Shown here: positions 1-64,000 of the stretch, piece by piece
Layout: each line of letters begins with the position of its first letter
Position numbering within the stretch: position 1 is the stretch's first letter
Assembly (NCBI GenBank): GCA_017541265.1
Contig: JAFXZK010000084.1
Coordinates: forward strand, 4,217-68,216
Source: Bacteroidaceae bacterium
GTDB lineage: Bacteria; Bacteroidota; Bacteroidia; Bacteroidales; Bacteroidaceae
Direction: 5' to 3'
DNA: 64,000 nt
Made by a program: the position numbers and the translations under genes
Notes under the pieces: model-generated
The model's input: the letters and a program-made list of their open reading frames with translations, nothing else
What the model was told of the DNA's origin: nothing
Databases searched by the model: none

Positions 1-738
1 TGGTTGGAGACCATCACTGGCATCTCGCCTGTAGGCTTCAGCTACCGTCCGGAAGGCGTTGACTTCCTGACGGCTCACACCTGTCAGGTGGCGGCACATG
101 AGGCTGTGATGCATCCCTATGAATGTACCGCTCTCGACCAGGAAGGGCTTCCTGCAGTCAATAACATTGTGCCGACTGGATTGATTAAGTTAAACTTCGG
201 CCCAGACCAAACTACTGACCCAGCTTGGAACGACATCACACCTGCCCTGCGGACGCACACCAGCATCATCGACAGCAACATGAATGCCACGGGCATCCTT
301 GTGACCTTTACCGGTGACTTCGGAGGCAGCAACAAGAACGGCGCAGCCTATACCACGACTCAAATGCTCATGCCTGCCGATGTGTCGCAGTCCAGTCTTT
401 GGGGCTATGCCACGGGGAAGTTTGGCGGCGGCAGCCCTCGGCAGAGCGCCACGCTTCGCCTGAGCCATCTCAATCCCGAGTTGACGTACGACTTCACCTT
501 CTTTTCCTCGCGCGACAATTGTCAGGACTTCCGCCAGACCAGCTTCATCCTTCAGGGCGAGGACACCAAGGCCGACGCCTTGCAGTCCGCCAACAATGCT
601 ACAGCGACAATTGATATAAAGGATGTCCGCCCCACAACCGACGGACAGATAACCCTCACCATCATGCCCGGCTCGTACAATAACAGCCCCAACCATTTCT
701 ACTACCTTAATGCAATGATAATAAAAGCACGCAAGTAA
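1..738 (+). CDS. C-terminal part of a larger protein of unknown function (5' end outside window)
   Basis: The frame is open from base 1 to TAA 736-738. No catalytic motif recognised. Ser/Thr/Asn-rich sequence ending NHFYYLNAMIIKARK. Neighbours are esterase/hydrolase genes. Confidence 0.45.
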   Translation, partial: WLETITGISPVGFSYRPEGVDFLTAHTCQVAAHEAVMHPYECTALDQEGLPAVNNIVPTGLIKLNFGPDQTTDPAWNDITPALRTHTSIIDSNMNATGILVTFTGDFGGSNKNGAAYTTTQMLMPADVSQSSLWGYATGKFGGGSPRQSATLRLSHLNPELTYDFTFFSSRDNCQDFRQTSFILQGEDTKADALQSANNATATIDIKDVRPTTDGQITLTIMPGSYNNSPNHFYYLNAMIIKARK

Positions 739-764
739 TTCATAATAAATAAATTCAAAATAGC

Positions 765-1268
765 ATGGCACAACAACAGAAACAAATCCAGATTCAGTTC
801 CGCCTGATGGATGTCAGGCAGTTGCAGTTCGTCAACCTTGCCAACGAATGGCCAGAGGGCGAGATGCAGATTAACAACCAGTTGCAGTTCAACTGCGAGA
901 CTGATAAGCGCATCGTGCGCTGCAACGCCAACTTCGAGTACAAGAAGAACGACATCACGCAGCTCATCCTCGGCGTGCAGACTGTCTTCGAGTTCACCCG
1001 CGACAGTTGGAGTTCGCTTTACCAGCTCAACGAAGACCAGTGGGTACTGCCTGCAGGCTTGGTGCAGCACATGGCTGACATCACTATCGGCTCTGCACGC
1101 GGCATCATGGCCGTCCGCAGCGAAGAGGCTGGTATCCCCAAGCAAATTTTGCCTCTCGTCAATCCTGGGCAGATGCTTCGCAACAACATCGCCTTCAAGC
1201 GCGTTCCCCAGCAAGGAGGCAACCCCACAGGTGCCATTCCCTTGGACGGCACCCTCGGCACAGCTTGA
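765..1268 (+). CDS. hypothetical protein, 167 aa
   Basis: ATG at 765, 26 nt after the upstream stop. Same strand and codon style as neighbours. No motif recognised. Pro/Gly-rich C-terminal tail. Confidence 0.4.
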   Translation: MAQQQKQIQIQFRLMDVRQLQFVNLANEWPEGEMQINNQLQFNCETDKRIVRCNANFEYKKNDITQLILGVQTVFEFTRDSWSSLYQLNEDQWVLPAGLVQHMADITIGSARGIMAVRSEEAGIPKQILPLVNPGQMLRNNIAFKRVPQQGGNPTGAIPLDGTLGTA

Positions 1269-1274
1269 ACGGTA

Positions 1275-2393
1275 TTACGGAGTTGCTGAAGGCTTTGTAG
1301 AGAAGGGGAAGATGGTGGCAATCTTCTTGAGGTAGGCATCAGCATACTGGCGCATTCCGAGGTCGTTGGGGTGAAGCCCTTCGACCATGGAGTCTTGCGT
1401 AAAGCCCAGCTCATCGTGGCTAAGATAGTAAAGGCCAGGGACACCATCGGCAATAAGACGCTCGTAGGCTCTCCGTTGTTCCTTGTTGGAGTTGGTGTAC
1501 CGGTCGAAAACCTGCTGCGAACTGGTGCCGTTGGCGTAGTTTTGTTCCACGAGAAGAATGGGAGCCTGGCTGTGTTCGCGCAGGATGCCGATGCCTTTGA
1601 TGAGGCGGTCGTAGATGAGTTCCGTCCGCTCGGTATCCATGTTGGGCAGGCAATCGAGTACGAAGAGCTTGGCATCTATCTCGGCCAGGAGGCGGAACAC
1701 TTCTTCCTCCATGAATGCGTTGCCCGAGAAGCCAAGGTTGATAACCGGAAGTCCGCTCTCGCGATGCACGATATTCGTCCAGGCCATGCCTGTCCGCGAT
1801 GCACAAGCTCCCTGTGCGATGCTGGTGCCATAGACCACAACGGGCTTTTCCTCTGACGCTGGAATGAAGCGCAGCTCACGGTCTTCTGGTACGCCAATCT
1901 CCATCCACAAGACCTCGTTGTAGAGTGGCAGGAACAGCTCGAAGTCATAGCCTTTCTCCTCACCCGTGAAGTAAGTCAGGTCCTTGAACTCATAGTTGAT
2001 GGTGTCCTTGAACGAGAGGTTGAATCTGCTGGCGCACCAGCGCAGGACACCATTGGCATCCGTGGCATAGAGGTCGAGACCAGACACGCCTGTCGTTGGC
2101 ATGTGGAACATGTTCAGTCCGCCCCCTACTTTGTAGCGCATCTTGATGCTTGGCGAATTGGTGTGAAAGCAGATGGAGAGTCCTGCCGACTGCTTCGAAA
2201 GGTTCCAAACCGCCTCCCGCACTACGCCCTCTGCACGGGGCGGCAGACGGTGGTAGCTGTCCTTCAGTTCGCTGTTCCACCAGCGGTTGTGAATTGTGTT
2301 CTCGCCCGCTTCCAGCGGATTCTGCCACCGCGTCTGCGCCGAGACGGAGAGCCATGTGGCGGCAAGCAAGATAGAGAGTAGAGTCTTTTTCAT
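1275..2393 (-). CDS. secreted SGNH/GDSL-family hydrolase (esterase) with N-terminal beta-sandwich domain
   Basis: Signal peptide MKKTLLSILLAATWLSVSAQ. Block-I serine motif VVYGTSIAQG, GFSGNAF block, C-terminal HPNDLG block. Confidence 0.8.
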   Translation of the reverse strand: MKKTLLSILLAATWLSVSAQTRWQNPLEAGENTIHNRWWNSELKDSYHRLPPRAEGVVREAVWNLSKQSAGLSICFHTNSPSIKMRYKVGGGLNMFHMPTTGVSGLDLYATDANGVLRWCASRFNLSFKDTINYEFKDLTYFTGEEKGYDFELFLPLYNEVLWMEIGVPEDRELRFIPASEEKPVVVYGTSIAQGACASRTGMAWTNIVHRESGLPVINLGFSGNAFMEEEVFRLLAEIDAKLFVLDCLPNMDTERTELIYDRLIKGIGILREHSQAPILLVEQNYANGTSSQQVFDRYTNSNKEQRRAYERLIADGVPGLYYLSHDELGFTQDSMVEGLHPNDLGMRQYADAYLKKIATIFPFSTKPSATP

Positions 2394-2578
2394 AGTTCCC
2401 GAGTAATTGCCTTTATTATTATTAACGAAGAAGCTGCTGGAAAAATTGCTTTCGTTTTCGATTTCATTCTCTTTCCTTCAGCCTATTGAAAGGAACGCGA
2501 ATGGCCTCTTTTTGTCGTAGATACCTTCTTTAGAGGAAGTTTTTCGGGGAAAATGAAGTTTGTATGCCTTTTTTCTTG

Positions 2579-2586
2579 TATCTTCG
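2579..2586 (+). promoter_or_regulatory. -7 box-like element (tatcttcg, one mismatch to TAnnTTTG)
   Basis: 37 nt upstream of the ATG at 2624. The 20-mer tatcttcgcacaaaaatagc is nearly identical to 45824-45843. Confidence 0.45.
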
Positions 2587-2623
2587 CACAAAAATAGCTG
2601 TATTCAAAGCAAAAAACACAGAA

Positions 2624-3883
2624 ATGATGCGAACTATTACGAAATTCATGCTGTTGCTCATTCTTGCAGCGACGCCGGCGTTCTGTATGGCACAGCAATT
2701 GGAACAGGTGCGCCCAGAGAAGGTGGACATGGACTCGCAGCGGCTGCTCCGGGCCGACTCAATCATCGAAGAAGCCATCAAGCAGGGTGACATCCCCGGA
2801 GCTGTGCTGGCTGTGGTGCGGCACGGCAAGATGGCATACCTGAAAGCCTACGGCAACCGGCAGGTATGGCCTGTGGTGCAGCCCATGACCACCAACACCA
2901 TCTTCGACATGGCATCGTGCAGTAAGGCCATGTCCACAGCTATCTCCGCCCTTATCCTGTGCGAAGAGGGCAAGTTCCGGATGTTCGATGCCGTGAACCG
3001 CTACGTCCCCGGCTTCGAGGACTGGAAAGACGAGTCGGGCGAGACGACCACCATCCGCATCCATCACTTGATGACGCACACCTCGGGCCTGCCTGCCTAC
3101 TATTCGCCAGACCCCAAAGCCACGCCCAACCCCGATGCCTGCATCGAGCACATCGCACACATGAAGCGTGGCTTCGAGCCGGGCAAGGGCTTTCGCTACA
3201 GCTGCCTGAACTTCATCACCTTGCAGCGCATCATCGAGACCACCAGCGGCATGTCGCTACGGGATTTCTCGCGCAGCCGTATCTTCAAGCCGTTGGGCAT
3301 GAACCACACCGACTACATCCCTTGCGCCCCTGATGCCGAGGGCGTTTGGCACAACACCGACCTACCATGCTGGGCGACGCTGATGCCCAAAGGGGAGGAT
3401 TGGCGCAGCATCGTGGCTCCCACCACGAAGCAAGGGCCTGACAGCGTGCTTTGCGGCATGGTACACGACCCCTTGGCACGCATCATGAATGGCGGCATCA
3501 GCGGCAATGCAGGCCTCTTCAGTTCGGCAGAGGACATCGCCATCCTCTGTGCCATGCTTCAGAACGACGGCACTTGGAACGGCAAGCGCATCATGAGCCG
3601 GCAGACAGCACGACTGCTGCGGACGGTGCCACGCTTTGCCGAACCTTACGGACGCACCTACGGCTGGGACAACTACAGCGCATACGCTTCGTGCAACGGC
3701 GACCTCTTCTCGGGACAGACCTATTGCCACACAGGCTTCACGGGGACGGGCATCGTCATCGACCCCGAGACGGATTGCAGCGTCATCCTGCTCACGAACT
3801 CCGTCCACCCCAACGAAGGTGGCGCAACCATCCGCCTGCGCTCGATAGTCAGCAATGCTGTTGCGGCAAGTATCATAAAATAA
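2624..3883 (+). CDS. serine hydrolase, beta-lactamase (class C-like / PBP4*-like) family
   Basis: Signal peptide MMRTITKFMLLLILAATPAFCMAQ. SxxK active-site motif (MASCSKAM). Start moved from the ORF-track 2564 to the ATG preceding the signal peptide. Confidence 0.8.
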   Translation: MMRTITKFMLLLILAATPAFCMAQQLEQVRPEKVDMDSQRLLRADSIIEEAIKQGDIPGAVLAVVRHGKMAYLKAYGNRQVWPVVQPMTTNTIFDMASCSKAMSTAISALILCEEGKFRMFDAVNRYVPGFEDWKDESGETTTIRIHHLMTHTSGLPAYYSPDPKATPNPDACIEHIAHMKRGFEPGKGFRYSCLNFITLQRIIETTSGMSLRDFSRSRIFKPLGMNHTDYIPCAPDAEGVWHNTDLPCWATLMPKGEDWRSIVAPTTKQGPDSVLCGMVHDPLARIMNGGISGNAGLFSSAEDIAILCAMLQNDGTWNGKRIMSRQTARLLRTVPRFAEPYGRTYGWDNYSAYASCNGDLFSGQTYCHTGFTGTGIVIDPETDCSVILLTNSVHPNEGGATIRLRSIVSNAVAASIIK

Positions 3884-3957
3884 CGCAATAAATATGGCTT
3901 TTCGCTTGTTAGCCATAATTCTTTATTCTTTAATCTTTATTCTTTAATCTTTTTTCG

Positions 3958-3965
3958 TACCTTTG
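3958..3965 (+). promoter_or_regulatory. Bacteroidota sigma-A -7 box TAnnTTTG (tacctttg), der
   Basis: Preceded by a T-rich array. 124 nt upstream of the der ATG. Confidence 0.6.
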
Positions 3966-3979
3966 CACTGCGAAAAAGC

Positions 3980-4043
3980 GGCCTCTCCTAAATCCTCCCC
4001 TGAAGGGAAGGACTTTAAGACGGCCGAAAGGGAGGTCAAGGAC
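3980..4043. repeat. GC-rich palindromic unit family, intergenic copy in the der leader
   Basis: ggcctctcctaaatcctcccctgaagggaagg followed by cggccgaaagggaggtc. Shares the AGNCCTCTCCNAA..CCTCCC-loop-GGGAGG layout with the other copies. Confidence 0.6.
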
Positions 4044-4044
4044 T

Positions 4045-4080
4045 TAAATTGTCAAATTGTTAAATTGTCAAATTGTAAAT
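4045..4080 (+). repeat. aaattgtMaaat word array immediately upstream of der
   Basis: taaattgtcaaattgttaaattgtcaaattgtaaat. Confidence 0.75.
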
Positions 4081-4089
4081 GGCTTTGGT

Positions 4090-5400
4090 ATGTCGAACAT
4101 AGTAGCAATAGTGGGGCGGCCGAATGTGGGTAAGAGTACCCTTTTCAACCGCTTGACGCAGACCAGGCACGCCATTGTGAGCGAAGAGGCGGGCACTACG
4201 CGCGACCGCCAGTACGGCAAGTGCGAGTGGGGACAACGCGAGTTCTCCGTCATCGACACTGGTGGCTGGGTGGTAGGCAGTGATGACATCTTCGAGGAGG
4301 AAATCAGGAAGCAGGTGGCTCTCGCCACAGAAGAAGCCGACGTCATCCTCTTCCTCGTTGACATCATGAACGGTGTGACCGACCTCGACGAGGCGGTGGC
4401 TGGCATCTTGCGAAGGAGCAAGAAACCCGTGCTGCTCGTCTGCAACAAGATGGATAACAACGAGACTTGGCTCTCAGCCGAGTTCTATTCGCTTGGCCTT
4501 GGCGACCCTCAGTGCATCTCCGCAGCAACAGGCAGCGGCACAGGCGACTTGCTCGACCTCGTCGTCAGCAAATTCCCGAAGGAAAGCGATGCTTTGCCCG
4601 ACGAGGACATTCCTCGCTTCGCCGTCGTAGGGCGACCAAATGCAGGCAAATCGAGCCTCGTCAATGCTTTCATCGGTGAGGAGCGTAACATCGTGACCGA
4701 TATTGCAGGCACGACGCGCGACAGCATCTATACGCGCTACGACAAGTTCGGCTTCGACTTCTATCTGGTTGATACAGCCGGCATCCGCCGCAAGAACAGG
4801 GTGAGCGAGGACTTGGAGTTCTATAGCGTCATGCGCTCCATCCGTGCCATTGAGAACAGCGATGTTTGCATCCTGATGATTGATGCCACAAGAGGCATTG
4901 AGACGCAGGACCTCAACATCTTCCAGGTGATACAGAAGAACCAGAAGAGCATCGTTGTGGTCGTCAACAAATGGGACCTCGTGCCCGACAAGGACAACAA
5001 GGTCATCAAGACAATGGAAGATGCCATCCGCGACCGTATGGCTCCCTTCACGGACTTCCCTATCATCTTTGGCTCTGCCCTGACGAAGCAGCGCATCTTC
5101 AAGGTTTTAGAGACAGCAAAAGATGTTTATCTGAACCGTACGCGCAAAGTAACGACTCACAAGCTTAACGAAGAGATGCTGCCGCTCATCGAGGCTTATC
5201 CGCCACCATCGATGAAGGGCAAGTACATCAAGATAAAGTATTGTATGCAGATTCCCGACACCCGCGTGCCGTCGTTCGTCTTCTATGCCAACCTGCCGCA
5301 GTACGTCAAGGAACCCTACAAGCGCTTTCTCGAGAACAAGATACGCGAGAGGTGGTGCTTTACGGGATGTCCCATCAATATTTTTGTGAGACAAAAATAG
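4090..5400 (+). CDS. der: ribosome-biogenesis GTPase Der (EngA), two G domains plus KH-like domain
   Basis: Two Walker A motifs GRPNVGKST and [25 protein letters not shown]. Start at [16 protein letters not shown]. Confidence 0.95.
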
Positions 5401-5403
5401 TTG

Positions 5404-5517
5404 AAGAATGAAAAAATAAAAGAATGAAAGAATGAAAAGGTCGGAAGGAACAAAAGGAATCGTGAAGAGTGAAAAGATGAAAACTTCATTCTTTCATTTT
5501 TTCATTTTTTCATTCTT
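5404..5517. repeat. inverted pair of gaatgaaag / ctttcattc word arrays
   Basis: 5404-5439 aagaatgaaaaaataaaagaatgaaagaatgaaaagg versus 5484-5517 cttcattctttcattttttcattttttcattctt. The second arm encodes the lipoprotein signal-peptide core. Confidence 0.75.
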
Positions 5518-5863
5518 ACTACTGCTTTTTGCCTGCACCAAGGGTCTCTATACCCACGAGGCAGCTCGTGTGGCTGCGGAGGATTACTATTCGATGCTTA
5601 TCAAGGGCAACTACAAGGGCTTTGTCAACGGCTATGCCGATGCGGAGAACATGCCCGAAGGCTTCCGAAGCCAGCTTGAAGACGCCACGGCGCAGTTTGT
5701 GGCGGACAACATGCGAAGCCTCGTGTCGGTCAGCGCGATAAGCGACAGTCTCTGCGAGGACAGCACGGCCTACGTCATGCTCGGTCTCTGCTTCTCCGAC
5801 AGCACAATAGAACAGATAGAAGTCCCGCTCGTGCTGATGGAAAATGGGTGGAAGATGAAATGA
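5477..5863 (+). CDS. small lipoprotein of unknown function
   Basis: MKTSFFHFFIFSFLLLLFAC has a lipobox Cys. The hydrophobic core is encoded by a ttcattc word array. The alternative upstream start at 5432 is less likely. Confidence 0.55.
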   Translation: MKTSFFHFFIFSFLLLLFACTKGLYTHEAARVAAEDYYSMLIKGNYKGFVNGYADAENMPEGFRSQLEDATAQFVADNMRSLVSVSAISDSLCEDSTAYVMLGLCFSDSTIEQIEVPLVLMENGWKMK

Positions 5864-5913
5864 AACTCCTAACGGAGTAATTCAAAATGAATAAATTCAA
5901 AATTCAAAATAAA

Positions 5914-8712
5914 ATGAAGAAAGTAATCTCTTTGATGCTGATGCTCGTTGCAGTATCAGTTAACGCACAGATGCAAATGCCTCCTGTCCCTCTTGACCCT
6001 GCTGTCAAGACAGGCAAGTTAGAGAACGGACTCACCTATTATATCCGCCACAACGAATGGCCGGAGAAGCGTTGTGACTTCTACATCGCGCAGCGTGTGG
6101 GTTCCATGCAGGAGGAGGACGACCAGCGTGGCCTCGCACACTTCCTCGAGCACATGTGCTTCAACGGCACGACACACTTTCCTGGTGATGCCCTGAAGCA
6201 GTACTTGGAGCGCATCGGCGTGAAGTTCGGCGAGAACCTCAACGCCTATACGTCCTTCGACGAGACTGTATATAATATAAATAATGTGAATGTCGAGACA
6301 GTCGGAGCCATCGATTCCTGTCTGCTCATCCTGCACGACTGGAGCCACGACCTGCTGCTCGAGGACAAGGAAATCGACAAGGAGCGCGGCGTCATCGAAG
6401 AGGAGTGGCGTGTGCGCCGCAGCGCCCAGTTGCGTCTCATAGAAAAAGCTTTGCCCTTTATCTGCAAGGACAGCAAGTATGCCAACCGCATGCCCATCGG
6501 CACGATGGAGGTCGTGAAGAACTTCCCCTATGAGACTCTCCGCAGCTATTACCGCAAATGGTATCGTCCAGACCTGCAGGCTTTGGTTGTTGTGGGCGAC
6601 GTTGACCCCGATGAAATCGAGAAGAAGTTGCAGACGATGTTTGCCGATATTGCTCCCGCACCTGCCGATGCCGCTGTTCGCGAAGAGTTCCCTGTGCCCG
6701 ACAACGAGGAGCCTCTCGTCTTCATCGGCACGGACAAGGAGTTCCCCGGCATGGTGGCATCCATCATGTTCAAGAGCGACCCGTTGCCTCGAGAGTTGAG
6801 GGGAACCTTGGCTTATGTGATGGTTGACTTCATGAAGGATGCCGTTGCAGGTATGCTCAATGAGCGCCTGAATGAGATAGCTCGTCAGGCAGATGCTCCT
6901 TTCTCTGGTGCAGATATTAGTTATGGCGACTTCTTTGTGGCAAAGACAAAGGATGCACTTTCTCTTGACGTCAGCATGAAGGAAAATCGTTATGCAGAAG
7001 GTGTCAAGGCAGCATACAGAGAGTTGCTTCGTGCTTCTCGCAACGGCTTCACAGAGAGCGAGTATCAGCGCTTCAAGGACGAGTATCTCTCGCAGATTGA
7101 TGCTGCATACGAAGCCCGCGACAAGCGTACGAACACGTCGCTCGTCAACGCCTATGTCCGTCATTTCCTTGACAATATTCCAGCTGCAGGCATCGAGTGG
7201 AGGCATGAGAACATGCATCAAATTGTGCCGAACCTCCCGTTGGAGATGATAAATAAAGGCTTTGCAGAATTGTCTCAGGAGAATCGTGTCGTCCTTGTCT
7301 TCATGCCAGAGAAGGAAGGATTGGCTTGTCCTACGGAGCAGGAACTGCTGTCTGCTTTGGCAGAAGTCGATGCTGAAGATATCGCAGCCTTTACCGAAGA
7401 GGTCAGCACAGACCCGCTTGTGCCTGAACTCAAAAGCAAGGTGAAGGTCAAGAAGATTACCGACGACATCTATGACGCGAAGCTTATCACCCTGAGCAAC
7501 GGCATGAAGATTCACGTCAAGCAAACCGACTACAGCCCCAACAAGATAATCTTCCGCGCGACATCTTGGGGTGGCAATAGCCTCTACAGCAACGACGAAT
7601 ACATCAACACGAGCAATGTCGGGCTGGTGCGTCAGGGTGGACTCGGCAGCTTCTCTGCTGTCGAGCTGAACAAGAAGCTTGCCGGCAAACAGGCAAGCGC
7701 TTCGGCAAGCGTCGGTACCCGTACAGAAAGTATTGACGGCAACTGCGTGAAGAAGGATTTGGAGACGATGCTTCAGCTCGTTTACCTTAACTTCACATCG
7801 CCCAGGCGCGACGACGATGCCTTCACCTCTGCAATGGAGCGCACGCGCAACGCCTTGAAGAACCAGGACCTCAATCCGCAAACCGCCCTCGCCGATAGCA
7901 TGGTCAGCGTTATTTATGACAATAATGTTCGTGCGAAGCGCCTGAAGGAGGCAGACCTCGACCGTATCAGCTACGACCGGCTGCTTGAAATCTACCGCGA
8001 ACGCTTTGCCAATGCCGCCGACTTCGAGTTCTATCTGGTGGGCGATGTCAACGCCGACTCTGTGGCTCCATTGCTTGCAAAGTACCTCGGCGCTCTGCCT
8101 GTCAAAGGCAAGAGTGAGAAGTACCGCGACATCGACCAACGTATCCATAAGGGTGAGCGCGAGTGCTACTTCACGAAGGAGCAGGACACGCCGAACTCCC
8201 TGATTGTGTTCATGTATCATACTCCCATGAAGGAGACGCTGAGGAACGACATCCTTGTCGATATGCTTCAGCAGGCTATGACGATGCTCTACACGGAAAC
8301 CGTGCGCGAAGATAACGGCGGAGCATACGGCGTGCCTGTAAATGCTGGCCTCAGCGACTATCCCGAAGAGATTGCGACGCTGCAAATTGTCCTCCCCACG
8401 GCGCCCGAAAAGCGTATCGCAATGACATCGATTGTAAGTGACGGCATCAAGAAGATGACGGAGAAGGGACCTTCAGAGGAGAACCTCGCCAAGATAAAGG
8501 AGTACATGCTCCGCTCACATCAGGAGAACCTGAAGGACAATGGCTACTGGATGAACAGCCTTGTCAGCAAGACACGCTATGACCAGGAGTTCGTCGAGGG
8601 CTATGAGGAGTGTGTGCAGAGCGTGACAGCCGAGGACATCAAACAGGTGGCAAAGGAAATCTTCGGCAGCGGCAACCGTCTCGTCGTAGGCATGGAAACG
8701 CCGAAGGAATAG
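5914..8712 (+). CDS. M16 (pitrilysin/insulinase) family zinc peptidase, double-domain ~930 aa
   Basis: Inverted zinc motif HFLEH followed by NAYT, with a signal peptide. The alternative start at 5887 is 9 codons upstream. Confidence 0.9.
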   Translation: MKKVISLMLMLVAVSVNAQMQMPPVPLDPAVKTGKLENGLTYYIRHNEWPEKRCDFYIAQRVGSMQEEDDQRGLAHFLEHMCFNGTTHFPGDALKQYLERIGVKFGENLNAYTSFDETVYNINNVNVETVGAIDSCLLILHDWSHDLLLEDKEIDKERGVIEEEWRVRRSAQLRLIEKALPFICKDSKYANRMPIGTMEVVKNFPYETLRSYYRKWYRPDLQALVVVGDVDPDEIEKKLQTMFADIAPAPADAAVREEFPVPDNEEPLVFIGTDKEFPGMVASIMFKSDPLPRELRGTLAYVMVDFMKDAVAGMLNERLNEIARQADAPFSGADISYGDFFVAKTKDALSLDVSMKENRYAEGVKAAYRELLRASRNGFTESEYQRFKDEYLSQIDAAYEARDKRTNTSLVNAYVRHFLDNIPAAGIEWRHENMHQIVPNLPLEMINKGFAELSQENRVVLVFMPEKEGLACPTEQELLSALAEVDAEDIAAFTEEVSTDPLVPELKSKVKVKKITDDIYDAKLITLSNGMKIHVKQTDYSPNKIIFRATSWGGNSLYSNDEYINTSNVGLVRQGGLGSFSAVELNKKLAGKQASASASVGTRTESIDGNCVKKDLETMLQLVYLNFTSPRRDDDAFTSAMERTRNALKNQDLNPQTALADSMVSVIYDNNVRAKRLKEADLDRISYDRLLEIYRERFANAADFEFYLVGDVNADSVAPLLAKYLGALPVKGKSEKYRDIDQRIHKGERECYFTKEQDTPNSLIVFMYHTPMKETLRNDILVDMLQQAMTMLYTETVREDNGGAYGVPVNAGLSDYPEEIATLQIVLPTAPEKRIAMTSIVSDGIKKMTEKGPSEENLAKIKEYMLRSHQENLKDNGYWMNSLVSKTRYDQEFVEGYEECVQSVTAEDIKQVAKEIFGSGNRLVVGMETPKE

Positions 8713-8771
8713 TTGAAAATTGAAAGTTGAAAATTGAAAGTTGAAAGGCAAGTCAGGAGTAGTTTGTCAAC

Positions 8772-8853
8772 GAGGCACGGTTAGTTGGAGAACTAGGCAC
8801 GCCTAATTGGCAAATTAGGTTAGCCTAGTTGACCAATTAGGCACGCCTAATTC
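8772..8853. repeat. taggcacgcctaatt hairpin-word array, locus 1
   Basis: ggcacggttagttggagaactaggcacgcctaattggcaaattaggttagcctagttgaccaattaggcacgcctaatt. Contains aattaggc-ac-gcctaatt hairpins. Confidence 0.75.
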
Positions 8854-8904
8854 TCTGCCGAGCTTGGGTTCATTGAAAATCAATGACTGGCTCAGAGCCT
8901 AAAA

Positions 8905-8979
8905 CAGTAAATAGTAAATCGTCAAATAGCGTAAATCCGCTAATAAATTATAAATTGTAAATTGTCAAATTGTAAATAG
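8905..8979 (+). repeat. (a)aatMgtaaat word array upstream of mlaE
   Basis: cagtaaatagtaaatcgtcaaatagcgtaaatccgc taataaattataaattgtaaattgtcaaattgtaaatag. Confidence 0.75.
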
Positions 8980-8984
8980 AAAAG

Positions 8985-9728
8985 GTGTTTATCGTGAAGT
9001 GGTTGGCCGCTTTTGGCCGTTATCTGCAACTGATGGGGCGGGTGCTGAGCCTGCCTGAACGCTGGCGTATGTTCATGCGGCAGTATGTCCGCGAGATGGG
9101 GTCGCTTGGTGTTGATTCCATCGGCATCGTGCTGCTCATCAGCTTCTTCATCGGTGCCGTCATCTGCATACAGATCAAGCTCAACATTCAAAGCCCTTGG
9201 ATGCCGACCTTCACAACAGGCTACACCACGCGCGAGATTATGTTGCTGGAGTTTTCGTCGAGCATCATGTGCCTCATCCTTGCGGGCAAGGTCGGCTCGA
9301 ACATTGCCTCCGAGATAGGCACCATGCGAGTGACGCAACAGATTGACGCGCTTGAGATAATGGGTGTCAACTCGGCTTCTTTCCTTATCCTGCCCAAGGT
9401 GATTGGCATGATGACGATGATTCCCTTCCTCGTCGTGTTCAGCATCGTCGCAGGATTTGTGGGAGCATACGCCACATCTGTTGCCGGTATCATTACACCC
9501 GACGACCTGACAGTCGGCCTCCTGCATAGCTTCAACCAATGGTATGTGTGGACGAGCATCATCAAGAGCATCGTCTTCGCCTTCATCATCAGCAGTGTGG
9601 CGTCCTATCACGGCTACTTCGTGGAGGGCGGCAGCTTCGACGTGGGTAAGGCCAGCACCAACGCCGTCGTCTCGAGCAGTATGTTGATCCTCTTTACTGA
9701 CATCTTCCTAACATCATTGTTGGCATAG
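8985..9728 (+). CDS. mlaE: MlaE-family ABC transporter permease (phospholipid/lipid asymmetry)
   Basis: Typical MlaE core TREIMLLEFSSSIMCLILAGKVGSNIASEIGTMRVTQQIDALEIMGVN. The start is GTG as drawn; the first ATG is at 9033, so the start is uncertain. Confidence 0.8.
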   Translation: MFIVKWLAAFGRYLQLMGRVLSLPERWRMFMRQYVREMGSLGVDSIGIVLLISFFIGAVICIQIKLNIQSPWMPTFTTGYTTREIMLLEFSSSIMCLILAGKVGSNIASEIGTMRVTQQIDALEIMGVNSASFLILPKVIGMMTMIPFLVVFSIVAGFVGAYATSVAGIITPDDLTVGLLHSFNQWYVWTSIIKSIVFAFIISSVASYHGYFVEGGSFDVGKASTNAVVSSSMLILFTDIFLTSLLA

Positions 9729-9730
9729 TT

Positions 9731-10528
9731 ATGATAGAGCTGCAACATCTATACAAGAGCTTTGACGGCAGGGACGTTCTCAAGGACATCAGCATGACCT
9801 TCCGCGACGGGCAGACGAACCTCATCATCGGTCAGTCTGGCTCCGGCAAGACGGTCTTGATGAAGAACATCGTGGGGCTATTCACGCCCAACAAGGGCAA
9901 GGTGCTCTACGACGGACGCGACTTCGTGGCGATGAGCAAACGCGAACGTGTGATGCTGCGCAGGGAGATGGGCATGATATTCCAAAGCGCCGCGCTCTTC
10001 GACTCGATGACGGTGCTGGAGAATGTCATGTTCCCGCTCGACATGTTCTCGGACATGAACCAAGCCGACCGCGTCCAGCGTGCCCGCTTCTGCCTGGAGC
10101 GTGTCAACCTGAAAGGCGCAGAGGAGAAGATGCCGGGCGAGATAAGCGGCGGCATGCAGAAGCGAGTGGCCATTGCCAGAGCGATTGCCCTTAATCCGAA
10201 GTACCTCTTCTGCGACGAACCGAATTCAGGCCTCGACCCCAAGACGAGCCTTGTCATAGACGACCTCATCAGCGGCATCACCCATGAATACGGCATGACG
10301 ACCATCATCAACACGCACGACATGAACTCGGTGCTCGGCATCGGCGAGAGCATCCTCTTCATTTGCGACGGTCACAAAGAATGGGAAGGGTCGATGAACG
10401 AGATAATGTCCGCCACCAACGAAAAGCTCAACTCCTTTATCTTCGCCAGCGACCTGCTGAGAAAGGTCAAGGAAGAGAGCCTCTCCCAACCCCTCCAAAG
10501 GAGGGGAGAAACACCACAAGAAATATGA
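9731..10528 (+). CDS. mlaF: MlaF-type ABC transporter ATP-binding protein
   Basis: Walker A GQSGSGKT, signature ISGGMQKRVAIARA, Walker B LFCDEP. Lies 2 nt after mlaE. The last ~12 codons are formed by a GC-rich palindromic unit. Confidence 0.85.
   Translation: MIELQHLYKSFDGRDVLKDISMTFRDGQTNLIIGQSGSGKTVLMKNIVGLFTPNKGKVLYDGRDFVAMSKRERVMLRREMGMIFQSAALFDSMTVLENVMFPLDMFSDMNQADRVQRARFCLERVNLKGAEEKMPGEISGGMQKRVAIARAIALNPKYLFCDEPNSGLDPKTSLVIDDLISGITHEYGMTTIINTHDMNSVLGIGESILFICDGHKEWEGSMNEIMSATNEKLNSFIFASDLLRKVKEESLSQPLQRRGETPQEI
10478..10512. repeat. GC-rich palindromic unit, forms the 3' end of mlaF
   Basis: gagcctctcccaacccctccaaaggaggggagaaac. Perfect hairpin cccctcc-aaa-ggagggg at 10490-10506. 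Confidence 0.65.
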
Positions 10529-11382
10529 TGAATGACATGTTAGAACAAAGAGAGACAGCTACCGTTCCCCCCTCCTGTGAGGGCAGGGTGCAGGACGGGG
10601 GAGGCCTTCAGCTTCGCAGCGAAGGGCTTGTCAAGATTTATGGCAAGCGAACCGTGGTGAACAACGTCACGTTCGACGTGCGGCAAGGTGAGATAGTTGG
10701 TTTGCTGGGACCTAACGGTGCAGGCAAGACCACTTCATTCTACATGACCACCGGCCTCGTCCTGCCCAATGCCGGACACATCTTCCTGGGCGACGAGGAG
10801 ATAACCAACCTGCCTGTCTATCAGCGTGCCCGTCGCGGCATAGGTTACCTCGCACAGGAAGCCAGCGTGTTCCGCAAGATGAGCGTCGAGGACAACATAA
10901 GCAGCGTGCTCGAAATGACAAAAAAGCCGAAGAAAGAGCAGCGCGAGAAGCTCGAAAGCCTCATCAGCGAGTTCCATCTTGAGAAGGTGCGCAAGAGCTT
11001 GGGCGACCAGTTGAGTGGCGGCGAACGGCGACGCACAGAGATTGCCCGTTGCCTTGCCATCGACCCGAAGTTCATCATGCTCGACGAACCCTTTGCCGGT
11101 GTTGACCCCATCGCTGTGGAGGACATCCAGTATATCGTCTGGAAGCTGAAGCAAAGGAATATCGGTGTCCTCATCACCGACCACAATGTGGAGGAGACGC
11201 TTTGCATCACAGACCGCGCCTACCTCCTCTTCGAGGGACAAATCCTCTTTCACGGCACGCCGCAGGAACTCAGTGTCAACCCCGTCGTTCTCGATAAGTA
11301 CCTTACCCGCAGCTTCGTCCTGCGTCTCAAGGACTTCCAGCGTATGGAGCAGGAACGCACGGCTTCCGTCAAAGGAGAATAA
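10525..11382 (+). CDS. lptB: LPS export ABC transporter ATP-binding protein LptB
   Basis: GPNGAGKTT, YLAQEASVFRKMSVEDNI, LSGGERRRTEIARCLA, MLDEPFAGVDP. The ATG overlaps the mlaF stop (ATGA). The ORF-track start at 10363 is rejected. The N-terminal ~25 aa extension is unusual. Confidence 0.85.
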   Translation: MMNDMLEQRETATVPPSCEGRVQDGGGLQLRSEGLVKIYGKRTVVNNVTFDVRQGEIVGLLGPNGAGKTTSFYMTTGLVLPNAGHIFLGDEEITNLPVYQRARRGIGYLAQEASVFRKMSVEDNISSVLEMTKKPKKEQREKLESLISEFHLEKVRKSLGDQLSGGERRRTEIARCLAIDPKFIMLDEPFAGVDPIAVEDIQYIVWKLKQRNIGVLITDHNVEETLCITDRAYLLFEGQILFHGTPQELSVNPVVLDKYLTRSFVLRLKDFQRMEQERTASVKGE

Positions 11383-11400
11383 GGTCTCTTCCTTAGGTTT

Positions 11401-12393
11401 TTATGAAGTAAGAATTTCGCTGATGGCGGTCAATTCCTCATCAGTGAAGGCAGGGCTGTGCAGGGCAGCAAGATTGCTGTTCAATTGCCTGGGTGAGCTG
11501 GCTCCGACAAGGACGCTCGTCACTTCCTTATGATGGAGAATCCAGCCGAGTGCCATTGCCGATAATGATTCGCCACGCATGGCTGCCAATTCGTTCAGGC
11601 GGTTGATGCGCGAAAGGACTTGGGGCGTGAGCATGTCTGCGTGCAGGAAACGCGGGTCGTGTGCCATGCGGCTGTCGACAGGGATGCCTTGAAGATACCG
11701 GTCGGTGAGCAGTCCCTGTGCCAAGGGTGAGAAGCTGATGAACCCCGCGCCATTCTCTGCGGCTTGCTCCAAGATGCCCTCTTGTTTGGGAGCCTGGTCG
11801 AAGAGGTTCAGACGACCTTGATAGATGAGGCAAGGCACATCATGCTGCCGAAGGTACTCGTAACCAATGCGCGCCGCTTCGAAAGGCCAGCGGGAAAGCC
11901 CGACGTAAAGCGCTTTGCCCTGCCGCACGATATCCACCAGCGTCTGCAATGTCTCCTCAAGCGGTGTCTCGGGGTCGTAGCGGTGGCAATAGAAGAGGTC
12001 AACATAATCCAGACGCAACCGGCGCAGGCTTTGGTCGAGGCTTGCCATGAGGTGCTTGCGAGATGCCCACGAGCCGTAAGGCCCGTCCCACATGTCGTAG
12101 GCTGCTTTGGTTGAGATGAAAAGCTCGTCGCGATAGGAACGCAAATCATCTTGCAGGAACTTGCCCAGACGCAGCTCTGCAGCCCCAGGCTCAGGCCCGT
12201 AGTTGTTGGCAAGGTCGAAGTGGGTAATGCCGGCATCGAAGGCAGCATGAACAATTGCACGACTCTGTTCTTCTGGTGTGATGGTGCCGAAGTTGTGCCA
12301 GAAGCCAAGCGAGAGTGCAGGCAGCAGGACACCCGAATGTCCGCATCGGCGATAGGTCATTTCCGTGTAACGGGTAGTGTTGGCAGTGTACAT
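11401..12393 (-). CDS. aldo/keto reductase (YghZ/Gpr-like)
   Basis: The N-terminus MYTANTTRYTEMTYRRCGHSGVLLPALSLGFWHNFG matches the YghZ-type AKR pattern. Start chosen at the third in-frame ATG. Confidence 0.85.
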   Translation of the reverse strand: MYTANTTRYTEMTYRRCGHSGVLLPALSLGFWHNFGTITPEEQSRAIVHAAFDAGITHFDLANNYGPEPGAAELRLGKFLQDDLRSYRDELFISTKAAYDMWDGPYGSWASRKHLMASLDQSLRRLRLDYVDLFYCHRYDPETPLEETLQTLVDIVRQGKALYVGLSRWPFEAARIGYEYLRQHDVPCLIYQGRLNLFDQAPKQEGILEQAAENGAGFISFSPLAQGLLTDRYLQGIPVDSRMAHDPRFLHADMLTPQVLSRINRLNELAAMRGESLSAMALGWILHHKEVTSVLVGASSPRQLNSNLAALHSPAFTDEELTAISEILTS

Positions 12394-12420
12394 GTCGGTA
12401 AGCATGATGCAATTTTTCTG

Positions 12421-12428
12421 CAAAGATA
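12421..12428 (-). promoter_or_regulatory. -7 box (tatctttg on minus strand), aldo/keto reductase
   Basis: 27 nt upstream of the start at 12393. Confidence 0.55.
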
Positions 12429-12470
12429 ATGTTTTTTGCCATTATTGTTCGTGGGGAGAAGAAAAAAATG

Positions 12471-12478
12471 TATCTTTG
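12471..12478 (+). promoter_or_regulatory. -7 box (tatctttg), phosphodiesterase-like gene
   Basis: 26 nt upstream of the ATG at 12505. Confidence 0.55.
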
Positions 12479-12504
12479 CATCGTAAACCTAAAAGAATTC
12501 GACC

Positions 12505-13575
12505 ATGAAACGTATTATTGTTATTCTTCTGTCTTTGATGCCCTTGCTGCTTTCTGCAAAGGGGGACAAAGATACACGTCTCGTCATCATCACTATCGAC
12601 GGCCTGCGCTGGCAGGAAGTCTTCGGGGGAGCAGAGAAAAACCTTATCGACAAAGACCAAGGCGTGCGCGACGTCGAGCAGTGCCGCAAGACGTACTGGC
12701 GCTCCACGCCCGAAGAGCGGCGCGAGGCGCTGATGCCCTTCACTTGGGGCACCGTCGCCAAGCAGGGCATCCTCATCGGCAACCGCAACGTGAACAGCAT
12801 GATGCAGCTCGCCAACAAGACTAATATCTCCTATCCTGGCTATTGCGAAATGATGACAGGCATGGTGGATGAGGCCATCACAAGCAACGACCCTGTGAAC
12901 AATCCGCACCGCAATGTGCTTGAAGCAGCCAACGAGGATGCACGCTACAAGGGCAAGGTCGTGATGTACGGCTCGTGGAAGTCCACACGCTTCGCCATCC
13001 ACAACGAGCAGGCAGGCATCCCCGCCAGCGTGTCGTATGAACCTGCTGTCGCCAAGAAACCGTCTCCCCGCCTTAAACTGGCCGAGAGGATGCTCGAAGG
13101 GATGCCGCACTACTGGCGGAGCGAACACTTCGACGCCTTCACCTATGCCTTCGCCCTTGAGACGCTGCTGGCCGACCATCCGAAAGTGATGTGGATTTCC
13201 TTCGGCGACTGCGACGAATGGGCGCACGCACGGAAATACGACCTCTATCTTGACGCGGCCAACGGCACCGACGCCTTCATCCGCGACATCTACGAGACTC
13301 TGGAGGGCGACAAGTTCTATCGGGGCAAGACCGTCTATCTCGTCACCTGCGACCACGGGCGCGGCTTCGGCAACGAATGGACAAGCCACGGCAGCGGCAC
13401 GAAAGGCTCCGAGGCAACTTGGCTCATGCTCTTCGGCAAAGGCATTTACCCCAAGGGCGAGACCTCTGAATGTGGTTCCTTCTTCACGCAGCAAGTCGCC
13501 GCCACCATTGCCTCCATCCTCGGCATCGATTTCACGCCCGACAATGGCGTCAAGCTACAGCCCATCGGCATGTGA
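12505..13575 (+). CDS. secreted alkaline-phosphatase-superfamily enzyme (type I phosphodiesterase/nucleotide pyrophosphatase-like)
   Basis: Signal peptide. Metal/nucleophile-site-like motifs ITIDGLRW, SYPGYCEMMTG, GDCDEWAH, VTCDHGRG. Confidence 0.6.
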   Translation: MKRIIVILLSLMPLLLSAKGDKDTRLVIITIDGLRWQEVFGGAEKNLIDKDQGVRDVEQCRKTYWRSTPEERREALMPFTWGTVAKQGILIGNRNVNSMMQLANKTNISYPGYCEMMTGMVDEAITSNDPVNNPHRNVLEAANEDARYKGKVVMYGSWKSTRFAIHNEQAGIPASVSYEPAVAKKPSPRLKLAERMLEGMPHYWRSEHFDAFTYAFALETLLADHPKVMWISFGDCDEWAHARKYDLYLDAANGTDAFIRDIYETLEGDKFYRGKTVYLVTCDHGRGFGNEWTSHGSGTKGSEATWLMLFGKGIYPKGETSECGSFFTQQVAATIASILGIDFTPDNGVKLQPIGM

Positions 13576-13576
13576 G

Positions 13577-13708
13577 GTGGTTCTATATGCTATTCTTGTT
13601 ATCCTGTTCAATGCCTTTCACAAGAAGTCTCAAAAGACCCCAAAGGGTGAGATAGAAAAGGCGAAACGAATAATGAAAGCATATTTTGAAGAAAAGAAAG
13701 GAATATGA
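13577..13708 (+). pseudogene. 3' remnant of a Gp49/HigB-like (RelE/ParE superfamily) toxin gene
   Basis: The frame reads VVLYAILVILFNAFHKKSQKTPKGEIEKAKRIMKAYFEEKKGI*, the typical C-terminus of these ~110-aa toxins. There is no in-frame start, and the upstream part is occupied by the 3' end of the phosphodiesterase-like gene. The stop overlaps the antitoxin ATG (ATGA). Confidence 0.5.
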
Positions 13709-14019
13709 GTATGTCAAGCGAAGAAATGAAGAACATGCACCTCACGCCAATAATGGATTATATTGCAGAGGATTACGGTGAAGAGGGGACACCGTCGAGA
13801 ACAGAGTTCGATTCGAAGGTTGATGCTTTTATTTTGGGCGAACGACTCAAGGAGGAGCGCCTCAAGGCCGGTATTACACAGGCGCAGTTGGCGGAGCGCA
13901 TCGGTACGAGGAAGAGTTACATCTCGCGAGTGGAGAACGGCCATGCAGACATTCAGGTTTCCACCCTGTTCAAGATATTCAATGGGCTTGGCCGTCGGTT
14001 GAGTTTGACGGTGCTATAG
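13705..14019 (+). CDS. XRE-family helix-turn-helix protein (HigA-like antitoxin)
   Basis: HTH_3 pattern ITQAQLAERIGTRKSYISRVENGHADIQVSTLFKI. ATGA overlap with the toxin remnant. Confidence 0.8.
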   Translation: MSMSSEEMKNMHLTPIMDYIAEDYGEEGTPSRTEFDSKVDAFILGERLKEERLKAGITQAQLAERIGTRKSYISRVENGHADIQVSTLFKIFNGLGRRLSLTVL

Positions 14020-14084
14020 TTTTTGTTATAGCAAAAAATCGAAGCGTAAACTATTTATAGTTCCCTCAATAGTAGAGTCAAGCC

Positions 14085-14807
14085 TTACAGGATGTCCTTA
14101 ATCTCATGCAATGTTGTTACGGTATGGGTGGGGATGCCGGACGGCTCGACGTTCCAGCGGTTGAAGAGGATTGTGTCGAGGCCTGCGTCGCGGGCGCCGA
14201 GGATGTCTGTCTGCAGGTTGTCGCCAATCATGATGGTGGTCTCCCGCTCGGCTCCCGAAACCTTGAAGGCATAGTCGAAGAAGTCTTTCGACGGCTTGTT
14301 GGCTCCTGCATCCTCGCTGAGGATGACGGTCTGGAAATAATCTCGCAGCCCGCAGGCGGCAAGCTTCTTGTACTGCACCTCGTGGAAGCCGTTGCTGCAC
14401 ATGTGCATCCTGTAGCCCCTGCCGCGCAGGTAGTCCATCAGTTCGCGGGCACCGTCCACCACGCCCGGCTTGCCTGAGCAAAAGTCCAGGAAGCGGTCGC
14501 TTATCTCCAAGCAGTAGTCTTTGAATGCAGAGACAGATTCTTCACTCTTCATTCTTAACTCTTCACTCATGCAAAGCGGGCGGCGGAAACGCTCCACAAT
14601 GAGAAAGGGACGGTCAATTTCACCCTTTGCGTAGCGGCTCCACAGGTCGATGTTGGCAGCCCAGTAGGCATCGTAGAACACCTTGGGGTCGGGGAACCAC
14701 TGGTCGAGGTGAAAGGCTTCGAATGTCTCTTCCAGCGCGATGACGGCATTGCCGTAGGTGTCGTAGAGCGTGTCGTCGAAATCAATGAAAAGGTCTCGGT
14801 ATTTCAC
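14085..14807 (-). CDS. HAD-superfamily hydrolase (YjjG-like nucleotidase subfamily)
   Basis: Motif I DFDDTLYDT at residues 9-17, later SNG and GDNLQTDILGA motifs. The start codon is GTG. Confidence 0.8.
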   Translation of the reverse strand: MKYRDLFIDFDDTLYDTYGNAVIALEETFEAFHLDQWFPDPKVFYDAYWAANIDLWSRYAKGEIDRPFLIVERFRRPLCMSEELRMKSEESVSAFKDYCLEISDRFLDFCSGKPGVVDGARELMDYLRGRGYRMHMCSNGFHEVQYKKLAACGLRDYFQTVILSEDAGANKPSKDFFDYAFKVSGAERETTIMIGDNLQTDILGARDAGLDTILFNRWNVEPSGIPTHTVTTLHEIKDIL

Positions 14808-14861
14808 TTTTTCTGCTTTTTAATCTTTCAACTTTCAATATTCAATTTTTAACTTACGGGT

Positions 14862-14869
14862 GCAAAGTT
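14862..14869 (-). promoter_or_regulatory. -7 box (taactttg on minus strand), HAD hydrolase
   Basis: 54 nt upstream of the GTG start at 14807. Confidence 0.5.
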
Positions 14870-14961
14870 ACGAAAATGTGAGCAAACGGCAAAAGGAAAT
14901 GCCTGGGAAAAGGAGCGGAAAGCGGGAAAACATCGTGCGGCAGCCCCAGTCCTTTGGTGTT

Positions 14962-15090
14962 CCTGTATAAGGAGGACTGCAGTCCTCCGAAAGAAATTCT
15001 ATGGGAGGACTCCAGTACCACCGCGGTGGGACTGCAGTCCTCCCATTGAAGTACTGAAGTCCAACTGCGGTGGTACTGCCGTAGATTCGT
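14962..15090. repeat. nested-palindrome interspersed repeat, copy 1
   Basis: Contains the perfect 18-bp palindrome ggaggactgcagtcctcc (14970-14987), ggactgcagtcc again at 15028-15039, and the 12-bp palindrome ccaccgcggtgg. Homologous in inverted orientation to 51258-51380. Confidence 0.8.
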
Positions 15091-15220
15091 GGAGGAGCAA
15101 GCGGCTGTGTCGCTTCTTTCTTCCATGCAAAACCATTCGGTCGTGACGAGAATCGTGATGGAAATCCGCCCGGACATGGATATTTGAATTTATAAATTTT
15201 GAATTTTGAATTAATTGTCG

Positions 15221-15228
15221 TACCTTTG
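15221..15228 (+). promoter_or_regulatory. -7 box (tacctttg), Rpn-family gene
   Basis: 50 nt upstream of the ATG at 15279. Confidence 0.55.
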
Positions 15229-15278
15229 CATTCGCAAGCCCCAAGTAAAGCATATCTTATTGAAATTAACAAAGCGTT

Positions 15279-16136
15279 ATGAGAGACGAAGAAAAGGAAA
15301 GATACATAAACCCTTATACCGACTTCGGCTTCAAGAAGTTGTTTGGTACGGAGATGAACAAGGACCTGCTCATCAGCTTCCTCAATGCCCTGTTCAACGG
15401 GCACGAAGTAGTCCGCAATGTGACTTTCCTCAATGGAGAGCATTTCGGTGAGAGCTATCTCGACCGCAAGGCAATCTTTGATGTCTTTTGCGAGAACGAG
15501 AAGGGCGAGAAGTTCATTGTCGAGATGCAGAAGGCCGAACAGAACTACTTCAAGGATCGCAGCGTCTATTATGCCACGTTCCCAATCCGTGAGCAGGCAC
15601 CACGCGGCGAATGGGACTTCCAGTTGAAGGCCGTCTATACGGTAGGCATCCTTAACTTCGTGTTCCCTGGTGATGAGTACAGCCCCGAGTGTTACCACCA
15701 TGAGGTGAAGCTGATGGATACAGAGGACAAACATGTATTCTATGACAAGCTGACCTTCGTTTATTTAGAGATGCCGAAGTTCAACAAGACAGAGGACGAA
15801 CTGGTGACGATGTTCGACAAGTGGCTTTTTGTCCTCCGCAACCTTTCACGATTGATGGTGCGTCCGGCCGCCCTTCAGGAACGTGTCTTCACCAAATTGT
15901 TTGAGCAGGCAGAGATTGCCCGCTTCACGCCACAGGATGCTCGTGAATACGAAGAAAGTGTCAGGATTTACCGAGACCTGACCAATGTCGTAAATACAGC
16001 AGAGCGAAAAGGCCGCGAGGAAGGCCGTAAAGAAGAAAAATTAAGTACTGCCCGTAAGATGAAGGCGTTAGGGCTGGCGAATGACTTTATCTCGCAAGTT
16101 ACGGGTCTTACAGAAGAAGAGATAGAAGCTATATAA
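15279..16136 (+). CDS. Rpn-family recombination-promoting nuclease / PD-(D/E)XK putative transposase
   Basis: YINPYTDFGFKKLFG N-terminus and the IFDVFCENEKGEKFIVEMQKAEQ nuclease core typical of this family. Confidence 0.85.
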   Translation: MRDEEKERYINPYTDFGFKKLFGTEMNKDLLISFLNALFNGHEVVRNVTFLNGEHFGESYLDRKAIFDVFCENEKGEKFIVEMQKAEQNYFKDRSVYYATFPIREQAPRGEWDFQLKAVYTVGILNFVFPGDEYSPECYHHEVKLMDTEDKHVFYDKLTFVYLEMPKFNKTEDELVTMFDKWLFVLRNLSRLMVRPAALQERVFTKLFEQAEIARFTPQDAREYEESVRIYRDLTNVVNTAERKGREEGRKEEKLSTARKMKALGLANDFISQVTGLTEEEIEAI

Positions 16137-16226
16137 TAAGTTTCTCAATGTTCAATAAATAGAAAGCCTATGGCATAAATAAAGGATTTCAAACATAATA
16201 GATAGGAAGCGTTAGCTTAGATTCTT

Positions 16227-16349
16227 GTTTACCGTAAATTCGCCAAATTTTAAGTAAGCCACAAGAGTAAAAGACTAATGCTCACGTCGGTTCGGCGTGG
16301 GCTTTTACTCGTTAAAGTGGCAACGGTGTTTGGCGATACCTCGGTAAAC
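16227..16349 (+). ncRNA. candidate structured RNA / extended imperfect hairpin (unassigned family)
   Basis: Four nested helices: gtttaccg..cgccaaa (16227-16247) with tttggcg..cggtaaac (16329-16349); gccac/gtggc (16258-62 / 16317-21); gagtaaaag/cttttactc (16265-73 / 16302-10); ctcacg/cgtggg (16281-86 / 16296-301). Followed by a terminator. Confidence 0.35.
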
Positions 16350-16374
16350 GTAGACGATGAAGTCCACGTTTTTT
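16348..16374 (+). terminator. intrinsic terminator-like hairpin + T5-6
   Basis: acgtagac-gatgaa-gtccacgt (7 of 8 bp), then ttttt. Lies 48 nt before the LRR gene ATG. Confidence 0.55.
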
Positions 16375-16421
16375 GTGTATATACTTAAACATATAATTAA
16401 CCACTTAACAAATCATCTACA

Positions 16422-17456
16422 ATGAAAACTAAACATTTTTTTCCTTTGGCTTTTGTGCTGCTCATCGCAACGACAGCCTGCACTAACACAGTGAATGAGA
16501 TTAAGATTGACGAGAAGAATTTCCCCGACGAGAACTTCCGCGCTTGGATACTTGAGCAGGAGTATGGCAAGGACAGCGTGCTGACGGCAGAAGAGATTGC
16601 AGGCATTGACACTATAGAAGTCTTTGGTGATGATATTAAGAATCTAAAAGGCATCGAGTACTTCACTGCACTAACAACATTGGATTGCCTCTTAAACGAA
16701 TTGACTAATCTTGACATATCTAAAAATACCGCACTGACGGAGCTGTGTTGTGCAGATAACAAATTGACGAATCTTGACATATCGAAAAATACCGCGCTGA
16801 TATATTTGTCCTGTGAAGGAAATCAGCTGACAACTCTTGATGTGTCGAAGAATACCGTGCTGAAAGAGCTATACTGTAGTTACAACCAACTGACAACTCT
16901 TGATGTGTCGAAGAATAATGCGTTGAAAGAGCTATACTGTCATGACAACCAGTTGACAGCACTTGATGTGTCAGGATGTAGTGAACTGACGTGTCTGGAA
17001 TGTACCAAAAACCAGTTAATGGCGCTTGATGTATCGAAGAATACTAAATTGGAAGAACTGCGTTGCTGGATCAATCGCTTGACTTCACTTAATGTGTCTG
17101 GTTGTTCTGTATTGACAGTCTTGGACTGCGGAGAAAACCAATTGAAGGAACTTGACATATCAAGCAATACAGCACTGAAAACACTGATATGTTGGAACAA
17201 CCGATTAGATTCGCTTAACGTATCGGGGTGTACAGATCTGACATATCTAAGGTGCGACAGGAACGATATTTCTGGTTCGAATATGGATTCATTAGTGGAG
17301 AGCCTGCCTATTGTGAGCAAAGGCACATGGCTAGTCATTAACATTTTCTCAGACCCAGATAACAGAATGACCACCGCGCAGGTGGCGGCAGCAAAGGCCA
17401 AAGGTTGGATGCCGTATTACATTGCCGGTTGGAGAGAATATGAAGGTAAAGACTAA
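16422..17456 (+). CDS. leucine-rich-repeat lipoprotein
   Basis: Lipobox LIATTAC. About 10 tandem 22-aa repeats LTxLDVSKNTALKELYCxxNQ. AT-rich relative to the surroundings. Confidence 0.8.
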   Translation: MKTKHFFPLAFVLLIATTACTNTVNEIKIDEKNFPDENFRAWILEQEYGKDSVLTAEEIAGIDTIEVFGDDIKNLKGIEYFTALTTLDCLLNELTNLDISKNTALTELCCADNKLTNLDISKNTALIYLSCEGNQLTTLDVSKNTVLKELYCSYNQLTTLDVSKNNALKELYCHDNQLTALDVSGCSELTCLECTKNQLMALDVSKNTKLEELRCWINRLTSLNVSGCSVLTVLDCGENQLKELDISSNTALKTLICWNNRLDSLNVSGCTDLTYLRCDRNDISGSNMDSLVESLPIVSKGTWLVINIFSDPDNRMTTAQVAAAKAKGWMPYYIAGWREYEGKD

Positions 17457-17475
17457 CTAACCTAATCCCTAAAAC

Positions 17476-18741
17476 ATGCTAATAATGAGAAGGCCACTAT
17501 TATTACTATTGTCCTTAGTGGCTCTGGGTGCGAGTGCGCAGGACGTGATTGTGAAGAAGGATGGGACTCCCATTCTCACGAAGGTGCTGGAGGTGAACAC
17601 CGACAACGTAAAGTATAAGAAACATGGCAATCAGGATGGCCCCACCTATACCATTGCCATATCGGACATCCTTTCGCTGACATACGCCAACGGGGACAAG
17701 GAAGACTTCGGCAATGTCTCTTCCACGCCAGCAGAAGCAAATCCGTCAGCAGGCGGGAACTCCAATGCCGATGCTTCACAAGGCTTGATTCAGCTTCCGC
17801 CCGATGCACGCAATGCGGAAATTATCCGTCAGTATAACAAAACTTATCAATCCAATACTAAACATTCCTCCTCGAAGCCAAAGAGTTTTTATGTCTTCTG
17901 GGGTGTGAGGGAGAACTCACTTATGTCTAATGATGAGCTGGAAATGACATTTGAGACAAAGGAGCTTTTTGAGCCTTTGCTGGCATTAGCTTCACCACCA
18001 TGGAAACATGAAGATAAGCATCGCACATACTATATAAAATTGCAAAACAAGACCGACAAGACCATTTACATAGATAGGGGCAATTGCTTCCGCATATTAT
18101 CTGGCAGCACTTATACATATTACAATCCTTCAGAGCAAACCACAATTTCAAATGGAAATACCACAGGAGCAAGTATGAATATGGGGGCAGTTGCCGGTGC
18201 ATTGGGTGTTGGAGGTGTAGCTGGGCAGTTAGCCAGCGGACTAAACGTAGGGGCTGCCAAACAGCATTCCATTTCCAAAACCTATAGCCAGCAACGTATT
18301 TTAGCCATACCACCTCACAGCTTCCAATACCTGACTGAAGAGAAATATGTCGAGGCAAAAGGCAGTAAGTATGGTGGCCATATACTTATAGAAGAAGCCG
18401 AATCGTTCAGTTTCTATGGTGCAAAACTTCCGAATATCTCCTCTTGTGGAGATGCAAATGTTTTTACGGAACAAAACACACCTGACAACATGCAATACAT
18501 CATCACATATTCTACATCGGAGGGTTTTTCTTCTTATTCCTGTCTGACATGCAACATGTATATAAAGGAAGTAATAGGCTATAAGATAAATATTAAGAAT
18601 AAGGCTGGTTTTTTATGTGGAGGCGTTAAAAGCTATCAAGAAGCTTTTGATGGTCTTGATGACTTTGGTATCGTAGGGGTTGAGGATGATAAGTACTCGC
18701 TCAAAATCCAGCAGTGGAGAAGAGGCACAAGGACAAAGTGA
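17476..18741 (+). CDS. secreted hypothetical protein with central glycine-zipper segment
   Basis: Signal peptide RRPLLLLLSLVALGASAQ. GASMNMGAVAGALGVGGVAGQLASGLNVGAA stretch. No enzymatic motif. AT-rich. Confidence 0.6.
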   Translation: MLIMRRPLLLLLSLVALGASAQDVIVKKDGTPILTKVLEVNTDNVKYKKHGNQDGPTYTIAISDILSLTYANGDKEDFGNVSSTPAEANPSAGGNSNADASQGLIQLPPDARNAEIIRQYNKTYQSNTKHSSSKPKSFYVFWGVRENSLMSNDELEMTFETKELFEPLLALASPPWKHEDKHRTYYIKLQNKTDKTIYIDRGNCFRILSGSTYTYYNPSEQTTISNGNTTGASMNMGAVAGALGVGGVAGQLASGLNVGAAKQHSISKTYSQQRILAIPPHSFQYLTEEKYVEAKGSKYGGHILIEEAESFSFYGAKLPNISSCGDANVFTEQNTPDNMQYIITYSTSEGFSSYSCLTCNMYIKEVIGYKINIKNKAGFLCGGVKSYQEAFDGLDDFGIVGVEDDKYSLKIQQWRRGTRTK

Positions 18742-18766
18742 TAGCTCATATCAGTAGCGGCACAAT

Positions 18767-18802
18767 AAAAGGGTACGCAGACAGAGTTCTGTGTACCCTT
18801 TT
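18767..18802 (+). terminator. terminator-like hairpin after the 17476-18741 gene
   Basis: aaaagggtac...gtaccctttt stem with internal acagag/ttctgt pairing, followed by a T-rich tract. Confidence 0.55.
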
Positions 18803-18858
18803 AATGTACTTATTCAAATTTTCTTATCTCTTAATTCTTAACTCTTATTTTTTTTTCG

Positions 18859-18866
18859 TACCTTTG
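18859..18866 (+). promoter_or_regulatory. -7 box (tacctttg), tig
   Basis: Preceded by a T-rich array. 88 nt upstream of the ATG at 18955. Confidence 0.6.
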
Positions 18867-18885
18867 CACCCGCATAAATAAAAGG

Positions 18886-18911
18886 GAAGCCCCTCTTACC
18901 CCCGGTGGGGG
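18886..18911. repeat. GC-rich palindromic unit, intergenic copy in the tig leader
   Basis: aagcccctcttacccccggtggggg. Hairpin ccccc-ggt-ggggg. Confidence 0.5.
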
Positions 18912-18913
18912 AT

Positions 18914-18952
18914 ATAAATAGTAAATGGTAAATGATTAAATCGTAAATAAAC
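18914..18952 (+). repeat. aaatNgtaaat word array upstream of tig
   Basis: ataaatagtaaatggtaaatgattaaatcgtaaataaac. Confidence 0.7.
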
Positions 18953-18954
18953 TG

Positions 18955-20319
18955 ATGAAGATTACATTTGAAAACGTCGACAAGGTGAGCGCACTGCTTA
19001 CCGTGAACATCGAGAAGACTGACTACGAAGACAAAGTTAAAAAGGCTCTCAAGGATTTCAGCCACAAGGCAAGCCTGCCTGGGTTCCGCCCCGGCAAGGT
19101 GCCCGCTTCCCTGATACAGAAGCGCTTCGGCACAGAAATCAAGGCAGAGGAAATCAACAAGCTTCTCAGCGAAGAGGTGAACAAGTACATCCGCGAGAAC
19201 AAGGTGAACATGCTGGCAGAGCCTCTGCCCAACGAGGAGAAGACTCCCGCTATGGACTTCGAGACACAAGACGACTTCACCTTCGCCTTCGACATCGCGC
19301 TTGCTCCCGAGTTCGACGCCAAACTCTCGAAGAAGGACAAGCTCACATACTACGACATCAAGGTGGACGACACGCTTGTTGACCAGCAGGTGCAGAGTTT
19401 CTGCAGCAGAGGCGGCCAGCACGTCAAGGTTGAGAGCTACGAAGCCCGCGACATGGTGAAGGGCACGCTCACGCAGCTCGACGCGAAGAAGAACACGCTC
19501 GAAGGCGGCATCATCGTCGAGGACGCCGTCATGCTTCCCGAATACATGAAGGGTGATAAGGAGAAAGCTAAGTTCGAGGGTGCAAAGGTGGGCGACGTCA
19601 TCACATTCAACCCCGCCAAGGCATACGACGGCAGCGCCACAGAACTCGCCAGCCTCCTGCGCATCAGCAAGGAAGAGGCAGAGGGCATGAAGTCCAACTT
19701 CAACTTCCAAATCTCCGAAATATCACGCTTCGAACCCGCCAAACCCACGCAGGAACTCTTCGACAGGGTGCTTGGCGAAGGCGTGGTGAAGAGCGAGGAG
19801 GAGTTCCGCCAGTTCATCAGGAACGACATCAAGAAGAATTTCGACACCGAGGCCGAGTATCAGTTCATGCAGGACCTGCGCAGCTATCTGCTGGAGCGCA
19901 TCGGCAAGGTGGAGTTCCCCGAAGCACTCCTGAAGCGCTTCATGAAGCTCCGCAACGCCGACAAGGGCGAGAAGTACGTCGATGACAACTTCGAGAAGAG
20001 CCTGCCCGAACTGCTCTGGCACCTTGCCAAGGAGCAGATTTGCGACCAGTTGGAGATTAAGGTGGAGCATGAGGATGTGCTCGAGACCGCCAAGACCTAC
20101 ACCCGCATACAGTTCGCATCCTACGGCATGATGAACTTGCCCGAGGAGTCCGTCACCAGCTACGCCACCGAGATGCTCAAGAACGAGCAGCAGGCGCAGG
20201 GCCTCGTGGAGCGCACCGTAGAGAACAAGCTTGCAGCAAAGGCGAAGGAAACCGTCACGCTGAAGAAGAAGGAAGTCTCGATGGAAGAGTTCCGCAAACT
20301 CACCGAGAAGAAGGATTAA
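18955..20319 (+). CDS. tig: trigger factor
   Basis: The N-terminal ribosome-binding region includes LPGFRPGKVPASLIQKRFG. Lies upstream of clpP-clpX. Confidence 0.9.
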   Translation: MKITFENVDKVSALLTVNIEKTDYEDKVKKALKDFSHKASLPGFRPGKVPASLIQKRFGTEIKAEEINKLLSEEVNKYIRENKVNMLAEPLPNEEKTPAMDFETQDDFTFAFDIALAPEFDAKLSKKDKLTYYDIKVDDTLVDQQVQSFCSRGGQHVKVESYEARDMVKGTLTQLDAKKNTLEGGIIVEDAVMLPEYMKGDKEKAKFEGAKVGDVITFNPAKAYDGSATELASLLRISKEEAEGMKSNFNFQISEISRFEPAKPTQELFDRVLGEGVVKSEEEFRQFIRNDIKKNFDTEAEYQFMQDLRSYLLERIGKVEFPEALLKRFMKLRNADKGEKYVDDNFEKSLPELLWHLAKEQICDQLEIKVEHEDVLETAKTYTRIQFASYGMMNLPEESVTSYATEMLKNEQQAQGLVERTVENKLAAKAKETVTLKKKEVSMEEFRKLTEKKD

Positions 20320-20364
20320 AGAAAAGTCCCTAACGACCTTAGGGACCTTAAAAAAACAAAGGCT

Positions 20365-21036
20365 ATGAAAGACGAGTTTCGCAAATACGCCACACGGCAC
20401 TTGGGCATGAACAGCATGGCGCTGGACGATGTTATCAGCGCACAAAACCAGTACCTCAACCCCTATATCCTTGAGGAGCGCCAACTGAATGTCACGCAGA
20501 TGGACGTCTTCAGCCGCCTGATGATGGACCGCATCATCTTCCTCGGCACGGAGATTGACGACTATACTGCCAACACGCTACAGGCGCAGCTGCTCTTCCT
20601 CGACAGCGCCGACCCCGGCAAGGACATCAGCATCTATATCAACAGCCCGGGCGGCAGCGTCTATGCCGGACTCGGCATCTATGACACGATGCAGTTCATC
20701 GCCAGCGACGTGCGCACCATCTGCACGGGCATGGCTGCCAGCATGGCCGCCGTGCTGCTTGTGGCAGGCCAGGAAGGCAAGCGCAGCGCCCTCAAGCACA
20801 GCCGCGTCATGATGCACCAGCCCATGGGCGGCGCACAGGGACAGGCCAGCGACATCGAGATTACTGCCCGCGAGATTCAGAAACTCAAGAAGGAACTCTA
20901 CACCATCATTGCCGAACACTCGCACACCGACTTCGACAAGGTCTGGGCCGACAGCGACCGCGACTACTGGATGACGGCGCAGGAAGCTCTGGAGTACGGC
21001 ATGATTGACCGAGTGATGACGAGGAAAGAGGAATAG
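20365..21036 (+). CDS. clpP: ATP-dependent Clp protease proteolytic subunit
   Basis: [11 protein letters not shown] (active Ser), MMHQP (His), SDRDYWM (Asp). Confidence 0.95.
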
Positions 21037-21037
21037 A

Positions 21038-22264
21038 ATGGTAAAGCGTAAGAACCGCTGCTCGTTCTGCGGACGCAGCGAGGACGAGGTGGCACTGCTC
21101 TTGAGTGGCTTGAATGGCTACATCTGCGACGAGTGCGTCCGGCAGGCAGAGAAGATAGTCAGCGAGAATATGGGCGGCGAGGTTCGCCTGAAGGCTGGCA
21201 GCGAGGGCTTTGACATGCGCGGGCTTCCAAAGCCTCACGACATCAAGGCTTTCCTCGACCAGTACGTCATCGGCCAGGACAGCGCCAAGCGTTATCTCTC
21301 TGTTGCCGTCTATAACCACTATAAGCGTCTGGCGCAGCCAGAGAACGACGTGGAGATAGAGAAGAGCAACATCATCATGGTCGGCCCCACTGGCACAGGC
21401 AAGACATTGCTGGCACGCACCATCGCCAAGCTGCTCAAGGTGCCGTTCACCATCGTGGATGCCACCATCTTCACCGAGGCAGGCTATGTGGGCGAGGACG
21501 TGGAGAGCATCCTGACGCGGCTGCTGCAGGTGGCTAACTTCGATGTGACCGCCACAGAGCGCGGCATCGTCTTCATCGACGAGATAGACAAGATAGCACG
21601 CAAGCAGGACAACCCCAGCATCACGCGCGACGTCAGCGGCGAAGGCGTGCAGCAGGGACTGCTCAAGCTGCTCGAAGGTTCGATTGTCAATGTGCCGCCA
21701 AAGGGCGGGCGCAAGCACCCCGACCAGGACTACATACATGTCGATACGCGCAACATCCTGTTCATCTGCGGCGGAGCCTTCGACGGCATCGAGCGCAAGA
21801 TAGCACAACGCCTGAACACCCACGTCGTCGGCTACGACAGCGTGCAGAACCAGCGGCGCATCGACACGAAGGAGCTGATGAAGTACATCGTGCCGCAAGA
21901 CCTGAAGAGCTTCGGACTCATTCCCGAAATCATAGGCCGTTTGCCCGTGCTGACCTACCTTAACCCCCTCGACCGCGACGCACTGCGCCGCATCCTGACC
22001 GAACCCAAGAACTCGCTCGTCAAGCAGCAGATAAAGCTCTTCGAAATGGATGGCATCAAGCTCACCTTCGAAGAGGATGCTCTGGACTACATCGTTGACA
22101 AGGCTGTCGAGTACAAACTTGGTGCACGCGGCTTGCGCTCAATTATGGAGGCCATCATGATAGAGGCGCAGTTCAATGCCCCGTCAGAGCAGGAAAAGAC
22201 ACTCACCATCACTCGCAAGTACGCCGAAGAGCAGATAAAGAAGAATGAGGAAATGAAGAAATGA
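21038..22264 (+). CDS. clpX: ATP-dependent Clp protease ATP-binding subunit ClpX
   Basis: N-terminal zinc-binding CSFCGR...CDEC, Walker A GPTGTGKT, Walker B VFIDEIDK. Confidence 0.95.
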
Positions 22265-22350
22265 GGAAATGAAAAGGGAAATAATACGCTTTTCTTTCTT
22301 TTTTCATTTTTATATTCTTTCATTCTTATATTCTTTCATTCTTTCATTTT
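22250..22350. repeat. inverted gaatgaaa / tttcattc word arrays downstream of clpX
   Basis: gaatgaggaaatgaagaaatgaggaaatgaaaaggg ... ttttttcatttttatattctttcattcttatattctttcattctttcattt. The first arm supplies the last clpX codons (KKNEEMKK). Confidence 0.7.
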
Positions 22351-22386
22351 TATCTAAAATAATTTGGTAGTTTGAGCAAAAAGACG

Positions 22387-22394
22387 TATCTTTG
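22387..22394 (+). promoter_or_regulatory. -7 box (tatctttg), recQ
   Basis: 28 nt upstream of the ATG at 22423. Confidence 0.55.
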
Positions 22395-22422
22395 TCTTTA
22401 GCTTTGTTCTAATACCACCTAA

Positions 22423-24600
22423 ATGACAGAGATAAATCTGACTGAACAGCTGAAGCATTACTTTGGCTTTGATACTTTCAAAGGCGACCAGGAAGCCATT
22501 ATCCAAAACCTGCTTGAAGGCAAGGACACCTTTGTGCTCATGCCTACCGGCGGCGGCAAATCGCTTTGCTACCAGTTGCCTGCATTGATAAGTGAGGGTA
22601 CGGCTATTGTCGTCTCTCCGCTTATCGCTTTGATGAAGAACCAGGTGGATGCCATACGCCAGCTGACGGACGACGACGGCATCGCACACTATCTCAATTC
22701 CTCGCTCACCAAGGCACAGATAGATACAGTGAGGCAGGACATCAGCGACGGTCGCACGAAGTTGCTTTATGTTGCACCCGAGTCGCTGACCAAAGAGGAG
22801 AACGTCCGCTTCCTGTCCAAGACGAAGATATCCTTCTATGCTGTCGATGAGGCGCACTGCATCTCGGAGTGGGGGCATGACTTCCGCCCCGAGTACCGCA
22901 ACATACGTCCGCTGGCAGACCAGATAGGCAGGGCGCCCATCATCGCCTTGACTGCCACTGCGACGGATAAGGTGCGCACGGACATCAAGAAGAACCTCGG
23001 CATCCCCGACGCTACGGAGTTCTGCAGCTCCTTCAACCGCCCTAACCTCTACTACGAAATTCGTCCCAAGACGAAGGACGTGGACAAGGATATCACGCGC
23101 TTCGTGCTCCAGAATAAAGGCAAGAGCGGCATCATCTATTGCCTGAGCCGCCGCCGCGTGGAGGAGCTGGCAGAGATGCTCCGCACCAACAACATCGCTG
23201 CACGCGCCTACCATGCCGGCATGGAGTCAGCGGAGAGGGCAGAGACGCAGGACGACTTCCTCATGGAGCGCATCGACGTCATCGTGGCGACCATTGCTTT
23301 CGGCATGGGCATCGACAAGCCCGACGTACGCTACGTCATACACTATGACATCCCAAAGAGCCTCGAAGGCTACTATCAGGAGACTGGCCGCGCAGGCCGC
23401 GACGGCGGCGAGGGCATCTGTCTCACCTTCTTCTCCCCCCACGACCTGCGCAAGCTCGAGAAGTTCATGCAGGGCAAGCCTGTGGCGGAGCAGGACATCG
23501 GGCGGCAGCTGCTGCAAGAGACGGCAGCATACGCCGAGACATCCATCTGTCGACGCAAGTTCCTGCTCCATTACTTCGGCGAAGAGTACGAGCCTGATAA
23601 CTGCGGCAAGTGCGACAACTGCCTGCATCCGCGTGAGAAGATTGAGGCTGCCGACGAACTGCTCCTTGTCCTGCGTGTCATCAGCGCTGTCAAGGAAGGC
23701 TTCAAGACAAACCACGTCATCGATGTTCTGCTGGGCAACGAGACCGACGATGTGCTGTCGCACCGGCACGAGGCGCTCAGTTGCTTTGGCTGTGGCGACG
23801 ACCACGAGGCACCGTTCTGGAATGCTGTCATCCGTCAGGCCATGATTTCGGGCTACATACAGAAGGGCATCGAGAACTACGGCCTCCTCAGCATCACGCC
23901 AGAAGGACGCGAGTACATGAAAGACCCGGACGAGTTCTACATCACCGAGGACCGCGAGTTCGACGACTTCAACGACGTGGCTGTCGAAGGGACATCAGTC
24001 CTCGACGAGACGCTCTTCGCCATGCTCAAGGACCTGCGCCGCGATGTGGCACGCCGCAAGAACCTGCCGCCCTACGTCATCTTCCAGGATCCATCGCTCG
24101 AGGACATGGCAACGTCTTACCCCACGACGGTCGAAGAGTTGCAGAACATCAAGGGCGTGGGCGTAGGCAAGGCAAATCGCTATGGCGCCGAGTTCTGCCA
24201 GCTCATCGCACGCTACTGCGAGGAGAACGAGATAGACCGATTCGAGGACTTCCGCATACGCACCGTCCCCAACAAGAGTGCCGACAAAATCAGCATCGTG
24301 CAGTCCATCGACCGGCAAGTGGACCTTGAGCAAATCGCCAAAACCAAAGGACTCACCTTGAGCGAACTGCTCGATGAAATCTATTCCATCGTCGACAGCG
24401 GCACAAAGCTCAACCTTGACTATTACATCCGCGAAGTCATGGACGACGACCACATGCAGGACATCTATGACTACTTCCGCGAGGCGGAGGACAATAACAT
24501 CGACGATGCGCTCGACGAGTTTGCTGAGGACGAGGACGAGTACACCGAGGAGGAAATAAAGCTCGTCCGCATCAAGTTCCTCGCCGAGAACGGGAACTAA
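22423..24600 (+). CDS. recQ: ATP-dependent DNA helicase RecQ
   Basis: MPTGGGKSLCYQLPA, VDEAHCISEWGHDFRPEY, Zn-binding CRRK...CGKCDNC, C-terminal HRDC-like region. Confidence 0.95.
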   Translation: MTEINLTEQLKHYFGFDTFKGDQEAIIQNLLEGKDTFVLMPTGGGKSLCYQLPALISEGTAIVVSPLIALMKNQVDAIRQLTDDDGIAHYLNSSLTKAQIDTVRQDISDGRTKLLYVAPESLTKEENVRFLSKTKISFYAVDEAHCISEWGHDFRPEYRNIRPLADQIGRAPIIALTATATDKVRTDIKKNLGIPDATEFCSSFNRPNLYYEIRPKTKDVDKDITRFVLQNKGKSGIIYCLSRRRVEELAEMLRTNNIAARAYHAGMESAERAETQDDFLMERIDVIVATIAFGMGIDKPDVRYVIHYDIPKSLEGYYQETGRAGRDGGEGICLTFFSPHDLRKLEKFMQGKPVAEQDIGRQLLQETAAYAETSICRRKFLLHYFGEEYEPDNCGKCDNCLHPREKIEAADELLLVLRVISAVKEGFKTNHVIDVLLGNETDDVLSHRHEALSCFGCGDDHEAPFWNAVIRQAMISGYIQKGIENYGLLSITPEGREYMKDPDEFYITEDREFDDFNDVAVEGTSVLDETLFAMLKDLRRDVARRKNLPPYVIFQDPSLEDMATSYPTTVEELQNIKGVGVGKANRYGAEFCQLIARYCEENEIDRFEDFRIRTVPNKSADKISIVQSIDRQVDLEQIAKTKGLTLSELLDEIYSIVDSGTKLNLDYYIREVMDDDHMQDIYDYFREAEDNNIDDALDEFAEDEDEYTEEEIKLVRIKFLAENGN

Positions 24601-24609
24601 GAAAAACGA

Positions 24610-24639
24610 AGCACGTTACGATTGTCATCATAACGTGCT
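24610..24639. terminator. hairpin between convergent recQ and kbl
   Basis: agcacgtta-cgattgtcatca-taacgtgct (9-bp perfect stem). On the minus strand it is followed by tcgttttt c. Confidence 0.5.
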
Positions 24640-24695
24640 ACGATTGCCATCATAACGTGTTGTGTTTGCTAACGCAGCACGTTATGTTTTATAAG

Positions 24696-25883
24696 TTACT
24701 TCAGTACGCCGAGTTCCTTACCTACTTTAATGAAGGCGGCAATGCACTTGTCGAGGTGCTCGCGCTTGTGTCCGGCGGAGAGCTGTACGCGGATGCGGGC
24801 CTCGCCCTTGGGCACAACGGGGTAGTAGAAGCCAGTGACGTAGATGCCTTCTTCCTGCATCTTGGCAGCAAAGACTTGCGAGAGCTTTGCGTCGTAGAGC
24901 ATCACGGCGCAGATGGCGCTCTGTGTGGGCTTGATGTCAAAGCCAGCTGCCATCATCTTGTCGCGGAAGTAGTTGACGTTCTCCACGAGGCGGTCGTGCA
25001 GTTCGTTCGATTCCTTCAGCATCTTGAACACTTCCAGCGAAGCGCCGATGATGCAGGGAGCCAGGGAGTTGGAGAAGAGGTAGGGACGCGAACGCTGGCG
25101 CAGCAGGTCGATGATTTCTTTTCGACCTGTTGTGAAGCCGCCAAGTGCACCGCCGAAGGCCTTGCCCAATGTGCCGGTGTAGATGTCAACACGTCCGTAG
25201 GTGTCGGTCAGCTCGCTCACGCCGTGACCAGTCTTGCCTACAACACCTGCCGAGTGGCTTTCGTCAACCATCACGAGTGCGTCGTACTTCTCGGCGAGGT
25301 CGCAAATCTTGTCCATCGGGGCGACATTGCCGTCCATCGAGAATACGCCGTCGGTCACGATGATGCGGAAGCGCTGTGCCTGTGCCTCTTGCAGGCATTT
25401 CTCCAGTTCCTCCATGTTGGCGTTGGCGTAGCGGTAGCGCTTTGCCTTGCAGAGACGCACGCCGTCGATGATGCTGGCGTGGTTGAGGGCATCGCTGATG
25501 ATGGCGTCCTCCTCCGTGAAGAGCGGCTCGAAGACACCGCCGTTGGCATCGAAGCAAGCGGCATAGAGAATGGTGTCCTCCGTCTTGAAGTAGTCGCTGA
25601 TGGCAGCCTCCAGCTCCTTGTGGATGTCCTGCGTGCCGCAGATGAAGCGTACGCTCGACATGCCGAAGCCGCGCTTCTGCATCATGTCCGTTGCGCCCTT
25701 GATGAGGCGAGGATTGTCGGAGAGACCAAGATAATTGTTGGCGCAGAAGTTCAGGACTTCCTTGCCCTTGACTTGTATGGCTGCCTCCTGTGGGCTTTCG
25801 ATGAGGCGCTCTTCCTTGTAAAGGCCAGCTTCACGAATCTCAGCGAGCGTCTGACTGAGATGTTCTTTCATTTTACCGTACAT
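24696..25883 (-). CDS. kbl: glycine C-acetyltransferase (2-amino-3-ketobutyrate CoA ligase)
   Basis: Alpha-oxoamine synthase pattern NNYLGLS, DESHSAG, TLGKAFGG (PLP Lys). Divergent from tdh. Confidence 0.9.
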   Translation of the reverse strand: MYGKMKEHLSQTLAEIREAGLYKEERLIESPQEAAIQVKGKEVLNFCANNYLGLSDNPRLIKGATDMMQKRGFGMSSVRFICGTQDIHKELEAAISDYFKTEDTILYAACFDANGGVFEPLFTEEDAIISDALNHASIIDGVRLCKAKRYRYANANMEELEKCLQEAQAQRFRIIVTDGVFSMDGNVAPMDKICDLAEKYDALVMVDESHSAGVVGKTGHGVSELTDTYGRVDIYTGTLGKAFGGALGGFTTGRKEIIDLLRQRSRPYLFSNSLAPCIIGASLEVFKMLKESNELHDRLVENVNYFRDKMMAAGFDIKPTQSAICAVMLYDAKLSQVFAAKMQEEGIYVTGFYYPVVPKGEARIRVQLSAGHKREHLDKCIAAFIKVGKELGVLK

Positions 25884-25906
25884 AGTGTTAATGGTTATAG
25901 GTTATT

Positions 25907-25924
25907 GGTTATAGGTTATTGAAG
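25907..25924. repeat. left arm of a perfect 18-bp inverted repeat in the kbl/tdh divergent region
   Basis: ggttataggttattgaag is the exact reverse complement of 26026-26043. Embedded in a longer ataggtt word array (25889-25924). Confidence 0.85.
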
Positions 25925-25945
25925 CCTTTGGAATGATTTGTCATG

Positions 25946-25953
25946 CAAAATTA
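25946..25953 (-). promoter_or_regulatory. -7 box (taattttg on minus strand), kbl
   Basis: 62 nt upstream of the start at 25883. Confidence 0.5.
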
Positions 25954-25996
25954 CAAAAAAAACTTCATTCTTCGTTCTTCATTCTTCATTTTTTTG

Positions 25997-26004
25997 TAAC
26001 TTTG
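25997..26004 (+). promoter_or_regulatory. -7 box (taactttg), tdh
   Basis: 57 nt upstream of the ATG at 26062. Confidence 0.55.
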
Positions 26005-26025
26005 CATGTGCTAAAACTAAAAACG

Positions 26026-26043
26026 CTTCAATAACCTATAACC
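26026..26043. repeat. right arm of a perfect 18-bp inverted repeat in the kbl/tdh divergent region
   Basis: cttcaataacctataacc. The word array extends to about 26058. Lies 18 nt upstream of the tdh ATG. Confidence 0.85.
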
Positions 26044-26061
26044 TATAACCAATAACTATTC

Positions 26062-27015
26062 ATGAAGAACATACTTATTATCGGCTCGACGGGACAGATT
26101 GGTTCCGAGCTGACCATGCACCTGAGAGGCATTTATGGAAACGAACATGTTGTGGCAGGCTACATCCCCGGAGCAGAGCCGAAGGGCGAACTGTTGGAGA
26201 GCGGCCCGTCTGCTCTTGCCGATGTGGTCAACGCCGAGAGCATTGCCGAAGCTGTGAAGAAGTACAACATCGACACCATCTACAACCTCGCCGCCCTGCT
26301 CTCTGTCGTGGCAGAGTCGAAGCCCCGCCTGGCTTGGAAGATAGGCATCGACGGCCTCTGGAACATCCTCGAGATTGCACACGAGAACAAGTGCGCAGTG
26401 TTCACGCCCAGCTCCATCGGCTCGTTTGGCATCGATACGCCGCACGACATGACGCCGCAGGACACCATCCAGCGCCCGCGCACCATCTATGGTGTGTCGA
26501 AGGTAACGACCGAACTCCTTAGCGACTGGTTCTTCCACAAGTACGGCGTCGATACACGCTCTGTCCGCTTCCCGGGCATTATCTCCTATGTCACACCTCC
26601 AGGCGGCGGCACCACCGACTATGCCGTTGACATCTACTACTATGCCGTTCGCGGCGAGAAATTCACTTGCCCCATTAAGGCTGGCACGCACATGGACATG
26701 ATGTATATGCCCGACGCCCTCCATGCCGCAACGATGCTGATGGAGGCCGACCCGACGCGTCTCAAGCACCGCAACGGCTTCAACATCGCAGCCATGAGTT
26801 TCGACCCCGAAATGATTTTCAAGGCCATCAAGAAGTACAAGCCGGAGTTCGAGATGGTTTATGACGTTGACCCGCTGAAGCAGTCCATCGCCGAGTCTTG
26901 GCCCAACTTCATGGACGACACCTGCGCCCGTCAGGAGTGGGACTGGAAGCACCAATATGACCTTGATGCCATGACCAAGGACATGCTCGACAAACTCGCA
27001 AAGAAGCTGCTGTAA
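26062..27015 (+). CDS. tdh: L-threonine 3-dehydrogenase, epimerase-like short-chain (SDR) type
   Basis: GSTGQIGSEL Rossmann motif, YGVSK catalytic Tyr-x3-Lys. Paired with kbl. Confidence 0.8.
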   Translation: MKNILIIGSTGQIGSELTMHLRGIYGNEHVVAGYIPGAEPKGELLESGPSALADVVNAESIAEAVKKYNIDTIYNLAALLSVVAESKPRLAWKIGIDGLWNILEIAHENKCAVFTPSSIGSFGIDTPHDMTPQDTIQRPRTIYGVSKVTTELLSDWFFHKYGVDTRSVRFPGIISYVTPPGGGTTDYAVDIYYYAVRGEKFTCPIKAGTHMDMMYMPDALHAATMLMEADPTRLKHRNGFNIAAMSFDPEMIFKAIKKYKPEFEMVYDVDPLKQSIAESWPNFMDDTCARQEWDWKHQYDLDAMTKDMLDKLAKKLL

Positions 27016-27029
27016 GGCAGCTTCTTTGC
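26998..27029 (+). terminator. hairpin overlapping the tdh stop codon
   Basis: gcaaagaagctgc-tgtaag-gcagcttctttgc (13-bp perfect stem), then atatattcttt. Confidence 0.6.
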
Positions 27030-27066
27030 ATATATTCTTTGTGGTTTTGCAAGTTGAATTATCCGG

Positions 27067-28377
27067 TCAGTTCACTTCTATCAGCACCTCGGAGAGGGTG
27101 GGGTGGATGTGGACGGTGTCGCGAAGCTGGCGAAGCGTGGCGCCGAGAGTGATGTAGGCGGTCACTTCCTGCACGATGTCGGCGGCATGTGCGCCGAAGA
27201 CATGCGCGCTGAGCAGTTTGCCTTCATCCAGCTCACAGCAGAGCTTCACCATGCCCTCCGTTTCGTTCATTGCCAAAGCCTTGCCGTTGGCACGGTAGAA
27301 GGACTTATGGCACTCGAAAGGTATGCCGGCCTCCTTGAGCTGGTCTTCCGTTGGGCCAACGCAAGCGGCTTCGGGTTCTGTGAAGATGGCGGCAGGCATG
27401 ACCTCAAAGCGTATCTTGTCCTCAATGCCGAGGATGCGGTTCACGACGTGTATGCCCTGCATCTCTGCAGCGTGGGCGAGCATCTGGCGGCCGTTGACGT
27501 CGCCAATGGCAAAGACCCCCTCTAACTCCCTCTCTATGGGGAGAACTTTGAAGTGCTCATCGACGGGGATGATGCCACCCTTGGCAAGTGCGATGCCTGC
27601 GGCTTCCAGGTTCAGACCCTCTGTGTTGGCCTTGCGGCCCGTTGCCATGAGGATGGCGTCGGCATCGACGGAAAGCTCCTTGCCCTTCTGGTCGAAGAGA
27701 ACGGAGAGACCCGACGAAGAAACGCCGGGCACAACGGCTTTCACGCCAGCACCCATGTAGAACGTGATGCCGCGCTTTTCGAGGAGCTTGCGCAGGCGCT
27801 TGGCAATATCGCTATCCACCATTGGCAGGCATTCCTTGAGGTACTCGATGACCGTCACCTCCGAGCCGAAGCGCTGGAACACACTCGCGAACTCCATGCC
27901 GATGACACCTGCACCGATGATGCAGAGCTTCTTCGGCAGTTCCTTGAGCGCGAGCAAGCCTGTCGAATCGACGACGCGCGGGTTGTCCACTCCTGCGATG
28001 GGCAGCATTTTGGGTGAGCTGCCTGTGGCAATGATGATGTTGGGGGCTGTGTAGGTCTCGTTTGTTGCGACTGAGTCGCAACAGACCGTACGGGCATCGA
28101 CAAAGGAGGCACGGCCACGCACAAGCGTGATGTTGGGATGCGAGAGCAATGTCTCGACACCGCCACGCAAAGCCTCCACCACTTGCGGCTGCCGCTCGAT
28201 GGCTTCAGCGAAAGTGGCGGAGTGGACGTATGTCTTCGTCGGTATGCAGCCCACGTTGAGGCATGTGCCGCCAACATGCGCGTCCTCGAAGATGACGACC
28301 TTGAGGCCATGCTTTGCAGCATGAACGGCTGCCTTGTAACCGCCAGGGCCTGCACCGATGATGATGAGATCAGTCAT
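27067..28377 (-). CDS. lpdA: dihydrolipoyl dehydrogenase (E3 / L-protein)
   Basis: IIGAGPGGY, redox disulfide GGTCLNVGCIPTK, C-terminal HIHPTLSE. The ORF-track N-terminal extension to 28467 is translated word-repeat DNA and is rejected. Confidence 0.9.
   Translation of the reverse strand: MTDLIIIGAGPGGYKAAVHAAKHGLKVVIFEDAHVGGTCLNVGCIPTKTYVHSATFAEAIERQPQVVEALRGGVETLLSHPNITLVRGRASFVDARTVCCDSVATNETYTAPNIIIATGSSPKMLPIAGVDNPRVVDSTGLLALKELPKKLCIIGAGVIGMEFASVFQRFGSEVTVIEYLKECLPMVDSDIAKRLRKLLEKRGITFYMGAGVKAVVPGVSSSGLSVLFDQKGKELSVDADAILMATGRKANTEGLNLEAAGIALAKGGIIPVDEHFKVLPIERELEGVFAIGDVNGRQMLAHAAEMQGIHVVNRILGIEDKIRFEVMPAAIFTEPEAACVGPTEDQLKEAGIPFECHKSFYRANGKALAMNETEGMVKLCCELDEGKLLSAHVFGAHAADIVQEVTAYITLGATLRQLRDTVHIHPTLSEVLIEVN
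27513..27543. repeat. GC-rich palindromic unit inside lpdA (in frame)
   Basis: agaccccctctaactccctctctatggggag is nearly identical to the reverse complement of the right arm of the 51072-51139 copy (agaccctctctaactctcccttaaagggg). Encodes PIERELEGV just before the AIGD motif. Confidence 0.55.
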
Positions 28378-28444
28378 AATAATGAAAGAATGAAATAATG
28401 AAAGAATGAAAGAATGAAGGAATGAAGGAATGAAGGAATGAAAG
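28378..28444. repeat. gaatgaaag word array (left arm flanking the four-helix-bundle gene)
   Basis: aataatgaaagaatgaaataatgaaagaatgaaagaatgaaggaatgaaggaatgaaggaatgaaag. Shares a perfect 22-nt inverted match (aatgaaagaatgaaagaatgaa) with 28854-28892. Confidence 0.8.
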
Positions 28445-28463
28445 TTTGACAGCCATGCTTCAA

Positions 28464-28829
28464 TCATCCATTCTTATCATTTCTCTTTGTGTTTTTTATT
28501 GTTGTTACTAATGTTCCTATTATCACGTTCAAATCATTCACGTTAGAATCAAATTGCTTGACACTAATGTTCTCTGAATCAAACAATAACTCGAGCCAGT
28601 ATTTAGTTTCCGTAGCTTCTTTAAGAGAGATGCTCAATTTATTGACAAAGTCTGCTCGGCTTTGAGCATTGATACTTTCCGCGATATTTGCACCTATACT
28701 TGTTCCGCTGCGGTAAACTTGTTTTGACATGACAAACTCCTTTTTCTCATTACATAGAAATGTATAGAGTTTTATCACTCTCAAAGCGAATTTCTTACTT
28801 AACTCATATAGTATATTGTCATGTGTCAT
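28464..28829 (-). CDS. four-helix-bundle protein (23S rRNA intervening-sequence protein family)
   Basis: SGTSIGANIAES...ISLKEATETKYWLELL pattern typical of this family. Visibly AT-rich. Flanked by inverted gaatgaaag arrays. Confidence 0.8.
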   Translation of the reverse strand: MTHDNILYELSKKFALRVIKLYTFLCNEKKEFVMSKQVYRSGTSIGANIAESINAQSRADFVNKLSISLKEATETKYWLELLFDSENISVKQFDSNVNDLNVIIGTLVTTIKNTKRNDKNG

Positions 28830-28853
28830 TTAATTCATGGAACTTCTGTCAAG

Positions 28854-28892
28854 TTTTCATTTTTCATTCTTTCATTCTTTCATTTTTCATTT
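28854..28892. repeat. ctttcattc word array (right arm flanking the four-helix-bundle gene)
   Basis: ttttcatttttcattctttcattctttcatttttcattt. Overlaps the last codons of gcvPB. Confidence 0.8.
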
Positions 28893-30279
28893 GACGGAAC
28901 GTCACAATAGGATGCTTGGCAGCCAGTACATCGTCAACGCGGCCGATGGGCGTGTTGTGTGGTGCAGACTTCACCTTGTCGGGGTCGGTCTTGGCTTCCT
29001 CGGCTATCTGGCGCATGACGGCAATGAAGCCGTCGAGCGTCTCCTTGCTCTCGTTCTCGGTCGGCTCAACCATGAGGCTCTCATGGAAGAGCAGCGGGAA
29101 GTAGATGGTGGGAGCGTGGTAGCCGTAGTCCAAGAGGCGCTTGGCAACGTCCATTGTCGTTACGCCTGTGCTCTTGTCCTTCAAGCCGTCGAACACAAAC
29201 TCGTGGCAGCAAAGGCCGTCGATGGGCAGCTCATAGACATCCTTGAGGCTCTCCTTGATGTAGTTGGCGTTGAGGACGGCAAGCGGACCAACTTCCTTGA
29301 TGTTCTCACGACCAAGGGAGAGAATGTAGGCGTAGGCACGCATCATCACGCCGAAGTTGCCATGATAGGGCGAGACGCAGGGGAAGAACTCCTGCAAGCC
29401 TTCGCGCACGCCGACAGGACCTGCGCCGGGGCCGCCGCCGCCGTGAGGCGTGGAGAACGTCTTGTGCAGGTTGATGTGCATCACGTCGAAGCCCATGTCG
29501 CCAGGACGGCAGGCACCGAGCATCGGGTTGAGGTTCGCACCGTCGTAGTACATGAGGCCACCGCAGCCGTGAATGAGCTTGGCAATCTCCGGGATGCGTG
29601 TCTCGAAGAGGCCGAGTGTGTTGGGGTTCGTCATCATCATGGCGGCGATGGAATCACCGCTTACGGAACAGATGCGCTGCAGGTCGTCGAAATCAACGGT
29701 GCCGTCAGCAAGGCTCTTCACTTCGATGATCTCCAAGCCGCAGACAGCCGCAGAGGCGGGGTTGGTGCCGTGGGCTGAGTCGGGGACAATGACCTTCTTT
29801 CTTGCCAAGTCTCCGCGCGAGCGATGATAGTTGTCGATGGTCATCAAGCCGGTCAGCTCGCCGTGCGCGCCGGCGTAGGGCTTGAAGGTGAAGTGAGCGA
29901 GGCCAGTCAGCTCACAGAGAGACTTCTCCAAGAGAGCCACGAGAGCCAGTGCGCCTTGCGTCGTCTTGGCAGGCTGCTCGGGATGAAGGTTCTGGAACTG
30001 CGGCTGGGCTGCCATTTCTTCGTTAATCTTCGGGTTGTACTTCATGGTACAAGAGCCAAGAGGATAGAAGCCGGTGTCAACGCCGAAGTTGTTGTTCGAG
30101 AGGTTCGTGTAGTGGCGAACGACGGTCAGCTCATCACATTCCGGCAGGCGGGCATCCTCGGAACGCCGCATAGAAGCAGGCACTTCGTAGCGGCCAAAGT
30201 TGTTCTTCGGCAGGCTGTAGCCTTTGCGGCCCTCCTTCGAAAGCTCGAAAATCAGGTTTCCATACAATCTGTTATTCAT
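28864..30279 (-). CDS. gcvPB: glycine dehydrogenase (aminomethyl-transferring) subunit 2
   Basis: P-protein beta-subunit pattern including NLHKTFSTPHGGGGPG (PLP Lys). Overlaps the gcvPA stop by 4 nt. The last ~8 codons lie in a word array. Confidence 0.9.
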   Translation of the reverse strand: MNNRLYGNLIFELSKEGRKGYSLPKNNFGRYEVPASMRRSEDARLPECDELTVVRHYTNLSNNNFGVDTGFYPLGSCTMKYNPKINEEMAAQPQFQNLHPEQPAKTTQGALALVALLEKSLCELTGLAHFTFKPYAGAHGELTGLMTIDNYHRSRGDLARKKVIVPDSAHGTNPASAAVCGLEIIEVKSLADGTVDFDDLQRICSVSGDSIAAMMMTNPNTLGLFETRIPEIAKLIHGCGGLMYYDGANLNPMLGACRPGDMGFDVMHINLHKTFSTPHGGGGPGAGPVGVREGLQEFFPCVSPYHGNFGVMMRAYAYILSLGRENIKEVGPLAVLNANYIKESLKDVYELPIDGLCCHEFVFDGLKDKSTGVTTMDVAKRLLDYGYHAPTIYFPLLFHESLMVEPTENESKETLDGFIAVMRQIAEEAKTDPDKVKSAPHNTPIGRVDDVLAAKHPIVTFRQMKNERMKE

Positions 30280-31589
30280 AGGGCAGCAAGTTTTACGAGG
30301 TTATCAATTTCTTCTTTCGACCTTTTCTCTGTGACAGCGAAGAGCAGTCCGCCATCGAACTTCACGCCGCCAAGGAAGCCGGCCTCGATGAAGCGCTGGT
30401 AGAGGGCATCAACATCGTCGTCGTACTTGACGTGGAACTCGTTGAAGAACGGCTTGTCGTAGGTCAGATGGAACTTGCCGGTCTTGAGCAACGCATCGCA
30501 GAGGTAGTGTGCTCCGGCGTAGGAGAGTTCGGCAGCTTCCTTCACGCCCTGCTTGCCCATCAAAGACATATAGACAGTCACGAAGAGTGCCATTAGGCTC
30601 TGGTTGGAGCAGATGTTGGACGTTGCCTTCTGCCTGCGGATGTGTTGTTCGCGGGCTTGCAGGGTCAGGACGAAGGCGCGTTGGTCGCGGTTGTCCTTCG
30701 TCATGCCCACAATACGTCCTGGCATCTTGCGGATGAGCTTCTCTGTGCAGCACATGTAGCCGACGTAGGGGCCACCGAAGAGCATGGGAATACCGAGGCT
30801 CTGGCCGTCGCCCACAGCAATGTCGGCTTGCCATTCGCCCGGCGTCTTGAGTACAGCGAGGTCGGCTGCCACATTATCTATAATAAAGAGCGCTTTCTTG
30901 TCGTGGCAAGCATCGGCAAAGCCTGTGAAGTCTTCCACGATGCCATAGACGTTGGGCTGTTGCACCATGACACCAGCCACATCGCCTGCTGCCAGCTGTG
31001 CTTCGAGGTCTTGCTTCGAAGTCACACCGTCCTTGAGAGGAATGGTGACGAGTTCGATGCCTTGATGCAGGGCGTAGGTGTCGAGTACCTCGCGTGTCCT
31101 TGGGTTCATGCCTGCAGACACGAGGACTTTGTTCTGCTTCTTGCCGGCAGCGACGCTCATCATCATGGCCTCGGCAGCGGCAGTCGTGCCGTCGTACATC
31201 GAGGCGTTGGCGATGTCCATGCCTGTCAGCTCGGCCATCATGCTTTGGTATTCAAAGATGTAGTGCAGTGTGCCTTGCGAGATTTCTGCCTGATAGGGCG
31301 TATAGGACGTGAGGAACTCCGAGCGTTGCAGCAGGCTTGGAATCACGGAGGGCGTGTAGTGGTCATAGACACCGAAGCCGGCAAAGCAGGTCAGCTGCTC
31401 GTTCTGTTCGCCCAGCTTCTTGAAGGTGTCGCGCACTTCCAGCTCGCTCATCTCCGACGGCAGCTTGTAGTCGCCTCGGAAACGAATGCTTTCTGGAATT
31501 TGGGCGTAGAGGCCATCGAGATTCTTGACGCCGACCTTCGCAAGCATTGCCTGAAGGTCGGCATCAGTTTGAGGATAATACTTGTACAT
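30276..31589 (-). CDS. gcvPA: glycine dehydrogenase (aminomethyl-transferring) subunit 1
   Basis: P-protein alpha-subunit pattern SYTPYQAEISQGTL. Operon context. Confidence 0.9.
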   Translation of the reverse strand: MYKYYPQTDADLQAMLAKVGVKNLDGLYAQIPESIRFRGDYKLPSEMSELEVRDTFKKLGEQNEQLTCFAGFGVYDHYTPSVIPSLLQRSEFLTSYTPYQAEISQGTLHYIFEYQSMMAELTGMDIANASMYDGTTAAAEAMMMSVAAGKKQNKVLVSAGMNPRTREVLDTYALHQGIELVTIPLKDGVTSKQDLEAQLAAGDVAGVMVQQPNVYGIVEDFTGFADACHDKKALFIIDNVAADLAVLKTPGEWQADIAVGDGQSLGIPMLFGGPYVGYMCCTEKLIRKMPGRIVGMTKDNRDQRAFVLTLQAREQHIRRQKATSNICSNQSLMALFVTVYMSLMGKQGVKEAAELSYAGAHYLCDALLKTGKFHLTYDKPFFNEFHVKYDDDVDALYQRFIEAGFLGGVKFDGGLLFAVTEKRSKEEIDNLVKLAAL

Positions 31590-31660
31590 TTTCGTAATTG
31601 TCGTTTTCTGTTTTCGTAATAACGTGATAACGTAATGACGTTATAACGAGACATCGGACG

Positions 31661-32041
31661 TTACTCGGCGCAATGTGCCTTGTAAGCTTCGACATCCATG
31701 AGAGCATCGAGTTCCGATGGGTCGGAGAGCTGCACCTTGATAATCCAGTTGCCGAAAGCGTCTTCGTTCAGAAGCTCTGGCTTGTCTTCGAGAGCCTCGT
31801 TGACCTCAACGACGGTGCCGCTGACGGGAGAGATGAGGTCGCTTGCTGCCTTGACGCTCTCAACGGCGCCAAACTCTTCGCCTGCCGTGACTTCGTCATC
31901 CACATCGGGCATATCGACGTAAACCACATTGCCGAGCGCGTGCTGGGCATAGTCAGAGATACCTACATAACCGTATTCGCCTTCAACGCGAATGTACTCG
32001 TGTGACTCGCTGTAGCGGAGTCCTTCTTCAAATTTTGCCAT
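31661..32041 (-). CDS. gcvH: glycine cleavage system H protein
   Basis: Lipoyl-lysine motif VESVKAASD. 126 aa. Confidence 0.95.
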   Translation of the reverse strand: MAKFEEGLRYSESHEYIRVEGEYGYVGISDYAQHALGNVVYVDMPDVDDEVTAGEEFGAVESVKAASDLISPVSGTVVEVNEALEDKPELLNEDAFGNWIIKVQLSDPSELDALMDVEAYKAHCAE

Positions 32042-32046
32042 AGTTG

Positions 32047-33126
32047 TTACTTTTTATAATGTTTGTCATAGAATTTTTTCTTTACCACTTTGCCCTCGAA
32101 GACCTTTTTGCGAATCTGTACGGAGAGCGGGGTGTCGAGTTTTGCGAACTCGGTCTTGACGAGAGCCATGCAGACGCTCTTATCGACGCTGAGGCAATGG
32201 TAGCCGGTCGTGACTTCGCCTACGACTTCGCCTGCCTCGTTGAGGACAGCATAGCCGTGACGGGGGATTGCCTTGTCGGCAAGTTCGATGCCCACGAGCT
32301 TCTGCGCTACGCCGTTGGCTTTCTGTTCTGCGAGAGCTTCCTTGCCGATGAACTCGGGCTTGTCGAGCTTGCAGAACATCGAGAGGCCAGCCATAACGGG
32401 CGAGATGTCGGCGCTGAGTTCGTCGCCATAAAGCGGCAGACCTACTTCGAAGCGGAGTGTATCGCGACAGCCAAGGCCGCAAGGCTTGCAGCGGCCGCTC
32501 TCGATGAGCTTGTCCCAAGCCTTCTGCGTGAACTCGTGCGAGCCGTAGATCTCGAAGCCGTCCTCGCCTGTATAACCTGTGCGGCTAATGATGATGTCGC
32601 CCACAACCTTCGCAGTGTAGAACTTCAGGTCGCGTCCGTCGATGCCAAGCACGTCGAGGACGACGGCTTCTGCTTCTGGGCCTTGCACGGCAAGCTGCCC
32701 GTAGTAGTCGCTCTGATGGTCGAGCTTGATGTCGAAACCGGCAGTATGCTCCTTCATCCAAGCCACATCCTTGTCGATGTTGGCGGCGTTGATGACGAGG
32801 AAGAAGTCATTCTCGCCCATCTTATAGACGAGGAGGTCATCCACCGTGCCGCCGTTGGGATAGAGCATCATGCCGTAGTAGATTTGTCCGACGGGTGCGC
32901 CGCTGACATCGTTCGTAAAGATGTGCTGGACGTAGCGCTCTGCATCGGGACCAGTGATGCGCACTTCGCCCATGTGGCTCACGTCGAACACGCCGCAGTG
33001 CTGGCGCACGGCGTTGTGCTCGTCGGTGATGTTCGTGTACTGGATGGGCATGATGAATCCGCCGAAGGGTGACATGAGTGCGCCCAATGCCACATGGCGG
33101 TCATAGAGACATGTTTTCTTTTCCAT
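32047..33126 (-). CDS. gcvT: glycine cleavage system aminomethyltransferase T
   Basis: Typical GcvT N-terminus LYDRHVALGALMSPFGGFIMPIQY...HNAVRQHCGVFDVSHMG. Confidence 0.95.
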   Translation of the reverse strand: MEKKTCLYDRHVALGALMSPFGGFIMPIQYTNITDEHNAVRQHCGVFDVSHMGEVRITGPDAERYVQHIFTNDVSGAPVGQIYYGMMLYPNGGTVDDLLVYKMGENDFFLVINAANIDKDVAWMKEHTAGFDIKLDHQSDYYGQLAVQGPEAEAVVLDVLGIDGRDLKFYTAKVVGDIIISRTGYTGEDGFEIYGSHEFTQKAWDKLIESGRCKPCGLGCRDTLRFEVGLPLYGDELSADISPVMAGLSMFCKLDKPEFIGKEALAEQKANGVAQKLVGIELADKAIPRHGYAVLNEAGEVVGEVTTGYHCLSVDKSVCMALVKTEFAKLDTPLSVQIRKKVFEGKVVKKKFYDKHYKK

Positions 33127-33892
33127 AGATAAATTCAGGTTTTAGGTATTCTTGTTCGATGGTTTCAATGTTTTTCACGTCCTCTTCTGTAAGTTGCAAA
33201 TCGTCGGAGCAAAGCCTTTTTATGGCAAAAGCCTTGAACTCCTCGATGGTGATGTCGGTGTGCTCCTTGAGGAGCGTGATGCGCTGGCGCACGCTTTCGA
33301 CGCCGTGCTTCGTGAGTTTCTGCCGGGGCGGCGTGATGGCATTCAGCATGTGCTGCATGTCGGTGTCGAAGAGCATTGTGCCGTGGACGATGCTGTAGCC
33401 GGGTTTGTGGTAGAAAGCGTTGCCCGAGACCTTCCGTCCGCCGATGAGGATGTCGTTGTGCTCCGTGGATGTTGCCTCCAGTCCCAGCTCTCGGAGCATC
33501 CCGCAGACCATGTCCATGTACTCCTTGAAAGTTGTCTGCACCTCGTCGGAGCGTGTGATGTAGCTCATCATCACGTTGTGGGTGTCGGCATAGACGCAGC
33601 CGCCGCCGCTCTTTCGCCTGTAGAACTGTATGCCGTGCTCACGGCAATAGTCCAGGTTCACCTCGTTCTCAATCACCTGGTTGCGCCCGAAGATGACCGT
33701 CGGCTCCACTTGCCAGAGGAAGAAAGCCCCCTCCCCGCTCCCCCTTTGGGGGAGTGCTTCATTCCCGCTGCCTCGCCGCTCAAGAGCACTCCCCCAAAGG
33801 GGGAGCGGGGAGGGGGCTACTGCCCATTCCTCCATCGCCAGGTAGAAGCTGAGCCGCCGCGTCTCGTCTGTGGGAAGTACCAAGTGTGTCAT
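33101..33892 (-). CDS. lipoate-protein ligase family protein, carrying an in-frame palindromic insertion
   Basis: LplA-type motifs FYLAMEEW, FLWQVEPTVIFGRNQ, RRKSGGGCVYAD, GRKVSGNA. Overlaps the gcvT start by 26 nt. First gene of the gcv operon. Confidence 0.8.
   Translation of the reverse strand: MTHLVLPTDETRRLSFYLAMEEWAVAPSPLPLWGSALERRGSGNEALPQRGSGEGAFFLWQVEPTVIFGRNQVIENEVNLDYCREHGIQFYRRKSGGGCVYADTHNVMMSYITRSDEVQTTFKEYMDMVCGMLRELGLEATSTEHNDILIGGRKVSGNAFYHKPGYSIVHGTMLFDTDMQHMLNAITPPRQKLTKHGVESVRQRITLLKEHTDITIEEFKAFAIKRLCSDDLQLTEEDVKNIETIEQEYLKPEFIYGKENMSL
33726..33817. repeat. GC-rich palindromic element (two inverted units) inside the lipoate-protein ligase gene, in frame
   Basis: Perfect 33-nt inverted arms: 33726-33758 gccccctccccgctccccctttgggggagtgct and 33785-33817 agcactcccccaaagggggagcggggagggggc, with a 26-nt spacer. 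Each arm contains its own hairpin. Confidence 0.85.
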
Positions 33893-33900
33893 TCCGCCTA

Positions 33901-33908
33901 CAAAGATA
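33901..33908 (-). promoter_or_regulatory. -7 box (tatctttg on minus strand), lplA-gcv operon
   Basis: Only 8 nt upstream of the ATG at 33892. Confidence 0.5.
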
Positions 33909-34359
33909 CAAAGAAAAGTTGATATGTTGAAAAATAAAAAGGCTAAAAAGAATGCAGATTGATGATTTCATGTAAAAAAGCCCCATGCGGGCGATGCTCT
34001 TAAAGGGAAAAACGTCACATGGGGGCTAAAATACTCCCCGCAAGGGAAGAGTTAAATAGTTTTTGTTGGGGTAGGGTACAAAAGGAATATGATTATCCGC
34101 AATCTGCCTATGATTGTAAAATCTTTTCGCAATTGCGGCTCTTCTGACAGCGTTTTTCCTCTTGCGGGGCGTTTTGATACCCAAAGGGCAGGAAATGGGC
34201 TTAAATCGAATCGCCACTGACAATCAGACGGTTGCGAGGCGACATTGCGGAATGGTTTGTTAAAAAAGTATTGCAACTTAACGAGATAGTGTTAAACGAG
34301 ATAAAGTTTTGGGGCAAAATGGGCATGGATTGAAGGTGAAAAGAACGTGGGGTTTGGTT

Positions 34360-34401
34360 CATAAGAACGTGGACTTATGACCATAAGTCCACGTTCTTAT
34401 G
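34360..34401. repeat. perfect 20-bp inverted repeat (hairpin) downstream of ddh
   Basis: cataagaacgtggacttatg-ac-cataagtccacgttcttatg. Shares the words cataagaacg and cataagtcc with the cysK-downstream repeat. Confidence 0.85.
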
Positions 34402-34545
34402 AGAAACGAGGCATGCTTCATCTACCAAAACGCCGTTTAGTCCTTGCTTTTTATGTAAAGAATTTTGACTGACAGGCACCAGGCACAAAAAAGCCTTTCA
34501 ACGGATGGCGTTGAAAGGCTGCGAGGAAGTGAGCTTCCTCTTATG

Positions 34546-35445
34546 TTATACCAAGTGACCTATTATCTGTTCTCGGTCGCCGGGCAGGTAGTCGATGACG
34601 GGAATCTCAATCATCGTGTAGGCACCGGGCTGCTGCTTCATCGTGGCACGGGCGGCGTTGACGAGCACCTGAGCGGTGAGGGCGGGATTGTTGATCTTCA
34701 TGTTGAACTCGAAGAGCTGGTTGTGCGTCTGACCGCTCACGCCCTTGCGTACGAGGTTCACACCGTGGCCTACATCGTTCAGGGCATCCACGCTCTCCAC
34801 CTGGAAGACGTGCGTCTCGTCGTGGGAGAAATAGGGGTCAGCCTTGATGGCTTTCGTCACCTCTTCGAGGCTTGCACCCTCTTCCAGCTCGACATACACC
34901 ATGCGACGGTGGATGCCTTCGCCCACGGGAATGGTCATCGAGAGCGCGTCCTTCACACCCGCCTTGCTGCGCACGCAAACGCTGTGCCCCATCGAGCGGC
35001 CCGGACCGAAGTTCGTATAGGTCAGTCCCTTGGGTGCGAGGCTTTCCATCAATGTGCGGACGATGCTGTCGCTGCCCGGATCCCAGCCCGCCGATATGAT
35101 GCTCACGGCTCCATGCTGCTTTGCGGCAGCTGAGAGAGAGCGGCGAAGGTCGAGGATGGACGTGTGGATGTCGAAGCTATCCACAGTATTGATGCCCAAA
35201 GCGAGGCATTTGAGGGCGTGTTCCTCCACGGAACGGGTGGGGGTGGCCAGTATGGCAACATCCACCTTGCCCAGCTCCTTGATGTCCTTCACTACGGCAT
35301 AATCTGCCAATTCCGCAGGCTTGTCGGCTGCACCATTACGGCGCACGATGCCGGCAATCTCCATATCGGGAGCTGCCTGCAAAGCCTGAACGGTGTACTT
35401 CCCAATGTTTCCGTAACCAACAACGGCAATTCTTAGCTTGTCCAT
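34546..35445 (-). CDS. ddh: meso-diaminopimelate D-dehydrogenase
   Basis: N-terminal Rossmann RIAVVGYGNIGK. 299 aa. Overall pattern matches Bacteroidota/Corynebacterium Ddh. Confidence 0.85.
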   Translation of the reverse strand: MDKLRIAVVGYGNIGKYTVQALQAAPDMEIAGIVRRNGAADKPAELADYAVVKDIKELGKVDVAILATPTRSVEEHALKCLALGINTVDSFDIHTSILDLRRSLSAAAKQHGAVSIISAGWDPGSDSIVRTLMESLAPKGLTYTNFGPGRSMGHSVCVRSKAGVKDALSMTIPVGEGIHRRMVYVELEEGASLEEVTKAIKADPYFSHDETHVFQVESVDALNDVGHGVNLVRKGVSGQTHNQLFEFNMKINNPALTAQVLVNAARATMKQQPGAYTMIEIPVIDYLPGDREQIIGHLV

Positions 35446-35531
35446 GTCTTGTTATCTTTTAGTTCGTGTTATCCTTAATTCGCCGACAAAGGTACACCTT
35501 TTTCGCGAAACAGGCAACAAAAAGTCAAACT

Positions 35532-38500
35532 TTATCTGCCTTGTATGAGCTTTTTGCCGTTTTGGATGTAGATAGAGCCTGGCTTGAGGTCGGTGACGCG
35601 GCGGCCCATGAGGTCATAACATTTACTATTTGACAATTTACAATTTACAATTTCTTCCTCCACATGAGGTGCCTCAATGCCATCGATTATCTCGTCTGTC
35701 AGGTCGCCGACGATGGTGCCATAGTTTGCCCAGCTTGATGCCTGGTACTTCGAAAGGGCGCTGGCATAGACATGAATCGTGGGATTGCTGTTGAAGATGT
35801 ATGCCCCGAGGCTCGGCGGCGTGAGGGCTTTGACATAGACGTCCTTGACGGGCGAGTTGTAGAACACGCCCTGGCTCATGCTCGACACCTTCTTGCCGAT
35901 AATAACAGTTGAGAGCGTGCTGCTACCGCCAAAGGCTTCGAGACCGATTGAGGTGACAAGATCGGGAATCTCTATCATCTTGAGGCCAGAGAAGCGGAAA
36001 GCTCTGTCCTCTATCTTGGTCGTCTTTAGGGGCAGGCGCATCGAAACGAGTTTCTTGAAACTGTCGAAGGCGTAGGCTCCCACAGTATTGAGCGAGGTTG
36101 TGTAACTCTGATAGTAGGCCGAGCCGCCAGACACGATTTTGGCCTGCGAGAGGTCTATTGACTGGAGATTGCCCTCGCTAAGGAGCTGGCGCAGGTACTT
36201 GATGTCCTTGCCGTTGATGTTGCCGCTGATGGTGGCCTTGATTGCCTTGTCAGAGAGAGAGTCTGCCAAGACACCGGCCTTAGGCATGACTACATACTCC
36301 GCGCCGCTGCCAGCTCTGATGATTTTGTGCAGGGAACCGTCGGCATCAAGAGAGTACATCGAATATTGAACATTGAACATTGAAGACGGGATGCAGAAGC
36401 TCTTGGCATTGGCGGCGAAGAGGAGATTGTCGAACGCATCGAGCGCCAAGAAGCCCAGTCCGCCTTCGCCCTCCAGGGCATAGAGCGAGTCGGCTTGCAG
36501 ATAAGTATAATCCGAAGGCGCACATGCACCGGGCAGATAGTCGGTGAACTGCCCGACGTCGCCGCACTGGCCCACCTTATCCGACTCGCGCCGCTTCTGC
36601 CCTGCCGTCGTGATGAAGCCTGTCGTGAGCACATAGTCGGCACGGTCCTCGATGAAGAGTATCTCGCGGTTCTTTGTCGGGTACTTGGCAATCTCCGCCA
36701 ACGTCTTGTCTATGTCGGACTGAGAGACCGTCATGTAGTGTGCGCCGTAGTCGTTGACCAGAAAGTTATTGAGCGGCTCGAAGAAGCCCCAGACCCTAAA
36801 GAAGTCCGTGAGGTCCTCCTGCACGATTTCGCACACCTTGCGGACAAACTTCAGGCAGCCCGTGTTGGAGCTGTAGAGGGTCAGCGGGTCTTCGCGTAGC
36901 TTCTTGAAGAGCGTCGGGTAGAACGACGTGTTCCGCTGTGCCAAGTGATAGTATAGGTAGAGCTGCCAGTACATGCGCATCTGGCTGTCGAGCGGACGGG
37001 TGAAGAACGGTTCGCGCCGTGCATGTTCGTCCATGATGGTGGAAAGAGGCGAGCCGCTGGACGTGATGAGTCCCGTGTGGAAGCGGATGTAGTTGGAGAA
37101 GAGGTTGTTCGAGACCTCCGTACCGCCTTCCACGGTGATAGCGCCCTGATTGTTGTGTCCGCACTCATGGGCAGCGCACCAGTCGTCGAAGTCTGCCGTG
37201 CGGCTCACGTCGAAGGAGCTTTGGACGCAGCCTGCCGTGTTGTACATTGTGCGGAAGGCAGCCGAGTTGGCAAAGCCGCCGTCGGTCGATTCACCTTCCA
37301 CCGCGAAGTTCGGGTTGTTATAGTATTTTGGGAAGAAGGCTTCGCCGCCCGAAATGTAGAACGGCGCACCAGCCCGCTGACCCGAAGCCACAGACTCGCA
37401 GATGCCCATCAGCTCCTTCTCCCAGACGGTCAGGCTGTCGAACCAGCAAATGCTCTTCTCGATGGTCTTCGGCCAGACACTTCTGTATGTGCTTGTCTTG
37501 AAGTTGAAGAGGGACTGCCCGCCCTTGACTGTGAAGCGTTCATGAGTGGCTGCGGCAAGGATGGCCTTGTAGTCGCTGTCGCTCTGCCGCTTCACGTCGT
37601 AGTAGCCATTCACTACGCCGCCCTCGATGTGAATCTTCATGTCGGGCCACTCGTCGAGGGTCTTCTTCATCGTTTTCGTGTCTGCTATATATAATATGTA
37701 GAAGAGGGCAGCCTCTGTACCATCGACGATGTTCAGTCCCTTCTTGAGCATCTTGCCCTGCTTGGCACTGGTGACGAGGTCGTTGCCCTGACAGCCAGCG
37801 ATATAGAGCGTGGCGCCAGAGGGTATGTCGCTATCCACAAAGACATAGAGCGGGTCGTAGCCCGACGTGTAGATGCCTGTTGGGTTGCCCATGAAGGAGC
37901 CGCCCGTGCTGCGTAGCTTGCTGTTCCAGTAGCCCGCATCGCTGTATGCACTATACGAATGGATGCGGAAATCCTTCTCATAGGGCCTCCAGTCCTCGTT
38001 CTTCAGTTTCAGGGCAATGTCCCTCATAAACGAGGGCATACCCGCCTCGGTGAGGGATTGCGTCAGCTCCTCATCGCTCATGGCCTTGTACTCGGCCTTC
38101 AGCTCGGTGCAGGCCACGTCCTCGAAGAAGGTGCCTGCCAACGTGTTGACGATAGCGCTGGAGTCGGCCTCTTCCTCAGGATAGTAGCGTTCCAGGTTTC
38201 CTTGAATGGTGCCGTACTGCTTCCAAGTTGATGCCTTGTAGTCGTTGAGGACACTGGAATAGACAAGAATCTTCGGGCTTGCCGTGAAGATATAGGCGTC
38301 AAGCGAAGGCGGAGTCTTGGGCTTGACGTATGCCGTCGTGATGGAAGACGAGTTGTAGAAAACGGCCTGCTCGAGCTTCGACACCCTCTTGCCAATGACG
38401 ATGGTCTTGAGGGCGTTGCAGTCGGCAAAGCAAGCGCCGCCTAATCTGGTAACGGCATCGGGGACTTCCACCTTGCTGATGCCCGTCTTGGAAAAGGCGT

Positions 38501-38879
38501 ATCTGCCGATGGTGGTTATTGTCGTGGGCAAGACAACTGTTTTGAGCTTCGAGCAGTCGGCAAACATGTAATCGCCCAACACATCGTCCTGCGTCGTGTA
38601 GCTCTCGTTGTAAGCCACGCCGCCGCTAACGATACGGACGTCCTCCAAGTTGAGCGAAGTTACAGCTCCTGCGTTTATCTTCTCGCGGAGGAACTTGACA
38701 TCGGTGCCGTTGATTTTGCCCGTCAGTTTGAGCGTCTTGGAAGTCATCTCAAAGATTGAGGACAAAGTGCCAGCTGTTGCCACATGAATGGTGTCGGCTG
38801 CCCAGCCGTTCGACGAAACGAGACAGGCGATGCCTGCCAGCACCGCGCCGAGTATTCTCTTGATTCCTATACCTTGCAT
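35532..38879 (-). CDS. secreted LRR / M60-like metallopeptidase / LRR protein with sorting-type C-terminal tail (paralog 1, 1115 aa)
   Basis: Signal peptide. BspA/LRR_5-type repeats at both ends. HECGH at 37155-37169 with downstream Glu (TEVSNNLFSNY). C-terminal CYDLMGRRVTDLKPGSIYIQNGKK. Confidence 0.8.
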   Translation of the reverse strand: MQGIGIKRILGAVLAGIACLVSSNGWAADTIHVATAGTLSSIFEMTSKTLKLTGKINGTDVKFLREKINAGAVTSLNLEDVRIVSGGVAYNESYTTQDDVLGDYMFADCSKLKTVVLPTTITTIGRYAFSKTGISKVEVPDAVTRLGGACFADCNALKTIVIGKRVSKLEQAVFYNSSSITTAYVKPKTPPSLDAYIFTASPKILVYSSVLNDYKASTWKQYGTIQGNLERYYPEEEADSSAIVNTLAGTFFEDVACTELKAEYKAMSDEELTQSLTEAGMPSFMRDIALKLKNEDWRPYEKDFRIHSYSAYSDAGYWNSKLRSTGGSFMGNPTGIYTSGYDPLYVFVDSDIPSGATLYIAGCQGNDLVTSAKQGKMLKKGLNIVDGTEAALFYILYIADTKTMKKTLDEWPDMKIHIEGGVVNGYYDVKRQSDSDYKAILAAATHERFTVKGGQSLFNFKTSTYRSVWPKTIEKSICWFDSLTVWEKELMGICESVASGQRAGAPFYISGGEAFFPKYYNNPNFAVEGESTDGGFANSAAFRTMYNTAGCVQSSFDVSRTADFDDWCAAHECGHNNQGAITVEGGTEVSNNLFSNYIRFHTGLITSSGSPLSTIMDEHARREPFFTRPLDSQMRMYWQLYLYYHLAQRNTSFYPTLFKKLREDPLTLYSSNTGCLKFVRKVCEIVQEDLTDFFRVWGFFEPLNNFLVNDYGAHYMTVSQSDIDKTLAEIAKYPTKNREILFIEDRADYVLTTGFITTAGQKRRESDKVGQCGDVGQFTDYLPGACAPSDYTYLQADSLYALEGEGGLGFLALDAFDNLLFAANAKSFCIPSSMFNVQYSMYSLDADGSLHKIIRAGSGAEYVVMPKAGVLADSLSDKAIKATISGNINGKDIKYLRQLLSEGNLQSIDLSQAKIVSGGSAYYQSYTTSLNTVGAYAFDSFKKLVSMRLPLKTTKIEDRAFRFSGLKMIEIPDLVTSIGLEAFGGSSTLSTVIIGKKVSSMSQGVFYNSPVKDVYVKALTPPSLGAYIFNSNPTIHVYASALSKYQASSWANYGTIVGDLTDEIIDGIEAPHVEEEIVNCKLSNSKCYDLMGRRVTDLKPGSIYIQNGKKLIQGR
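35618..35664 (-). repeat. aaattgtaaat-family module embedded in frame in M60-like paralog 1
   Basis: aacatttactatttgacaatttacaatttacaatttcttcctccaca is identical over 47 nt to 42467-42513. Encodes VEEEIVNCKLSNSKC. Confidence 0.85.
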
Positions 38880-38913
38880 ATCTGTGTCTTTAATGTACTT
38901 TTCAAACTACCTA

Positions 38914-39011
38914 CACCTAATTGATAAATTAGGCACGCCTAATTCGCAAACTAGATACGTCTAATTGGAAAACTAGGCACGTCTAGTTAGCCAACTAACC
39001 GTGCCTAGTTT
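38914..39011. repeat. taggcacgcctaatt hairpin-word array, locus 2 (between M60-like paralogs 2 and 1)
   Basis: cacctaattgataaattaggcacgcctaattcgcaaactagatacgtctaattggaaaactaggcacgtctagttagccaactaaccgtgcctagtt. Same words as 8772-8853. Confidence 0.75.
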
Positions 39012-39026
39012 CAAGGGGCGACACTT

Positions 39027-42000
39027 TTACTTGCCGAACATAAACTTCTTGCCGCCACGAATGTAAATGGTGCCCGGCTGGAGGACTGTAACCTTGCGGC
39101 CCATCAGGTCGTAGCAGCTGTCCGAGTACTCTGAGTTCTCTGAATAATCCGAGTCTTCTGAAATCTCCTCGATGCCGTCAATCATCTCGTCTGTCAGGTC
39201 GCCCACGATGGTGCCGAACCTTTCCCAGTTTGCGGCCTTGTACTTCTCGACTGCACTGGCATAGACGTGTATGGTGCGGTTCTTGCCAGCAAAGAGATAG
39301 TCGCTGACACCGTTCAGGGTTGGAGGTGTGAGGGGCTTGACGTATGCGTCCTTGAGAGCGGAGCTGCCGTAGAAGATACCCTGCTCCATCGACTTAACGC
39401 CCTTGCCGATAATCACAGCCTCCAGCGAGTTGCAGTAGGCAAAGGCATCGCCGCCAATAGAGGTCACCTTGTCGGGAATCTCAATGAACTTGATGCTTGA
39501 ACCCGAGAAGGCAGCGGCCCCAATGCTGGTAAGCGTGAAAGGCAACTTTATTGAGACAAGCTTCTTGATATTCTGGAAAGCGTTGGCAGGGAAGGAGGTG
39601 AGTCGAGCCTGTTCGAGGTCTATGGACTGAAGGTTCTCTTCGTTGACAAGTTGCTTCATGTATTTGAGGTCTGTCGTGCTAATCGGTCCGCTTACAATCA
39701 ACTTGATGCATTGGTCGTTCTCCAGCTTCGTCTTGAGAGTTCCTGCTCTGGAAAGCTCGACATATTCTGTGCCGCTGCCTGCCCTGGTGACTTCGTGGAG
39801 TGAGCCATCGGCATCGTAGGAGTAGATTTTGAAGTCTCTGCCTACGCTTGTCGGGACGCAAAGGTTCTTCGAGTTGGAGGCATACTTGAGATTGTTTTCA
39901 GCATCGAGCATCAGAATGCCCAGACCGCCTGTACCCTCTAATGCATAGAGGGAGTCGGACTGGAAATAGACATATTCCGAAGGCTCACAGGCTCCGGGGA
40001 GATAGTCGGTGAACTGACCAAGCTCGCCGTATTGACCCACCTTGTCCGAGCCGCGACGCTTCTTGCCTGCTGCCTGGAGGAAGCCTGTCGAGAGCACATA
40101 GTCGGCACGGTCCTCGACAAAGATAATCTCGCGGTTCTTTTTCTCGTATTGTGAAATCTTGGACTTCGTGCTGTTGATGGTGGCCTTCGTCACAGCGATA
40201 GGATGCGAGCCGTAATCATCAATCTTTGTTCCGGCCTTTATCGGTTCAAAGAAACCCCAGATGTCGAAGAAGTCGGTGAGGTCTTCTTGTGCAATCTCGC
40301 AGACCTTGCGGACGAACTTCAGGCCGCCGTTGGTGTTGTTCGAGGAGTTGTAGAGCGACAACGGGTCTTTACGCAGTGCCTTGAACAGCTCTGGGTAGAA
40401 GGACGTGTTCTTCTGCCCCAAGTGATAATAAAGGTAGAGGTTCCAGTAGAAGCGCAAGCGGCTGTTCACGTCCCTGAAGTAGAAAGGTTCATGGCGTGCA
40501 TACTCGTTCATCACCTGGGCAAGCGACGAGCCGTTCGATGTGTTGAGGCCGCCAAGATAGCAGACGAGGTTCGAGAAGACGTTGTTCGATGCCTCGGTGC
40601 AGCCTTCCAGATTAATGGCCCTCTGGTTGTTGTGGCCGCATTCATGGGCTGCGCACCAGTCATCCATCTCGGAGTTCGTGGCATTGAGGCAGTTTCTGAT
40701 GCAGTCAATGCCGTTGTAGCTGGTCCTGTAAGCTGTAGAGTTTGCATAGCCGGCATCCTCTGGCTCGCCTTCGATGGCGAAGTTCGGGTTGTTGTAGTAG
40801 ATGGGATAGATAGCTTCGCCGCCCGTCAGGTACCAGGGATAGCCTGCCTTCTTGCCTGTAGCCACCTCTTCGGTCATGCCCATCAGGTTCTTCTCCCAAA
40901 CAGCCACGCTGTCGAACCAGCAGATGCTCTTATTCATTATAGTGGCCGTCTTGAACACTTCCTTAAAGGATGCGGTCTTGAGATGGATGAGGGAATGCCC
41001 GCCTCTGACAGTAAAGCGATTGAGTTTGGCTGCTTTTAGAATATTCAGGTAATCGGTGGAGGCGTGGAAGTTGACATCATAGTAGCCGTTCACTACGCCG
41101 CCCTCGACATGAATCTTTATCTCAGGCCATTGGTCGAGGGTCTTCCTCATTAACTTCGTGTCGGCAGTATAGACGATGTAGTAGAGGGCATTCTTCGTAC
41201 CTTCAACGACATTGAGGCCCTTCACGAGCTTCTTGCCTGTCGTGGCATTGGTGATGAGTTGGTTATCTACGCATCCGGCGAAGTAGAGCGTAGCGTCGCT
41301 GGGCACGTTCTCGTCAACGAAGACATAAATCTCGTCGCCGTCATTTGCTGCATAGATGCCTGTCGGGTTGCCCATGTAGGAGCCGCCGCTGGCCATCATC
41401 TTGTCGTTCCAGTAGTTGGCATCGCTGTATGCCTTGTAGCTGTGGATGCGGAAGTCCTGCTCATAGGCTGCCCATGAGTTGTTCTTCACCTTGAGGGCTG
41501 TGGCAATCATCCATTCGGGCATTCCCACTTCGGTCAGGGCAGCCGTCAGTTCCTCGTCGCTCATGGCTTGATATTCGGGTTTCAGCTGGGTGCAGGCAGC
41601 ATCCTCGAAGTAGTTGCCGCACAGGGTTTGTGCGATAACATTGGGATCTGCCTCCATTGGATAGTAGTTCTCAAGGCCACCCACGATGGTGCCCAAGGTC
41701 TTCCAATCCGTTGCCTTATAGTCTGTCAGAGCAGGCGTATAGACATAGATTTTAGGATTTGACGAGAAGAGATAAGCTGGAACGCTGGGAGGTGTCATGG
41801 GCTTCACATAAACCGTCTTGACATCAGACTGGTAGAACACGCCCTGGTTCATCTGTTTTACTTTCTTGCCTATGACCACCTTCTCTAAGGAGCTACAGTA
41901 TGCGAAGGCGTCACCACCGAGCTTCGTCACGCTGCCTGGAATGTCGATTTCCTTGAGGCCTGTCCTCGAGAAGGCGTTGGTCTGAATGGCTGTCACCGTC

Positions 42001-42356
42001 GTGGGCAGCACCATCGCCTGAAGCTTCGAGCACTCGTAGAACATCTGTTCGCCTATGATGTCGTTCGCCGTCGTGTAGGTTCCGACGTAGGCTTCACCGC
42101 CGCTCACGATGCTCACACCCGACCAGTCGAGGCTCGTAACGGTTCCTGCCTCGACGAGCGAGCGGATGTACTTGATGTCGGTGCCGTTAATGAAGCCCGT
42201 CACCTTGAGCTCAGTGTCGGTACTCGTCAAGAGAGAGGACAGCGTGCCGGCTGTCTCGACATGGATTTCCGTTACGGCAAAGAGGTTTGCCGAAACGAGA
42301 CAAGTCATAGCTGCCAATGACAACCTGAAGAGTTTTGTGTAGTTTTTCTTGTCCAT
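39027..42356 (-). CDS. secreted LRR / M60-like metallopeptidase / LRR protein (paralog 2, 1109 aa)
   Basis: Same architecture as paralog 1. HECGH at 40632-40646. C-terminal CYDLMGRKVTVLQPGTIYIRGGKK. Confidence 0.8.
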   Translation of the reverse strand: MDKKNYTKLFRLSLAAMTCLVSANLFAVTEIHVETAGTLSSLLTSTDTELKVTGFINGTDIKYIRSLVEAGTVTSLDWSGVSIVSGGEAYVGTYTTANDIIGEQMFYECSKLQAMVLPTTVTAIQTNAFSRTGLKEIDIPGSVTKLGGDAFAYCSSLEKVVIGKKVKQMNQGVFYQSDVKTVYVKPMTPPSVPAYLFSSNPKIYVYTPALTDYKATDWKTLGTIVGGLENYYPMEADPNVIAQTLCGNYFEDAACTQLKPEYQAMSDEELTAALTEVGMPEWMIATALKVKNNSWAAYEQDFRIHSYKAYSDANYWNDKMMASGGSYMGNPTGIYAANDGDEIYVFVDENVPSDATLYFAGCVDNQLITNATTGKKLVKGLNVVEGTKNALYYIVYTADTKLMRKTLDQWPEIKIHVEGGVVNGYYDVNFHASTDYLNILKAAKLNRFTVRGGHSLIHLKTASFKEVFKTATIMNKSICWFDSVAVWEKNLMGMTEEVATGKKAGYPWYLTGGEAIYPIYYNNPNFAIEGEPEDAGYANSTAYRTSYNGIDCIRNCLNATNSEMDDWCAAHECGHNNQRAINLEGCTEASNNVFSNLVCYLGGLNTSNGSSLAQVMNEYARHEPFYFRDVNSRLRFYWNLYLYYHLGQKNTSFYPELFKALRKDPLSLYNSSNNTNGGLKFVRKVCEIAQEDLTDFFDIWGFFEPIKAGTKIDDYGSHPIAVTKATINSTKSKISQYEKKNREIIFVEDRADYVLSTGFLQAAGKKRRGSDKVGQYGELGQFTDYLPGACEPSEYVYFQSDSLYALEGTGGLGILMLDAENNLKYASNSKNLCVPTSVGRDFKIYSYDADGSLHEVTRAGSGTEYVELSRAGTLKTKLENDQCIKLIVSGPISTTDLKYMKQLVNEENLQSIDLEQARLTSFPANAFQNIKKLVSIKLPFTLTSIGAAAFSGSSIKFIEIPDKVTSIGGDAFAYCNSLEAVIIGKGVKSMEQGIFYGSSALKDAYVKPLTPPTLNGVSDYLFAGKNRTIHVYASAVEKYKAANWERFGTIVGDLTDEMIDGIEEISEDSDYSENSEYSDSCYDLMGRKVTVLQPGTIYIRGGKKFMFGK

Positions 42357-42380
42357 AGTTTATGTTAGTTTTTAGTTTAG

Positions 42381-45300
42381 TTATTGCTTTATCATAATCT
42401 TCTTGCCGTTTCGGATGTAGATGTTACCGGGCTTCAAGGCTGTAACCCTGCGCCCCAGGAGATCGTAACATTTACTATTTGACAATTTACAATTTACAAT
42501 TTCTTCCTCCACACGGGGTGCCTCTATGCCATCAATTATCTCGTCTGTCAGGTCGCCGACGATTGTGCCATAGCTTGCCCAGTCCGATGCCTGATACCTG
42601 GAGAGGGCGCTGGCATAGACGTGAATTGTGGGGTTGCTGCTGAAAAGGTAGTTGCCAACGCTCGGCGGAGTGAGTGGTGTGACGTAAACGTCCTTTACCT
42701 TAGAGCTATAGAATGCGCCTTTCGAGATTGTCTTTGCACCCTTGCCAATAAGCACGGTAGCCAGATTGTCACAATATGCGAAAGCATCTTCGCCTATGGC
42801 CGTCACTTTATCGGGTATCTCTATCATGCTCAGGCTGGTTCTGGAGAATGCATTCGAGCCTATCTTTGTGATAGTGAGTGGCAACTTCATATATGCGAGT
42901 TTCCGTAAGCCATAAAAGGCGTAATCGCCCATGCTGTTGATACTTGTGCTGTATGAAGTGCCGTTGTTTGTATAATAGGCTCCGCCGCCTGCTACGACTC
43001 TGGCGTCCGAGAGGTTGATGCTCTGGAGGTTTTCTTCGTTGATGAGTTGACGCATGTACTTGATGTCCTTGCCATTGATTTTCCCACTGACGGTAAGTTT
43101 GATGGCATTGGCCCGGTCGTCCGTGAGTTCTGTCTGAAGCGTGCCTGCTGTAGCGAGTGTGACGCTCTCTTCGCCATTGCCTGCCCTGACGACTTCGTGA
43201 AGTGAGCCATCGGCATCAACGCTATAGATAGTGAAGTCGCGGTCAACGCTTTTGGGTATGACTATGCATTTGGAATTGGCTGCATACTTGATGTTGTTGT
43301 CTGCATCGAGCATGAGGAAACCGACACCTCCGGTGCCTACCATCGCGTAGAGCGAGTCTGATCGGTAATAAACATACGACGAGGGCTCACATGCTCCGGG
43401 GAGATAACTGGTGAACTGTCCGACGTCGCCCCAGTGGTTGTCATCCTGTCCTAATCGCTTCTGCCTTGCTGTCGTGACGAAACTTGTGGTCGGCAGAGTC
43501 TCCACACGATCCTCGATGAAGATAATCTCGCGGTTCTTCACGGGATACTTGGCTATGGTGGCCTTTGTGCTTTTGATGTCGGCCTGCCTCGTCGTGACGT
43601 AATGGTCGCCGTAGTCCTCGACGTAGAGGTTGGAGGTAGGTTCGAAGAAGCCATAGATGGTGAAGAAGTCCGTGAGGTCTTCCTGAGCTGTCTCGCACAC
43701 CTTGCGGACGAATTTCAGGCCAGAGGTGTTATTGTTGATGTTGGTGCCCTGCGACTTCAACCTGTCTGCACGCAGAGCCTTGAACAGCTCGGGAAAGAAG
43801 GAGGTGTTCTTCTGTGCCTGATGATAGTAGAGGTAGAGGGAGAAGAACAGGCGCAGACAGCTGTTGTTGACATTGCGGCTGTAGAAGGGCACGCGGTTCG
43901 CAAACTCCTGCATGGTAGTGCTCAAAGGGTTGCCCGAAGTTATCCTGTGCCCAACATGGAACCGGCAATAGTTGGAGAAGAGGTCGTTAGTGCCTTCGGT
44001 GAAGCCTACCAGCATGATGGGGAACTGGAGCTGATGCCCAAACTCATGTGCCGTGCCATTCTCGTCATAATTCGACACGTATGGGTTGAGGAAAGTCTTG
44101 CTTGCGTCGAGGGAGATGTGTATGCCGTACTCGGTGGAATGTGCGACAGAACCTGGCGAGTTGTTATCCACATAAGTGGGATTGTTGAAGTAGCCCGGAT
44201 AGAAGGCATCGCCACCTGAGAGATAGAAAGGAGCGCCGGCTTTCTCTCCGTTAACCACAGCTTCGGTCATACCGGAAAGGTCCTTTTCCCATACCGAAAG
44301 GCTGTCGAGACATGCAACTGCCTTGGCGATTCTGCTCGGGTAGGTTTGCTTGAGGACTGACGTCCTGATGTTCATAACGGAGTGCTTGCCCTTGCAGACG
44401 AATGTGGAGTTGGCGGCAGCGTTCAGAAGCTTCTTGTAGTCGGTGTCGGTATGGCGGGAAGCGTCGAAGTAGCCGTCCACCTTGCCGCCCTCAATGTGTA
44501 TCTTTATCTCCGGCCACTCTTCCAGCCTTTTGGTCATCGTTTTTGTGTCGGCAGTATAGAGGATGTAGTAAAATTTGTCTGCGTCACCATCAACGATGTT
44601 GAGGCCTTTCTTGAGCTTCTGCCCTGTCTTGCCAGAAGTGAACATCTGGTCAACGCCAGAGCCTGCGATGTAGAGTGTCGCGTCTTCGGGCACATCCTGG
44701 TCAACAAAGACATAGAGCTGGTCTGTATATGACTGGACATAGATGCCCGTCGGGTTACCCATATAGGAAGCGCAACGTACCCAGAGCTTCTCGTTCCAGT
44801 AATTCGCATCGCTATAAGCTTTGTACGAGTGGATGCGGAACTCCTGCTCGTAGGCTGCCCAAGAGTTGTTCTTTATCTTGAGGGCAATGGCTGTCATCTG
44901 TTCCGGCAAACCTGCTTCGGTCATAGCAACCGTCAGTTCCTCGTCATTCATTGCCTGATATTCGGACTTCAACTGTGTACAGGCGGCATCTTCGAAGAAG
45001 TTCTCGCACAATTCGTTCAGCAGGTCATCCTCATCTGGCTCCATCGGATAGTAGTTCGCCAGCGTGCCGGAGAGCGTGCCATAATTGTTCCAGCCCAGTT
45101 CCTTGTAGTCAGCCAAAGCTTCCTTATAGACATAAATCCTCGGGCTTGTCGAGAAGAGATAGGATGGCGGGCTGGGAGGCGTGATGGGCTTGACGTATGC
45201 GTTCTGAACGGAAGAAGCATAGAAAGAACCCTTGCTCAACTGGTTCACCTTCTTGCCGATGATGACAGTTTTCAGCGAGCCACAATAAGCGAAAGCATCT

Positions 45301-45737
45301 TCGCCAAGCGTTTTGACGCTGTTCGGGATGTCAATAGACGTAAGTCCCGTGTCCCGGAAGGCACTCTTTTTGATGGAAGTCACCGTCGAAGGCAGTATCA
45401 TCTGCTGGAGGTTAGAGCACTGGTAGAACATCTCCACGCCGATGATGTCCGACTCCGTCGTGTAGCTCCCGTAGTAAGCCTCGCCGCCGCTAACGATGTG
45501 GACGCCCGACCAGTCGAGCTTTGTCACCGTCCCTGCCGTAACCAGCCCGCGGATATACTTGATGTCGGTGCCGTTGATGAAGCCCGTCACCTTGAGTTCC
45601 TTGTCGGTGGATGTCAGAAGCGAAGAGAGCGTGCCTGCCGTCTCGACGTTGATTTCCGTCACTGCCCAGAGGCTTGACCGAGAGGCACAAACAAAAACTG
45701 TCAGCAACAGAACAAGCCTTGCTGCGTGGTTTTTCAT
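42381..45737 (-). CDS. secreted LRR / M60-like metallopeptidase / LRR protein (paralog 3, 1118 aa)
   Basis: Same architecture. HEFGH at 44034-44048. C-terminal CYDLLGRRVTALKPGNIYIRNGKK. Lies 24 nt upstream of paralog 2. Confidence 0.8.
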   Translation of the reverse strand: MKNHAARLVLLLTVFVCASRSSLWAVTEINVETAGTLSSLLTSTDKELKVTGFINGTDIKYIRGLVTAGTVTKLDWSGVHIVSGGEAYYGSYTTESDIIGVEMFYQCSNLQQMILPSTVTSIKKSAFRDTGLTSIDIPNSVKTLGEDAFAYCGSLKTVIIGKKVNQLSKGSFYASSVQNAYVKPITPPSPPSYLFSTSPRIYVYKEALADYKELGWNNYGTLSGTLANYYPMEPDEDDLLNELCENFFEDAACTQLKSEYQAMNDEELTVAMTEAGLPEQMTAIALKIKNNSWAAYEQEFRIHSYKAYSDANYWNEKLWVRCASYMGNPTGIYVQSYTDQLYVFVDQDVPEDATLYIAGSGVDQMFTSGKTGQKLKKGLNIVDGDADKFYYILYTADTKTMTKRLEEWPEIKIHIEGGKVDGYFDASRHTDTDYKKLLNAAANSTFVCKGKHSVMNIRTSVLKQTYPSRIAKAVACLDSLSVWEKDLSGMTEAVVNGEKAGAPFYLSGGDAFYPGYFNNPTYVDNNSPGSVAHSTEYGIHISLDASKTFLNPYVSNYDENGTAHEFGHQLQFPIMLVGFTEGTNDLFSNYCRFHVGHRITSGNPLSTTMQEFANRVPFYSRNVNNSCLRLFFSLYLYYHQAQKNTSFFPELFKALRADRLKSQGTNINNNTSGLKFVRKVCETAQEDLTDFFTIYGFFEPTSNLYVEDYGDHYVTTRQADIKSTKATIAKYPVKNREIIFIEDRVETLPTTSFVTTARQKRLGQDDNHWGDVGQFTSYLPGACEPSSYVYYRSDSLYAMVGTGGVGFLMLDADNNIKYAANSKCIVIPKSVDRDFTIYSVDADGSLHEVVRAGNGEESVTLATAGTLQTELTDDRANAIKLTVSGKINGKDIKYMRQLINEENLQSINLSDARVVAGGGAYYTNNGTSYSTSINSMGDYAFYGLRKLAYMKLPLTITKIGSNAFSRTSLSMIEIPDKVTAIGEDAFAYCDNLATVLIGKGAKTISKGAFYSSKVKDVYVTPLTPPSVGNYLFSSNPTIHVYASALSRYQASDWASYGTIVGDLTDEIIDGIEAPRVEEEIVNCKLSNSKCYDLLGRRVTALKPGNIYIRNGKKIMIKQ
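42467..42513 (-). repeat. aaattgtaaat-family module embedded in frame in M60-like paralog 3
   Basis: Identical 47-mer to 35618-35664, while the flanking coding DNA has many mismatches between the two paralogs. Confidence 0.85.
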
Positions 45738-45771
45738 GTCCGAACGTGTTAGTTTATAGTTTTTCCGCCTA

Positions 45772-45779
45772 CAAAGTTA
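45772..45779 (-). promoter_or_regulatory. -7 box (taactttg on minus strand), M60-like paralog 3 (head of the tandem array)
   Basis: 34 nt upstream of the start at 45737. Confidence 0.55.
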
Positions 45780-45823
45780 CAATTTAATTCTCAATTCCCG
45801 ACGCTTAATTCCCATTTTCTTTA

Positions 45824-45831
45824 TATCTTTG
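45824..45831 (+). promoter_or_regulatory. -7 box (tatctttg), glycosidase-like gene
   Basis: 18 nt upstream of the ATG at 45850. Confidence 0.55.
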
Positions 45832-45849
45832 CACAAAAATAGCACTAAC

Positions 45850-47976
45850 ATGAAAAACATGAAACGCCTTTCCTCTCTTTTGACAGTTTTCGCAGTCTCT
45901 TTCCTGGCTTTAGCACACGAAGCCACTCCCATGAACATTGAGCCGACGGACAGCGAACGTCAGCTTGTACACAACAGATGGAATGTCAACGGCAACCACT
46001 CCGTCCAGTGGGAAACATCCAAGGGCAAACTGCCCTATACCGACCACATAGAGATGTCGGGGCTTCGCGCTTCGGTGGTCTATTATTGGGGTGTGGACGA
46101 AAAGAAGCTGCTCCAGATGAACCGCCACTTGGTGTTCCCTATGCTCCGAACCATACCCAACAACACCCATGCCAGCTGGATGCCGCGCTGCGATGTGGAC
46201 TTCCTGAAGGGAATGACGGCTAACAAGCGCTTTATGACAGGGGAGGAAGTAAAGACGGTCACCATCGACGGCATACTGAATGTCTTCAGCACCATCAAGG
46301 GCGACGGCAACGACTTTGAGCTGACGCGCCAATACTTCCCAAGCACAACTAATACAGCGGTTTGCGAGGCATACACAATAAAGAACATTGGCAAGAAGAC
46401 GGAGACCATTCGTGTGCCTGCTCTTTATCAAGTTCGCACCACAAACAAAGATGACGGCACGCGCGGCTCATACAAGCTGGTGGCTCGAACGGAGTTCCAG
46501 GAGGACTTCAAGAAGACGCTCGAGCCAGGGGAAACGGCAGAGTTCTATTGTTCCATTCAAGCTTTTGCCGAGGCCGACGAGAAGGAAGTTCCCCTGAATG
46601 TGGCAGACGAAAGGGGTTGGCGACAGGCGTTTGTGGATAAGGTGGCCAACGACAACCTGCAATTCACTTGCCCTGACCTCACCATCCAGACGCTTTTCCA
46701 GATGAGCAAGATTCGTGCCAGCGAGAGCATCTTCCATACCCAGAACGGCCTGATGCACGCTCCCGGAGGCGAGTCGTACTATGCTGCCATGTGGTGCAAC
46801 GACCAGGCGGAATACGTCAATCCCTTCTTCCCCTTTCTGGGTTACGACAAGGGGAACGAGAGTGCAATGACCACTTGGAAGTCCTACCTGAAGCTTATCA
46901 ACCCCGAATACAAGTTTGTGCCTTGGAGCATCATCTGCGGAGGCGACGATGTGTTTGGCCCCTTCGACCGCGGCGACGCTGCCATGCTTGCCTACGGAGC
47001 CAGCCGTTACTGCCTGGAACGTGGCGACAAGGAGATTGCCCGGGAGGTTTGGCCGCTGATAGAATGGTGCTTGGAGTATTGCCGTCGCCGCATCAACCAG
47101 AACGGAGTGGTTGCCAGCGAAGGGGATGAACTGGAGCACCGCTTGCCCTCAGGTGACGCTAACCTCTGCACCAGCAGCCTCTACTACGATGCCCTCATCA
47201 GCGCAGCATATCTCTTGGAGGAAAAGAGCTTCTCCAGACCCTCCCCTAATGGTATCTGCTCCTCTCCCTACAAGGGAGAGGTTGGGAGAGGGTCCGGTGG
47301 GTCTTCCTATCGCAAACAGGCTGCTGAGCTGCGCAGGAACATCGACCGCTTCTTCCATGCGACCGTCGAGGGTTACGACACCTACCGCTACTATGAGGGT
47401 AACGACGTGCTGCGCTCCTGGATTTGCATCCCCTTGACGATGGGCATCTACGAACGTGCCCAGGGCACCCTGCAAGCCATGTTCTCGCCTCAGCTCTGGA
47501 CGGAGAACGGGATGCTCTCGCAGAGCGGTGACAAGATATTCTGGGACCGCTCCACCCTCTACGGCTTCCGGGGCGCCTTTGCCGCAGGCTATGCCGACAA
47601 AGCGCTGGAGTACCTGAAGAAGTTCTCCGCCATTCGTCTGCTTGGCGAACATGTTCCATACGTCGTGGAGGCTTGGCCCGAAGGCGGACTGCGCCATCTT
47701 TCAGCCGAGAGCGGACTCTATTGCCGTATCATCACAGAGGGCTTGCTTGGGTTCCGTCCAACGGGCTTCCGCAGCTTCACCCTCACCCCCCAGATGCCCA
47801 CGGAGTGGAACGACTACAGCCTCCGCAACATCTTCGCCTGCACAGACTCTCCCATCAACATACGGGTAGAGCGCACCAGCAAAGGCAAGCTTTCTGTAAG
47901 CATCGAGAAGGGAGGCAAGCCCCTCAAGACCTTCATCATCAAGCCCGGCGAGACCATACGGGTGAATGTGAAGTGA
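45850..47976 (+). CDS. secreted protein, putative (alpha/alpha)6-type glycoside-hydrolase-like enzyme (family not assigned)
   Basis: Signal peptide MKNMKRLSSLLTVFAVSFLALA. ~700 aa. The Trp/acidic-rich central region (YYAAMWCNDQAEYVNPFFPF) is reminiscent of six-hairpin glycosidases. The start was moved downstream of the -7 box at 45824-45831. Confidence 0.4.
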   Translation: MKNMKRLSSLLTVFAVSFLALAHEATPMNIEPTDSERQLVHNRWNVNGNHSVQWETSKGKLPYTDHIEMSGLRASVVYYWGVDEKKLLQMNRHLVFPMLRTIPNNTHASWMPRCDVDFLKGMTANKRFMTGEEVKTVTIDGILNVFSTIKGDGNDFELTRQYFPSTTNTAVCEAYTIKNIGKKTETIRVPALYQVRTTNKDDGTRGSYKLVARTEFQEDFKKTLEPGETAEFYCSIQAFAEADEKEVPLNVADERGWRQAFVDKVANDNLQFTCPDLTIQTLFQMSKIRASESIFHTQNGLMHAPGGESYYAAMWCNDQAEYVNPFFPFLGYDKGNESAMTTWKSYLKLINPEYKFVPWSIICGGDDVFGPFDRGDAAMLAYGASRYCLERGDKEIAREVWPLIEWCLEYCRRRINQNGVVASEGDELEHRLPSGDANLCTSSLYYDALISAAYLLEEKSFSRPSPNGICSSPYKGEVGRGSGGSSYRKQAAELRRNIDRFFHATVEGYDTYRYYEGNDVLRSWICIPLTMGIYERAQGTLQAMFSPQLWTENGMLSQSGDKIFWDRSTLYGFRGAFAAGYADKALEYLKKFSAIRLLGEHVPYVVEAWPEGGLRHLSAESGLYCRIITEGLLGFRPTGFRSFTLTPQMPTEWNDYSLRNIFACTDSPINIRVERTSKGKLSVSIEKGGKPLKTFIIKPGETIRVNVK
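47236..47294. repeat. GC-rich palindromic element inside the glycosidase-like gene, in frame
   Basis: agaccctcccctaatggtatctgctcctctccctacaagggagaggttgggagagggtc. Inner hairpin cctctccc/gggagagg. Outer arms gaccctc.ccc / gggagagggtc. Confidence 0.75.
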
Positions 47977-48047
47977 GTTTACAAAATTCCTACAACAATC
48001 GCAACACTTGCAACACCAAGAAAAGAGAGGCTTCCATCACTGAAGTG

Positions 48048-48087
48048 AACCCCGAAAGTTAAACAAAAAACTTTCGGGGTTTATTAT
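48048..48087. terminator. bidirectional intrinsic terminator between the glycosidase-like gene and the OMP gene
   Basis: aaccccgaaagtt-aaacaaaa-aactttcggggtt (13-bp perfect stem), followed by tattat. An A-run in the loop and upstream serves the opposite strand. Confidence 0.7.
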
Positions 48088-48218
48088 GCCAGGAAGAAAG
48101 AGAAAGAAACATGATTACGCAGACCGTCTAAAGTATATGTGTCTAGGAGTCTTGGATAATACACACATTATTCGCCAAAAACAGACAAAATCCAAGGAAA
48201 TAATGCTTTCAGCGTGAC

Positions 48219-51185
48219 CTAAAACCTGCCTCCGCGAGGACCTCCGCCGAAGCCGCCGCCATCTCTGCCTCCTCCGCGAGGGCTTCTGTCCTCACCACGA
48301 CCTCCTTCGCCGCGGCCTTCCTCGCCTCTGCCGCGACCACCACCGCGTCCGCCGAAGCGACCGAAGCGCCAGTTGGCGGAAAGCAGGACATAGCTGCGCA
48401 CCATTTCGTTCTGCGTGTCGGTGCGGCTTGTGGCGCTGATGTTGCGGTTCACGTCGTCGCGCTCGTTCAGGATATCGACGGCGCGAAGGCTGACGGTCAG
48501 CTGCTTGTGCGACAGGAAGCGCTGGCTGATGCTGCCGTTCCAGATGAGATGGTCGGTGTTCATGGCGGCATCGGAGTAGCCGCGACGGCTCTGCTGCTCG
48601 ATGTCGCTGCTGATGGTCATTCCCCAGGGCGTGGTAATCACAAAGCTGCCGCCGTAGTTGAAATTATGGTGGTCGAGGTTTGATGCCGTCGCGTTGTTGC
48701 TGCGGTTGAGGTTGTAGCGGAAGTAGCCGTTGACGTTGGCCTCGACCTGCCATCCGCTCTCCCAGTCCTGACGGTAGGTGAGGCGTGCCCATTCGCTGAA
48801 GCTGCCGCTCTTCGTTTGGTTCTCCACCGTCATCTTGTTCTGGCTGCGGTAGAGGTAGCCCACGGAATTGGACATGCTTATCTGCGTGTTGGTGTTGACC
48901 CGCCAATGCTTTTTCTCGTCAAGCGCGGTGTTGAAGTTGAAGGAGGCGGAGCCGTTCCAGTTGCCGTTGACGTTGACGGGCATCGTGGTACGTCCGCCCG
49001 TCACCTCGTTGTATTCCGTGCGGTTCGTCGTGCTGTTGCGTGTGGTATGGAACTGCAAGTTGAGTGCCGAGGTGCGCTGGCGGTCAGGCACGGAGCGGCG
49101 GTACTCGAAGCTGATGTGCTGCGTGAAGCTTGGCTTGAGGGCTGCATTGCCGATGCGGATGTTCAGGGGGTTGGCATCGGAGAGCGTGTCGGGAATCATG
49201 TCGGTGATGTTTGGCCAGCCCGTATCGGCGTTGTAGCGGAAGTCGAGCTGTTCCTGTCGGCTGAACTTGTAGCGGAAGTTCACGACGGGCGAGGCATTGA
49301 CGACGGTGCGCCGCAACAGCGTGTCGATGCGTCCCTTCTGATAGTCCACGCGGCTGATTTGCGGCTGCACGTTGCCGCCTATCGTGAGCTGGTAGCGGGT
49401 GCGGTTCATGCGCAGTTGCAGGCGCAGGTCGTGGTTCTGCCCGATGTTGCGCGTGTAGCTGCACTGCTGCTTGTCGGGGACGGCATAGGGCGAATCGTAG
49501 AACATGTCGTAGTTGCCGACGTTCACACCCAGCAGGTCGTTGTAGGGGTCGAAGATGGAGCGCACGTCGCGGTCGTTGTCGCGGAAGTTGTAGCGGTAGT
49601 TGTAGGTGAGCTGCAGGAAGGCTTGGTAGGCGATGGGTTCGCTGTAGCTGAAGCGTGCGTTGAAGTTGTAGTTGTAGTTTGCTCCTCTGTTGTACTGCAC
49701 TTTGTGATAGACGGAGTCGCTTCCGTCGAGGGCTTGGATGAGGTAGTAGTCCGTCTGCGAGTAGTTGTTGCTCTTGCTGTCGGAGTCGCCATAGCCTCCG
49801 CCGAGGTTGATTGTGATGTTGCGCCCGGGCTTTTTCAGGCGTTTGTTGATTTGCAGCGAGGCAGAGGCGTTGATATTCTTCGAGCGGATCCAGTTGTCGC
49901 CTACGCGGTGGTTCACGCCAATCGCATTGGCGAGTTTGAGATAGTCGGCCAGCGGAGTGGCGGAGTACTGGAAGGGGTCGTCGTTCCAAGTGGCAGACTC
50001 GTTGCTGCCCCCGCTGCTGTTTCTGCCGAAGCTGAACTCCGGGCGGAAGAGGATGTTCCAGGTCGAGTCGGGCTTCCATTCCACCTTGTACTGGAAGTTG
50101 AAGTTGCCGTTGCGACTGCTGCTGTTGTTTCTGTTTGCTGAATAGGCGGAGTTGCGAAGCTCGAAGTTCTGGGTGTTCGACTGCGAGGCGCTGCTGCTCT
50201 GCTGGAAGTTGCCGCCCAGGCTGCCGTTCAGCTCCACCTTCTTGTTTTCCCAGTTCATCGTTGTGCCAAGCTCCTGGCGGTCGTTCAGACCGTTGCCCTG
50301 CGTGTTGTTGGCGCTGCCCACGAAGCTGAACTTCTGGTCGCCCCGGAAGGAGTTCACGTTCATTCGTCCGTTGTAGCGTTCGTGAGTGCCGTAGGCTCCG
50401 TTGGCGTTGCCGAAGAGTCCCTTCTTCTTGTTCTTCTTAATGGCGAGGTCGAGGACTGTGCGCTCGTTGCCGTCGTCGATGCCCGTGATGCGTGCCATAT
50501 CGCTCTTCTTGTCGTAGGCCTTCACCTTATCGACAATCTCGGCGGGGATGTTTTGGAGTATCAGGTTGCGGTTGTTTCCGAAGAACTCCTTGCCATCCAC
50601 GAGGATTTGGCTGATGCTCTTGCCGTTGAAGGTGTAGTTGCCGTTCTCGTCCTGCACGATGCCCGGCAGCTTCTTGATGAGATCCTCCACCATCGAGCCG
50701 TCCGGGAGCTTGAAGGCGTCGGCGTTGTAGGCCACGGTATCGTCCACCACGGTCATTTCCGGCAACTTGCCTTCTACCACAGCCTCCGCCATCACCGTGG
50801 CGTCCTCGCGCATCATCACGTCCGCCACTTTGAAGTTGCCCGAGCGCTTGGGTAGCGTCAGCTTGAACTTCTGCGTCTTGAAGCCCATAAACGAGACCTG
50901 CAACGTGTATGTGGCCGACGGGATGCCGGGCAGCAGGAACTGTCCGTTCTGCTTCGTCGTGGCACCCGCAATCATCGAGTCGCGTTCGTTGTAGAGCTTC
51001 ACGGCAGCCCCTTCCATCGGTTGCAGCTTCTCGTTCTCGAAGACTGTGCCGCGAATGTTGAGCAGAAAGAAAGACCCACCCTGTCCCTCCCTTAAAGGGA
51101 GGGTGTCTTCCCCCTTTAAGGGAGAGTTAGAGAGGGTCTGCAGCAGGAGCAGCAGCGTGGCGAGGTATCGTATAGTTTTTCCCAT
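48219..51185 (-). CDS. outer-membrane beta-barrel family protein (TonB-dependent-receptor-like) with N-terminal carboxypeptidase-regulatory-like domain
   Basis: IRGTVFENEKLQPMEGAAVKLY...YTLQVSFMGFK CarbopepD_reg-like domain, a long Asn/Tyr/Arg-rich beta-barrel, terminal aromatic F. Carries an RGG-rich tail and an in-frame insertion in the signal-peptide region. Confidence 0.75.
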   Translation of the reverse strand: MGKTIRYLATLLLLLQTLSNSPLKGEDTLPLREGQGGSFFLLNIRGTVFENEKLQPMEGAAVKLYNERDSMIAGATTKQNGQFLLPGIPSATYTLQVSFMGFKTQKFKLTLPKRSGNFKVADVMMREDATVMAEAVVEGKLPEMTVVDDTVAYNADAFKLPDGSMVEDLIKKLPGIVQDENGNYTFNGKSISQILVDGKEFFGNNRNLILQNIPAEIVDKVKAYDKKSDMARITGIDDGNERTVLDLAIKKNKKKGLFGNANGAYGTHERYNGRMNVNSFRGDQKFSFVGSANNTQGNGLNDRQELGTTMNWENKKVELNGSLGGNFQQSSSASQSNTQNFELRNSAYSANRNNSSSRNGNFNFQYKVEWKPDSTWNILFRPEFSFGRNSSGGSNESATWNDDPFQYSATPLADYLKLANAIGVNHRVGDNWIRSKNINASASLQINKRLKKPGRNITINLGGGYGDSDSKSNNYSQTDYYLIQALDGSDSVYHKVQYNRGANYNYNFNARFSYSEPIAYQAFLQLTYNYRYNFRDNDRDVRSIFDPYNDLLGVNVGNYDMFYDSPYAVPDKQQCSYTRNIGQNHDLRLQLRMNRTRYQLTIGGNVQPQISRVDYQKGRIDTLLRRTVVNASPVVNFRYKFSRQEQLDFRYNADTGWPNITDMIPDTLSDANPLNIRIGNAALKPSFTQHISFEYRRSVPDRQRTSALNLQFHTTRNSTTNRTEYNEVTGGRTTMPVNVNGNWNGSASFNFNTALDEKKHWRVNTNTQISMSNSVGYLYRSQNKMTVENQTKSGSFSEWARLTYRQDWESGWQVEANVNGYFRYNLNRSNNATASNLDHHNFNYGGSFVITTPWGMTISSDIEQQSRRGYSDAAMNTDHLIWNGSISQRFLSHKQLTVSLRAVDILNERDDVNRNISATSRTDTQNEMVRSYVLLSANWRFGRFGGRGGGRGRGEEGRGEGGRGEDRSPRGGGRDGGGFGGGPRGGRF
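51072..51139. repeat. GC-rich palindromic element inside the outer-membrane protein gene (signal-peptide region), in frame
   Basis: agacccaccctgtccctcccttaaagggagggtgtcttccccctttaagggagagttagagagggtct. Hairpin ccctccc-ttaaa-gggaggg. Outer arms agaccc/gggtct. Confidence 0.75.
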
Positions 51186-51257
51186 ACCATATATAATGAC
51201 GCATGAAAGCGGCAAAGGTTTAATCGGGGAAAAGAAAAGAGAGCTGGGGGTGAGAAA

Positions 51258-51380
51258 CTACAGTTTGCCGTCAGTACCACCATGGGAGGACTGCAGTTTT
51301 TCCGCGGTAGGACTCCAGTCCTCCCACGGTGGGACTGCAGTCCTGCAATAGAGAATTTTTAGGAGGACTGAGTTCCTGCC
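51258..51380. repeat. nested-palindrome interspersed repeat, copy 2
   Basis: cagtaccaccatgggaggactgcagt...ccgcggtaggactccagtcctccc...gggactgcagtcc...tagagaatttttaggaggact aligns with the reverse complement of copy 1. Confidence 0.8.
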
Positions 51381-51447
51381 CATAAATATTTATGGAGGAT
51401 TTTGTTGTAATGCAAAGAAAGAAGACCACAACTGTATATTTTACAAG

Positions 51448-51912
51448 TCAGAACACGATGCCGCCGCTTTGCTTTATCTCGCTCATGACGAAGGTGCTCT
51501 CGATGGAGCCGACGCTTTCGATGTCGCCAAGCTTGGAGAGGATGAACTCCTGATAGTGTTTCATGTCGCGCGCGCGTACCTTTAATAAATAGTCGTACGC
51601 GCCGCTGGTGTTGTAGCACTCCGTCACTTCGGGGATGAGCAGGATGCGGCGCACGAAGCTGTCGGCTATCTCGTGGTTGATTTGCTTCAGCTTCACTTTG
51701 CAGAAGACAAGCAGCCCCAGCCCGAGTTTCTCGGGGTCGAGCACAGCCACATACTTGCGGATGTAGCCCTGCCGCTCGAGGCGCTTCTGCCGCTCGAAGA
51801 CGGGGGTGGGCGAGAGATTTACTGCTTCGGCAAGCTCTTTTGTAGTCAGTTTCGCGTTCCTTTGCAGCGTTTTCAGTATCTGCAAGTCGGTCTTGTCTAA
51901 GGTTTCTGCCAT
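51448..51912 (-). CDS. Lrp/AsnC-family transcriptional regulator
   Basis: DKTDLQILKTLQRNAKLTTKELAEAVNLSPTPVFERQKRLERQGYI HTH plus a C-terminal RAM domain. The 553-aa ORF-track frame was trimmed to the MAETL start. Confidence 0.9.
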   Translation of the reverse strand: MAETLDKTDLQILKTLQRNAKLTTKELAEAVNLSPTPVFERQKRLERQGYIRKYVAVLDPEKLGLGLLVFCKVKLKQINHEIADSFVRRILLIPEVTECYNTSGAYDYLLKVRARDMKHYQEFILSKLGDIESVGSIESTFVMSEIKQSGGIVF

Positions 51913-51982
51913 AGTTTTAGAATGATATTCTGTTTGGAGCTGTCCAAGGAGTTCGAAATAGATGTTTCTTCTTCTCTGTTTG

Positions 51983-51990
51983 CAAAGGTA
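51983..51990 (-). promoter_or_regulatory. -7 box (tacctttg on minus strand), lrp-family gene
   Basis: 70 nt upstream of the start at 51912. Confidence 0.55.
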
Positions 51991-52042
51991 GTGATATTTT
52001 CCGAATATAGCAAGAAATTTGGAGGATATTTCCTTTTTGCCG

Positions 52043-52050
52043 TACCTTTG
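52043..52050 (+). promoter_or_regulatory. -7 box (tacctttg), metY
   Basis: 72 nt upstream of the ATG at 52123. Confidence 0.6.
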
Positions 52051-52122
52051 CAGCAGAAAACAATTCAACAGATGTCGTAATATCGAAATATCGCAATATC
52101 GTAACATAAAAAAATAAGGATT

Positions 52123-53406
52123 ATGAGCAAGAAACTTCATTTTGAGACTTTGCAGCTTCATGTAGGACAGGAGCAGGCAGACCCCGCAACGGATGCTCGC
52201 GCAGTTCCCATCTATCAGACCACGAGCTATGTGTTCCACAACTCTCAGCACGCAGCGGACCGTTTCGGACTGCGTGATGCAGGCAACATCTATGGTCGCC
52301 TCACCAATTCCACGCAAAGTGTGTTCGAGCAGCGTGTGGCTGCCCTCGAGGGTGGTGTGGCAGGCTTGGCCGTTGCCTCTGGTGCTGCTGCTATTACCTA
52401 CGCGCTTCAAAATATTGTGCAGGCGGGCGATCATATCGTCGCTGCTGACAACCTGTATGGCGGTTCCTACAATCTCATCACCCACACGCTGGCAACTCAA
52501 GGAATTACAAACTCTATCGTCAACGTGAATGACCTTGCGGCGCTTGAGGCCGCCATACAGCCAAATACGAAGGTGGTGTATGCCGAGACGTTTGGCAACC
52601 CTAACTCCGACGTGCTCGACATTGAGGGCGTGGCTGCGGTTGCCCATCGTCACGGCATCCCATTCATCGTGGACAACACCTTTGGTACACCCTACCTCAT
52701 CCGTCCCTTGGAGCACGGCGCAGACATTGTGGTGCACTCTGCTACAAAGTTCCTCGGCGGTCACGGCACCTCTCTTGGTGGTGTGATTGTGGATGGTGGC
52801 AAGTTCGACTGGAAGCAGAACGACAAGTTTCCCACGCTCGCTAAGCCAGACCCCTCGTATCATGGCATTGTCTTTGCCGATGCTGTGGGAGCCGCAGCCT
52901 ACGTCACCCGCATTCGTGCCGTCATTCTGCGCGATACAGGTGCTGCCATTTCTCCCTTCAATGCCTTCATTCTCTTGCAAGGTGTCGAGACGCTGAGCCT
53001 CAGAGTGGAGCGTCATGTGGAAAATGCCCTGAAGGTGGTTGAATTCCTTGCCAACCATCCCAAGGTGGCTAAAGTTAATCATCCAGCCCTCGAGAGTCAC
53101 CACGACCACACATTATATAATAAGTATTTCCCCAATGGTGGCGGCTCTATCTTTACCTTCGAGATTAAGGGCGGACAGGAAGAGGCTTGGCGCTTCATTG
53201 ATTCCCTGAAGATATTCTCCCTGCTGGCAAATGTGGCCGACGTGAAGAGCCTCGTGATTCATCCCTACACCACCACCCACTCGCAGCTCTCCCCCGAGGA
53301 ACTGGCCGAGCAGCACATCACGCCCTCTACCATCCGCCTCTCCATCGGCACGGAACACATAGATGACATCATCGACGACCTCAAGCAGGCATTCGACAAA
53401 ATCTGA
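52123..53406 (+). CDS. metY: O-acetylhomoserine aminocarboxypropyltransferase / sulfhydrylase
   Basis: LHFETLQLHVGQE...AVPIYQTTSYVF N-terminus and PLP-lysine region HSATKFLGGHG. Confidence 0.9.
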   Translation: MSKKLHFETLQLHVGQEQADPATDARAVPIYQTTSYVFHNSQHAADRFGLRDAGNIYGRLTNSTQSVFEQRVAALEGGVAGLAVASGAAAITYALQNIVQAGDHIVAADNLYGGSYNLITHTLATQGITNSIVNVNDLAALEAAIQPNTKVVYAETFGNPNSDVLDIEGVAAVAHRHGIPFIVDNTFGTPYLIRPLEHGADIVVHSATKFLGGHGTSLGGVIVDGGKFDWKQNDKFPTLAKPDPSYHGIVFADAVGAAAYVTRIRAVILRDTGAAISPFNAFILLQGVETLSLRVERHVENALKVVEFLANHPKVAKVNHPALESHHDHTLYNKYFPNGGGSIFTFEIKGGQEEAWRFIDSLKIFSLLANVADVKSLVIHPYTTTHSQLSPEELAEQHITPSTIRLSIGTEHIDDIIDDLKQAFDKI

Positions 53407-53430
53407 AGAAAATAACATAATAGGGTTATG

Positions 53431-53464
53431 ATTCTGCCAAATCTCCAAAAAGATTTGGCAGAAT
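53431..53464 (+). terminator. hairpin downstream of metY
   Basis: attctgccaaatct-ccaaaa-agatttggcagaat (14-bp perfect stem). Weak T tract. Confidence 0.55.
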
Positions 53465-53477
53465 GTGTTAATCTCCG

Positions 53478-53485
53478 TACCTTTG
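53478..53485 (+). promoter_or_regulatory. -7 box (tacctttg), LuxR-type regulator
   Basis: 24 nt upstream of the ATG at 53510. Confidence 0.55.
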
Positions 53486-53509
53486 CAGGCGGAAACACAC
53501 CAATCTTTG

Positions 53510-54154
53510 ATGAAAGAGTATATATTGGCCGACAATCAGGAACTCACGCGCTTTGCCGTGGAATGTCTTCTCTGCGAGGACAAAGAAATTGCTGTATATC
53601 ATGCTTCGGACAGAGCCACCCTCGTGTGCCTACTCTCCGGACATCCGGATGCTGTTGTGTTGCTCGACTACACCCTTTTCGACTTTTCCGACGAAGACCA
53701 GCTCCTCATCGTCGCAGAGCGTTTCAGCCAGTCGCAGTGGATTCTCATCAGCGACGAACTCACTCCTCAGTTCATGCGCCGCATGATCTATTCCTCCCAT
53801 CAGTTTAGCCTCTTGTTCAAGGATAGTCCTGTCGCAGAGGTGCGTGCGGCGCTACAGTCTGTCAGTCTCAGACATACCCGTTTCCTCAGTCAGCGCGTGC
53901 TTGAAGTCATTCTCAACCAACGACAAGAAGAGTCCCATCCGGACATTCTGACCGCAACGGAAGCAGAGATTCTGAAAGCCATAGCACAAGGCAAGACTAC
54001 CAAGGAGATTGCTGCGCAAAGATTTTCCAGCATCCATACCATTACGACCCACCGCAAGAATATCTTCCGCAAACTGGGCATCAACACGGCGCACGAAGCG
54101 GTGAAATACGCTCTCCGTGCCGGCCTCATCGATGCTTTGGAGTTTTACATATAG
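53510..54154 (+). CDS. LuxR-family response-regulator-like transcription factor (atypical receiver)
   Basis: C-terminal LuxR HTH LTATEAEILKAIAQGKTTKEIAAQRFSSIHTITTHRKNIFRKLG. The N-terminal receiver-like domain has DN instead of DD and an LLD acceptor site. Start placed after the -7 box at 53478. Confidence 0.7.
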   Translation: MKEYILADNQELTRFAVECLLCEDKEIAVYHASDRATLVCLLSGHPDAVVLLDYTLFDFSDEDQLLIVAERFSQSQWILISDELTPQFMRRMIYSSHQFSLLFKDSPVAEVRAALQSVSLRHTRFLSQRVLEVILNQRQEESHPDILTATEAEILKAIAQGKTTKEIAAQRFSSIHTITTHRKNIFRKLGINTAHEAVKYALRAGLIDALEFYI

Positions 54155-54300
54155 ATAGGACCATTCGATGGGCTTTTCTTCCCATAGGATGAAGACATGC
54201 GATACTATGGCAGTACGGATGAGGCATATCAGTTTTTGTACAAAATGAAGTTTAATTTGTCATTATTGGAACTCTTTTTTGTTGTTTCGTGAAAAGGAGT

Positions 54301-54308
54301 TACCTTTG
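54301..54308 (+). promoter_or_regulatory. -7 box (tacctttg), ThiD-like/AraC fusion gene and probably pdxST
   Basis: 5 nt upstream of the ATG at 54314. Confidence 0.55.
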
Positions 54309-54313
54309 CAGCC

Positions 54314-55225
54314 ATGAAACCGATATTGACCATAACAGGTAGTGACTCAACAGCGGGTTCGGGTGTGCAGGCGGACATCAAGACAATCTCCGAACTGGGT
54401 GGTTATGCCATGTCAGCCATTACCAGTATCACCGTTCAGACCACACTGGGCATCCAGCAGTTCTACGATGTGCCAGCCACCATCGTGGCGGGACAAATAG
54501 ATGCCGTAATGAATGATTTTGAGCCAGAAGTGGTGAAGATAGGTCTGATTCGCCGCGAGGATACTTTGGAAGTTGTTGTCAAGGCTCTGCAAAAGTATCA
54601 TCCGCACCATGTGATTCTCGATACTGTAGTGCTGTCATCAAGAGGTGATACGCTGATTAGTCACGAGATGATGGAAGCCATAAGCCTAAGATTGTTACCA
54701 CTATGCACGCTGGTCATCCATAAGAACGACGGCTCGATGCACGGTCTATCTAACCGCTACGCCAGTGCGGTGTCTGTGTTCCTAAGTCGGGGGCTTTCTG
54801 CAGAAGAGGCCGAATCCAAGGCTAAAGCCTATATCAGCACCCAGGTGATGAGGGCCAGTGACCTGCAGGGACGCAGCAGTGAGCTTTACAACGAACTGCT
54901 CGATGCCATTGCCGAACACCATCATGAAGCAAGTGATGTGCATTTCTATGCTGACCTGCTCAATGTCAGCAGTCGCTATCTGGCTCAAGTGACGCGTCGA
55001 ATCTCTGGCAAGTCGCCCAAGGCCATTATTGATGATTTCCTGATTCATGAGATAGAGTTGCAACTAAAATCGACGGATAATACTGTGCAGGAGGTCGCTT
55101 ACCACTTCGGTTTCTCCTCTCAGGCACATTTCACTAAATTTTTCAAGAAGCTAAAGGGCATTAGTCCTACAGAGTATCGGAAATTGAAATACGACAATTA
55201 TGAAACAAGACAGACAAAAACTTAA
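54314..55225 (+). CDS. fusion protein: degenerate ThiD/PdxK-like (phosphomethylpyrimidine/pyridoxal kinase family) domain + AraC-type HTH
   Basis: The N-terminus [39 protein letters not shown] matches the ThiD family, but the region between the HKND and GLSN segments is shortened. The C-terminus [27 protein letters not shown]...[32 protein letters not shown] is AraC HTH. Confidence 0.75.
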
Positions 55226-56075
55226 TCGTGAACTTGCTCAGATGCTGAAAGGCGGTGTTATTATGGATGTGACCACTCCCGAACAGGCTCGTATCGCTGA
55301 GGAGGCTGGTGCCTGTGCTGTGATGGCTCTGGAGCGTATTCCTGCCGACATCCGTGCAGCGGGTGGCGTGAGTCGTATGAGTGACCCTAAGATGATTCGT
55401 GGCATTCAGGAGGCCGTGAGCATCCCCGTAATGGCTAAGTGCCGCATTGGTCACATTGCAGAAGCACAGATTCTGCAAGCTATAGAGATTGACTATATCG
55501 ACGAGAGCGAGGTGTTGAGTCCTGCAGATAATATCTACCATATCGACAAGACAAAGTTCGACGTGCCTTTTGTATGTGGTGCCAAGAACCTAGGCGAGGC
55601 TCTGCGCCGTATTGCAGAAGGAGCCACGATGATTCGAACCAAGGGTGAGCCTGGTACGGGCGACGTGGTGCAGGCCGTGAGTCACATGCGTCTGATGCAG
55701 AGTGAGATTCGTCGTTTGGTCAGCATGAGCGAGGACGAGCTTTTTGAAACTGCCAAGCAGTTGCAAGCACCCTATGAGTTGGTAAAGTTCGTACATGAGA
55801 ATGGAAAGCTGCCTGTGGTGAACTTCGCCGCTGGTGGCGTGGCGACCCCTGCTGATGCAGCCCTGATGATGCAACTGGGTGCCGAGGGTGTGTTCGTAGG
55901 TAGCGGCATCTTCAAGAGTGGCAATCCCGCTAAGCGTGCCGCTGCCATCGTGCAGGCTGTGACCAACTATCAGGATGCCAAGATGCTGGCTGAACTCTCG
56001 GAGGACCTCGGTGAGGCTATGGTGGGTATCAACGAACAGGAGATAGAACTCTTGATGGCAGAGCGAGGGAAGTGA
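55200..56075 (+). CDS. pdxS: pyridoxal 5'-phosphate synthase lyase subunit PdxS
   Basis: [54 protein letters not shown]. The ATG lies 26 nt inside the upstream gene. Confidence 0.95.
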
Positions 56076-56093
56076 TATAAATGAATAGTTAAA

Positions 56094-56642
56094 ATGCGAA
56101 TAGCTGTTTTAGCATTACAAGGAGCATTTGCCGAACACGAGCAAATGCTTCGTCGTTTGGGCGTTGGGGCTTTCGAGGTTCGGCAGTTAGCCAATTGGAA
56201 TCAACCAAAGAACGGACTTATTATCCCTGGCGGCGAATCGACCACACAAGGGAAACTCCTTCATGATTTAGGCCTCTTTGAACCTATCCGGCAGGCCATC
56301 ACTGAGGGACTGCCAGTCTTGGGCACCTGTGCAGGGCTGATACTGCTGTCACCTATGCATTTGGGCACGATGGACATCGACGTCGAGCGCAACGCCTACG
56401 GCCGTCAGCTGGGCAGTTTTTACACGGAAGCACCCGTAGAGGGTATCGCCGGTAATGTCCCCATGACTTTTATCCGCGCGCCATATATCAACAAGGTACT
56501 ATCGTCCGATGTTCAAGTGCTGGCCAAGGTCGATAGTCACATTGTTGCTGCCCGTCAGGGACGCCAGCTCGTCACTGCTTTCCATCCTGAACTCGATTTT
56601 GACACCCGCATCCACGAGCTTTTCCTGTCTTTGGCCCGATAA
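56094..56642 (+). CDS. pdxT: pyridoxal 5'-phosphate synthase glutaminase subunit PdxT
   Basis: IAVLALQGAF, nucleophile GTCAG, C-terminal FHPE. Confidence 0.9.
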   Translation: MRIAVLALQGAFAEHEQMLRRLGVGAFEVRQLANWNQPKNGLIIPGGESTTQGKLLHDLGLFEPIRQAITEGLPVLGTCAGLILLSPMHLGTMDIDVERNAYGRQLGSFYTEAPVEGIAGNVPMTFIRAPYINKVLSSDVQVLAKVDSHIVAARQGRQLVTAFHPELDFDTRIHELFLSLAR

Positions 56643-56703
56643 TACCAAACTTATGGTATATAAATGCCATAAAAGGGGGATTGTGGGAATGCAAAAGTTG
56701 CCG

Positions 56704-56711
56704 TACCTTTG
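56704..56711 (+). promoter_or_regulatory. -7 box (tacctttg), cysK
   Basis: 49 nt upstream of the ATG at 56761. Confidence 0.6.
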
Positions 56712-56760
56712 CAGCAGAATTTGAAAAAGGTAAATTGTCAAATCATAAAACGAGAAGATT

Positions 56761-57708
56761 ATGTCTAAGATTGCAAAGCAGCTGACCGAGCTTATCGGCA
56801 ACACTCCTCTCTTGGAGCTTAACAAGTATTCAACGGCAAAGGGCATCCAGACCCCCATCATTGCCAAAGTAGAGTATTTCAACCCCGGCGGCAGCGTCAA
56901 GGATCGCATCGCCCTCGCCATGATTGAGGACGCAGAAGCGAAGGGCATCTTGAAGCCCGGTGCCACCATCATCGAACCCACCAGCGGCAATACGGGCGTG
57001 GGACTGGCACTCGTCTCTGCTGTCAAGGGCTACCACCTTATCCTTACCATGCCCGAGACGATGAGCATAGAGCGCCGCAACCTCGTCAAGGCATACGGAG
57101 CCGAGGTACGCCTCACCTCTGGCAAGGACGGAATGCCCGGAGCCATCCGCGCTGCCGAGGAGCTGCGCGACTCAATCCCTGGCAGTGTCATCCTCCAGCA
57201 GTTCGAGAACCCCGCCAATCCCGCCAAGCACTATGCAACGACAGGCCCGGAGGTTTGGCAGCAGACCGACGGCAAGGTTGACATCTTCGTGGGTGGCGTA
57301 GGCACGGGCGGCACCATCAGCGGTACAGGCAAATACCTGAAGGAGCAGAACCCGAACGTGAAGATTGTTGCCGTAGAGCCGAAGTCGAGTCCCGTCCTGA
57401 ACGGCGGACAGAGCGGCCCCCACAAGATTCAGGGCATCGGTGCCGGCTTCATCCCCAAGACCTACGATGCCGACGTCATCGATGAAGTCTTTGACGTGGA
57501 GAACGACGATGCCATCCGCACAGGTCGTGAGATAGCACAGCAGGAAGGCCTGCTGGTAGGCATCAGCGCAGGTGCAGCCCTCTATGCCGCCTCGCAGATA
57601 GCTCTCCGCCCGGAGAACAAAGGCAAGAAGATTGTCGTGCTCCTGCCCGATACAGGCGAGCGTTACCTCTCCACCGTGCTCTACGCTTTTGAGGACTATC
57701 CGCTGTAA
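56761..57708 (+). CDS. cysK: cysteine synthase A (O-acetylserine sulfhydrylase)
   Basis: PLP-lysine [25 protein letters not shown]. Confidence 0.9.
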
Positions 57709-57714
57709 CGGTTT

Positions 57715-57780
57715 TAAGTCCCTGTACTTGTCGTCATAAGTCCCTGTACTTATTGCCATAAGTCCCTGTACTTATCGCCA
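57715..57780 (+). repeat. 3 x 22-bp tandem repeat downstream of cysK
   Basis: taagtccctgtacttgtcgtca / taagtccctgtacttattgcca / taagtccctgtacttatcgcca, followed by a partial unit taagaacggggactt. Confidence 0.85.
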
Positions 57781-57799
57781 TAAGAACGGGGACTTTTTT
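57760..57799 (+). terminator. intrinsic terminator of cysK built from the last tandem-repeat unit
   Basis: aagtccctgt...acggggactt (10 bp including one G-U), followed by tttt. Confidence 0.6.
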
Positions 57800-57871
57800 C
57801 AGCAATGGCAGCAAGGCCTGCATGAAGAGGCGTTTTTTCCCTTTGTTCTTGCCTGTTTCGGAAAAAAACCG

Positions 57872-57879
57872 TACCTTTG
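57872..57879 (+). promoter_or_regulatory. -7 box (tacctttg), DUF3298 lipoprotein
   Basis: 37 nt upstream of the ATG at 57917. Confidence 0.55.
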
Positions 57880-57916
57880 CCCAAGAAACATGTTTTTAAC
57901 GATAAATTCCATACAG

Positions 57917-58678
57917 ATGAAAAAACTTTTTATCCTTTCCTTGGCTCTTCTGGCCTGTGCATGCACGGACACGAAAGACGACAGTAACGAACAGGCGGAA
58001 CTCTCATGGGGCACCGACTCCCTGTGCATTGAGAACCCTATCGCTCTGGGCGAGGACCTGTCCTATCAGATTGAAGTCAGGCTCGACACATTGGCAGGCG
58101 AGAGCGAGTTGGCAAAATCGCTTGCCGCAGTGCTTCGCGACAGCGTGCTGCACAAGCCGGGATGCGCCACGGTGCGCGAGACAATGGCTGCCTTTGCCGA
58201 CAGCATTGAGGCGGAATGGAAGACGGAACTTGCCGAGAGGTACGAGCCAGAGTCGGAGTACAACGAGATGCTCCAGTACTACCATACCGTCGAGGGCAGC
58301 CCTGCTGAAGGCGGCAATGACAGCATCCTGTCCTATCAGGCGACAACGGACTGCTACCTGGGCGGAGCGCACGGCAGCTACTATGTGCGGTACTTCAACT
58401 TCAACAAAAAGAGCGGCAAACTACTTAACATCAGCGACATCGTGCCTGCCGACAAGGAGATGCTGGTGTTGATGGCAATGGAAGAACAGCTTTGCGAAGA
58501 CTGGGATGCAAAAGACCTCGCCGACCTGCAGGAGAAGACTGGTATCACCATGCTGGGCAACCTCTACCTGACCAACAACTTCCTGCTCCGGGGCGACAGC
58601 ATCGAATTTCTCTTCAACCAATACGAGATTGCGCCCTACGCAGCAGGTCTCATCAGCGTCACACTCCCGAAGCCTTAA
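57917..58678 (+). CDS. DUF3298/DUF4163-type lipoprotein
   Basis: Lipobox LALLACAC. YLGGAHGSYYVRYFNF and FLFNQYEIAPYAAG patterns typical of the RsiV/PdaC N-terminal-like family. Confidence 0.7.
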   Translation: MKKLFILSLALLACACTDTKDDSNEQAELSWGTDSLCIENPIALGEDLSYQIEVRLDTLAGESELAKSLAAVLRDSVLHKPGCATVRETMAAFADSIEAEWKTELAERYEPESEYNEMLQYYHTVEGSPAEGGNDSILSYQATTDCYLGGAHGSYYVRYFNFNKKSGKLLNISDIVPADKEMLVLMAMEEQLCEDWDAKDLADLQEKTGITMLGNLYLTNNFLLRGDSIEFLFNQYEIAPYAAGLISVTLPKP

Positions 58679-58681
58679 TCC

Positions 58682-59908
58682 TCACCACCCTGTTGCTGCC
58701 CAGCCAGCAGCTGTGTACCAGGCGGTCTTCTGGAAGTCCTCGTTCCAATGGTAGCCGTCGGTGTCGTATCTCGTCATCGGCACGAACATTGAGACACCAC
58801 CATAGCATTCGGGAGCTACTATAACTGAATAGTCACAATAGTTGGCATACCACTCAGGATAGATGCGTCCGTCATGAGGGGGAGTGAGTGTGTATAGCGG
58901 TACTGCCTGATTGTAAAGCTCCATCCAGGCCGCATAGTCCTCTGGTGGAAGCAGGCGGCGCATCGTGGTTCGCATGTCGAAGCAATAGGTGAACTTGTTC
59001 ACGGCCATGTCGCAATAACACAGAAAGCCTTGGGTAGAAGGCTCTGTGTGCCCCATGTAAAAGGGTGTCAGAAAACGTCCTGTCGCTTCGGCAAGAGATT
59101 CGAGCTGCGAACAGTCGATGCAGGAAAGCAGTACGCCAGTATAGATGCTGCTGGGATAGCCGCTGTCGTAGCCTCTGACAATGCCCATTGCATCGCCTTG
59201 GCAGAGCGGTTCGACGATTTTGTAGTAGGGTGCACCCGGTCCCGGAATCTCGGCAGGCGAACCAATCATATAGTCTGTTACTTCCCGCAGTTCGTAAGCC
59301 ACCTCGATGCATTGCATGAAGCAGGCATCGAAGAAGATGTAGTCGAACTTGGGCAGTTGGGCAAGCACGTCGCGCAGCACGGGTATCTCCATCTCCGTCT
59401 CACCCGATGTTGAAGTTCCGGGGTAATCATCTTGTCCGAAGGTCTTGCGGCGCACGTTGTGCCTTGGTGTCCAGCCTGTTGCGTGCGACCAGAATGTGAT
59501 GCCGTAGTGGCGGGCAGGGAAGAAGGTCTTTATCTCGCGGAGTACTTGGAGCATCACGTCGGCACTGGTGCTGCAAAGTTCCTCGCCGTATTGCTTCCAG
59601 AGCTGCATTCCGTTCTTCGCCGACAGCTCATAGATGGCGGGCTTGCCGCTTCTGGTGTCCATGAAGATGATGAAGTTGACATTCTCTGGAATCATGTCCT
59701 TACTGCTCACCATCTCGGTCGTGTCAGCTCTGGCGGCGGAAGGATAATTGTCGAGCGTGTTGTCGGCAGCCATATAGATGATGACAGTCCGCTCAGCCTC
59801 TGCACGAGGCTTCGGAGTAAGGTCAACAGGGTATTCGAGCCTGTCGCGACACCCAGCCACGAGAAGCACGCTATATAATATAATAATGTATAGGCCGAAG
59901 CGTTTCAT
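58682..59908 (-). CDS. clostripain-family (C11) cysteine peptidase lipoprotein
   Basis: Lipobox LLVAGC. RTVIIYMAADNTLDNY, catalytic-dyad contexts FWSHATGW (His) and IFFDACFM (Cys). Start at MKRFGLY. Confidence 0.8.
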   Translation of the reverse strand: MKRFGLYIIILYSVLLVAGCRDRLEYPVDLTPKPRAEAERTVIIYMAADNTLDNYPSAARADTTEMVSSKDMIPENVNFIIFMDTRSGKPAIYELSAKNGMQLWKQYGEELCSTSADVMLQVLREIKTFFPARHYGITFWSHATGWTPRHNVRRKTFGQDDYPGTSTSGETEMEIPVLRDVLAQLPKFDYIFFDACFMQCIEVAYELREVTDYMIGSPAEIPGPGAPYYKIVEPLCQGDAMGIVRGYDSGYPSSIYTGVLLSCIDCSQLESLAEATGRFLTPFYMGHTEPSTQGFLCYCDMAVNKFTYCFDMRTTMRRLLPPEDYAAWMELYNQAVPLYTLTPPHDGRIYPEWYANYCDYSVIVAPECYGGVSMFVPMTRYDTDGYHWNEDFQKTAWYTAAGWAATGW

Positions 59909-59913
59909 GGGCG

Positions 59914-59921
59914 CAAAGGTA
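59914..59921 (-). promoter_or_regulatory. -7 box (tacctttg on minus strand), C11 peptidase
   Basis: 5 nt upstream of the ATG at 59908. Confidence 0.5.
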
Positions 59922-59926
59922 AGAAG

Positions 59927-59974
59927 AAATTTACAATTTGACAATTTACCATTTACGATTTATTGACTATTTGG
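59927..59974 (-). repeat. aaattgtaaat-family word array upstream of the C11 peptidase gene
   Basis: The minus strand reads ccaaatagtcaataaatcgtaaatggtaaattgtcaaattgtaaattt. Confidence 0.7.
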
Positions 59975-60039
59975 CCATTTTTCTTTATTCTTAATTCATA
60001 AGGCAATAAGGAAGCTCCCTTTTCCGTTATTATACTGTT

Positions 60040-61197
60040 ATGCAATGGATAAACAGAATACGTCAGGTCAAGATTGTGCTGGTTGTCCTGGCTGTTGTGC
60101 TTAGCGTGGCGTCGCTCGTTGTCTCACACTTCCTGGTGCATGACCTCAAGATAGAGGAACAGCGCAAGATGGAGATATGGGCGGAGGCGATGCGCTCGCT
60201 GAACAATGCCGACGAGACGACCGATCTCACCCTTGTCTGGACGGTGCTCAACTCGAACAACACCATCCCCGTCGTCGTGCTCGACAGCGAGGGACGTGTG
60301 CAGGACTACCGCAACATGGAGGTGGGGACTGCCGTGGGTGCGTCGCTCGACACGATGGTGCTGCAGCGCGCACAGTCGATGAAGCAGGCCGGGCGCGTCA
60401 TCCGCATCAATCTCGGCGACTCCGACTACATGGAGATATGCTATGCCGACAGCCTTATCCTGCGTCGTCTTGCCTGGTGGCCCTACGTCCAACTTGGCGT
60501 GGTGCTCATCTTTGTGGTGGTCGCCATCTTTGCTTTGCTCAGCAGCAAACGGGCAGAGCAGAACAAGGTGTGGGTAGGCTTGAGCAAGGAAACGGCGCAT
60601 CAGCTCGGCACGCCCATCAGCAGCCTCATGGCTTGGCACGAAGTCCTGCGCGAGACCTATCCCGACGACGAGTTGTTGCCCGAAATGGGCAAGGACGTGC
60701 AGCGCTTGCAACGCATCGCCGAACGCTTCAGCAAGATTGGCTCCCAGCCTGAACCGAAGCCCGAGAACCTCAACGAGGTGCTTGGGAATGTGGTGCAGTA
60801 CATCAGCCGCCGCACCAGCAACCGCATCAAGATGAGTTGCCAGCTGCCTGCGGAGCCGCTCATCGCTCCCGTCAGTGCACCTCTCTTCGAGTGGGTGATA
60901 GAGAACCTCTGCAAGAACGCCATCGACGCGATGGAGGGCAAGGGCAGCATTACCCTGACAGCAAAGGAAGAGCCGGATTGCATCAGCGTTGAGGTCAGCG
61001 ACACAGGCAAGGGCATTCCAAAGAACCGCTTCAGCTCCGTCTTCATGCCGGGCTATACGACGAAGGAGCGTGGCTGGGGGCTTGGGCTTTCGCTTGCCAA
61101 ACGCATCGTCGAGGAATACCACAACGGACGCATTTTCGTAAAAAGTTCCGAGATAGGTAAGGGCACAACCTTCCGTGTGGAACTCAAAAAACACTAA
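60040..61197 (+). CDS. sensor histidine kinase (two TM segments, HisKA + HATPase_c)
   Basis: H-box ETAHQLGTPISSL, N-box ENLCKNAIDA, G-boxes DTGKGIP and GWGLGLSLAKRIV. No adjacent response regulator. Confidence 0.85.
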   Translation: MQWINRIRQVKIVLVVLAVVLSVASLVVSHFLVHDLKIEEQRKMEIWAEAMRSLNNADETTDLTLVWTVLNSNNTIPVVVLDSEGRVQDYRNMEVGTAVGASLDTMVLQRAQSMKQAGRVIRINLGDSDYMEICYADSLILRRLAWWPYVQLGVVLIFVVVAIFALLSSKRAEQNKVWVGLSKETAHQLGTPISSLMAWHEVLRETYPDDELLPEMGKDVQRLQRIAERFSKIGSQPEPKPENLNEVLGNVVQYISRRTSNRIKMSCQLPAEPLIAPVSAPLFEWVIENLCKNAIDAMEGKGSITLTAKEEPDCISVEVSDTGKGIPKNRFSSVFMPGYTTKERGWGLGLSLAKRIVEEYHNGRIFVKSSEIGKGTTFRVELKKH

Positions 61198-61245
61198 TAA
61201 GGCAATAATTTTTCGCTTTTACTTTTCTCTTTTCACTTTTTTTCG

Positions 61246-61253
61246 TACTTTTG
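61246..61253 (+). promoter_or_regulatory. -7 box (tacttttg), yceD-rpmF-fabH
   Basis: Preceded by a T-rich array. 7 nt upstream of the ATG at 61261. Confidence 0.55.
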
Positions 61254-61260
61254 CAGCCCG

Positions 61261-61743
61261 ATGGGAAACCTGGACGGTTATATAGTTGATTTGAAAGGCG
61301 TGACAGACGATACTGTGTCGTACCGCTGGCAGGTCGGAAATGACTTCTTCTCCGCCGTTCAGGGACCTGAAATCAAGCAGGGTCTGCTCGATGTAGCATT
61401 ACGGGTGAAGCAGACATCTGGCGCCTACGAGCTGGAGTTCCAGTTGAAGGGCGAGGTGGAAGTGTCGTGCGACCGCTGCCTTGAACCAATGTCCTGTCCC
61501 ATCGAAGCCCAAAACACACTAAAAGTGGTGATGGGCGAAGAGTATGCCGACAACGGCGATGTGGTTACTGTCCCCGAAAAGGACGGCACCATCAATGTGG
61601 CTTGGAACATCTACGAGTTCGCAGCTCTGCAGATACCCCTTCGCCATGTGCATGAGGAATGTGAACAGTCCCTCTCAGACTCCTCCGAGGGGGAGAGAAG
61701 TGACCCGTGCTGGGATGCTCTGAAAAAGATAGTAAATAAATAG
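61261..61743 (+). CDS. yceD: YceD-family (DUF177) protein
   Basis: CDRCLEP metal-binding-like motif. Position immediately upstream of rpmF. 160 aa. Confidence 0.8.
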   Translation: MGNLDGYIVDLKGVTDDTVSYRWQVGNDFFSAVQGPEIKQGLLDVALRVKQTSGAYELEFQLKGEVEVSCDRCLEPMSCPIEAQNTLKVVMGEEYADNGDVVTVPEKDGTINVAWNIYEFAALQIPLRHVHEECEQSLSDSSEGERSDPCWDALKKIVNK

Positions 61744-61773
61744 TAAATCGTAAATAGTCAAATTGTAAATAAC
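61729..61773 (+). repeat. aaatagtaaat / aaattgtaaat word array spanning the yceD stop and rpmF leader
   Basis: gatagtaaataaatagtaaatcgtaaatagtcaaattgtaaataa. The last yceD codons (IVNK*) lie inside it. Confidence 0.7.
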
Positions 61774-61774
61774 T

Positions 61775-61954
61775 ATGGCACATCCAAAAAGAAGACAGTC
61801 CCACACCAGGACTCTCAAAAGAAGAACTCACGACAAGGCAGTAGCTCCCGCATTGGCAGTATGCCCTAACTGCGGCGAGTTCCACATCTATCACACCGTT
61901 TGCCCCGCTTGCGGCTACTATCGCGGCAAGGTGGCCATCGAGAAAGAGGCTTAA
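61775..61954 (+). CDS. rpmF: 50S ribosomal protein L32
   Basis: Not in the ORF track (59 aa). Translated by hand: MAHPKRRQSHTRTLKRRTHDKAVAPALAVCPNCGEFHIYHTVCPACGYYRGKVAIEKEA, with the typical MAHPKRR start and CxxC...CxxC knuckle. Confidence 0.9.
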   Translation: MAHPKRRQSHTRTLKRRTHDKAVAPALAVCPNCGEFHIYHTVCPACGYYRGKVAIEKEA

Positions 61955-61957
61955 AGA

Positions 61958-63043
61958 TTGGAAAAGATCAATGCCGTCATAACTGGCGTGGGAGGTTATG
62001 TCCCCGATTACATCCTCGACAACGAAGAGATGTCAAGGATTGTAGATACCAGTGATGAATGGATAATGGAGCGGATTGGCGTCAAGACACGTCACATCCT
62101 CAAGCCTGAACAGGGCAGCGGTACTTCGTACATGATGACAAGAGCCGTTGCTCAGCTTTTGCGTAAAACTGGAGCAGATCCCGACAGCATTGAGCTTGTC
62201 ATCTGCGCCACTACGACGCCCGACTATCATTTCCCCTCGACGGCTTCGCTCGTCATCGGCAACTGCGGACTGACCAGCGCTTTCGGCTTCGACATGGAGG
62301 CCGCATGCGCTGGTTTCCTTTATGCAATGGAGGCGGGTGCCAGCTACATCCGCTCGGGACGCTACAAGCGCATCATCATCTGCGGCGGCGACCACATGAG
62401 CTCCATGACCAACTACGAGGACCGCAACACCTGTCCCATCTTCGGCGACGGTGCAGCCTGCGTCATGATGGAGGCAACGACCGAGGAGGTGGGACTCATC
62501 GACGGCTACTACCGCGTGGACGGCAAGGGTTTCCAGAACCTGCACATGGCGGCTGGCGGCTCTGCCAAGATGCCCAGCCACGAGAGCGTGGATGCCCGCG
62601 AGCATTTCGTCTATCAGGAAGGTCGTGCAGTCTATAAGCACGCCGTCCTTGATATGACGTCCGCCGTCAAGACCATCACCAAGCGCAACAACCTCTCCAA
62701 GGACAACATCGCTTGGGTGATACCGCATCAGGCGAACATCAACATCGAGGTGTCCGTGGCGGCACGCATAGGCATCGACCGCGAGCAAGTCATGGTCAAC
62801 ATCGACCACATGGCCAACACCTCCGGCGGCACCCTTCCCCTCTGTCTGTGGGAATACGAGCCGCAGCTCAAGAAGGGCGACAAGCTGGTGTTCACCGCCT
62901 TCGGAGCAGGCTTCACTTGGGGCGCAAGCTACATGATTTGGGGCTACGACGGCGCTGCCGAGGCAGCCAAGGAGCCTGCACAGTTCTACAAGGAAGGGCT
63001 GATGACCCGCGAAGAATGGTACAAGCTTCGTAAAAATGCATAA
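61958..63043 (+). CDS. fabH: beta-ketoacyl-ACP synthase III
   Basis: AACAGF (Cys), IPHQANINI (His), NTSGGT (Asn), GAGFTWGA. The apparent TTG start is 3 nt after the rpmF stop. Carries a ~30-aa C-terminal extension. Confidence 0.9.
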   Translation: MEKINAVITGVGGYVPDYILDNEEMSRIVDTSDEWIMERIGVKTRHILKPEQGSGTSYMMTRAVAQLLRKTGADPDSIELVICATTTPDYHFPSTASLVIGNCGLTSAFGFDMEAACAGFLYAMEAGASYIRSGRYKRIIICGGDHMSSMTNYEDRNTCPIFGDGAACVMMEATTEEVGLIDGYYRVDGKGFQNLHMAAGGSAKMPSHESVDAREHFVYQEGRAVYKHAVLDMTSAVKTITKRNNLSKDNIAWVIPHQANINIEVSVAARIGIDREQVMVNIDHMANTSGGTLPLCLWEYEPQLKKGDKLVFTAFGAGFTWGASYMIWGYDGAAEAAKEPAQFYKEGLMTREEWYKLRKNA

Positions 63044-63048
63044 TTCAC

Positions 63049-63119
63049 AATTCATAATTCATAATTAGGCTACGCTCCTGCTGTGTTTGAGCGAAGAGAA
63101 TAATTATGAATTATGAATT
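63049..63119. repeat. perfect 19-bp inverted repeat of aattcata words between fabH and era
   Basis: 63049-63067 aattcataattcataatta and 63101-63119 taattatgaattatgaatt, with a 33-nt spacer. Confidence 0.85.
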
Positions 63120-63134
63120 AAAAATTATGAATTG

Positions 63135-64000
63135 ATGTTCAAGTCCGGTTTCGTCAACATCGTGGGCAACCCGAATGTCGGGAAGTCGACGCTTATGAAT
63201 CTTCTCGTCGGGGAGCGCATTTCTATTGCCACCTTCAAGGCGCAGACCACGCGCCACCGCATCATGGGCATCCTCAATACGCCCGAGATGCAGATTTGTT
63301 TCAGCGATACCCCTGGTGTGCTGAAGCCCAACTACAAATTGCAGGAGCAGATGCTGCAGTTCTCGGAGAGCGCCCTGCAGGATGCCGACGTGCTGCTCTA
63401 CGTCACCGATATGGTCGAGACACCCGATAAGAACAGCGACTTCCTCGACAAGGTGAAGCGCATGACCGTACCCGTCCTCGTCCTCATCAACAAGATAGAC
63501 CTCAGCGACCAGAAAGCCCTGACCGAGAAAGTTGAGCTGTGGCATGAGGCTTTGCCCGAGGCGGAAATCATCCCCATCAGCGCCCTCCACAAATTTAACG
63601 TCGATAACGTGCTCAAGCGCATTCAGGAGCTTCTGCCCGAATCGCCCGCCTATTTCGACAAGGACCAGTGGACCGACAAGCCTGCCCGCTTTTTCGTCAC
63701 CGAAATCATCCGCGAGAAGATTCTCCTCTACTACGACAAGGAGATACCCTATAGCGTGGAGGTCGTGGTGGAGCAGTTCAAGGAGAGCGAGAAAAACATC
63801 CACATCAATGCCGTCATCTATGTGGAGCGCGACAGTCAGAAGGGCATCATCATCGGGCACGGCGGCGTAGCCCTGAAGCGCGTCTCGACGGAAGCCCGCA
63901 AGAGCCTTGAGAAGTTCTTCGGCAAGAGCATCTACCTCGAAGTCTTTGTCAAAGTTGACAAGGACTGGCGCCAGAGCGACCGCGCCATGAAAGCCTACGG
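63135..64000 (+). CDS. era: GTPase Era (3' end outside window)
   Basis: Not in the ORF track because there is no stop in the window. Hand translation: [22 protein letters not shown]...DTPG...NKIDL..., with a KH domain VVVEQF...IIIGHGGVALKRV. Confidence 0.9.
   Translation, partial: MFKSGFVNIVGNPNVGKSTLMNLLVGERISIATFKAQTTRHRIMGILNTPEMQICFSDTPGVLKPNYKLQEQMLQFSESALQDADVLLYVTDMVETPDKNSDFLDKVKRMTVPVLVLINKIDLSDQKALTEKVELWHEALPEAEIIPISALHKFNVDNVLKRIQELLPESPAYFDKDQWTDKPARFFVTEIIREKILLYYDKEIPYSVEVVVEQFKESEKNIHINAVIYVERDSQKGIIIGHGGVALKRVSTEARKSLEKFFGKSIYLEVFVKVDKDWRQSDRAMKAY

Follow-up and report, generated by a model that had tools for sequence, protein, structure and literature searches.

The 64,000-nt stretch of Bacteroidaceae DNA analysed here (the window) has short GC-rich palindromes inside several of its protein genes, which raises the question of what these repeats are and how they came to lie within coding sequence with the frame open. 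A sequence-only reading had described them at seven places as a possibly mobile, peptide-adding family of this Bacteroidota lineage. Related units are present at all seven, while the units at 10562-10608 and 61665-61700 are additional, and the window has approximately 11 related units at nine places (Table 1). The place at 3980-4043, formerly listed as a single unit, has one good unit and also a degenerate partner, and the unit at 10478-10512, formerly assigned to the body of an LptB-like gene, actually sits in the tail of the preceding ATPase gene, 16 nt before its stop codon.

Table 1. Repeat units of the window and the lplA gene (window positions; "." in the strand column marks dimers and dimer-like copies)
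Feature	Position	Strand	Score or remark
One unit (3978-4014) and degenerate partner, 5′ leader of der/engA (4090-5400)	3978-4043	+	
Single unit, C-terminal tail of MlaF-like ABC ATPase gene (9731-10528, +)	10476-10512	+	
Weaker unit, N-terminal extension of lptB (10525-11382, +)	10562-10608	-	nhmmer E = 0.07
Short unit, 5′ leader of trigger factor gene (18955-20319)	18884-18913	+	weak, E = 0.38
Single unit, stem partly decayed, in dihydrolipoyl dehydrogenase (lpd) gene (27067-28467, -)	27511-27547	+	
Lipoate-protein ligase gene (lplA), 263 aa	33101-33892	-	Pfam LplA-B_cat, 1.3e-52
lplA dimer, two identical units	33725-33818	.	34-nt arms, 100% complementary
Dimer-like copy in gene for 708-aa conserved hypothetical protein (45850-47976, +)	47234-47296	.	
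Inverted dimer, 5′ end of outer-membrane beta-barrel/CarboxypepD_reg gene (48219-51185, -)	51070-51141	.	
Degenerate unit CCCTCTC-AGA-CTCCTCC-gag-GGGGAGAG, 3′ end of ORF 61261-61743	61665-61700	+	E = 0.2

The units are approximately 30-37 nt long and occur as singles or as inverted pairs, the dimers being 60-94 nt. Each has a pyrimidine mirror repeat joined to a hairpin (CCCCCTC-linker-CTCCCCC-loop-GGGGGAG), so that on one strand a pyrimidine block A is followed by a linker of 3-4 nt (TAA, AAC, AAA or CCG), by block B as the mirror image of A, by a loop of 3-9 nt and by the purine complement C; read on the G-rich strand, the linkers are TTA, TTG, TTT or CGG. The units of the window can be aligned as a tail plus hairpin, with ends of AGAC, AGCC or GGCC. 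Blocks B and C can form the hairpin, block A, or its G/T-rich complement on the opposite strand, has the right sequence to serve as third strand of an intramolecular triplex, and inverted pairs could form long cruciforms. The original description of the unit as a palindrome is right as regards the hairpin but missed the mirror block, which makes the unit an intrastrand-triplex motif of the BoxC/PIT type. Folding considered Watson-Crick pairs only and confirms the hairpin and cruciform part, with triplex formation by the window units predicted from the block design.

Perfect pyrimidine/purine hairpins with a stem of at least 6 nt number six in the window, where 100 dinucleotide shuffles average 0.55 (maximum 3), and four of the six have a mirror tail (mean of the same shuffles 0.03, maximum 1). 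When hairpins of this kind with a stem of at least 7 nt were collected from the window and related loci (L001-L020), 62% of the 61 had, 1-5 nt upstream, the mirror image of the hairpin's stem with no more than one mismatch. This compares with 2.4% (maximum 8.2%) for shuffled upstream sequence, 32% (maximum 43%) when stems were permuted between units; for a direct copy the share is 28%. Stem and mirror block covary. An Rfam scan at gathering thresholds, covering the entire window, returned nothing.

In the lplA copy, the left unit (33725-33758) consists of block A at 33727-33733 (CCCCCTC), linker CCCG, block B at 33738-33744 (CTCCCCC), loop TTT and block C at 33748-33754 (GGGGGAG), with 0 of 7 mismatches in the mirror match. 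A 26-nt spacer (33759-33784) separates it from the right unit (33785-33818), which lies on the minus strand. The arms had been described as perfect over 33 nt; they are perfect, with a length of 34 nt. As single-stranded DNA the dimer has a calculated folding energy of -51.2 kcal/mol (z = -9.0), which none of 200 shuffles equals. Within the protein, the element accounts for residues 25-56 approximately (APSPLPLWGSALERRGSGNEALPQRGSGEGA), between a helix (residues 14-25) and a strand (residues 56-60). Orthologs free of the insert have 241 aa and 73-82% identity, others possess unrelated inserts at the identical site, and one (P0043) reads the element DNA in another frame than the window does; the inserted residues are thus not conserved in orthologs. 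The perfect arms are kept in orthologs down to approximately 81-86% identity. In the AlphaFold model, residues 28-53 have a pLDDT below 50 and no secondary structure, placing the insert outside the fold as a low-confidence loop, which is the surface position anticipated for it and typical of the Rickettsia elements. An addition of about 20-30 residues had been proposed, and the net gain from the 94-nt element is 66 nt (+22 aa), a native loop having been replaced with no clean insertion.

The lpd copy encodes VLPIERELEGVF directly before the AIGDVNG motif, where empty orthologs read F(E/Q)T(T/S)V(K/P)GIYAIGD, and in other relatives this site has other units, dimers or AT-rich repeats. In the 708-aa gene the minus strand carries the good unit (47261-47296, CCCTCTCC-CAA-CCTCTCCC-ttgta-GGGAGAGG) with a left tail AGACCCTCCCCTAA; the encoded peptide is SRPSPNGICSSPYKGEVGRGSGGSS, and orthologs read YLAEELG-KDKKEAAT-YRKQ. 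The outer-membrane copy takes the place of the signal-peptide end (QTLSNSPLKGEDTLPLREGQGGSF), for which orthologs read ...LLLLLATTLIQAQQKQAMLLNIRGTV; its second loop is TTA at 51106-51141, that of the lplA copy being CGG/CCG. Comparison with orthologs shows all four of these copies to replace short native loops (in the outer-membrane protein, the signal-peptide end) that element-free orthologs keep. Further copies lie in protein tails (two) and in 5′ leaders (two). The ATPase tail unit encodes SLSQPLQRRGE, with the MlaF-like family profile ending near residue 237 of 265, and the lptB unit encodes VPPSCEGRVQDGGGL, with the LptB profile starting at residue 30, or else it lies in the lptB leader if the true start is further downstream. 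TAAATAG repeats follow the degenerate unit at 61665-61700.

Tandem repeats follow both leader copies, AAATTGTC at der/engA and TAAATNG at trigger factor; the der/engA copy is just 3′ of a TAnnTTTG-type promoter box, and the trigger factor copy also lies 3′ of a TAnnTTTG box. AT-rich repeats and 22-nt arrays are also present.

Genic copies had been said to keep the frame open. This is true, and the copies are read through, which together with the modelled LplA loop was counted for frame preservation, but it is weak evidence, as the units are nearly stop-free (2-6 of their six frames are open, mean 4.5) and any copy that broke the frame of an essential gene would not survive in any case. A single fixed frame for all genic copies was ruled out, since most frames are open and the frame used varies, and units are found in either orientation with respect to the gene. 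As no frame is interrupted, the genic units are probably translated as part of the protein; predicted junction-spanning peptides include ...EEWAVAPSPLPLWGSALER and FKVLPIERELEGVFAIGDVNGR. Long open frames hold 38 of 48 strict units (79%), against 79% of random segments, a figure which may not hold genome-wide as all sampled loci surround one gene cluster (lplA-gcvT-lpd).

The closest relatives have 61 such hairpins in 388 kb, and the cultured Xylanibacter ruminicola KHT3 has units in frame in lpd, so that further copies do exist elsewhere. The close clade has one unit per 6.4 kb, more distant Prevotella one per 117 kb. An nhmmer profile built from 11 window units was too narrow, giving 11 matches in 1.37 Mb of related loci and missing most units of the later structure-based scan; absence of the family outside the closest clade, which rested on this profile, was dropped when that scan found more units. 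Consensus IUPAC patterns of fixed length also failed, owing to indels of 1-3 nt between blocks, and a gapped pattern worked. Units in frame were also found in genes of the gcvT region and in LeuRS-like genes in metagenomes, and one subfamily (GCCCCCTCTAAATCTCCCCcggtaGGGGAGACTT) hardly varies between contigs whose GC content ranges over 0.34-0.59. The unit type is widespread in metagenomes and viral contigs, against the proposal which tied the family to this Bacteroidota lineage.

Identical 32-34-mers occur at four positions in L013 and at two in L008, and the unit of the 708-aa gene in a close relative (L201) is the same as that of the lpd gene in L001. Such identity of 32-34-nt units at unrelated positions indicates that the family was copied between loci, and it is to copying between loci only that mobility refers here. 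Over 22 kb the window and L201 have 97.8% identity, with the segment 47234-47308 (75 nt) wholly different and among the three most divergent spots, and with the outer-membrane copy identical in this independent assembly. In this single genome pair, one of two unit sites is wholly replaced and the other is identical, and a wholly different cassette in so similar a genome is the ground for calling the insertion sites hot spots. Alignment with orthologs had been expected to define exact boundaries and target-site duplications; neither was seen when filled and empty orthologs were compared at the lplA and lpd sites, where native codons are replaced, nor at 47234-47308 against L201. The element ends (AGAC/GTCT) resemble bases at the empty sites, a likeness which could equally reflect the target of a transposase.

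The reading which we regard as fairly probable is that these are dispersed GC-rich repeats of the BoxC/PIT/"TM" class which are copied between loci, persist in permissive gene sites and destabilise the sites they occupy. In this rumen Bacteroidaceae/Prevotella clade, units would persist where a gene tolerates approximately 10-30 extra unstructured residues rich in Pro, Gly, Ser, Leu and Glu, these places being surface loops, signal-peptide ends and termini, as well as in 5′ leaders. Structure-prone DNA would then make the site unstable, with cassettes deleted, trimmed or replaced by other units or AT-rich repeats, and a few loops may thereby become hypervariable hot spots. The variability of the loops is observed, with instability suggested as its cause by the E. 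coli precedent described below. Against this reading, the 34-bp stem, perfect throughout, would be expected to burden the lplA mRNA, so that neutrality is doubtful. As regards entry, which is the least certain step, repair- or recombination-templated patching from other copies appears to be the most likely route and a dedicated transposase less likely; such patching would be consistent with native codons being replaced, with target-site duplications being absent and with whole cassettes being swapped. It may tentatively be suggested that across Bacteroidota and in their phages BoxC-like, triplex-competent repeats are not kept out of coding DNA, colonise permissive loops at about random frequency and drive a rapid exchange of cassettes there by a structure-triggered, repair-templated in-frame diversification without need of a dedicated transposase.

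An unlikely but serious alternative is a family of miniature transposable elements (MITE-, REPIN- or RPE-like), mobilised in trans by a transposase whose gene lies elsewhere in the genome, for example a hairpin-recognising enzyme of the IS200/IS605 or RAYT type, with in-frame copies being the survivors of random insertion. Identical units at unrelated loci would be expected of it, as would the conserved AGAC...GTCT ends and a single or inverted-dimer organisation which resembles REP/REPIN; viral contigs with copies are possible vehicles, and in its favour, too, single-strand transposases leave no target-site duplication. However, no transposase adjoins any copy examined, native loop codons are replaced instead of flanking the insert, and a hairpin-specific transposase leaves unexplained the different cassettes, AT-rich tandem repeats included, at exactly the same sites. 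The GTAG or CGTC tag by which REP superfamilies are defined (PMC3733652) is not conserved at the unit ends, with GTAG at one lplA arm only, and no link of BoxC to mobile elements was reported by Holder et al. (PMC4666352).

It is considerably less probable that units are kept for use, be it as mRNA or DNA structures tuning expression (transcript-stabilising 5′ stem-loops or pause sites) or as selected flexible peptide linkers. Two copies do lie at the extreme 5′ end of their leaders, close behind promoter boxes, the subfamily above is nearly invariant, and the perfect lplA arms are kept among orthologs. However, the peptides are not conserved, element DNA is read in different frames (P0043 versus the window) and in both orientations, insert-free orthologs are common and represent the ancestral state, and PIT/BoxC showed no promoter or terminator activity in E. 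coli. That there is no family at all, just unrelated low-complexity C/T- and G/A-rich stretches, local slippage or metagenome assembly errors, is scarcely credible. In its favour, the units are short and compositionally simple, the weakest copies (18884, 10562 and 61665) score poorly and comparison sequences are mostly metagenome-assembled, but it is contradicted by the shuffle tests, by identical 32-34-mers including loops and linkers at different loci and assemblies, by copies in an isolate genome (X. ruminicola KHT3) and by the 51070-51141 element being repeated in an independent assembly (L201).

BoxC/PIT repeats have been known for 30 years and described as strictly intergenic, with neither function nor means of spread established. 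This lineage has natural filled, empty and swapped alleles in which insertion, deletion and replacement junctions can be read, making the mechanism testable. The findings also extend peptide-adding repeats of the Rickettsia type to abundant free-living gut and rumen bacteria and serve as a warning for annotation, as the loops make proteins look more divergent than they are, give rise to spurious opposite-strand ORFs and, in Prevotella-like metagenome-assembled genomes, can mislead both the alignment of orthologs and the typing of strains.

As regards known systems, the open-access literature yielded nothing specific on palindromic or triplex elements lying in frame in genes of Bacteroidota or Prevotella, which is weak evidence of absence. 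Rickettsia palindromic elements (RPEs) are said to have been described by Ogata and colleagues in 2000 as in-frame repeats in protein genes. They are approximately 100-150 bp, AT-richer and confined to Rickettsia-type lineages, and they are not known to be triplex motifs. The analogy originally drawn with them holds as to behaviour, both being palindromic repeats in frame in housekeeping genes, without counterpart in orthologs and found also in non-coding DNA, which add peptide segments at permissive, surface-exposed places. The units here differ from RPEs as generally described in their length (30-37 nt) and GC content, and in that their sites are recurrent hot spots with cassette turnover.

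With REP/BIME/REPIN sequences (RAYT transposases) the family shares short GC-rich hairpins, single or in inverted doublets, and many dispersed copies, but it has an extra mirror block and is not extragenic, and no RAYT gene was seen in the 64-kb window and the 20-kb fragments of relatives that the analysis covered. In-frame MITEs are reported in Coxiella burnetii (PMC5896051), and like these small non-autonomous repeats the units are able to become parts of proteins; unlike MITEs, with their IS-derived terminal inverted repeats and target-site duplications, the copies here show neither.

BoxC/PIT, described earlier by Bergler (1992) and Hoyne et al. (2000) as cited in Holder et al. (2015), is the E. 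coli three-block intrastrand triplex motif TMECO (Holder 2015, NAR 43:10126, PMC4666352), with the consensus CCCTCNCCC N3-6 GGGNGAGGG N3 GGGNGAGGG and types A and B having TTA and CCG as second loop. Its isolated single strands fold into a stable triplex by CD and NMR, which was not seen in duplex DNA or in vivo; it is intergenic in 23 of 23 cases in E. coli MG1655, and TM loci are rearranged among E. coli strains (PMC4666352). The units here have the same order of C-rich stem, 3-6-nt loop, G-rich stem, 3-nt loop and mirror G-rich block, a TTA or CCG-like second loop, and occurrence as singles or inverted pairs in either orientation; both families are multi-copy with highly similar members, and the variation of TM loci between close strains has a parallel at one of the two sites compared with L201. 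The exact TMECO consensus has 0 matches in the window, the same pattern matching an E. coli control locus (L202), and near-matches are present only in the relatives L001 and L002. Some units of close relatives share 19 consecutive bases (CCTCACCCTAACCCTCTCC) with an E. coli copy, and a unit from L001 has counterparts in 5409 of 5426 E. coli genomes, the median number of such places being 14, all unannotated; an E. coli example is CCCCTCACCC-TAA-CCCTCTCCCC-aaa-GGGGCGAGGGG. The window units themselves have 7-9-nt stems of other sequence, off the consensus, so that common descent with BoxC is unproven and convergence on a triplex-competent design is possible. The hosts also differ (Bacteroidota versus Proteobacteria and Cyanobacteria), and unlike the MG1655 copies, which are always intergenic, 79% of the strict units at the sampled loci fall within open reading frames that run through them. 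What is new here is a BoxC-type design in frame in housekeeping genes, with the behaviour of an RPE.

The repeat family recognised in the sequence-only reading was confirmed as a whole. All six of the places proposed besides the lplA copy contain related sequence, in which a C/T-rich tail precedes a short hairpin with one C-rich and one G-rich arm, and two further units, one weak and one degenerate, were added. The lplA copy has 100% complementary arms, as had been noted, although these are 34 rather than 33 nt long (33725-33758 and 33785-33818, 26-nt spacer), and as single-stranded DNA it folds with -51.2 kcal/mol (z = -9.0 against 200 dinucleotide shuffles). The window holds six perfect pyrimidine/purine hairpins with stems of at least 6 nt, against a mean of 0.55 and a maximum of 3 in 100 dinucleotide shuffles, and four of the six possess an additional mirror tail (shuffle mean 0.03). 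An Rfam scan of the window gave no family for the units. The copy at 10476-10512, apparently assigned earlier to the downstream ABC gene, belongs to the MlaF-like gene, and the LptB family profile begins only at residue 30.

Repeat units and other features of the window, with gene context
Feature	Position	Context
Unit	3978-4043	5' leader of der, directly after Bacteroidota-type TAnnTTTG promoter box (spotted by eye)
Unit	10476-10512	Final 17 codons of MlaF-like ATPase gene (9731-10528)
Unit, weaker (-)	10562-10608	lptB N-terminal extension (29 residues)
Unit	18884-18913	5' leader of tig, directly after TAnnTTTG box (spotted by eye)
Unit	27511-27547	Dihydrolipoyl dehydrogenase gene lpd (27067-28467, -)
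Unit dimer	33725-33818	Lipoate-protein ligase gene lplA (33101-33892, -)
Unit	47234-47296	Gene for 708-aa conserved hypothetical protein
Unit	51070-51141	Outer-membrane beta-barrel gene, 5' end
Unit, degenerate	61665-61700	
AT-rich repeats	4044-4080, 5404-5517, 8711-8747, 8944-8977, 22240-22348, 28381-28444, 35621-35653, 42470-42502, 59928-59962, 61737-61771, 63035-63133	
22-nt-period arrays	8760-8852 and 38903-38997; 14971-15078 and 51272-51349; 24604-24686; 34341-34402; 57715-57795	Intergenic
Imperfect inverted repeat	25890-26060	Between two genes
Long-ORF extension	28377-28467	lpd, 5' of conserved start
Tandem paralogous genes (-)	35532-45737	
Gly/Arg-rich tail	48219-48360	Outer-membrane beta-barrel gene, 3' end

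A gapped-pattern scan of metagenomes matched at least 120 contigs (GC content 0.28-0.68), and among the matches listed it was noticed that the tail is not arbitrary but mirrors the 5' arm of the stem. The lplA unit reads CCCCCTC-CCCG-CTCCCCC-TTT-GGGGGAG, and that at 47261-47296 reads CCCTCTCC-CAA-CCTCTCCC-TTGTA-GGGAGAGG. Judged by base order, the pyrimidine mirror block is an exact candidate for a parallel (Hoogsteen) third strand to the purine arm of the hairpin, and the complementary strand offers its G/T-rich block as a candidate antiparallel third strand for a purine-motif triplex. For a covariation test, units were found by the hairpin alone, without use of the tail (pyrimidine/purine stems of at least 7 nt), giving 61 hairpins in the window and its 20 closest loci. 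A mirror of the hairpin's own stem lay 1-5 nt upstream, with at most one mismatch, in 62%, compared to 2.4% (maximum 8.2%) after shuffling of the 25 nt before each hairpin, 32% (maximum 43%) when stems were exchanged between units and 28% for a direct rather than a mirror copy; the third block therefore covaries with the stem. At the sequence level the units thus display a putative triplex-competent architecture with covariation. The palindromic family proposed earlier is supported, amended in that each unit is an intrastrand triplex motif of the BoxC/PIT type.

Comparison with orthologs places the units in frame within loops or termini which element-free orthologs keep short. LplA orthologs of 73-82% identity have 241 aa and the sequence MEEYAAR.LN.GDDLFFLWQ; between MEEW and FFLWQ there are 33 residues in the window protein, against 11 in these. 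At this exact site L002, one of the closest relatives' loci, has an inverted dimer from a different subfamily, another ortholog a single unit (LPIEGEVGRGS), further orthologs longer composites, protein P0102 an AT-rich insert, and L005 and P0064 a remnant with just two tails left. Conservation of the inserted residues, which the sequence-only reading had set against its own proposal, was not found, as the LplA inserts differ or are absent across orthologs. P0043 has the left arm of the element found in the window, but translated in a different frame, so that the DNA is retained while the peptide is not. In L005 (roe-deer colon genome, 10058-10117) the two tails (GCCTCCCAAAAATGAGATTTAGAGGAGGC) are accompanied by an in-frame TGA, which could mean that the gene is a pseudogene or that the codon is recoded, or be an error of sequencing.

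The same pattern is seen in Lpd between VDEHF and (Y/F)AIGDVN, where orthologs without an insert have the sequence F(E/Q)T(T/S)V(K/P)GIYAIGD. One unit lies there in the window, an inverted dimer in L001 and other units in L008, L009, L010, L013 and L020, and certain relatives have two more insertion sites in Lpd. In the 708-aa protein an ancestral loop, YLAEELG-KDKKEAAT-YRKQ, has given way to 27 residues in the window and to different cassettes elsewhere among the orthologs, and in the outer-membrane protein the signal-peptide end ATTLIQAQQKQAM of most orthologs is replaced by QTLSNSPLKGEDTLPLREGQGGSF. Native loop codons were lost at every genic insert examined (at lplA, 94 nt of element lengthen the gene by only 66 nt net), and target-site duplications were not visible at the lplA and lpd sites when filled and empty orthologs were compared.

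For LplA of the window, AlphaFold2 (mean pLDDT 81.5) predicts residues 28-53 to be without secondary structure (pLDDT <50), between a helix (14-25) and a strand (56-60), and the inserts are probably translated as disordered Pro/Gly/Ser/Leu/Glu-rich segments. Reading frames are open through the inserts at all loci examined except L005. Frame preservation is by itself no evidence, as a unit leaves a mean of 4.5 of six frames open and selection purges frame-breaking alleles. The long lpd ORF starts 30 codons 5' of the conserved MTDLIIIGAG start; as this extension (…HSFIPSFLHSFILSLFHSFII) is merely the AATGAAAG x8 leader repeat translated in frame, the internal Met is probably the real start. The outer-membrane beta-barrel protein carries a C-terminal Gly/Arg-rich tail of ~45 residues, GRFGGRGGGRGRGEEGRGEGGRGEDRSPRGGGRDGGGFGGGPRGGRF.

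Aligned alleles point to very fast turnover at the insertion sites. L201, from an independent assembly, shares 22 kb with the window at 97.8% identity. It has the element at 51070-51141 unchanged, and at 47234-47308 (75 nt), among the three most divergent spots of the 22 kb, it has a sharp-bordered replacement in which a different unit precedes an AT-rich repeat. AT-rich repeats also occupy the loops of GC-rich units in frame in relatives, namely in lpd (an insert in L015, tandem repeats in L003 and L018), in P0102 as described, and in the 708-aa protein (P0151, P0214).

Such AT-rich tandem repeats, whose period is 7-8 nt, lie in almost all intergenic leaders of the window, and GC-rich units often have one immediately behind them; the types include AAATTGTC, AAGAATGA, AGTTGAA, AATGAAAG x8, ATTTACA, TAAATAG and AATTCAT, certain ones as inverted pairs. 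The 22-nt-period arrays have internal palindromes, and the families AACTAGGCACGCCTAATTGGCA and CCACGGTAGGACTGCAGTCCTC each occur at two distant loci. The inverted repeat at 25890-26060 (72-nt arms, 81% complementary, 27-nt spacer) is made of GGTTATA- and CTTCATT-type 7-mers, and the three tandem genes encode Peptidase_M60/LRR_5-domain proteins of ~1110 aa.

L013 has identical units of 32-34 nt, including loops and linkers, at four positions and L008 at two, and the L201 unit in the 708-aa gene is identical to the left unit of L001 lpd, in a different gene and genome; units have therefore been copied between loci. Together with the ortholog comparisons, this supports the proposed peptide-adding, copied family resembling Rickettsia palindromic elements. 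The clade of the window, taken as rumen Bacteroidaceae/Prevotellaceae genomes whose LplA shares 65% identity or more, has one such hairpin every 6.4 kb, compared to one every 117 kb in 60 more distant Prevotella-group loci. Six of the nine hairpins in the latter have the tail, four of them in cultured Xylanibacter ruminicola KHT3, which has two copies in frame in lpd and whose copies exclude an assembly artefact. Strict units of the clade lie within long open frames as often as random segments do (38/48, 79%, versus 79%).

Rather than being confined to this lineage, as suggested earlier, the unit type is widespread in metagenome and IMG/VR contigs. Among the unrelated metagenome matches listed, 43/129 are in long open frames, some of which, judging by their translations, are LeuRS-, MiaB- and RarA-like genes, and these units encode VSPTGGDLEGA or PSKSPPVGE. 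About 100 IMG/VR contigs (L203-L302) have the pattern, with the full hairpin in 96% of matches and 42/117 in a subfamily with GCC...ACTT flanks. Phages could be carriers, but viral contigs may include host DNA; IMGVR_UViG_3300030047_000019 is an example with the pattern, and one 61-kb contig holds at least six copies. A LeuRS-like ORF of 1173 aa in metagenome contig L188 (10858-14377) has three in-frame units, and the translation of an extra segment beside one resembles a DUF559/Vsr-like endonuclease domain. Subfamily GCCCCCTCTAAATCTCCCCcggtaGGGGAGACTTT (L086, L102, L103, L105, L112, L137, L144, L146, L147, L168, L171, L180, L181, L188, L197 and others; many environments, contig GC content 0.34-0.59) is nearly invariant among the matches listed, which is unusual for a selfish repeat.

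By analogy with E. coli (PMC4666352), structure-prone DNA itself would drive the turnover. Entry, the least certain step, may occur by patching for which other copies serve as template during repair or recombination, a route that is favoured because native codons are replaced with no target-site duplication seen, whole cassettes are exchanged and unrelated intergenic AT-rich repeats appear at the same loops. A trans-acting single-strand transposase that moves the units is a serious rival to such patching. The filled, empty and swapped alleles amount to natural experiments from which one may read how these long-mysterious repeats spread and make DNA unstable.

The three-block 'potential intrastrand triplex' element was originally described as BoxC in E. 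coli (PMC4666352). Its TMECO form, 5'-CCCTCNCCC N3-6 GGGNGAGGG N3 GGGNGAGGG-3' with TTA or CCG as second loop, occurs as single units or inverted pairs, with 23 copies in MG1655, all intergenic; the isolated strand forms a triplex, none being detected in duplex DNA or in vivo, it lacks promoter or terminator activity, and TM loci show more rearrangement among strains than control loci (Holder et al., 2015; PMC4666352). Open-access papers gave no description of comparable elements from Bacteroidota or within coding sequence. The exact TMECO consensus matched the E. coli control locus and nothing in the window, and the units are thus grouped with TMECO for their architecture but not counted among its E. 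coli sequence family. With the L001 unit as query, 5409/5426 complete E. coli genomes match (median 14 unannotated places), and the copy upstream of uxuR has CCTCACCCTAACCCTCTCC in common with it. Block order, loop sizes and inverted pairs are shared with BoxC/TMECO, and the linkers here (TTA, TTG or TTT, and CGG on the G-rich strand) are of the same two types, a likeness which may reflect common descent or convergence.

Follow-up and report, generated by a model that had tools for sequence, protein, structure and literature searches.

The gene at positions 54314-55225 of the 64,000-nt stretch of DNA analysed here (the window) encodes a protein of 303 aa, with an ATG start, in which the remnant of a ThiD-type kinase is joined to an AraC-type DNA-binding domain. 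It is fairly probable that this protein is an AraC activator of the PLP synthase genes pdxST with a pseudokinase as its sensor, which would probably answer to a B6 vitamer. The regulator gene, its operator and promoter elements, pdxS and pdxT all lie on the plus strand. The gene for the lyase subunit of PLP synthase, pdxS (55200-56075; NF003215, 510 bits; TIGR00343, 496 bits), starts at ATG 55200, overlapping the 3' end of the regulator gene by 26 nt, and is followed by pdxT for the glutaminase subunit (56094-56642; TIGR03800, 201 bits). This arrangement had been read from the DNA in an earlier note, and it stood: the PdxS N-terminus from ATG 55200 was conserved in other genomes, indicating that the 26-nt overlap is real. 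On the ENA contigs, the gene callers had picked a later start giving a PdxS of 277 aa. The regulator gene was also considered as a pseudogene or assembly artefact, and this was rejected on the basis of an identical protein on at least eight independent contigs, a cluster present on 28 contigs, dN/dS of at most 0.1 and a model pLDDT of 92. The upstream LuxR/GerE gene (53465-54154) was discarded as a part of the system, as it was missing from all loci but L007 and L009. No Rfam element, riboswitches included, was detected in 50000-60000.

Residues 1-135 of the regulator (54314-54718) corresponded to the N-terminal half of the fold of ThiD, the HMP-P kinase, according to Pfam, PDB, AF2 and Foldseek. 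The Pfam family Phos_pyr_kin (PF08543) matched residues 11-135 with an E-value of 1e-42 through profile positions 1-124 of 246 only, and the NCBIfam model of HMP-P kinase, TIGR00097, gave 139.1 bits, below its cut-off of 204.95, through positions 1-131 of 254 only. The phmmer search against PDB aligned residues 4-135 with residues 26-157 of ThiD 7r8y and residues 141-181 with residues 226-266; from these two stretches, approximately 66 residues of the C-terminal half of ThiD are missing from the regulator. The segment-length comparison placed the deletion scar HKNDG at residues 136-140 (54719-54733), where the NxxE motif and the ATP-binding strands of ThiD are gone. It is followed by the two C-terminal ThiD helices at residues 141-181 (54734-54856; phmmer and model), seen at residues 143-158 and 163-178 in the AF2 model of the regulator (pLDDT 92.1, pTM 0.75). 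The anion-hole helix is retained here in a degenerate form, with HGTGC changed to HGLSN. The kinase-fold match claimed in the earlier note was thus present, although the Pfam and PDB alignments extended it to residue 135 or so rather than to about residue 110. The note had also left the type of the domain between ThiD and PdxK. The E-values of phmmer in PDB were 1e-35 to 1e-26 for ThiD structures and 1e-16 to 1e-15 for pyridoxal kinases of the ThiD2 type, and the best Foldseek matches of the N-domain were the ThiD structures 7r8y, 8g1h, 4jjp and 1jxh, so that both searches agreed with the ThiD (HMPPK) type and not with the PdxK type.

The regulator is therefore best described against ThiD itself (1JXH/1JXI, 7R8Y, 4JJP). 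The N-domain is homologous, residues 4-135 being 40-48% identical to real ThiDs in tblastn, and shares the fold, the residues of the heterocycle pocket and the H-G that opens the anion-hole helix. In contrast to ThiD, the regulator has neither the NxxE motif nor the KGGH strand nor the ATP-binding lobe, and Asn takes the place of the catalytic Cys. It is fused to a DNA-binding domain, its genomic linkage is to pdxST instead of thiamine genes, and it is predicted not to be an enzyme.

The loss of catalytic and ATP-binding residues was surveyed in 96 members of the family and 16 ThiD controls, with the NxxE columns anchored on ThiD. The catalytic Cys was found in none of the 96 members (N in 74, G in 13 and S in 7) and in all the controls, and the second Gly of the anion hole in 19 members and all 16 controls. 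The Asn of NxxE, a motif (TPNxxE) that serves Mg-ATP and phosphate handling in the ribokinase superfamily, was N in a single member and R or K in 73, when compared to N in 16/16 controls; the Lys of KGGH was absent from all 22 full-length (long) forms of the family and present in 16/16 ThiDs. In the regulator of the window, the segment from NxxE to the anion hole is wholly absent. The distance between TPN and HGTGC is 8 residues here versus 69-81 in real ThiD, which bears out the shortening of the ATP-binding/anion-hole segment noticed earlier, and is 25-31, 35, 44-47 or 68-84 residues in other members of the family. Judged from these sequences, the N-domain descends from ThiD in a truncated and catalytically dead form, having lost both catalytic and ATP-binding residues. 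The family may record a stepwise loss of the ATP lobe after catalysis had ended, through about 75, 45, 35 and 27 residues and finally 8, and such a length series would be a clean natural case of reductive evolution following the loss of catalysis.

All the family members checked were named "HMP/PMP kinase" by their sources (NCBI, UniRef and JGI). These names, together with the strong ThiD match of the N-terminal half, would favour an active (bifunctional) HMP/HMP-P kinase with a DNA-binding domain, in the manner of BirA or NadR. Such an enzyme is hardly credible, however, in view of the TIGR00097 score of 139 versus 205 bits, the deleted ATP-binding half and the absence of the NxxE motif and the catalytic Cys. 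As a consequence of the ThiD misannotation, genome-scale metabolic models and predictions of B-vitamin auxotrophy for the species concerned may credit a ThiD activity that the gene cannot supply.

The residues of the ligand pocket in the N-terminal half presented a different picture from the catalytic ones. The regulator has GSD at 9-11, Q19, D21, Q42, K75, G77, L78 and G111, and the positions GSD, Q19, D21, T40, Q42, K75, G77, M/L78 and G111, which are assigned to the HMP pocket after 1JXI, were conserved as in ThiD. Among the 96 members, S10, D11, G17, D21, K75, G77, H143 and G144 were invariant or nearly so, and G9 (95/96), Q19 (95/96), Q42 (90/96), M/L78 (95/96) and G111 (94/96) showed few exceptions. 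In the motif equivalent to HGTGC, H143 and G144 were kept throughout, with T, G and C replaced. The family-wide changes near the pocket relative to ThiD were A43 to V, M108 to I/V, T211 to L and C213 to N. The dN/dS of the N-domain was about 0.03-0.10, indicating purifying selection.

It appears rather improbable that the ThiD remnant is a dimerisation domain or scaffold only, binding no small molecule, in a pdxST activator or repressor that is constitutive or otherwise controlled. ThiD is dimeric, and AraC regulators depend on an N-terminal domain for their dimerisation; the progressive whittling of the ATP-lobe segment from 84 to 7 residues is also what is expected of a domain losing its function, and GSD, Q19 and D21 belong to the structural core of the fold as well, so that their conservation is no proof of ligand binding. 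Nevertheless, purifying selection on the N-domain was almost as strong as that on the DNA-binding domain, and only the ATP side was removed, while the side of the heterocycle pocket, H143-G144 and Q42 were kept. A dedicated regulator of a biosynthetic operon that takes no metabolite input would also be unusual.

With a pocket that binds, the nature of the ligand has to be considered. A Gln at the position of Q42 is typical of HMP-specific ThiD, and Met is found there in pyridoxal kinases of the ThiD2 type. With Q42 retained, an HMP-like ligand is, judged by sequence alone, at least as well favoured as pyridoxal. The regulator and its target could then be as proposed, with a ligand from the thiamine pathway (HMP, HMP-P or a related pyrimidine) tying PLP synthase to the B1 status. 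The derivation of the N-domain from a genuine ThiD and not from the pyridoxal kinase branch, as indicated by the E-values and the fold ranking, agrees with this, as does Q42 in 90/96 members. We take this residue to be the equivalent of Gln45 of AncC and Glu44 of S. typhimurium ThiD; the residue at this position favours HMP, and a change from Gln to Met accompanied the rise of pyridoxal kinase activity. We nonetheless regard a thiamine-pathway ligand as unlikely. Only pdxS and pdxT are conserved nearby at the informative loci, with neither a thiamine gene nor a TPP riboswitch, and several positions adjacent to the pocket are altered family-wide when compared with ThiD, which fits a changed specificity. 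There is also no obvious logic for coupling B1 to PLP synthase, because PLP is not a substrate in the bacterial synthesis of HMP-P via ThiC.

The C-terminal part of the regulator, composed of a linker helix and a double HTH of the AraC/XylS type, occupied residues 186-291 (54869-55186) according to Pfam and PDB matches. HTH_18 matched residues 212-290 with 74.5 bits against a cut-off of 33.6 (E 8e-21), and HTH_AraC matched residues 251-290 with 54.7 bits against 26.6; the AraC-type double HTH proposed earlier thus exceeded both Pfam thresholds. The AF2 model had seven helices over residues 187-301. The phmmer and Foldseek searches found 6swi, 3oou, 2k9s and 3w6v as PDB matches of the DNA-binding domain, with a target-normalised TM of 0.79 for 6swi in Foldseek. 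The regulator shares this double HTH with the AraC/XylS activators such as AraC, RhaS, XylS and MelR, and differs from them in its sensor, which is a pseudokinase derived from ThiD and not a cupin or another known ligand domain of the AraC family.

The distribution of the family was investigated in GTDB species genomes using an alignment of the C-terminal part of six sequences, as an alignment of 22 sequences was too diverse. The scan gave 239 matches confirmed by tblastn, in Prevotella, Segatella, Hoylesella, Leyella and Limimorpha. Among 70 informative GTDB loci, pdxS was located within 300 nt downstream of the regulator in 46, at 300-1000 nt in six, at 1-6 kb in seven and divergently in one, corresponding to 53/70 loci with pdxS within 1 kb downstream or divergent and 60/70 with pdxS within 6 kb. 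The co-occurrence of the fusion with pdxST, one of the checks suggested in the earlier note, was thereby observed. The ten loci without pdxS inside 6 kb all came from the S. copri complex, in which the locus is an insertion hotspot. The linkage with pdxST was also seen in family members of only 34-54% identity, in other gene orders: the regulator followed by pdxST, pdxS-pdxT followed by the regulator, convergent and divergent. It was found in five of the six informative contigs of these distant members; P0158, P0171 and P0166, whose contigs were too short for neighbours, were left out. The contig L089 encoded a regulator protein identical to that of L090 with no pdxST nearby. Within the approximately 12 kb per genome covered by the locus comparison, pdxS and pdxT were the only conserved neighbours in every informative locus, and no thiamine gene or TPP riboswitch was detected beside the regulator in the informative loci.

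The promoter of the operon was identified immediately upstream of the regulator. The -7 box TACCTTTG at 54301-54308, read from the sequence and the promoter alignment, lies 5 nt ahead of the regulator ATG, as had been stated earlier, and the same box was situated 4-5 nt ahead of ATG in L007, L014, L017, L018 and L025. In the promoter alignment, it belongs to the block with the highest conservation, T[TA]nCTTTGCA. The transcription start is predicted to be at or beside the ATG, which would give a near-leaderless mRNA. The -33 element TTTG (54278-54281), read from the sequence, is located 19 nt 5' of the -7 box, and the T-rich/TTTG columns were moderately conserved in 40 promoters. These elements are of the Bacteroidota type, a consensus reportedly set out by Bayley and colleagues in 2000. 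A scan for sigma-70 promoters and terminators gave nothing above shuffled sequences, the sigma-70 model being inapplicable to Bacteroidota promoters.

The cross-species comparison revealed a predicted proximal operator unit TTTGTCATTATTGGAAC at 54256-54272, ending 5 nt before the -33 element, with the family consensus TTTGTCAAAAnGnGAAC. The pattern TGTCAWWWnnnGAAC was present 56-89 nt 5' of the regulator ATG in most of the tightly coupled regulator-pdxS loci (31 distinct promoters); the proximal unit was its sole exact match within the 64-kb window, and its distance to the -7 box was fixed in 40 distinct promoters. A predicted distal unit TTTGTACAAAATGAAGTTT was located by the promoter comparison at 54235-54253, centred at about -70 from the predicted transcription start. 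When the 31 distinct promoters were anchored on the proximal unit, it appeared as a conserved block, tTT.TacAAA.tga.GTTT. With a leave-one-out PWM of the proximal unit, 29/40 promoters had one of their two best upstream matches at a spacing of exactly +21 nt, with weak scores; only 27.5% of the best upstream matches were above the 95th percentile of shuffles, and the promoters are phylogenetically related, so that these counts are not independent. As the PWM scores were weak, the distal unit is taken, by its sequence, as a degenerate copy of the proximal one. The motif is asymmetric and bipartite, TGTCA-N6-GAAC, with boxes about 11 nt apart and a repeat at 21 nt. The module of operator and promoter (54235-54308) tracked pdxS and not the regulator gene: where pdxS was 130 nt to 5 kb away from the regulator, the module was found upstream of pdxS and not of the regulator. 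The same geometry was present at the distant loci L093 and L090.

This arrangement resembles the classic layout of AraC/XylS sites, which are asymmetric, often direct repeats about 21 bp apart, beside the -35 region. The candidate operator likewise consists of asymmetric direct repeats of about 17 nt at a 21-nt spacing, and its proximal unit directly adjoins the element equivalent to -35, the difference being the -33/-7 promoter type of Bacteroidota. The likeness bears on the idea that another factor binds the repeats upstream of pdxS, or that they are UP-like elements, and that the fusion protein regulates something else. The motif is indeed AT-rich and lies within a promoter region, and the roughly 12 kb per genome covered leaves room for other regulon members or copies of the motif. 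We consider this idea very improbable, as the linkage outlasts five gene arrangements and divergence to 34% identity, the regulator is the only transcription factor gene consistently present at the linked loci, and the asymmetric bipartite motif with its 21-nt repeat ends beside -33 as expected for AraC/XylS. A local repeat finder applied to 54100-54400 gave chance-level short repeats only; the operator emerged solely through the cross-species comparison.

In the mechanism that we favour, with pdxST as the target and a B6 vitamer as the probable ligand, the regulator would function as a one-component transcription factor. Its AraC double HTH would bind the paired ~17-nt direct repeats with 21-nt spacing at 54235-54272, the bound repeats ending just 5' of -33 in a sigma-A promoter of the Bacteroidota type. 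The N-domain without its ATP-binding half would keep the ThiD pocket for a 2-methyl-5-hydroxymethyl heterocycle (HMP or HMP-P) and re-use it for sensing a B6 vitamer, pyridoxal and PLP being close structural analogues of HMP and HMP-P, and would probably also provide dimerisation. At low B6, the regulator would most likely activate the regulator-pdxS-pdxT operon, a role suggested because the predicted site adjoins -33. Ligand binding would turn the activation off as end-product feedback, like that of PLP on the MocR-type PdxR. As the operon opens with the regulator gene in this genome, autoregulation is also proposed. Repression in place of activation is possible; an activator is perhaps not strictly needed, because the -7 box of the core promoter is near-perfect. 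We infer the binding of the operator by the regulator, its activator role, its B6-vitamer ligand and its dimeric state from the features described above.

The re-use of a kinase or another enzyme fold for ligand sensing is shared with the ROK repressors (NagC and Mlc), NrtR, BirA and NadR. NagC, Mlc and NrtR have enzyme-derived sensors; the ROK fold is actin-like in contrast to the ribokinase-like fold here, and BirA and NadR keep their catalysis. In its proposed role as a dedicated regulator that adjoins pdxST and acts on the pdxST promoter, the protein resembles PdxR of the MocR subfamily of GntR, known from C. glutamicum, S. pneumoniae, L. monocytogenes and B. clausii. The domains of the two are unrelated: PdxR combines a winged HTH with an aminotransferase fold that holds PLP as a Schiff base, whereas the regulator here combines the AraC double HTH with a ribokinase-like pseudokinase and gave no match to a GntR or aminotransferase domain in Pfam or NCBIfam. 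PdxR is an activator antagonised by PLP, according to the literature as cited in PMC9997740 and PMC5320631. It occurs mainly in Firmicutes and Actinobacteria, in contrast to the present regulator in the Prevotella group of Bacteroidales. The earlier note knew of no regulator in Bacteroidota, which was too broad, as MocR-type PLP-related regulators occur in some Bacteroidetes, although the same source reports none that acts on pdxST in Prevotella (PMC5320631). A parallel is offered by the thiamine regulator of archaea, ThiR, whose ThiN domain is thiamine-phosphate synthase-like (Rodionov et al. 2017, PMC5287396, as cited in PMC6593275); ThiR is likewise reported to employ an inactive copy of a vitamin-pathway enzyme, fused to an HTH, as the sensor for vitamin genes. 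ThiR differs in enzyme fold, DNA-binding domain, vitamin and domain of life, and the regulator here couples a sensor from the B1 pathway to a target in the B6 pathway.

Our full-text literature search found no description of a ribokinase-superfamily pseudokinase fused to AraC, of a B6 regulator of the ThiD or AraC type, or of a pdxST regulator for the Prevotella group. We lean slightly towards the view that the protein is the founding member of an undescribed class of B6 regulators, the first outside MocR, in which a ThiD pseudokinase would detect a B6 vitamer and act through an AraC domain to drive PLP synthase. Among candidate B6 regulators of this phylum, the protein is the strongest to date, and as such a candidate for the control of B6 synthesis in the Prevotella group, which includes Segatella copri, a dominant species of the human gut, and the rumen Prevotella. 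A ribokinase-fold pseudokinase would thereby join the enzyme-derived sensor domains, an unusual case in that sensor and target stem from two different vitamin pathways. A genetic switch responsive to B6 could also be developed for Bacteroidota from the predicted operator and the small ligand domain. The top up-regulated genes of P. bivia included pdxT and pdxS together with a 'bifunctional HMP/PMP kinase' gene (PMC11410844); these expression data, in which the kinase gene was matched by annotation alone, are suggestive.

The ORF at 54314-55225 (+) encodes a 303-aa protein, in which Pfam identified Phos_pyr_kin at residues 11-135 (E 1e-42, covering only profile positions 1-124 of 246), HTH_18 at residues 212-290 and HTH_AraC at residues 251-290. 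The NCBIfam ThiD equivalog TIGR00097 scored 139 bits, well short of its cut-off of 205 bits, and matched through the first half of the profile only. The alignment to solved ThiD structures placed residues 4-135 on residues 26-157 of 7r8y, after which about 66 ThiD residues were absent; the last two ThiD helices (7r8y 226-266) corresponded to residues 141-181, and HGLSN occupied the position of HGTGC, the anion-hole and catalytic motif of ThiD. The AlphaFold2 model built from the family alignment was confident (mean pLDDT 92.1, pTM 0.75). Its top PDB matches were the ThiD enzymes 7r8y, 8g1h, 4jjp and 1jxh/1jxi (E 1e-15 to 1e-13), with ThiD2-type pyridoxal kinases and PdxK ranking below them. 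The ORF, the shortened kinase segment, the C-terminal AraC HTH and the downstream pdxST recognized by an earlier note from sequence alone were thus confirmed, and its ThiD/PdxK-like assignment of the N-terminal domain held for the ThiD type but not for the PdxK type.

The alignment of 96 family members with 16 genuine ThiDs was used to compare the kinase residues. The catalytic Cys of HGTGC, present in 16/16 ThiDs, was found in 0/96 members (N in 74, G in 13, S in 7), the preceding Gly in 19/96 (ThiD, 16/16) and the Thr of the same motif in 0/96 (ThiD, 15/16). The Asn of NxxE was retained in 1/96, being mostly R or K (ThiD, 16/16), and the Lys of KGGH in none of the 22 members still having the segment (ThiD, 16/16). 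With these residues gone, catalysis has been lost throughout the family, including members with the full-length fold. The segment from TPN to HGTGC, 69-81 residues in ThiD, fell into discrete classes of 68-84, 44-47, 35, 25-31 and 7-14 residues; the 35-residue class was the largest (about 35 sequences) and included the S. copri complex, while the window protein, with 8 residues, was among the most reduced forms. The domain search, structure prediction and alignment thus agreed with the kinase-dead domain proposed earlier, and the window protein is almost certainly not a kinase. Although its N-terminal domain is homologous to ThiD, it lacked four of five ThiD features that were examined.

G9-S10-D11, G17, Q19, D21, T40, K75, G77, M/L78 and G111, as well as H143-G144 at the start of the anion-hole helix, were invariant or nearly so in the family, and Q42 was kept in 90/96 members. 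We take the conserved N-terminal residues (GSD, Q19, Q42, K75 and others) to line the heterocycle pocket, as in the S. typhimurium ThiD-HMP complex. Where dS was not saturated, dN/dS of the truncated domain was 0.03-0.10, not far from the 0.03-0.04 measured for the HTH domain. Judged from these sequences, the truncated ThiD domain is a functional module, not a decaying remnant.

An exhaustive search without a profile, run on 1.8 billion representative proteins, detected dozens of ThiD-like/AraC fusions with 34%-54% identity, in a short (~290-335 aa) and a long (~360-390 aa) group. The same search returned P0160, a 361-aa ThiD of the enterobacterial type in which roughly the first 95 kinase-domain residues are internally duplicated in tandem. 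When one genome per GTDB species was scanned with the family-specific C-terminal part, 239 matches were confirmed, and the best 80 loci were analyzed (numbered L). They came from Prevotella, Segatella (including the S. copri complex), Hoylesella, Leyella, Candidatus Limimorpha and unclassified Bacteroidales, and L007 from the sheep-rumen MAG RGIG6784 matched the window at 99%. Some contigs with a Prevotella-type locus (L041, L044, L047, L061, L077, L078) were binned as Lachnospiraceae, Clostridia, Waltera intestinalis or Acutalibacteraceae; these labels on 'cleanbin'-series MAGs probably reflect binning contamination. Every member checked in NCBI, UniRef and JGI, including an S. copri cluster comprising 7,829 sequences, was labelled '(bifunctional) hydroxymethylpyrimidine/phosphomethylpyrimidine kinase', and the family is uniformly misannotated among these members.

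Among the best 80 loci, 70 had enough downstream sequence to score the linkage to pdxST. The pdxS start lay within 300 nt of the regulator stop in 46, with overlaps of 26, 8, 4 or 1 nt in several, 300-1000 nt downstream in 6 and 1.3-5.2 kb downstream in 7; it was divergent in one (L081) and not found within ~6 kb in 10. The co-occurrence anticipated for other genomes was therefore evident. The long-form regulators L029, L031, L046, L079 and L080 likewise preceded pdxST. As for the more distant proteins, P0121 (54% identity) and P0174 (34%) were encoded upstream of pdxS-pdxT, P0157 (37%) upstream of pdxS on a contig stopping in or just past this gene, and P0146 (39%) downstream of pdxS-pdxT, while P0130 (46%) was convergent with pdxST on one contig and not near it on another. 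No thiamine gene or other conserved neighbour was found beside the family in the inspected loci, and no riboswitch in the Rfam scan of 50000-60000. All 17 displaced or missing pdxS cases belonged to the S. copri complex, where the gap held variable cargo (AAA_14/DUF4143 ATPase, OMP beta-barrel protein, DUF5036) and the operator stayed with pdxS despite the insertions. This cargo marks an insertion hotspot, not a different partner. Insertions of 1.3-5.2 kb or more were seen in L074 (6628-10943), L053 (6839-8938), L054, L059, L070 and L076. Many S. copri-complex loci also carried a second, unrelated AraC-family gene (26-32% identity to the HTH domain of the regulator) ending directly upstream of the regulator (L060 and L085, about 5154-5459; also L041, L049, L065, L069-L071).

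In the window, pdxS (55200-56075) and pdxT (56094-56642) follow the regulator. Gene callers on four ENA contigs started pdxS 42 nt downstream of the ATG at 55200 (~55242, 277 aa). The PdxS N-terminal helix encoded from this ATG was kept across other genomes, so that the 26-nt overlap described earlier is real, and the start (55200-55241) appears to have been miscalled so as to avoid it. The -7 box TACCTTTG was likewise read at 54301-54308, 5 nt 5' of the regulator ATG. The box ends 4-5 nt from this ATG in several species (window 54301-54316; L014, L017, L018, L025), which implies a leaderless or near-leaderless mRNA for the first gene; transcription in the window is predicted to start at or beside the regulator ATG.

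The tightly coupled loci shared TGTCAWWWnnnGAAC 56-89 nt upstream of the regulator ATG, and TGTCATTATTGGAAC at 54258-54272 was its sole exact match in the 64-kb window. When anchored on the -7 box, 40 distinct promoters aligned gap-free in the order of a distal unit TTTRTACAAAWTGA, a proximal unit TTTGTCAAAAnGnGAAC 21 nt after it, a T-rich -33 region and T[TA]nCTTTGCA. With a PWM built leave-one-out from the proximal unit, the best or second-best upstream match lay at exactly +21 nt in 29/40 promoters, the distal units giving modest scores; the S. copri group had further matches at about +43 and +64, suggesting up to four units in phase. Where pdxS was 130 nt to 5 kb from the regulator, the whole module immediately preceded pdxS and was missing from the region upstream of the regulator, and the GAAC, ~28 nt, -7-box geometry also came before pdxS in L093 and L090, two distant loci. 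As the regulator gene of the window lineage lies between the promoter and pdxS, the predicted operator implies an autoregulated regulator-pdxS-pdxT operon. The canonical architecture for AraC/XylS activators combines an asymmetric unit of two boxes, spaced by about one helical turn, with direct repetition at 21 nt and a proximal unit ending next to the -35-equivalent (-33) element. The proximal unit here spans roughly -58 to -42 and stops some 5 nt short of the -33 element, and the predicted operator with its bipartite unit and 21-nt repeats would by analogy match this activator architecture.

The protein is very probably a transcription factor for pdxST, and its ThiD pocket is likely to serve as a small-molecule sensor. 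It would bind the direct repeats, probably as a dimer held together by the ThiD-like domain, and activate the pdxST promoter, a role modestly favoured over repression. A B6 vitamer in the retained pocket would turn activation off, by analogy with PLP on the MocR-type PdxR. Such a vitamer is a somewhat better candidate ligand than an HMP-like molecule; the main caveat is the retention of Q42, a residue characteristic of HMP-specific ThiDs; in the ThiD2 branch, pyridoxal kinase activity emerged together with a Gln-to-Met change. In published RNA-seq data from triple-species biofilms, the top induced genes of P. bivia included pdxT (+3.4 log2), pdxS (+3.0) and PREBIDRAFT_RS05120 (+2.7), which is annotated as a 'bifunctional HMP/PMP kinase' (PMC11410844). 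This co-induction may be expression evidence for the autoregulated operon, with PREBIDRAFT_RS05120 as the putative ortholog.

Three comparative-genomics papers on PLP metabolism and regulation name only the MocR-type regulators PdxR, PdxQ and PdxW, and a ThiD-AraC regulator is absent from them (PMC9997740, PMC5320631, PMC6593275). A full-text literature search, beyond whose reach most subscription journals lay, found no earlier description. PdxR (MocR/GntR) is functionally closest, although both its domains are unrelated to those of the regulator, whose C-terminal domain is a bona fide DNA-binding domain of AraC/XylS. We class the protein with the one-component regulators whose sensor derives from an enzyme; it is paralleled in concept by archaeal ThiR, whose thiamine sensor comes from the enzyme ThiN, and by the kinase-fold ROK-family repressors. 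Every computational test available supported the pseudokinase sensor on an AraC regulator of PLP synthase put forward in the earlier note, to which the predicted operator and the family-wide pattern of pseudokinase reduction are additions. As a candidate for the missing B6 regulator in this major lineage of the gut and rumen, the protein is well supported and experimentally tractable; its identification corrects a widespread misannotation and overturns no principle.

PLP-dependent enzymes flank the operon on both sides, O-acetylhomoserine sulfhydrylase-like (52123-53406) and CysK-like (56761-57708), with an Lrp/AsnC-type regulator nearby (about 51448-51915, - strand). A GerE/LuxR-type protein at 53465-54154 has an N-terminal part resembling a response-regulator receiver, below curated thresholds only, and scored 85 bits against the MctR model (cut-off 300). 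This gene and the two flanking enzymes recurred in the closest relatives only, CysK being beside the locus only in L008, L009 and L011, in opposite orientation; as the GerE/LuxR-type gene was found in L007 and L009 only, it does not belong to the pdx system. The 998-aa CarboxypepD_reg/OMP_b-brl_3 outer-membrane protein at 48219-51215 (-) carries a Gly/Arg-rich (RGG-like) C-terminal tail of ~45 residues, unusual for its protein family.
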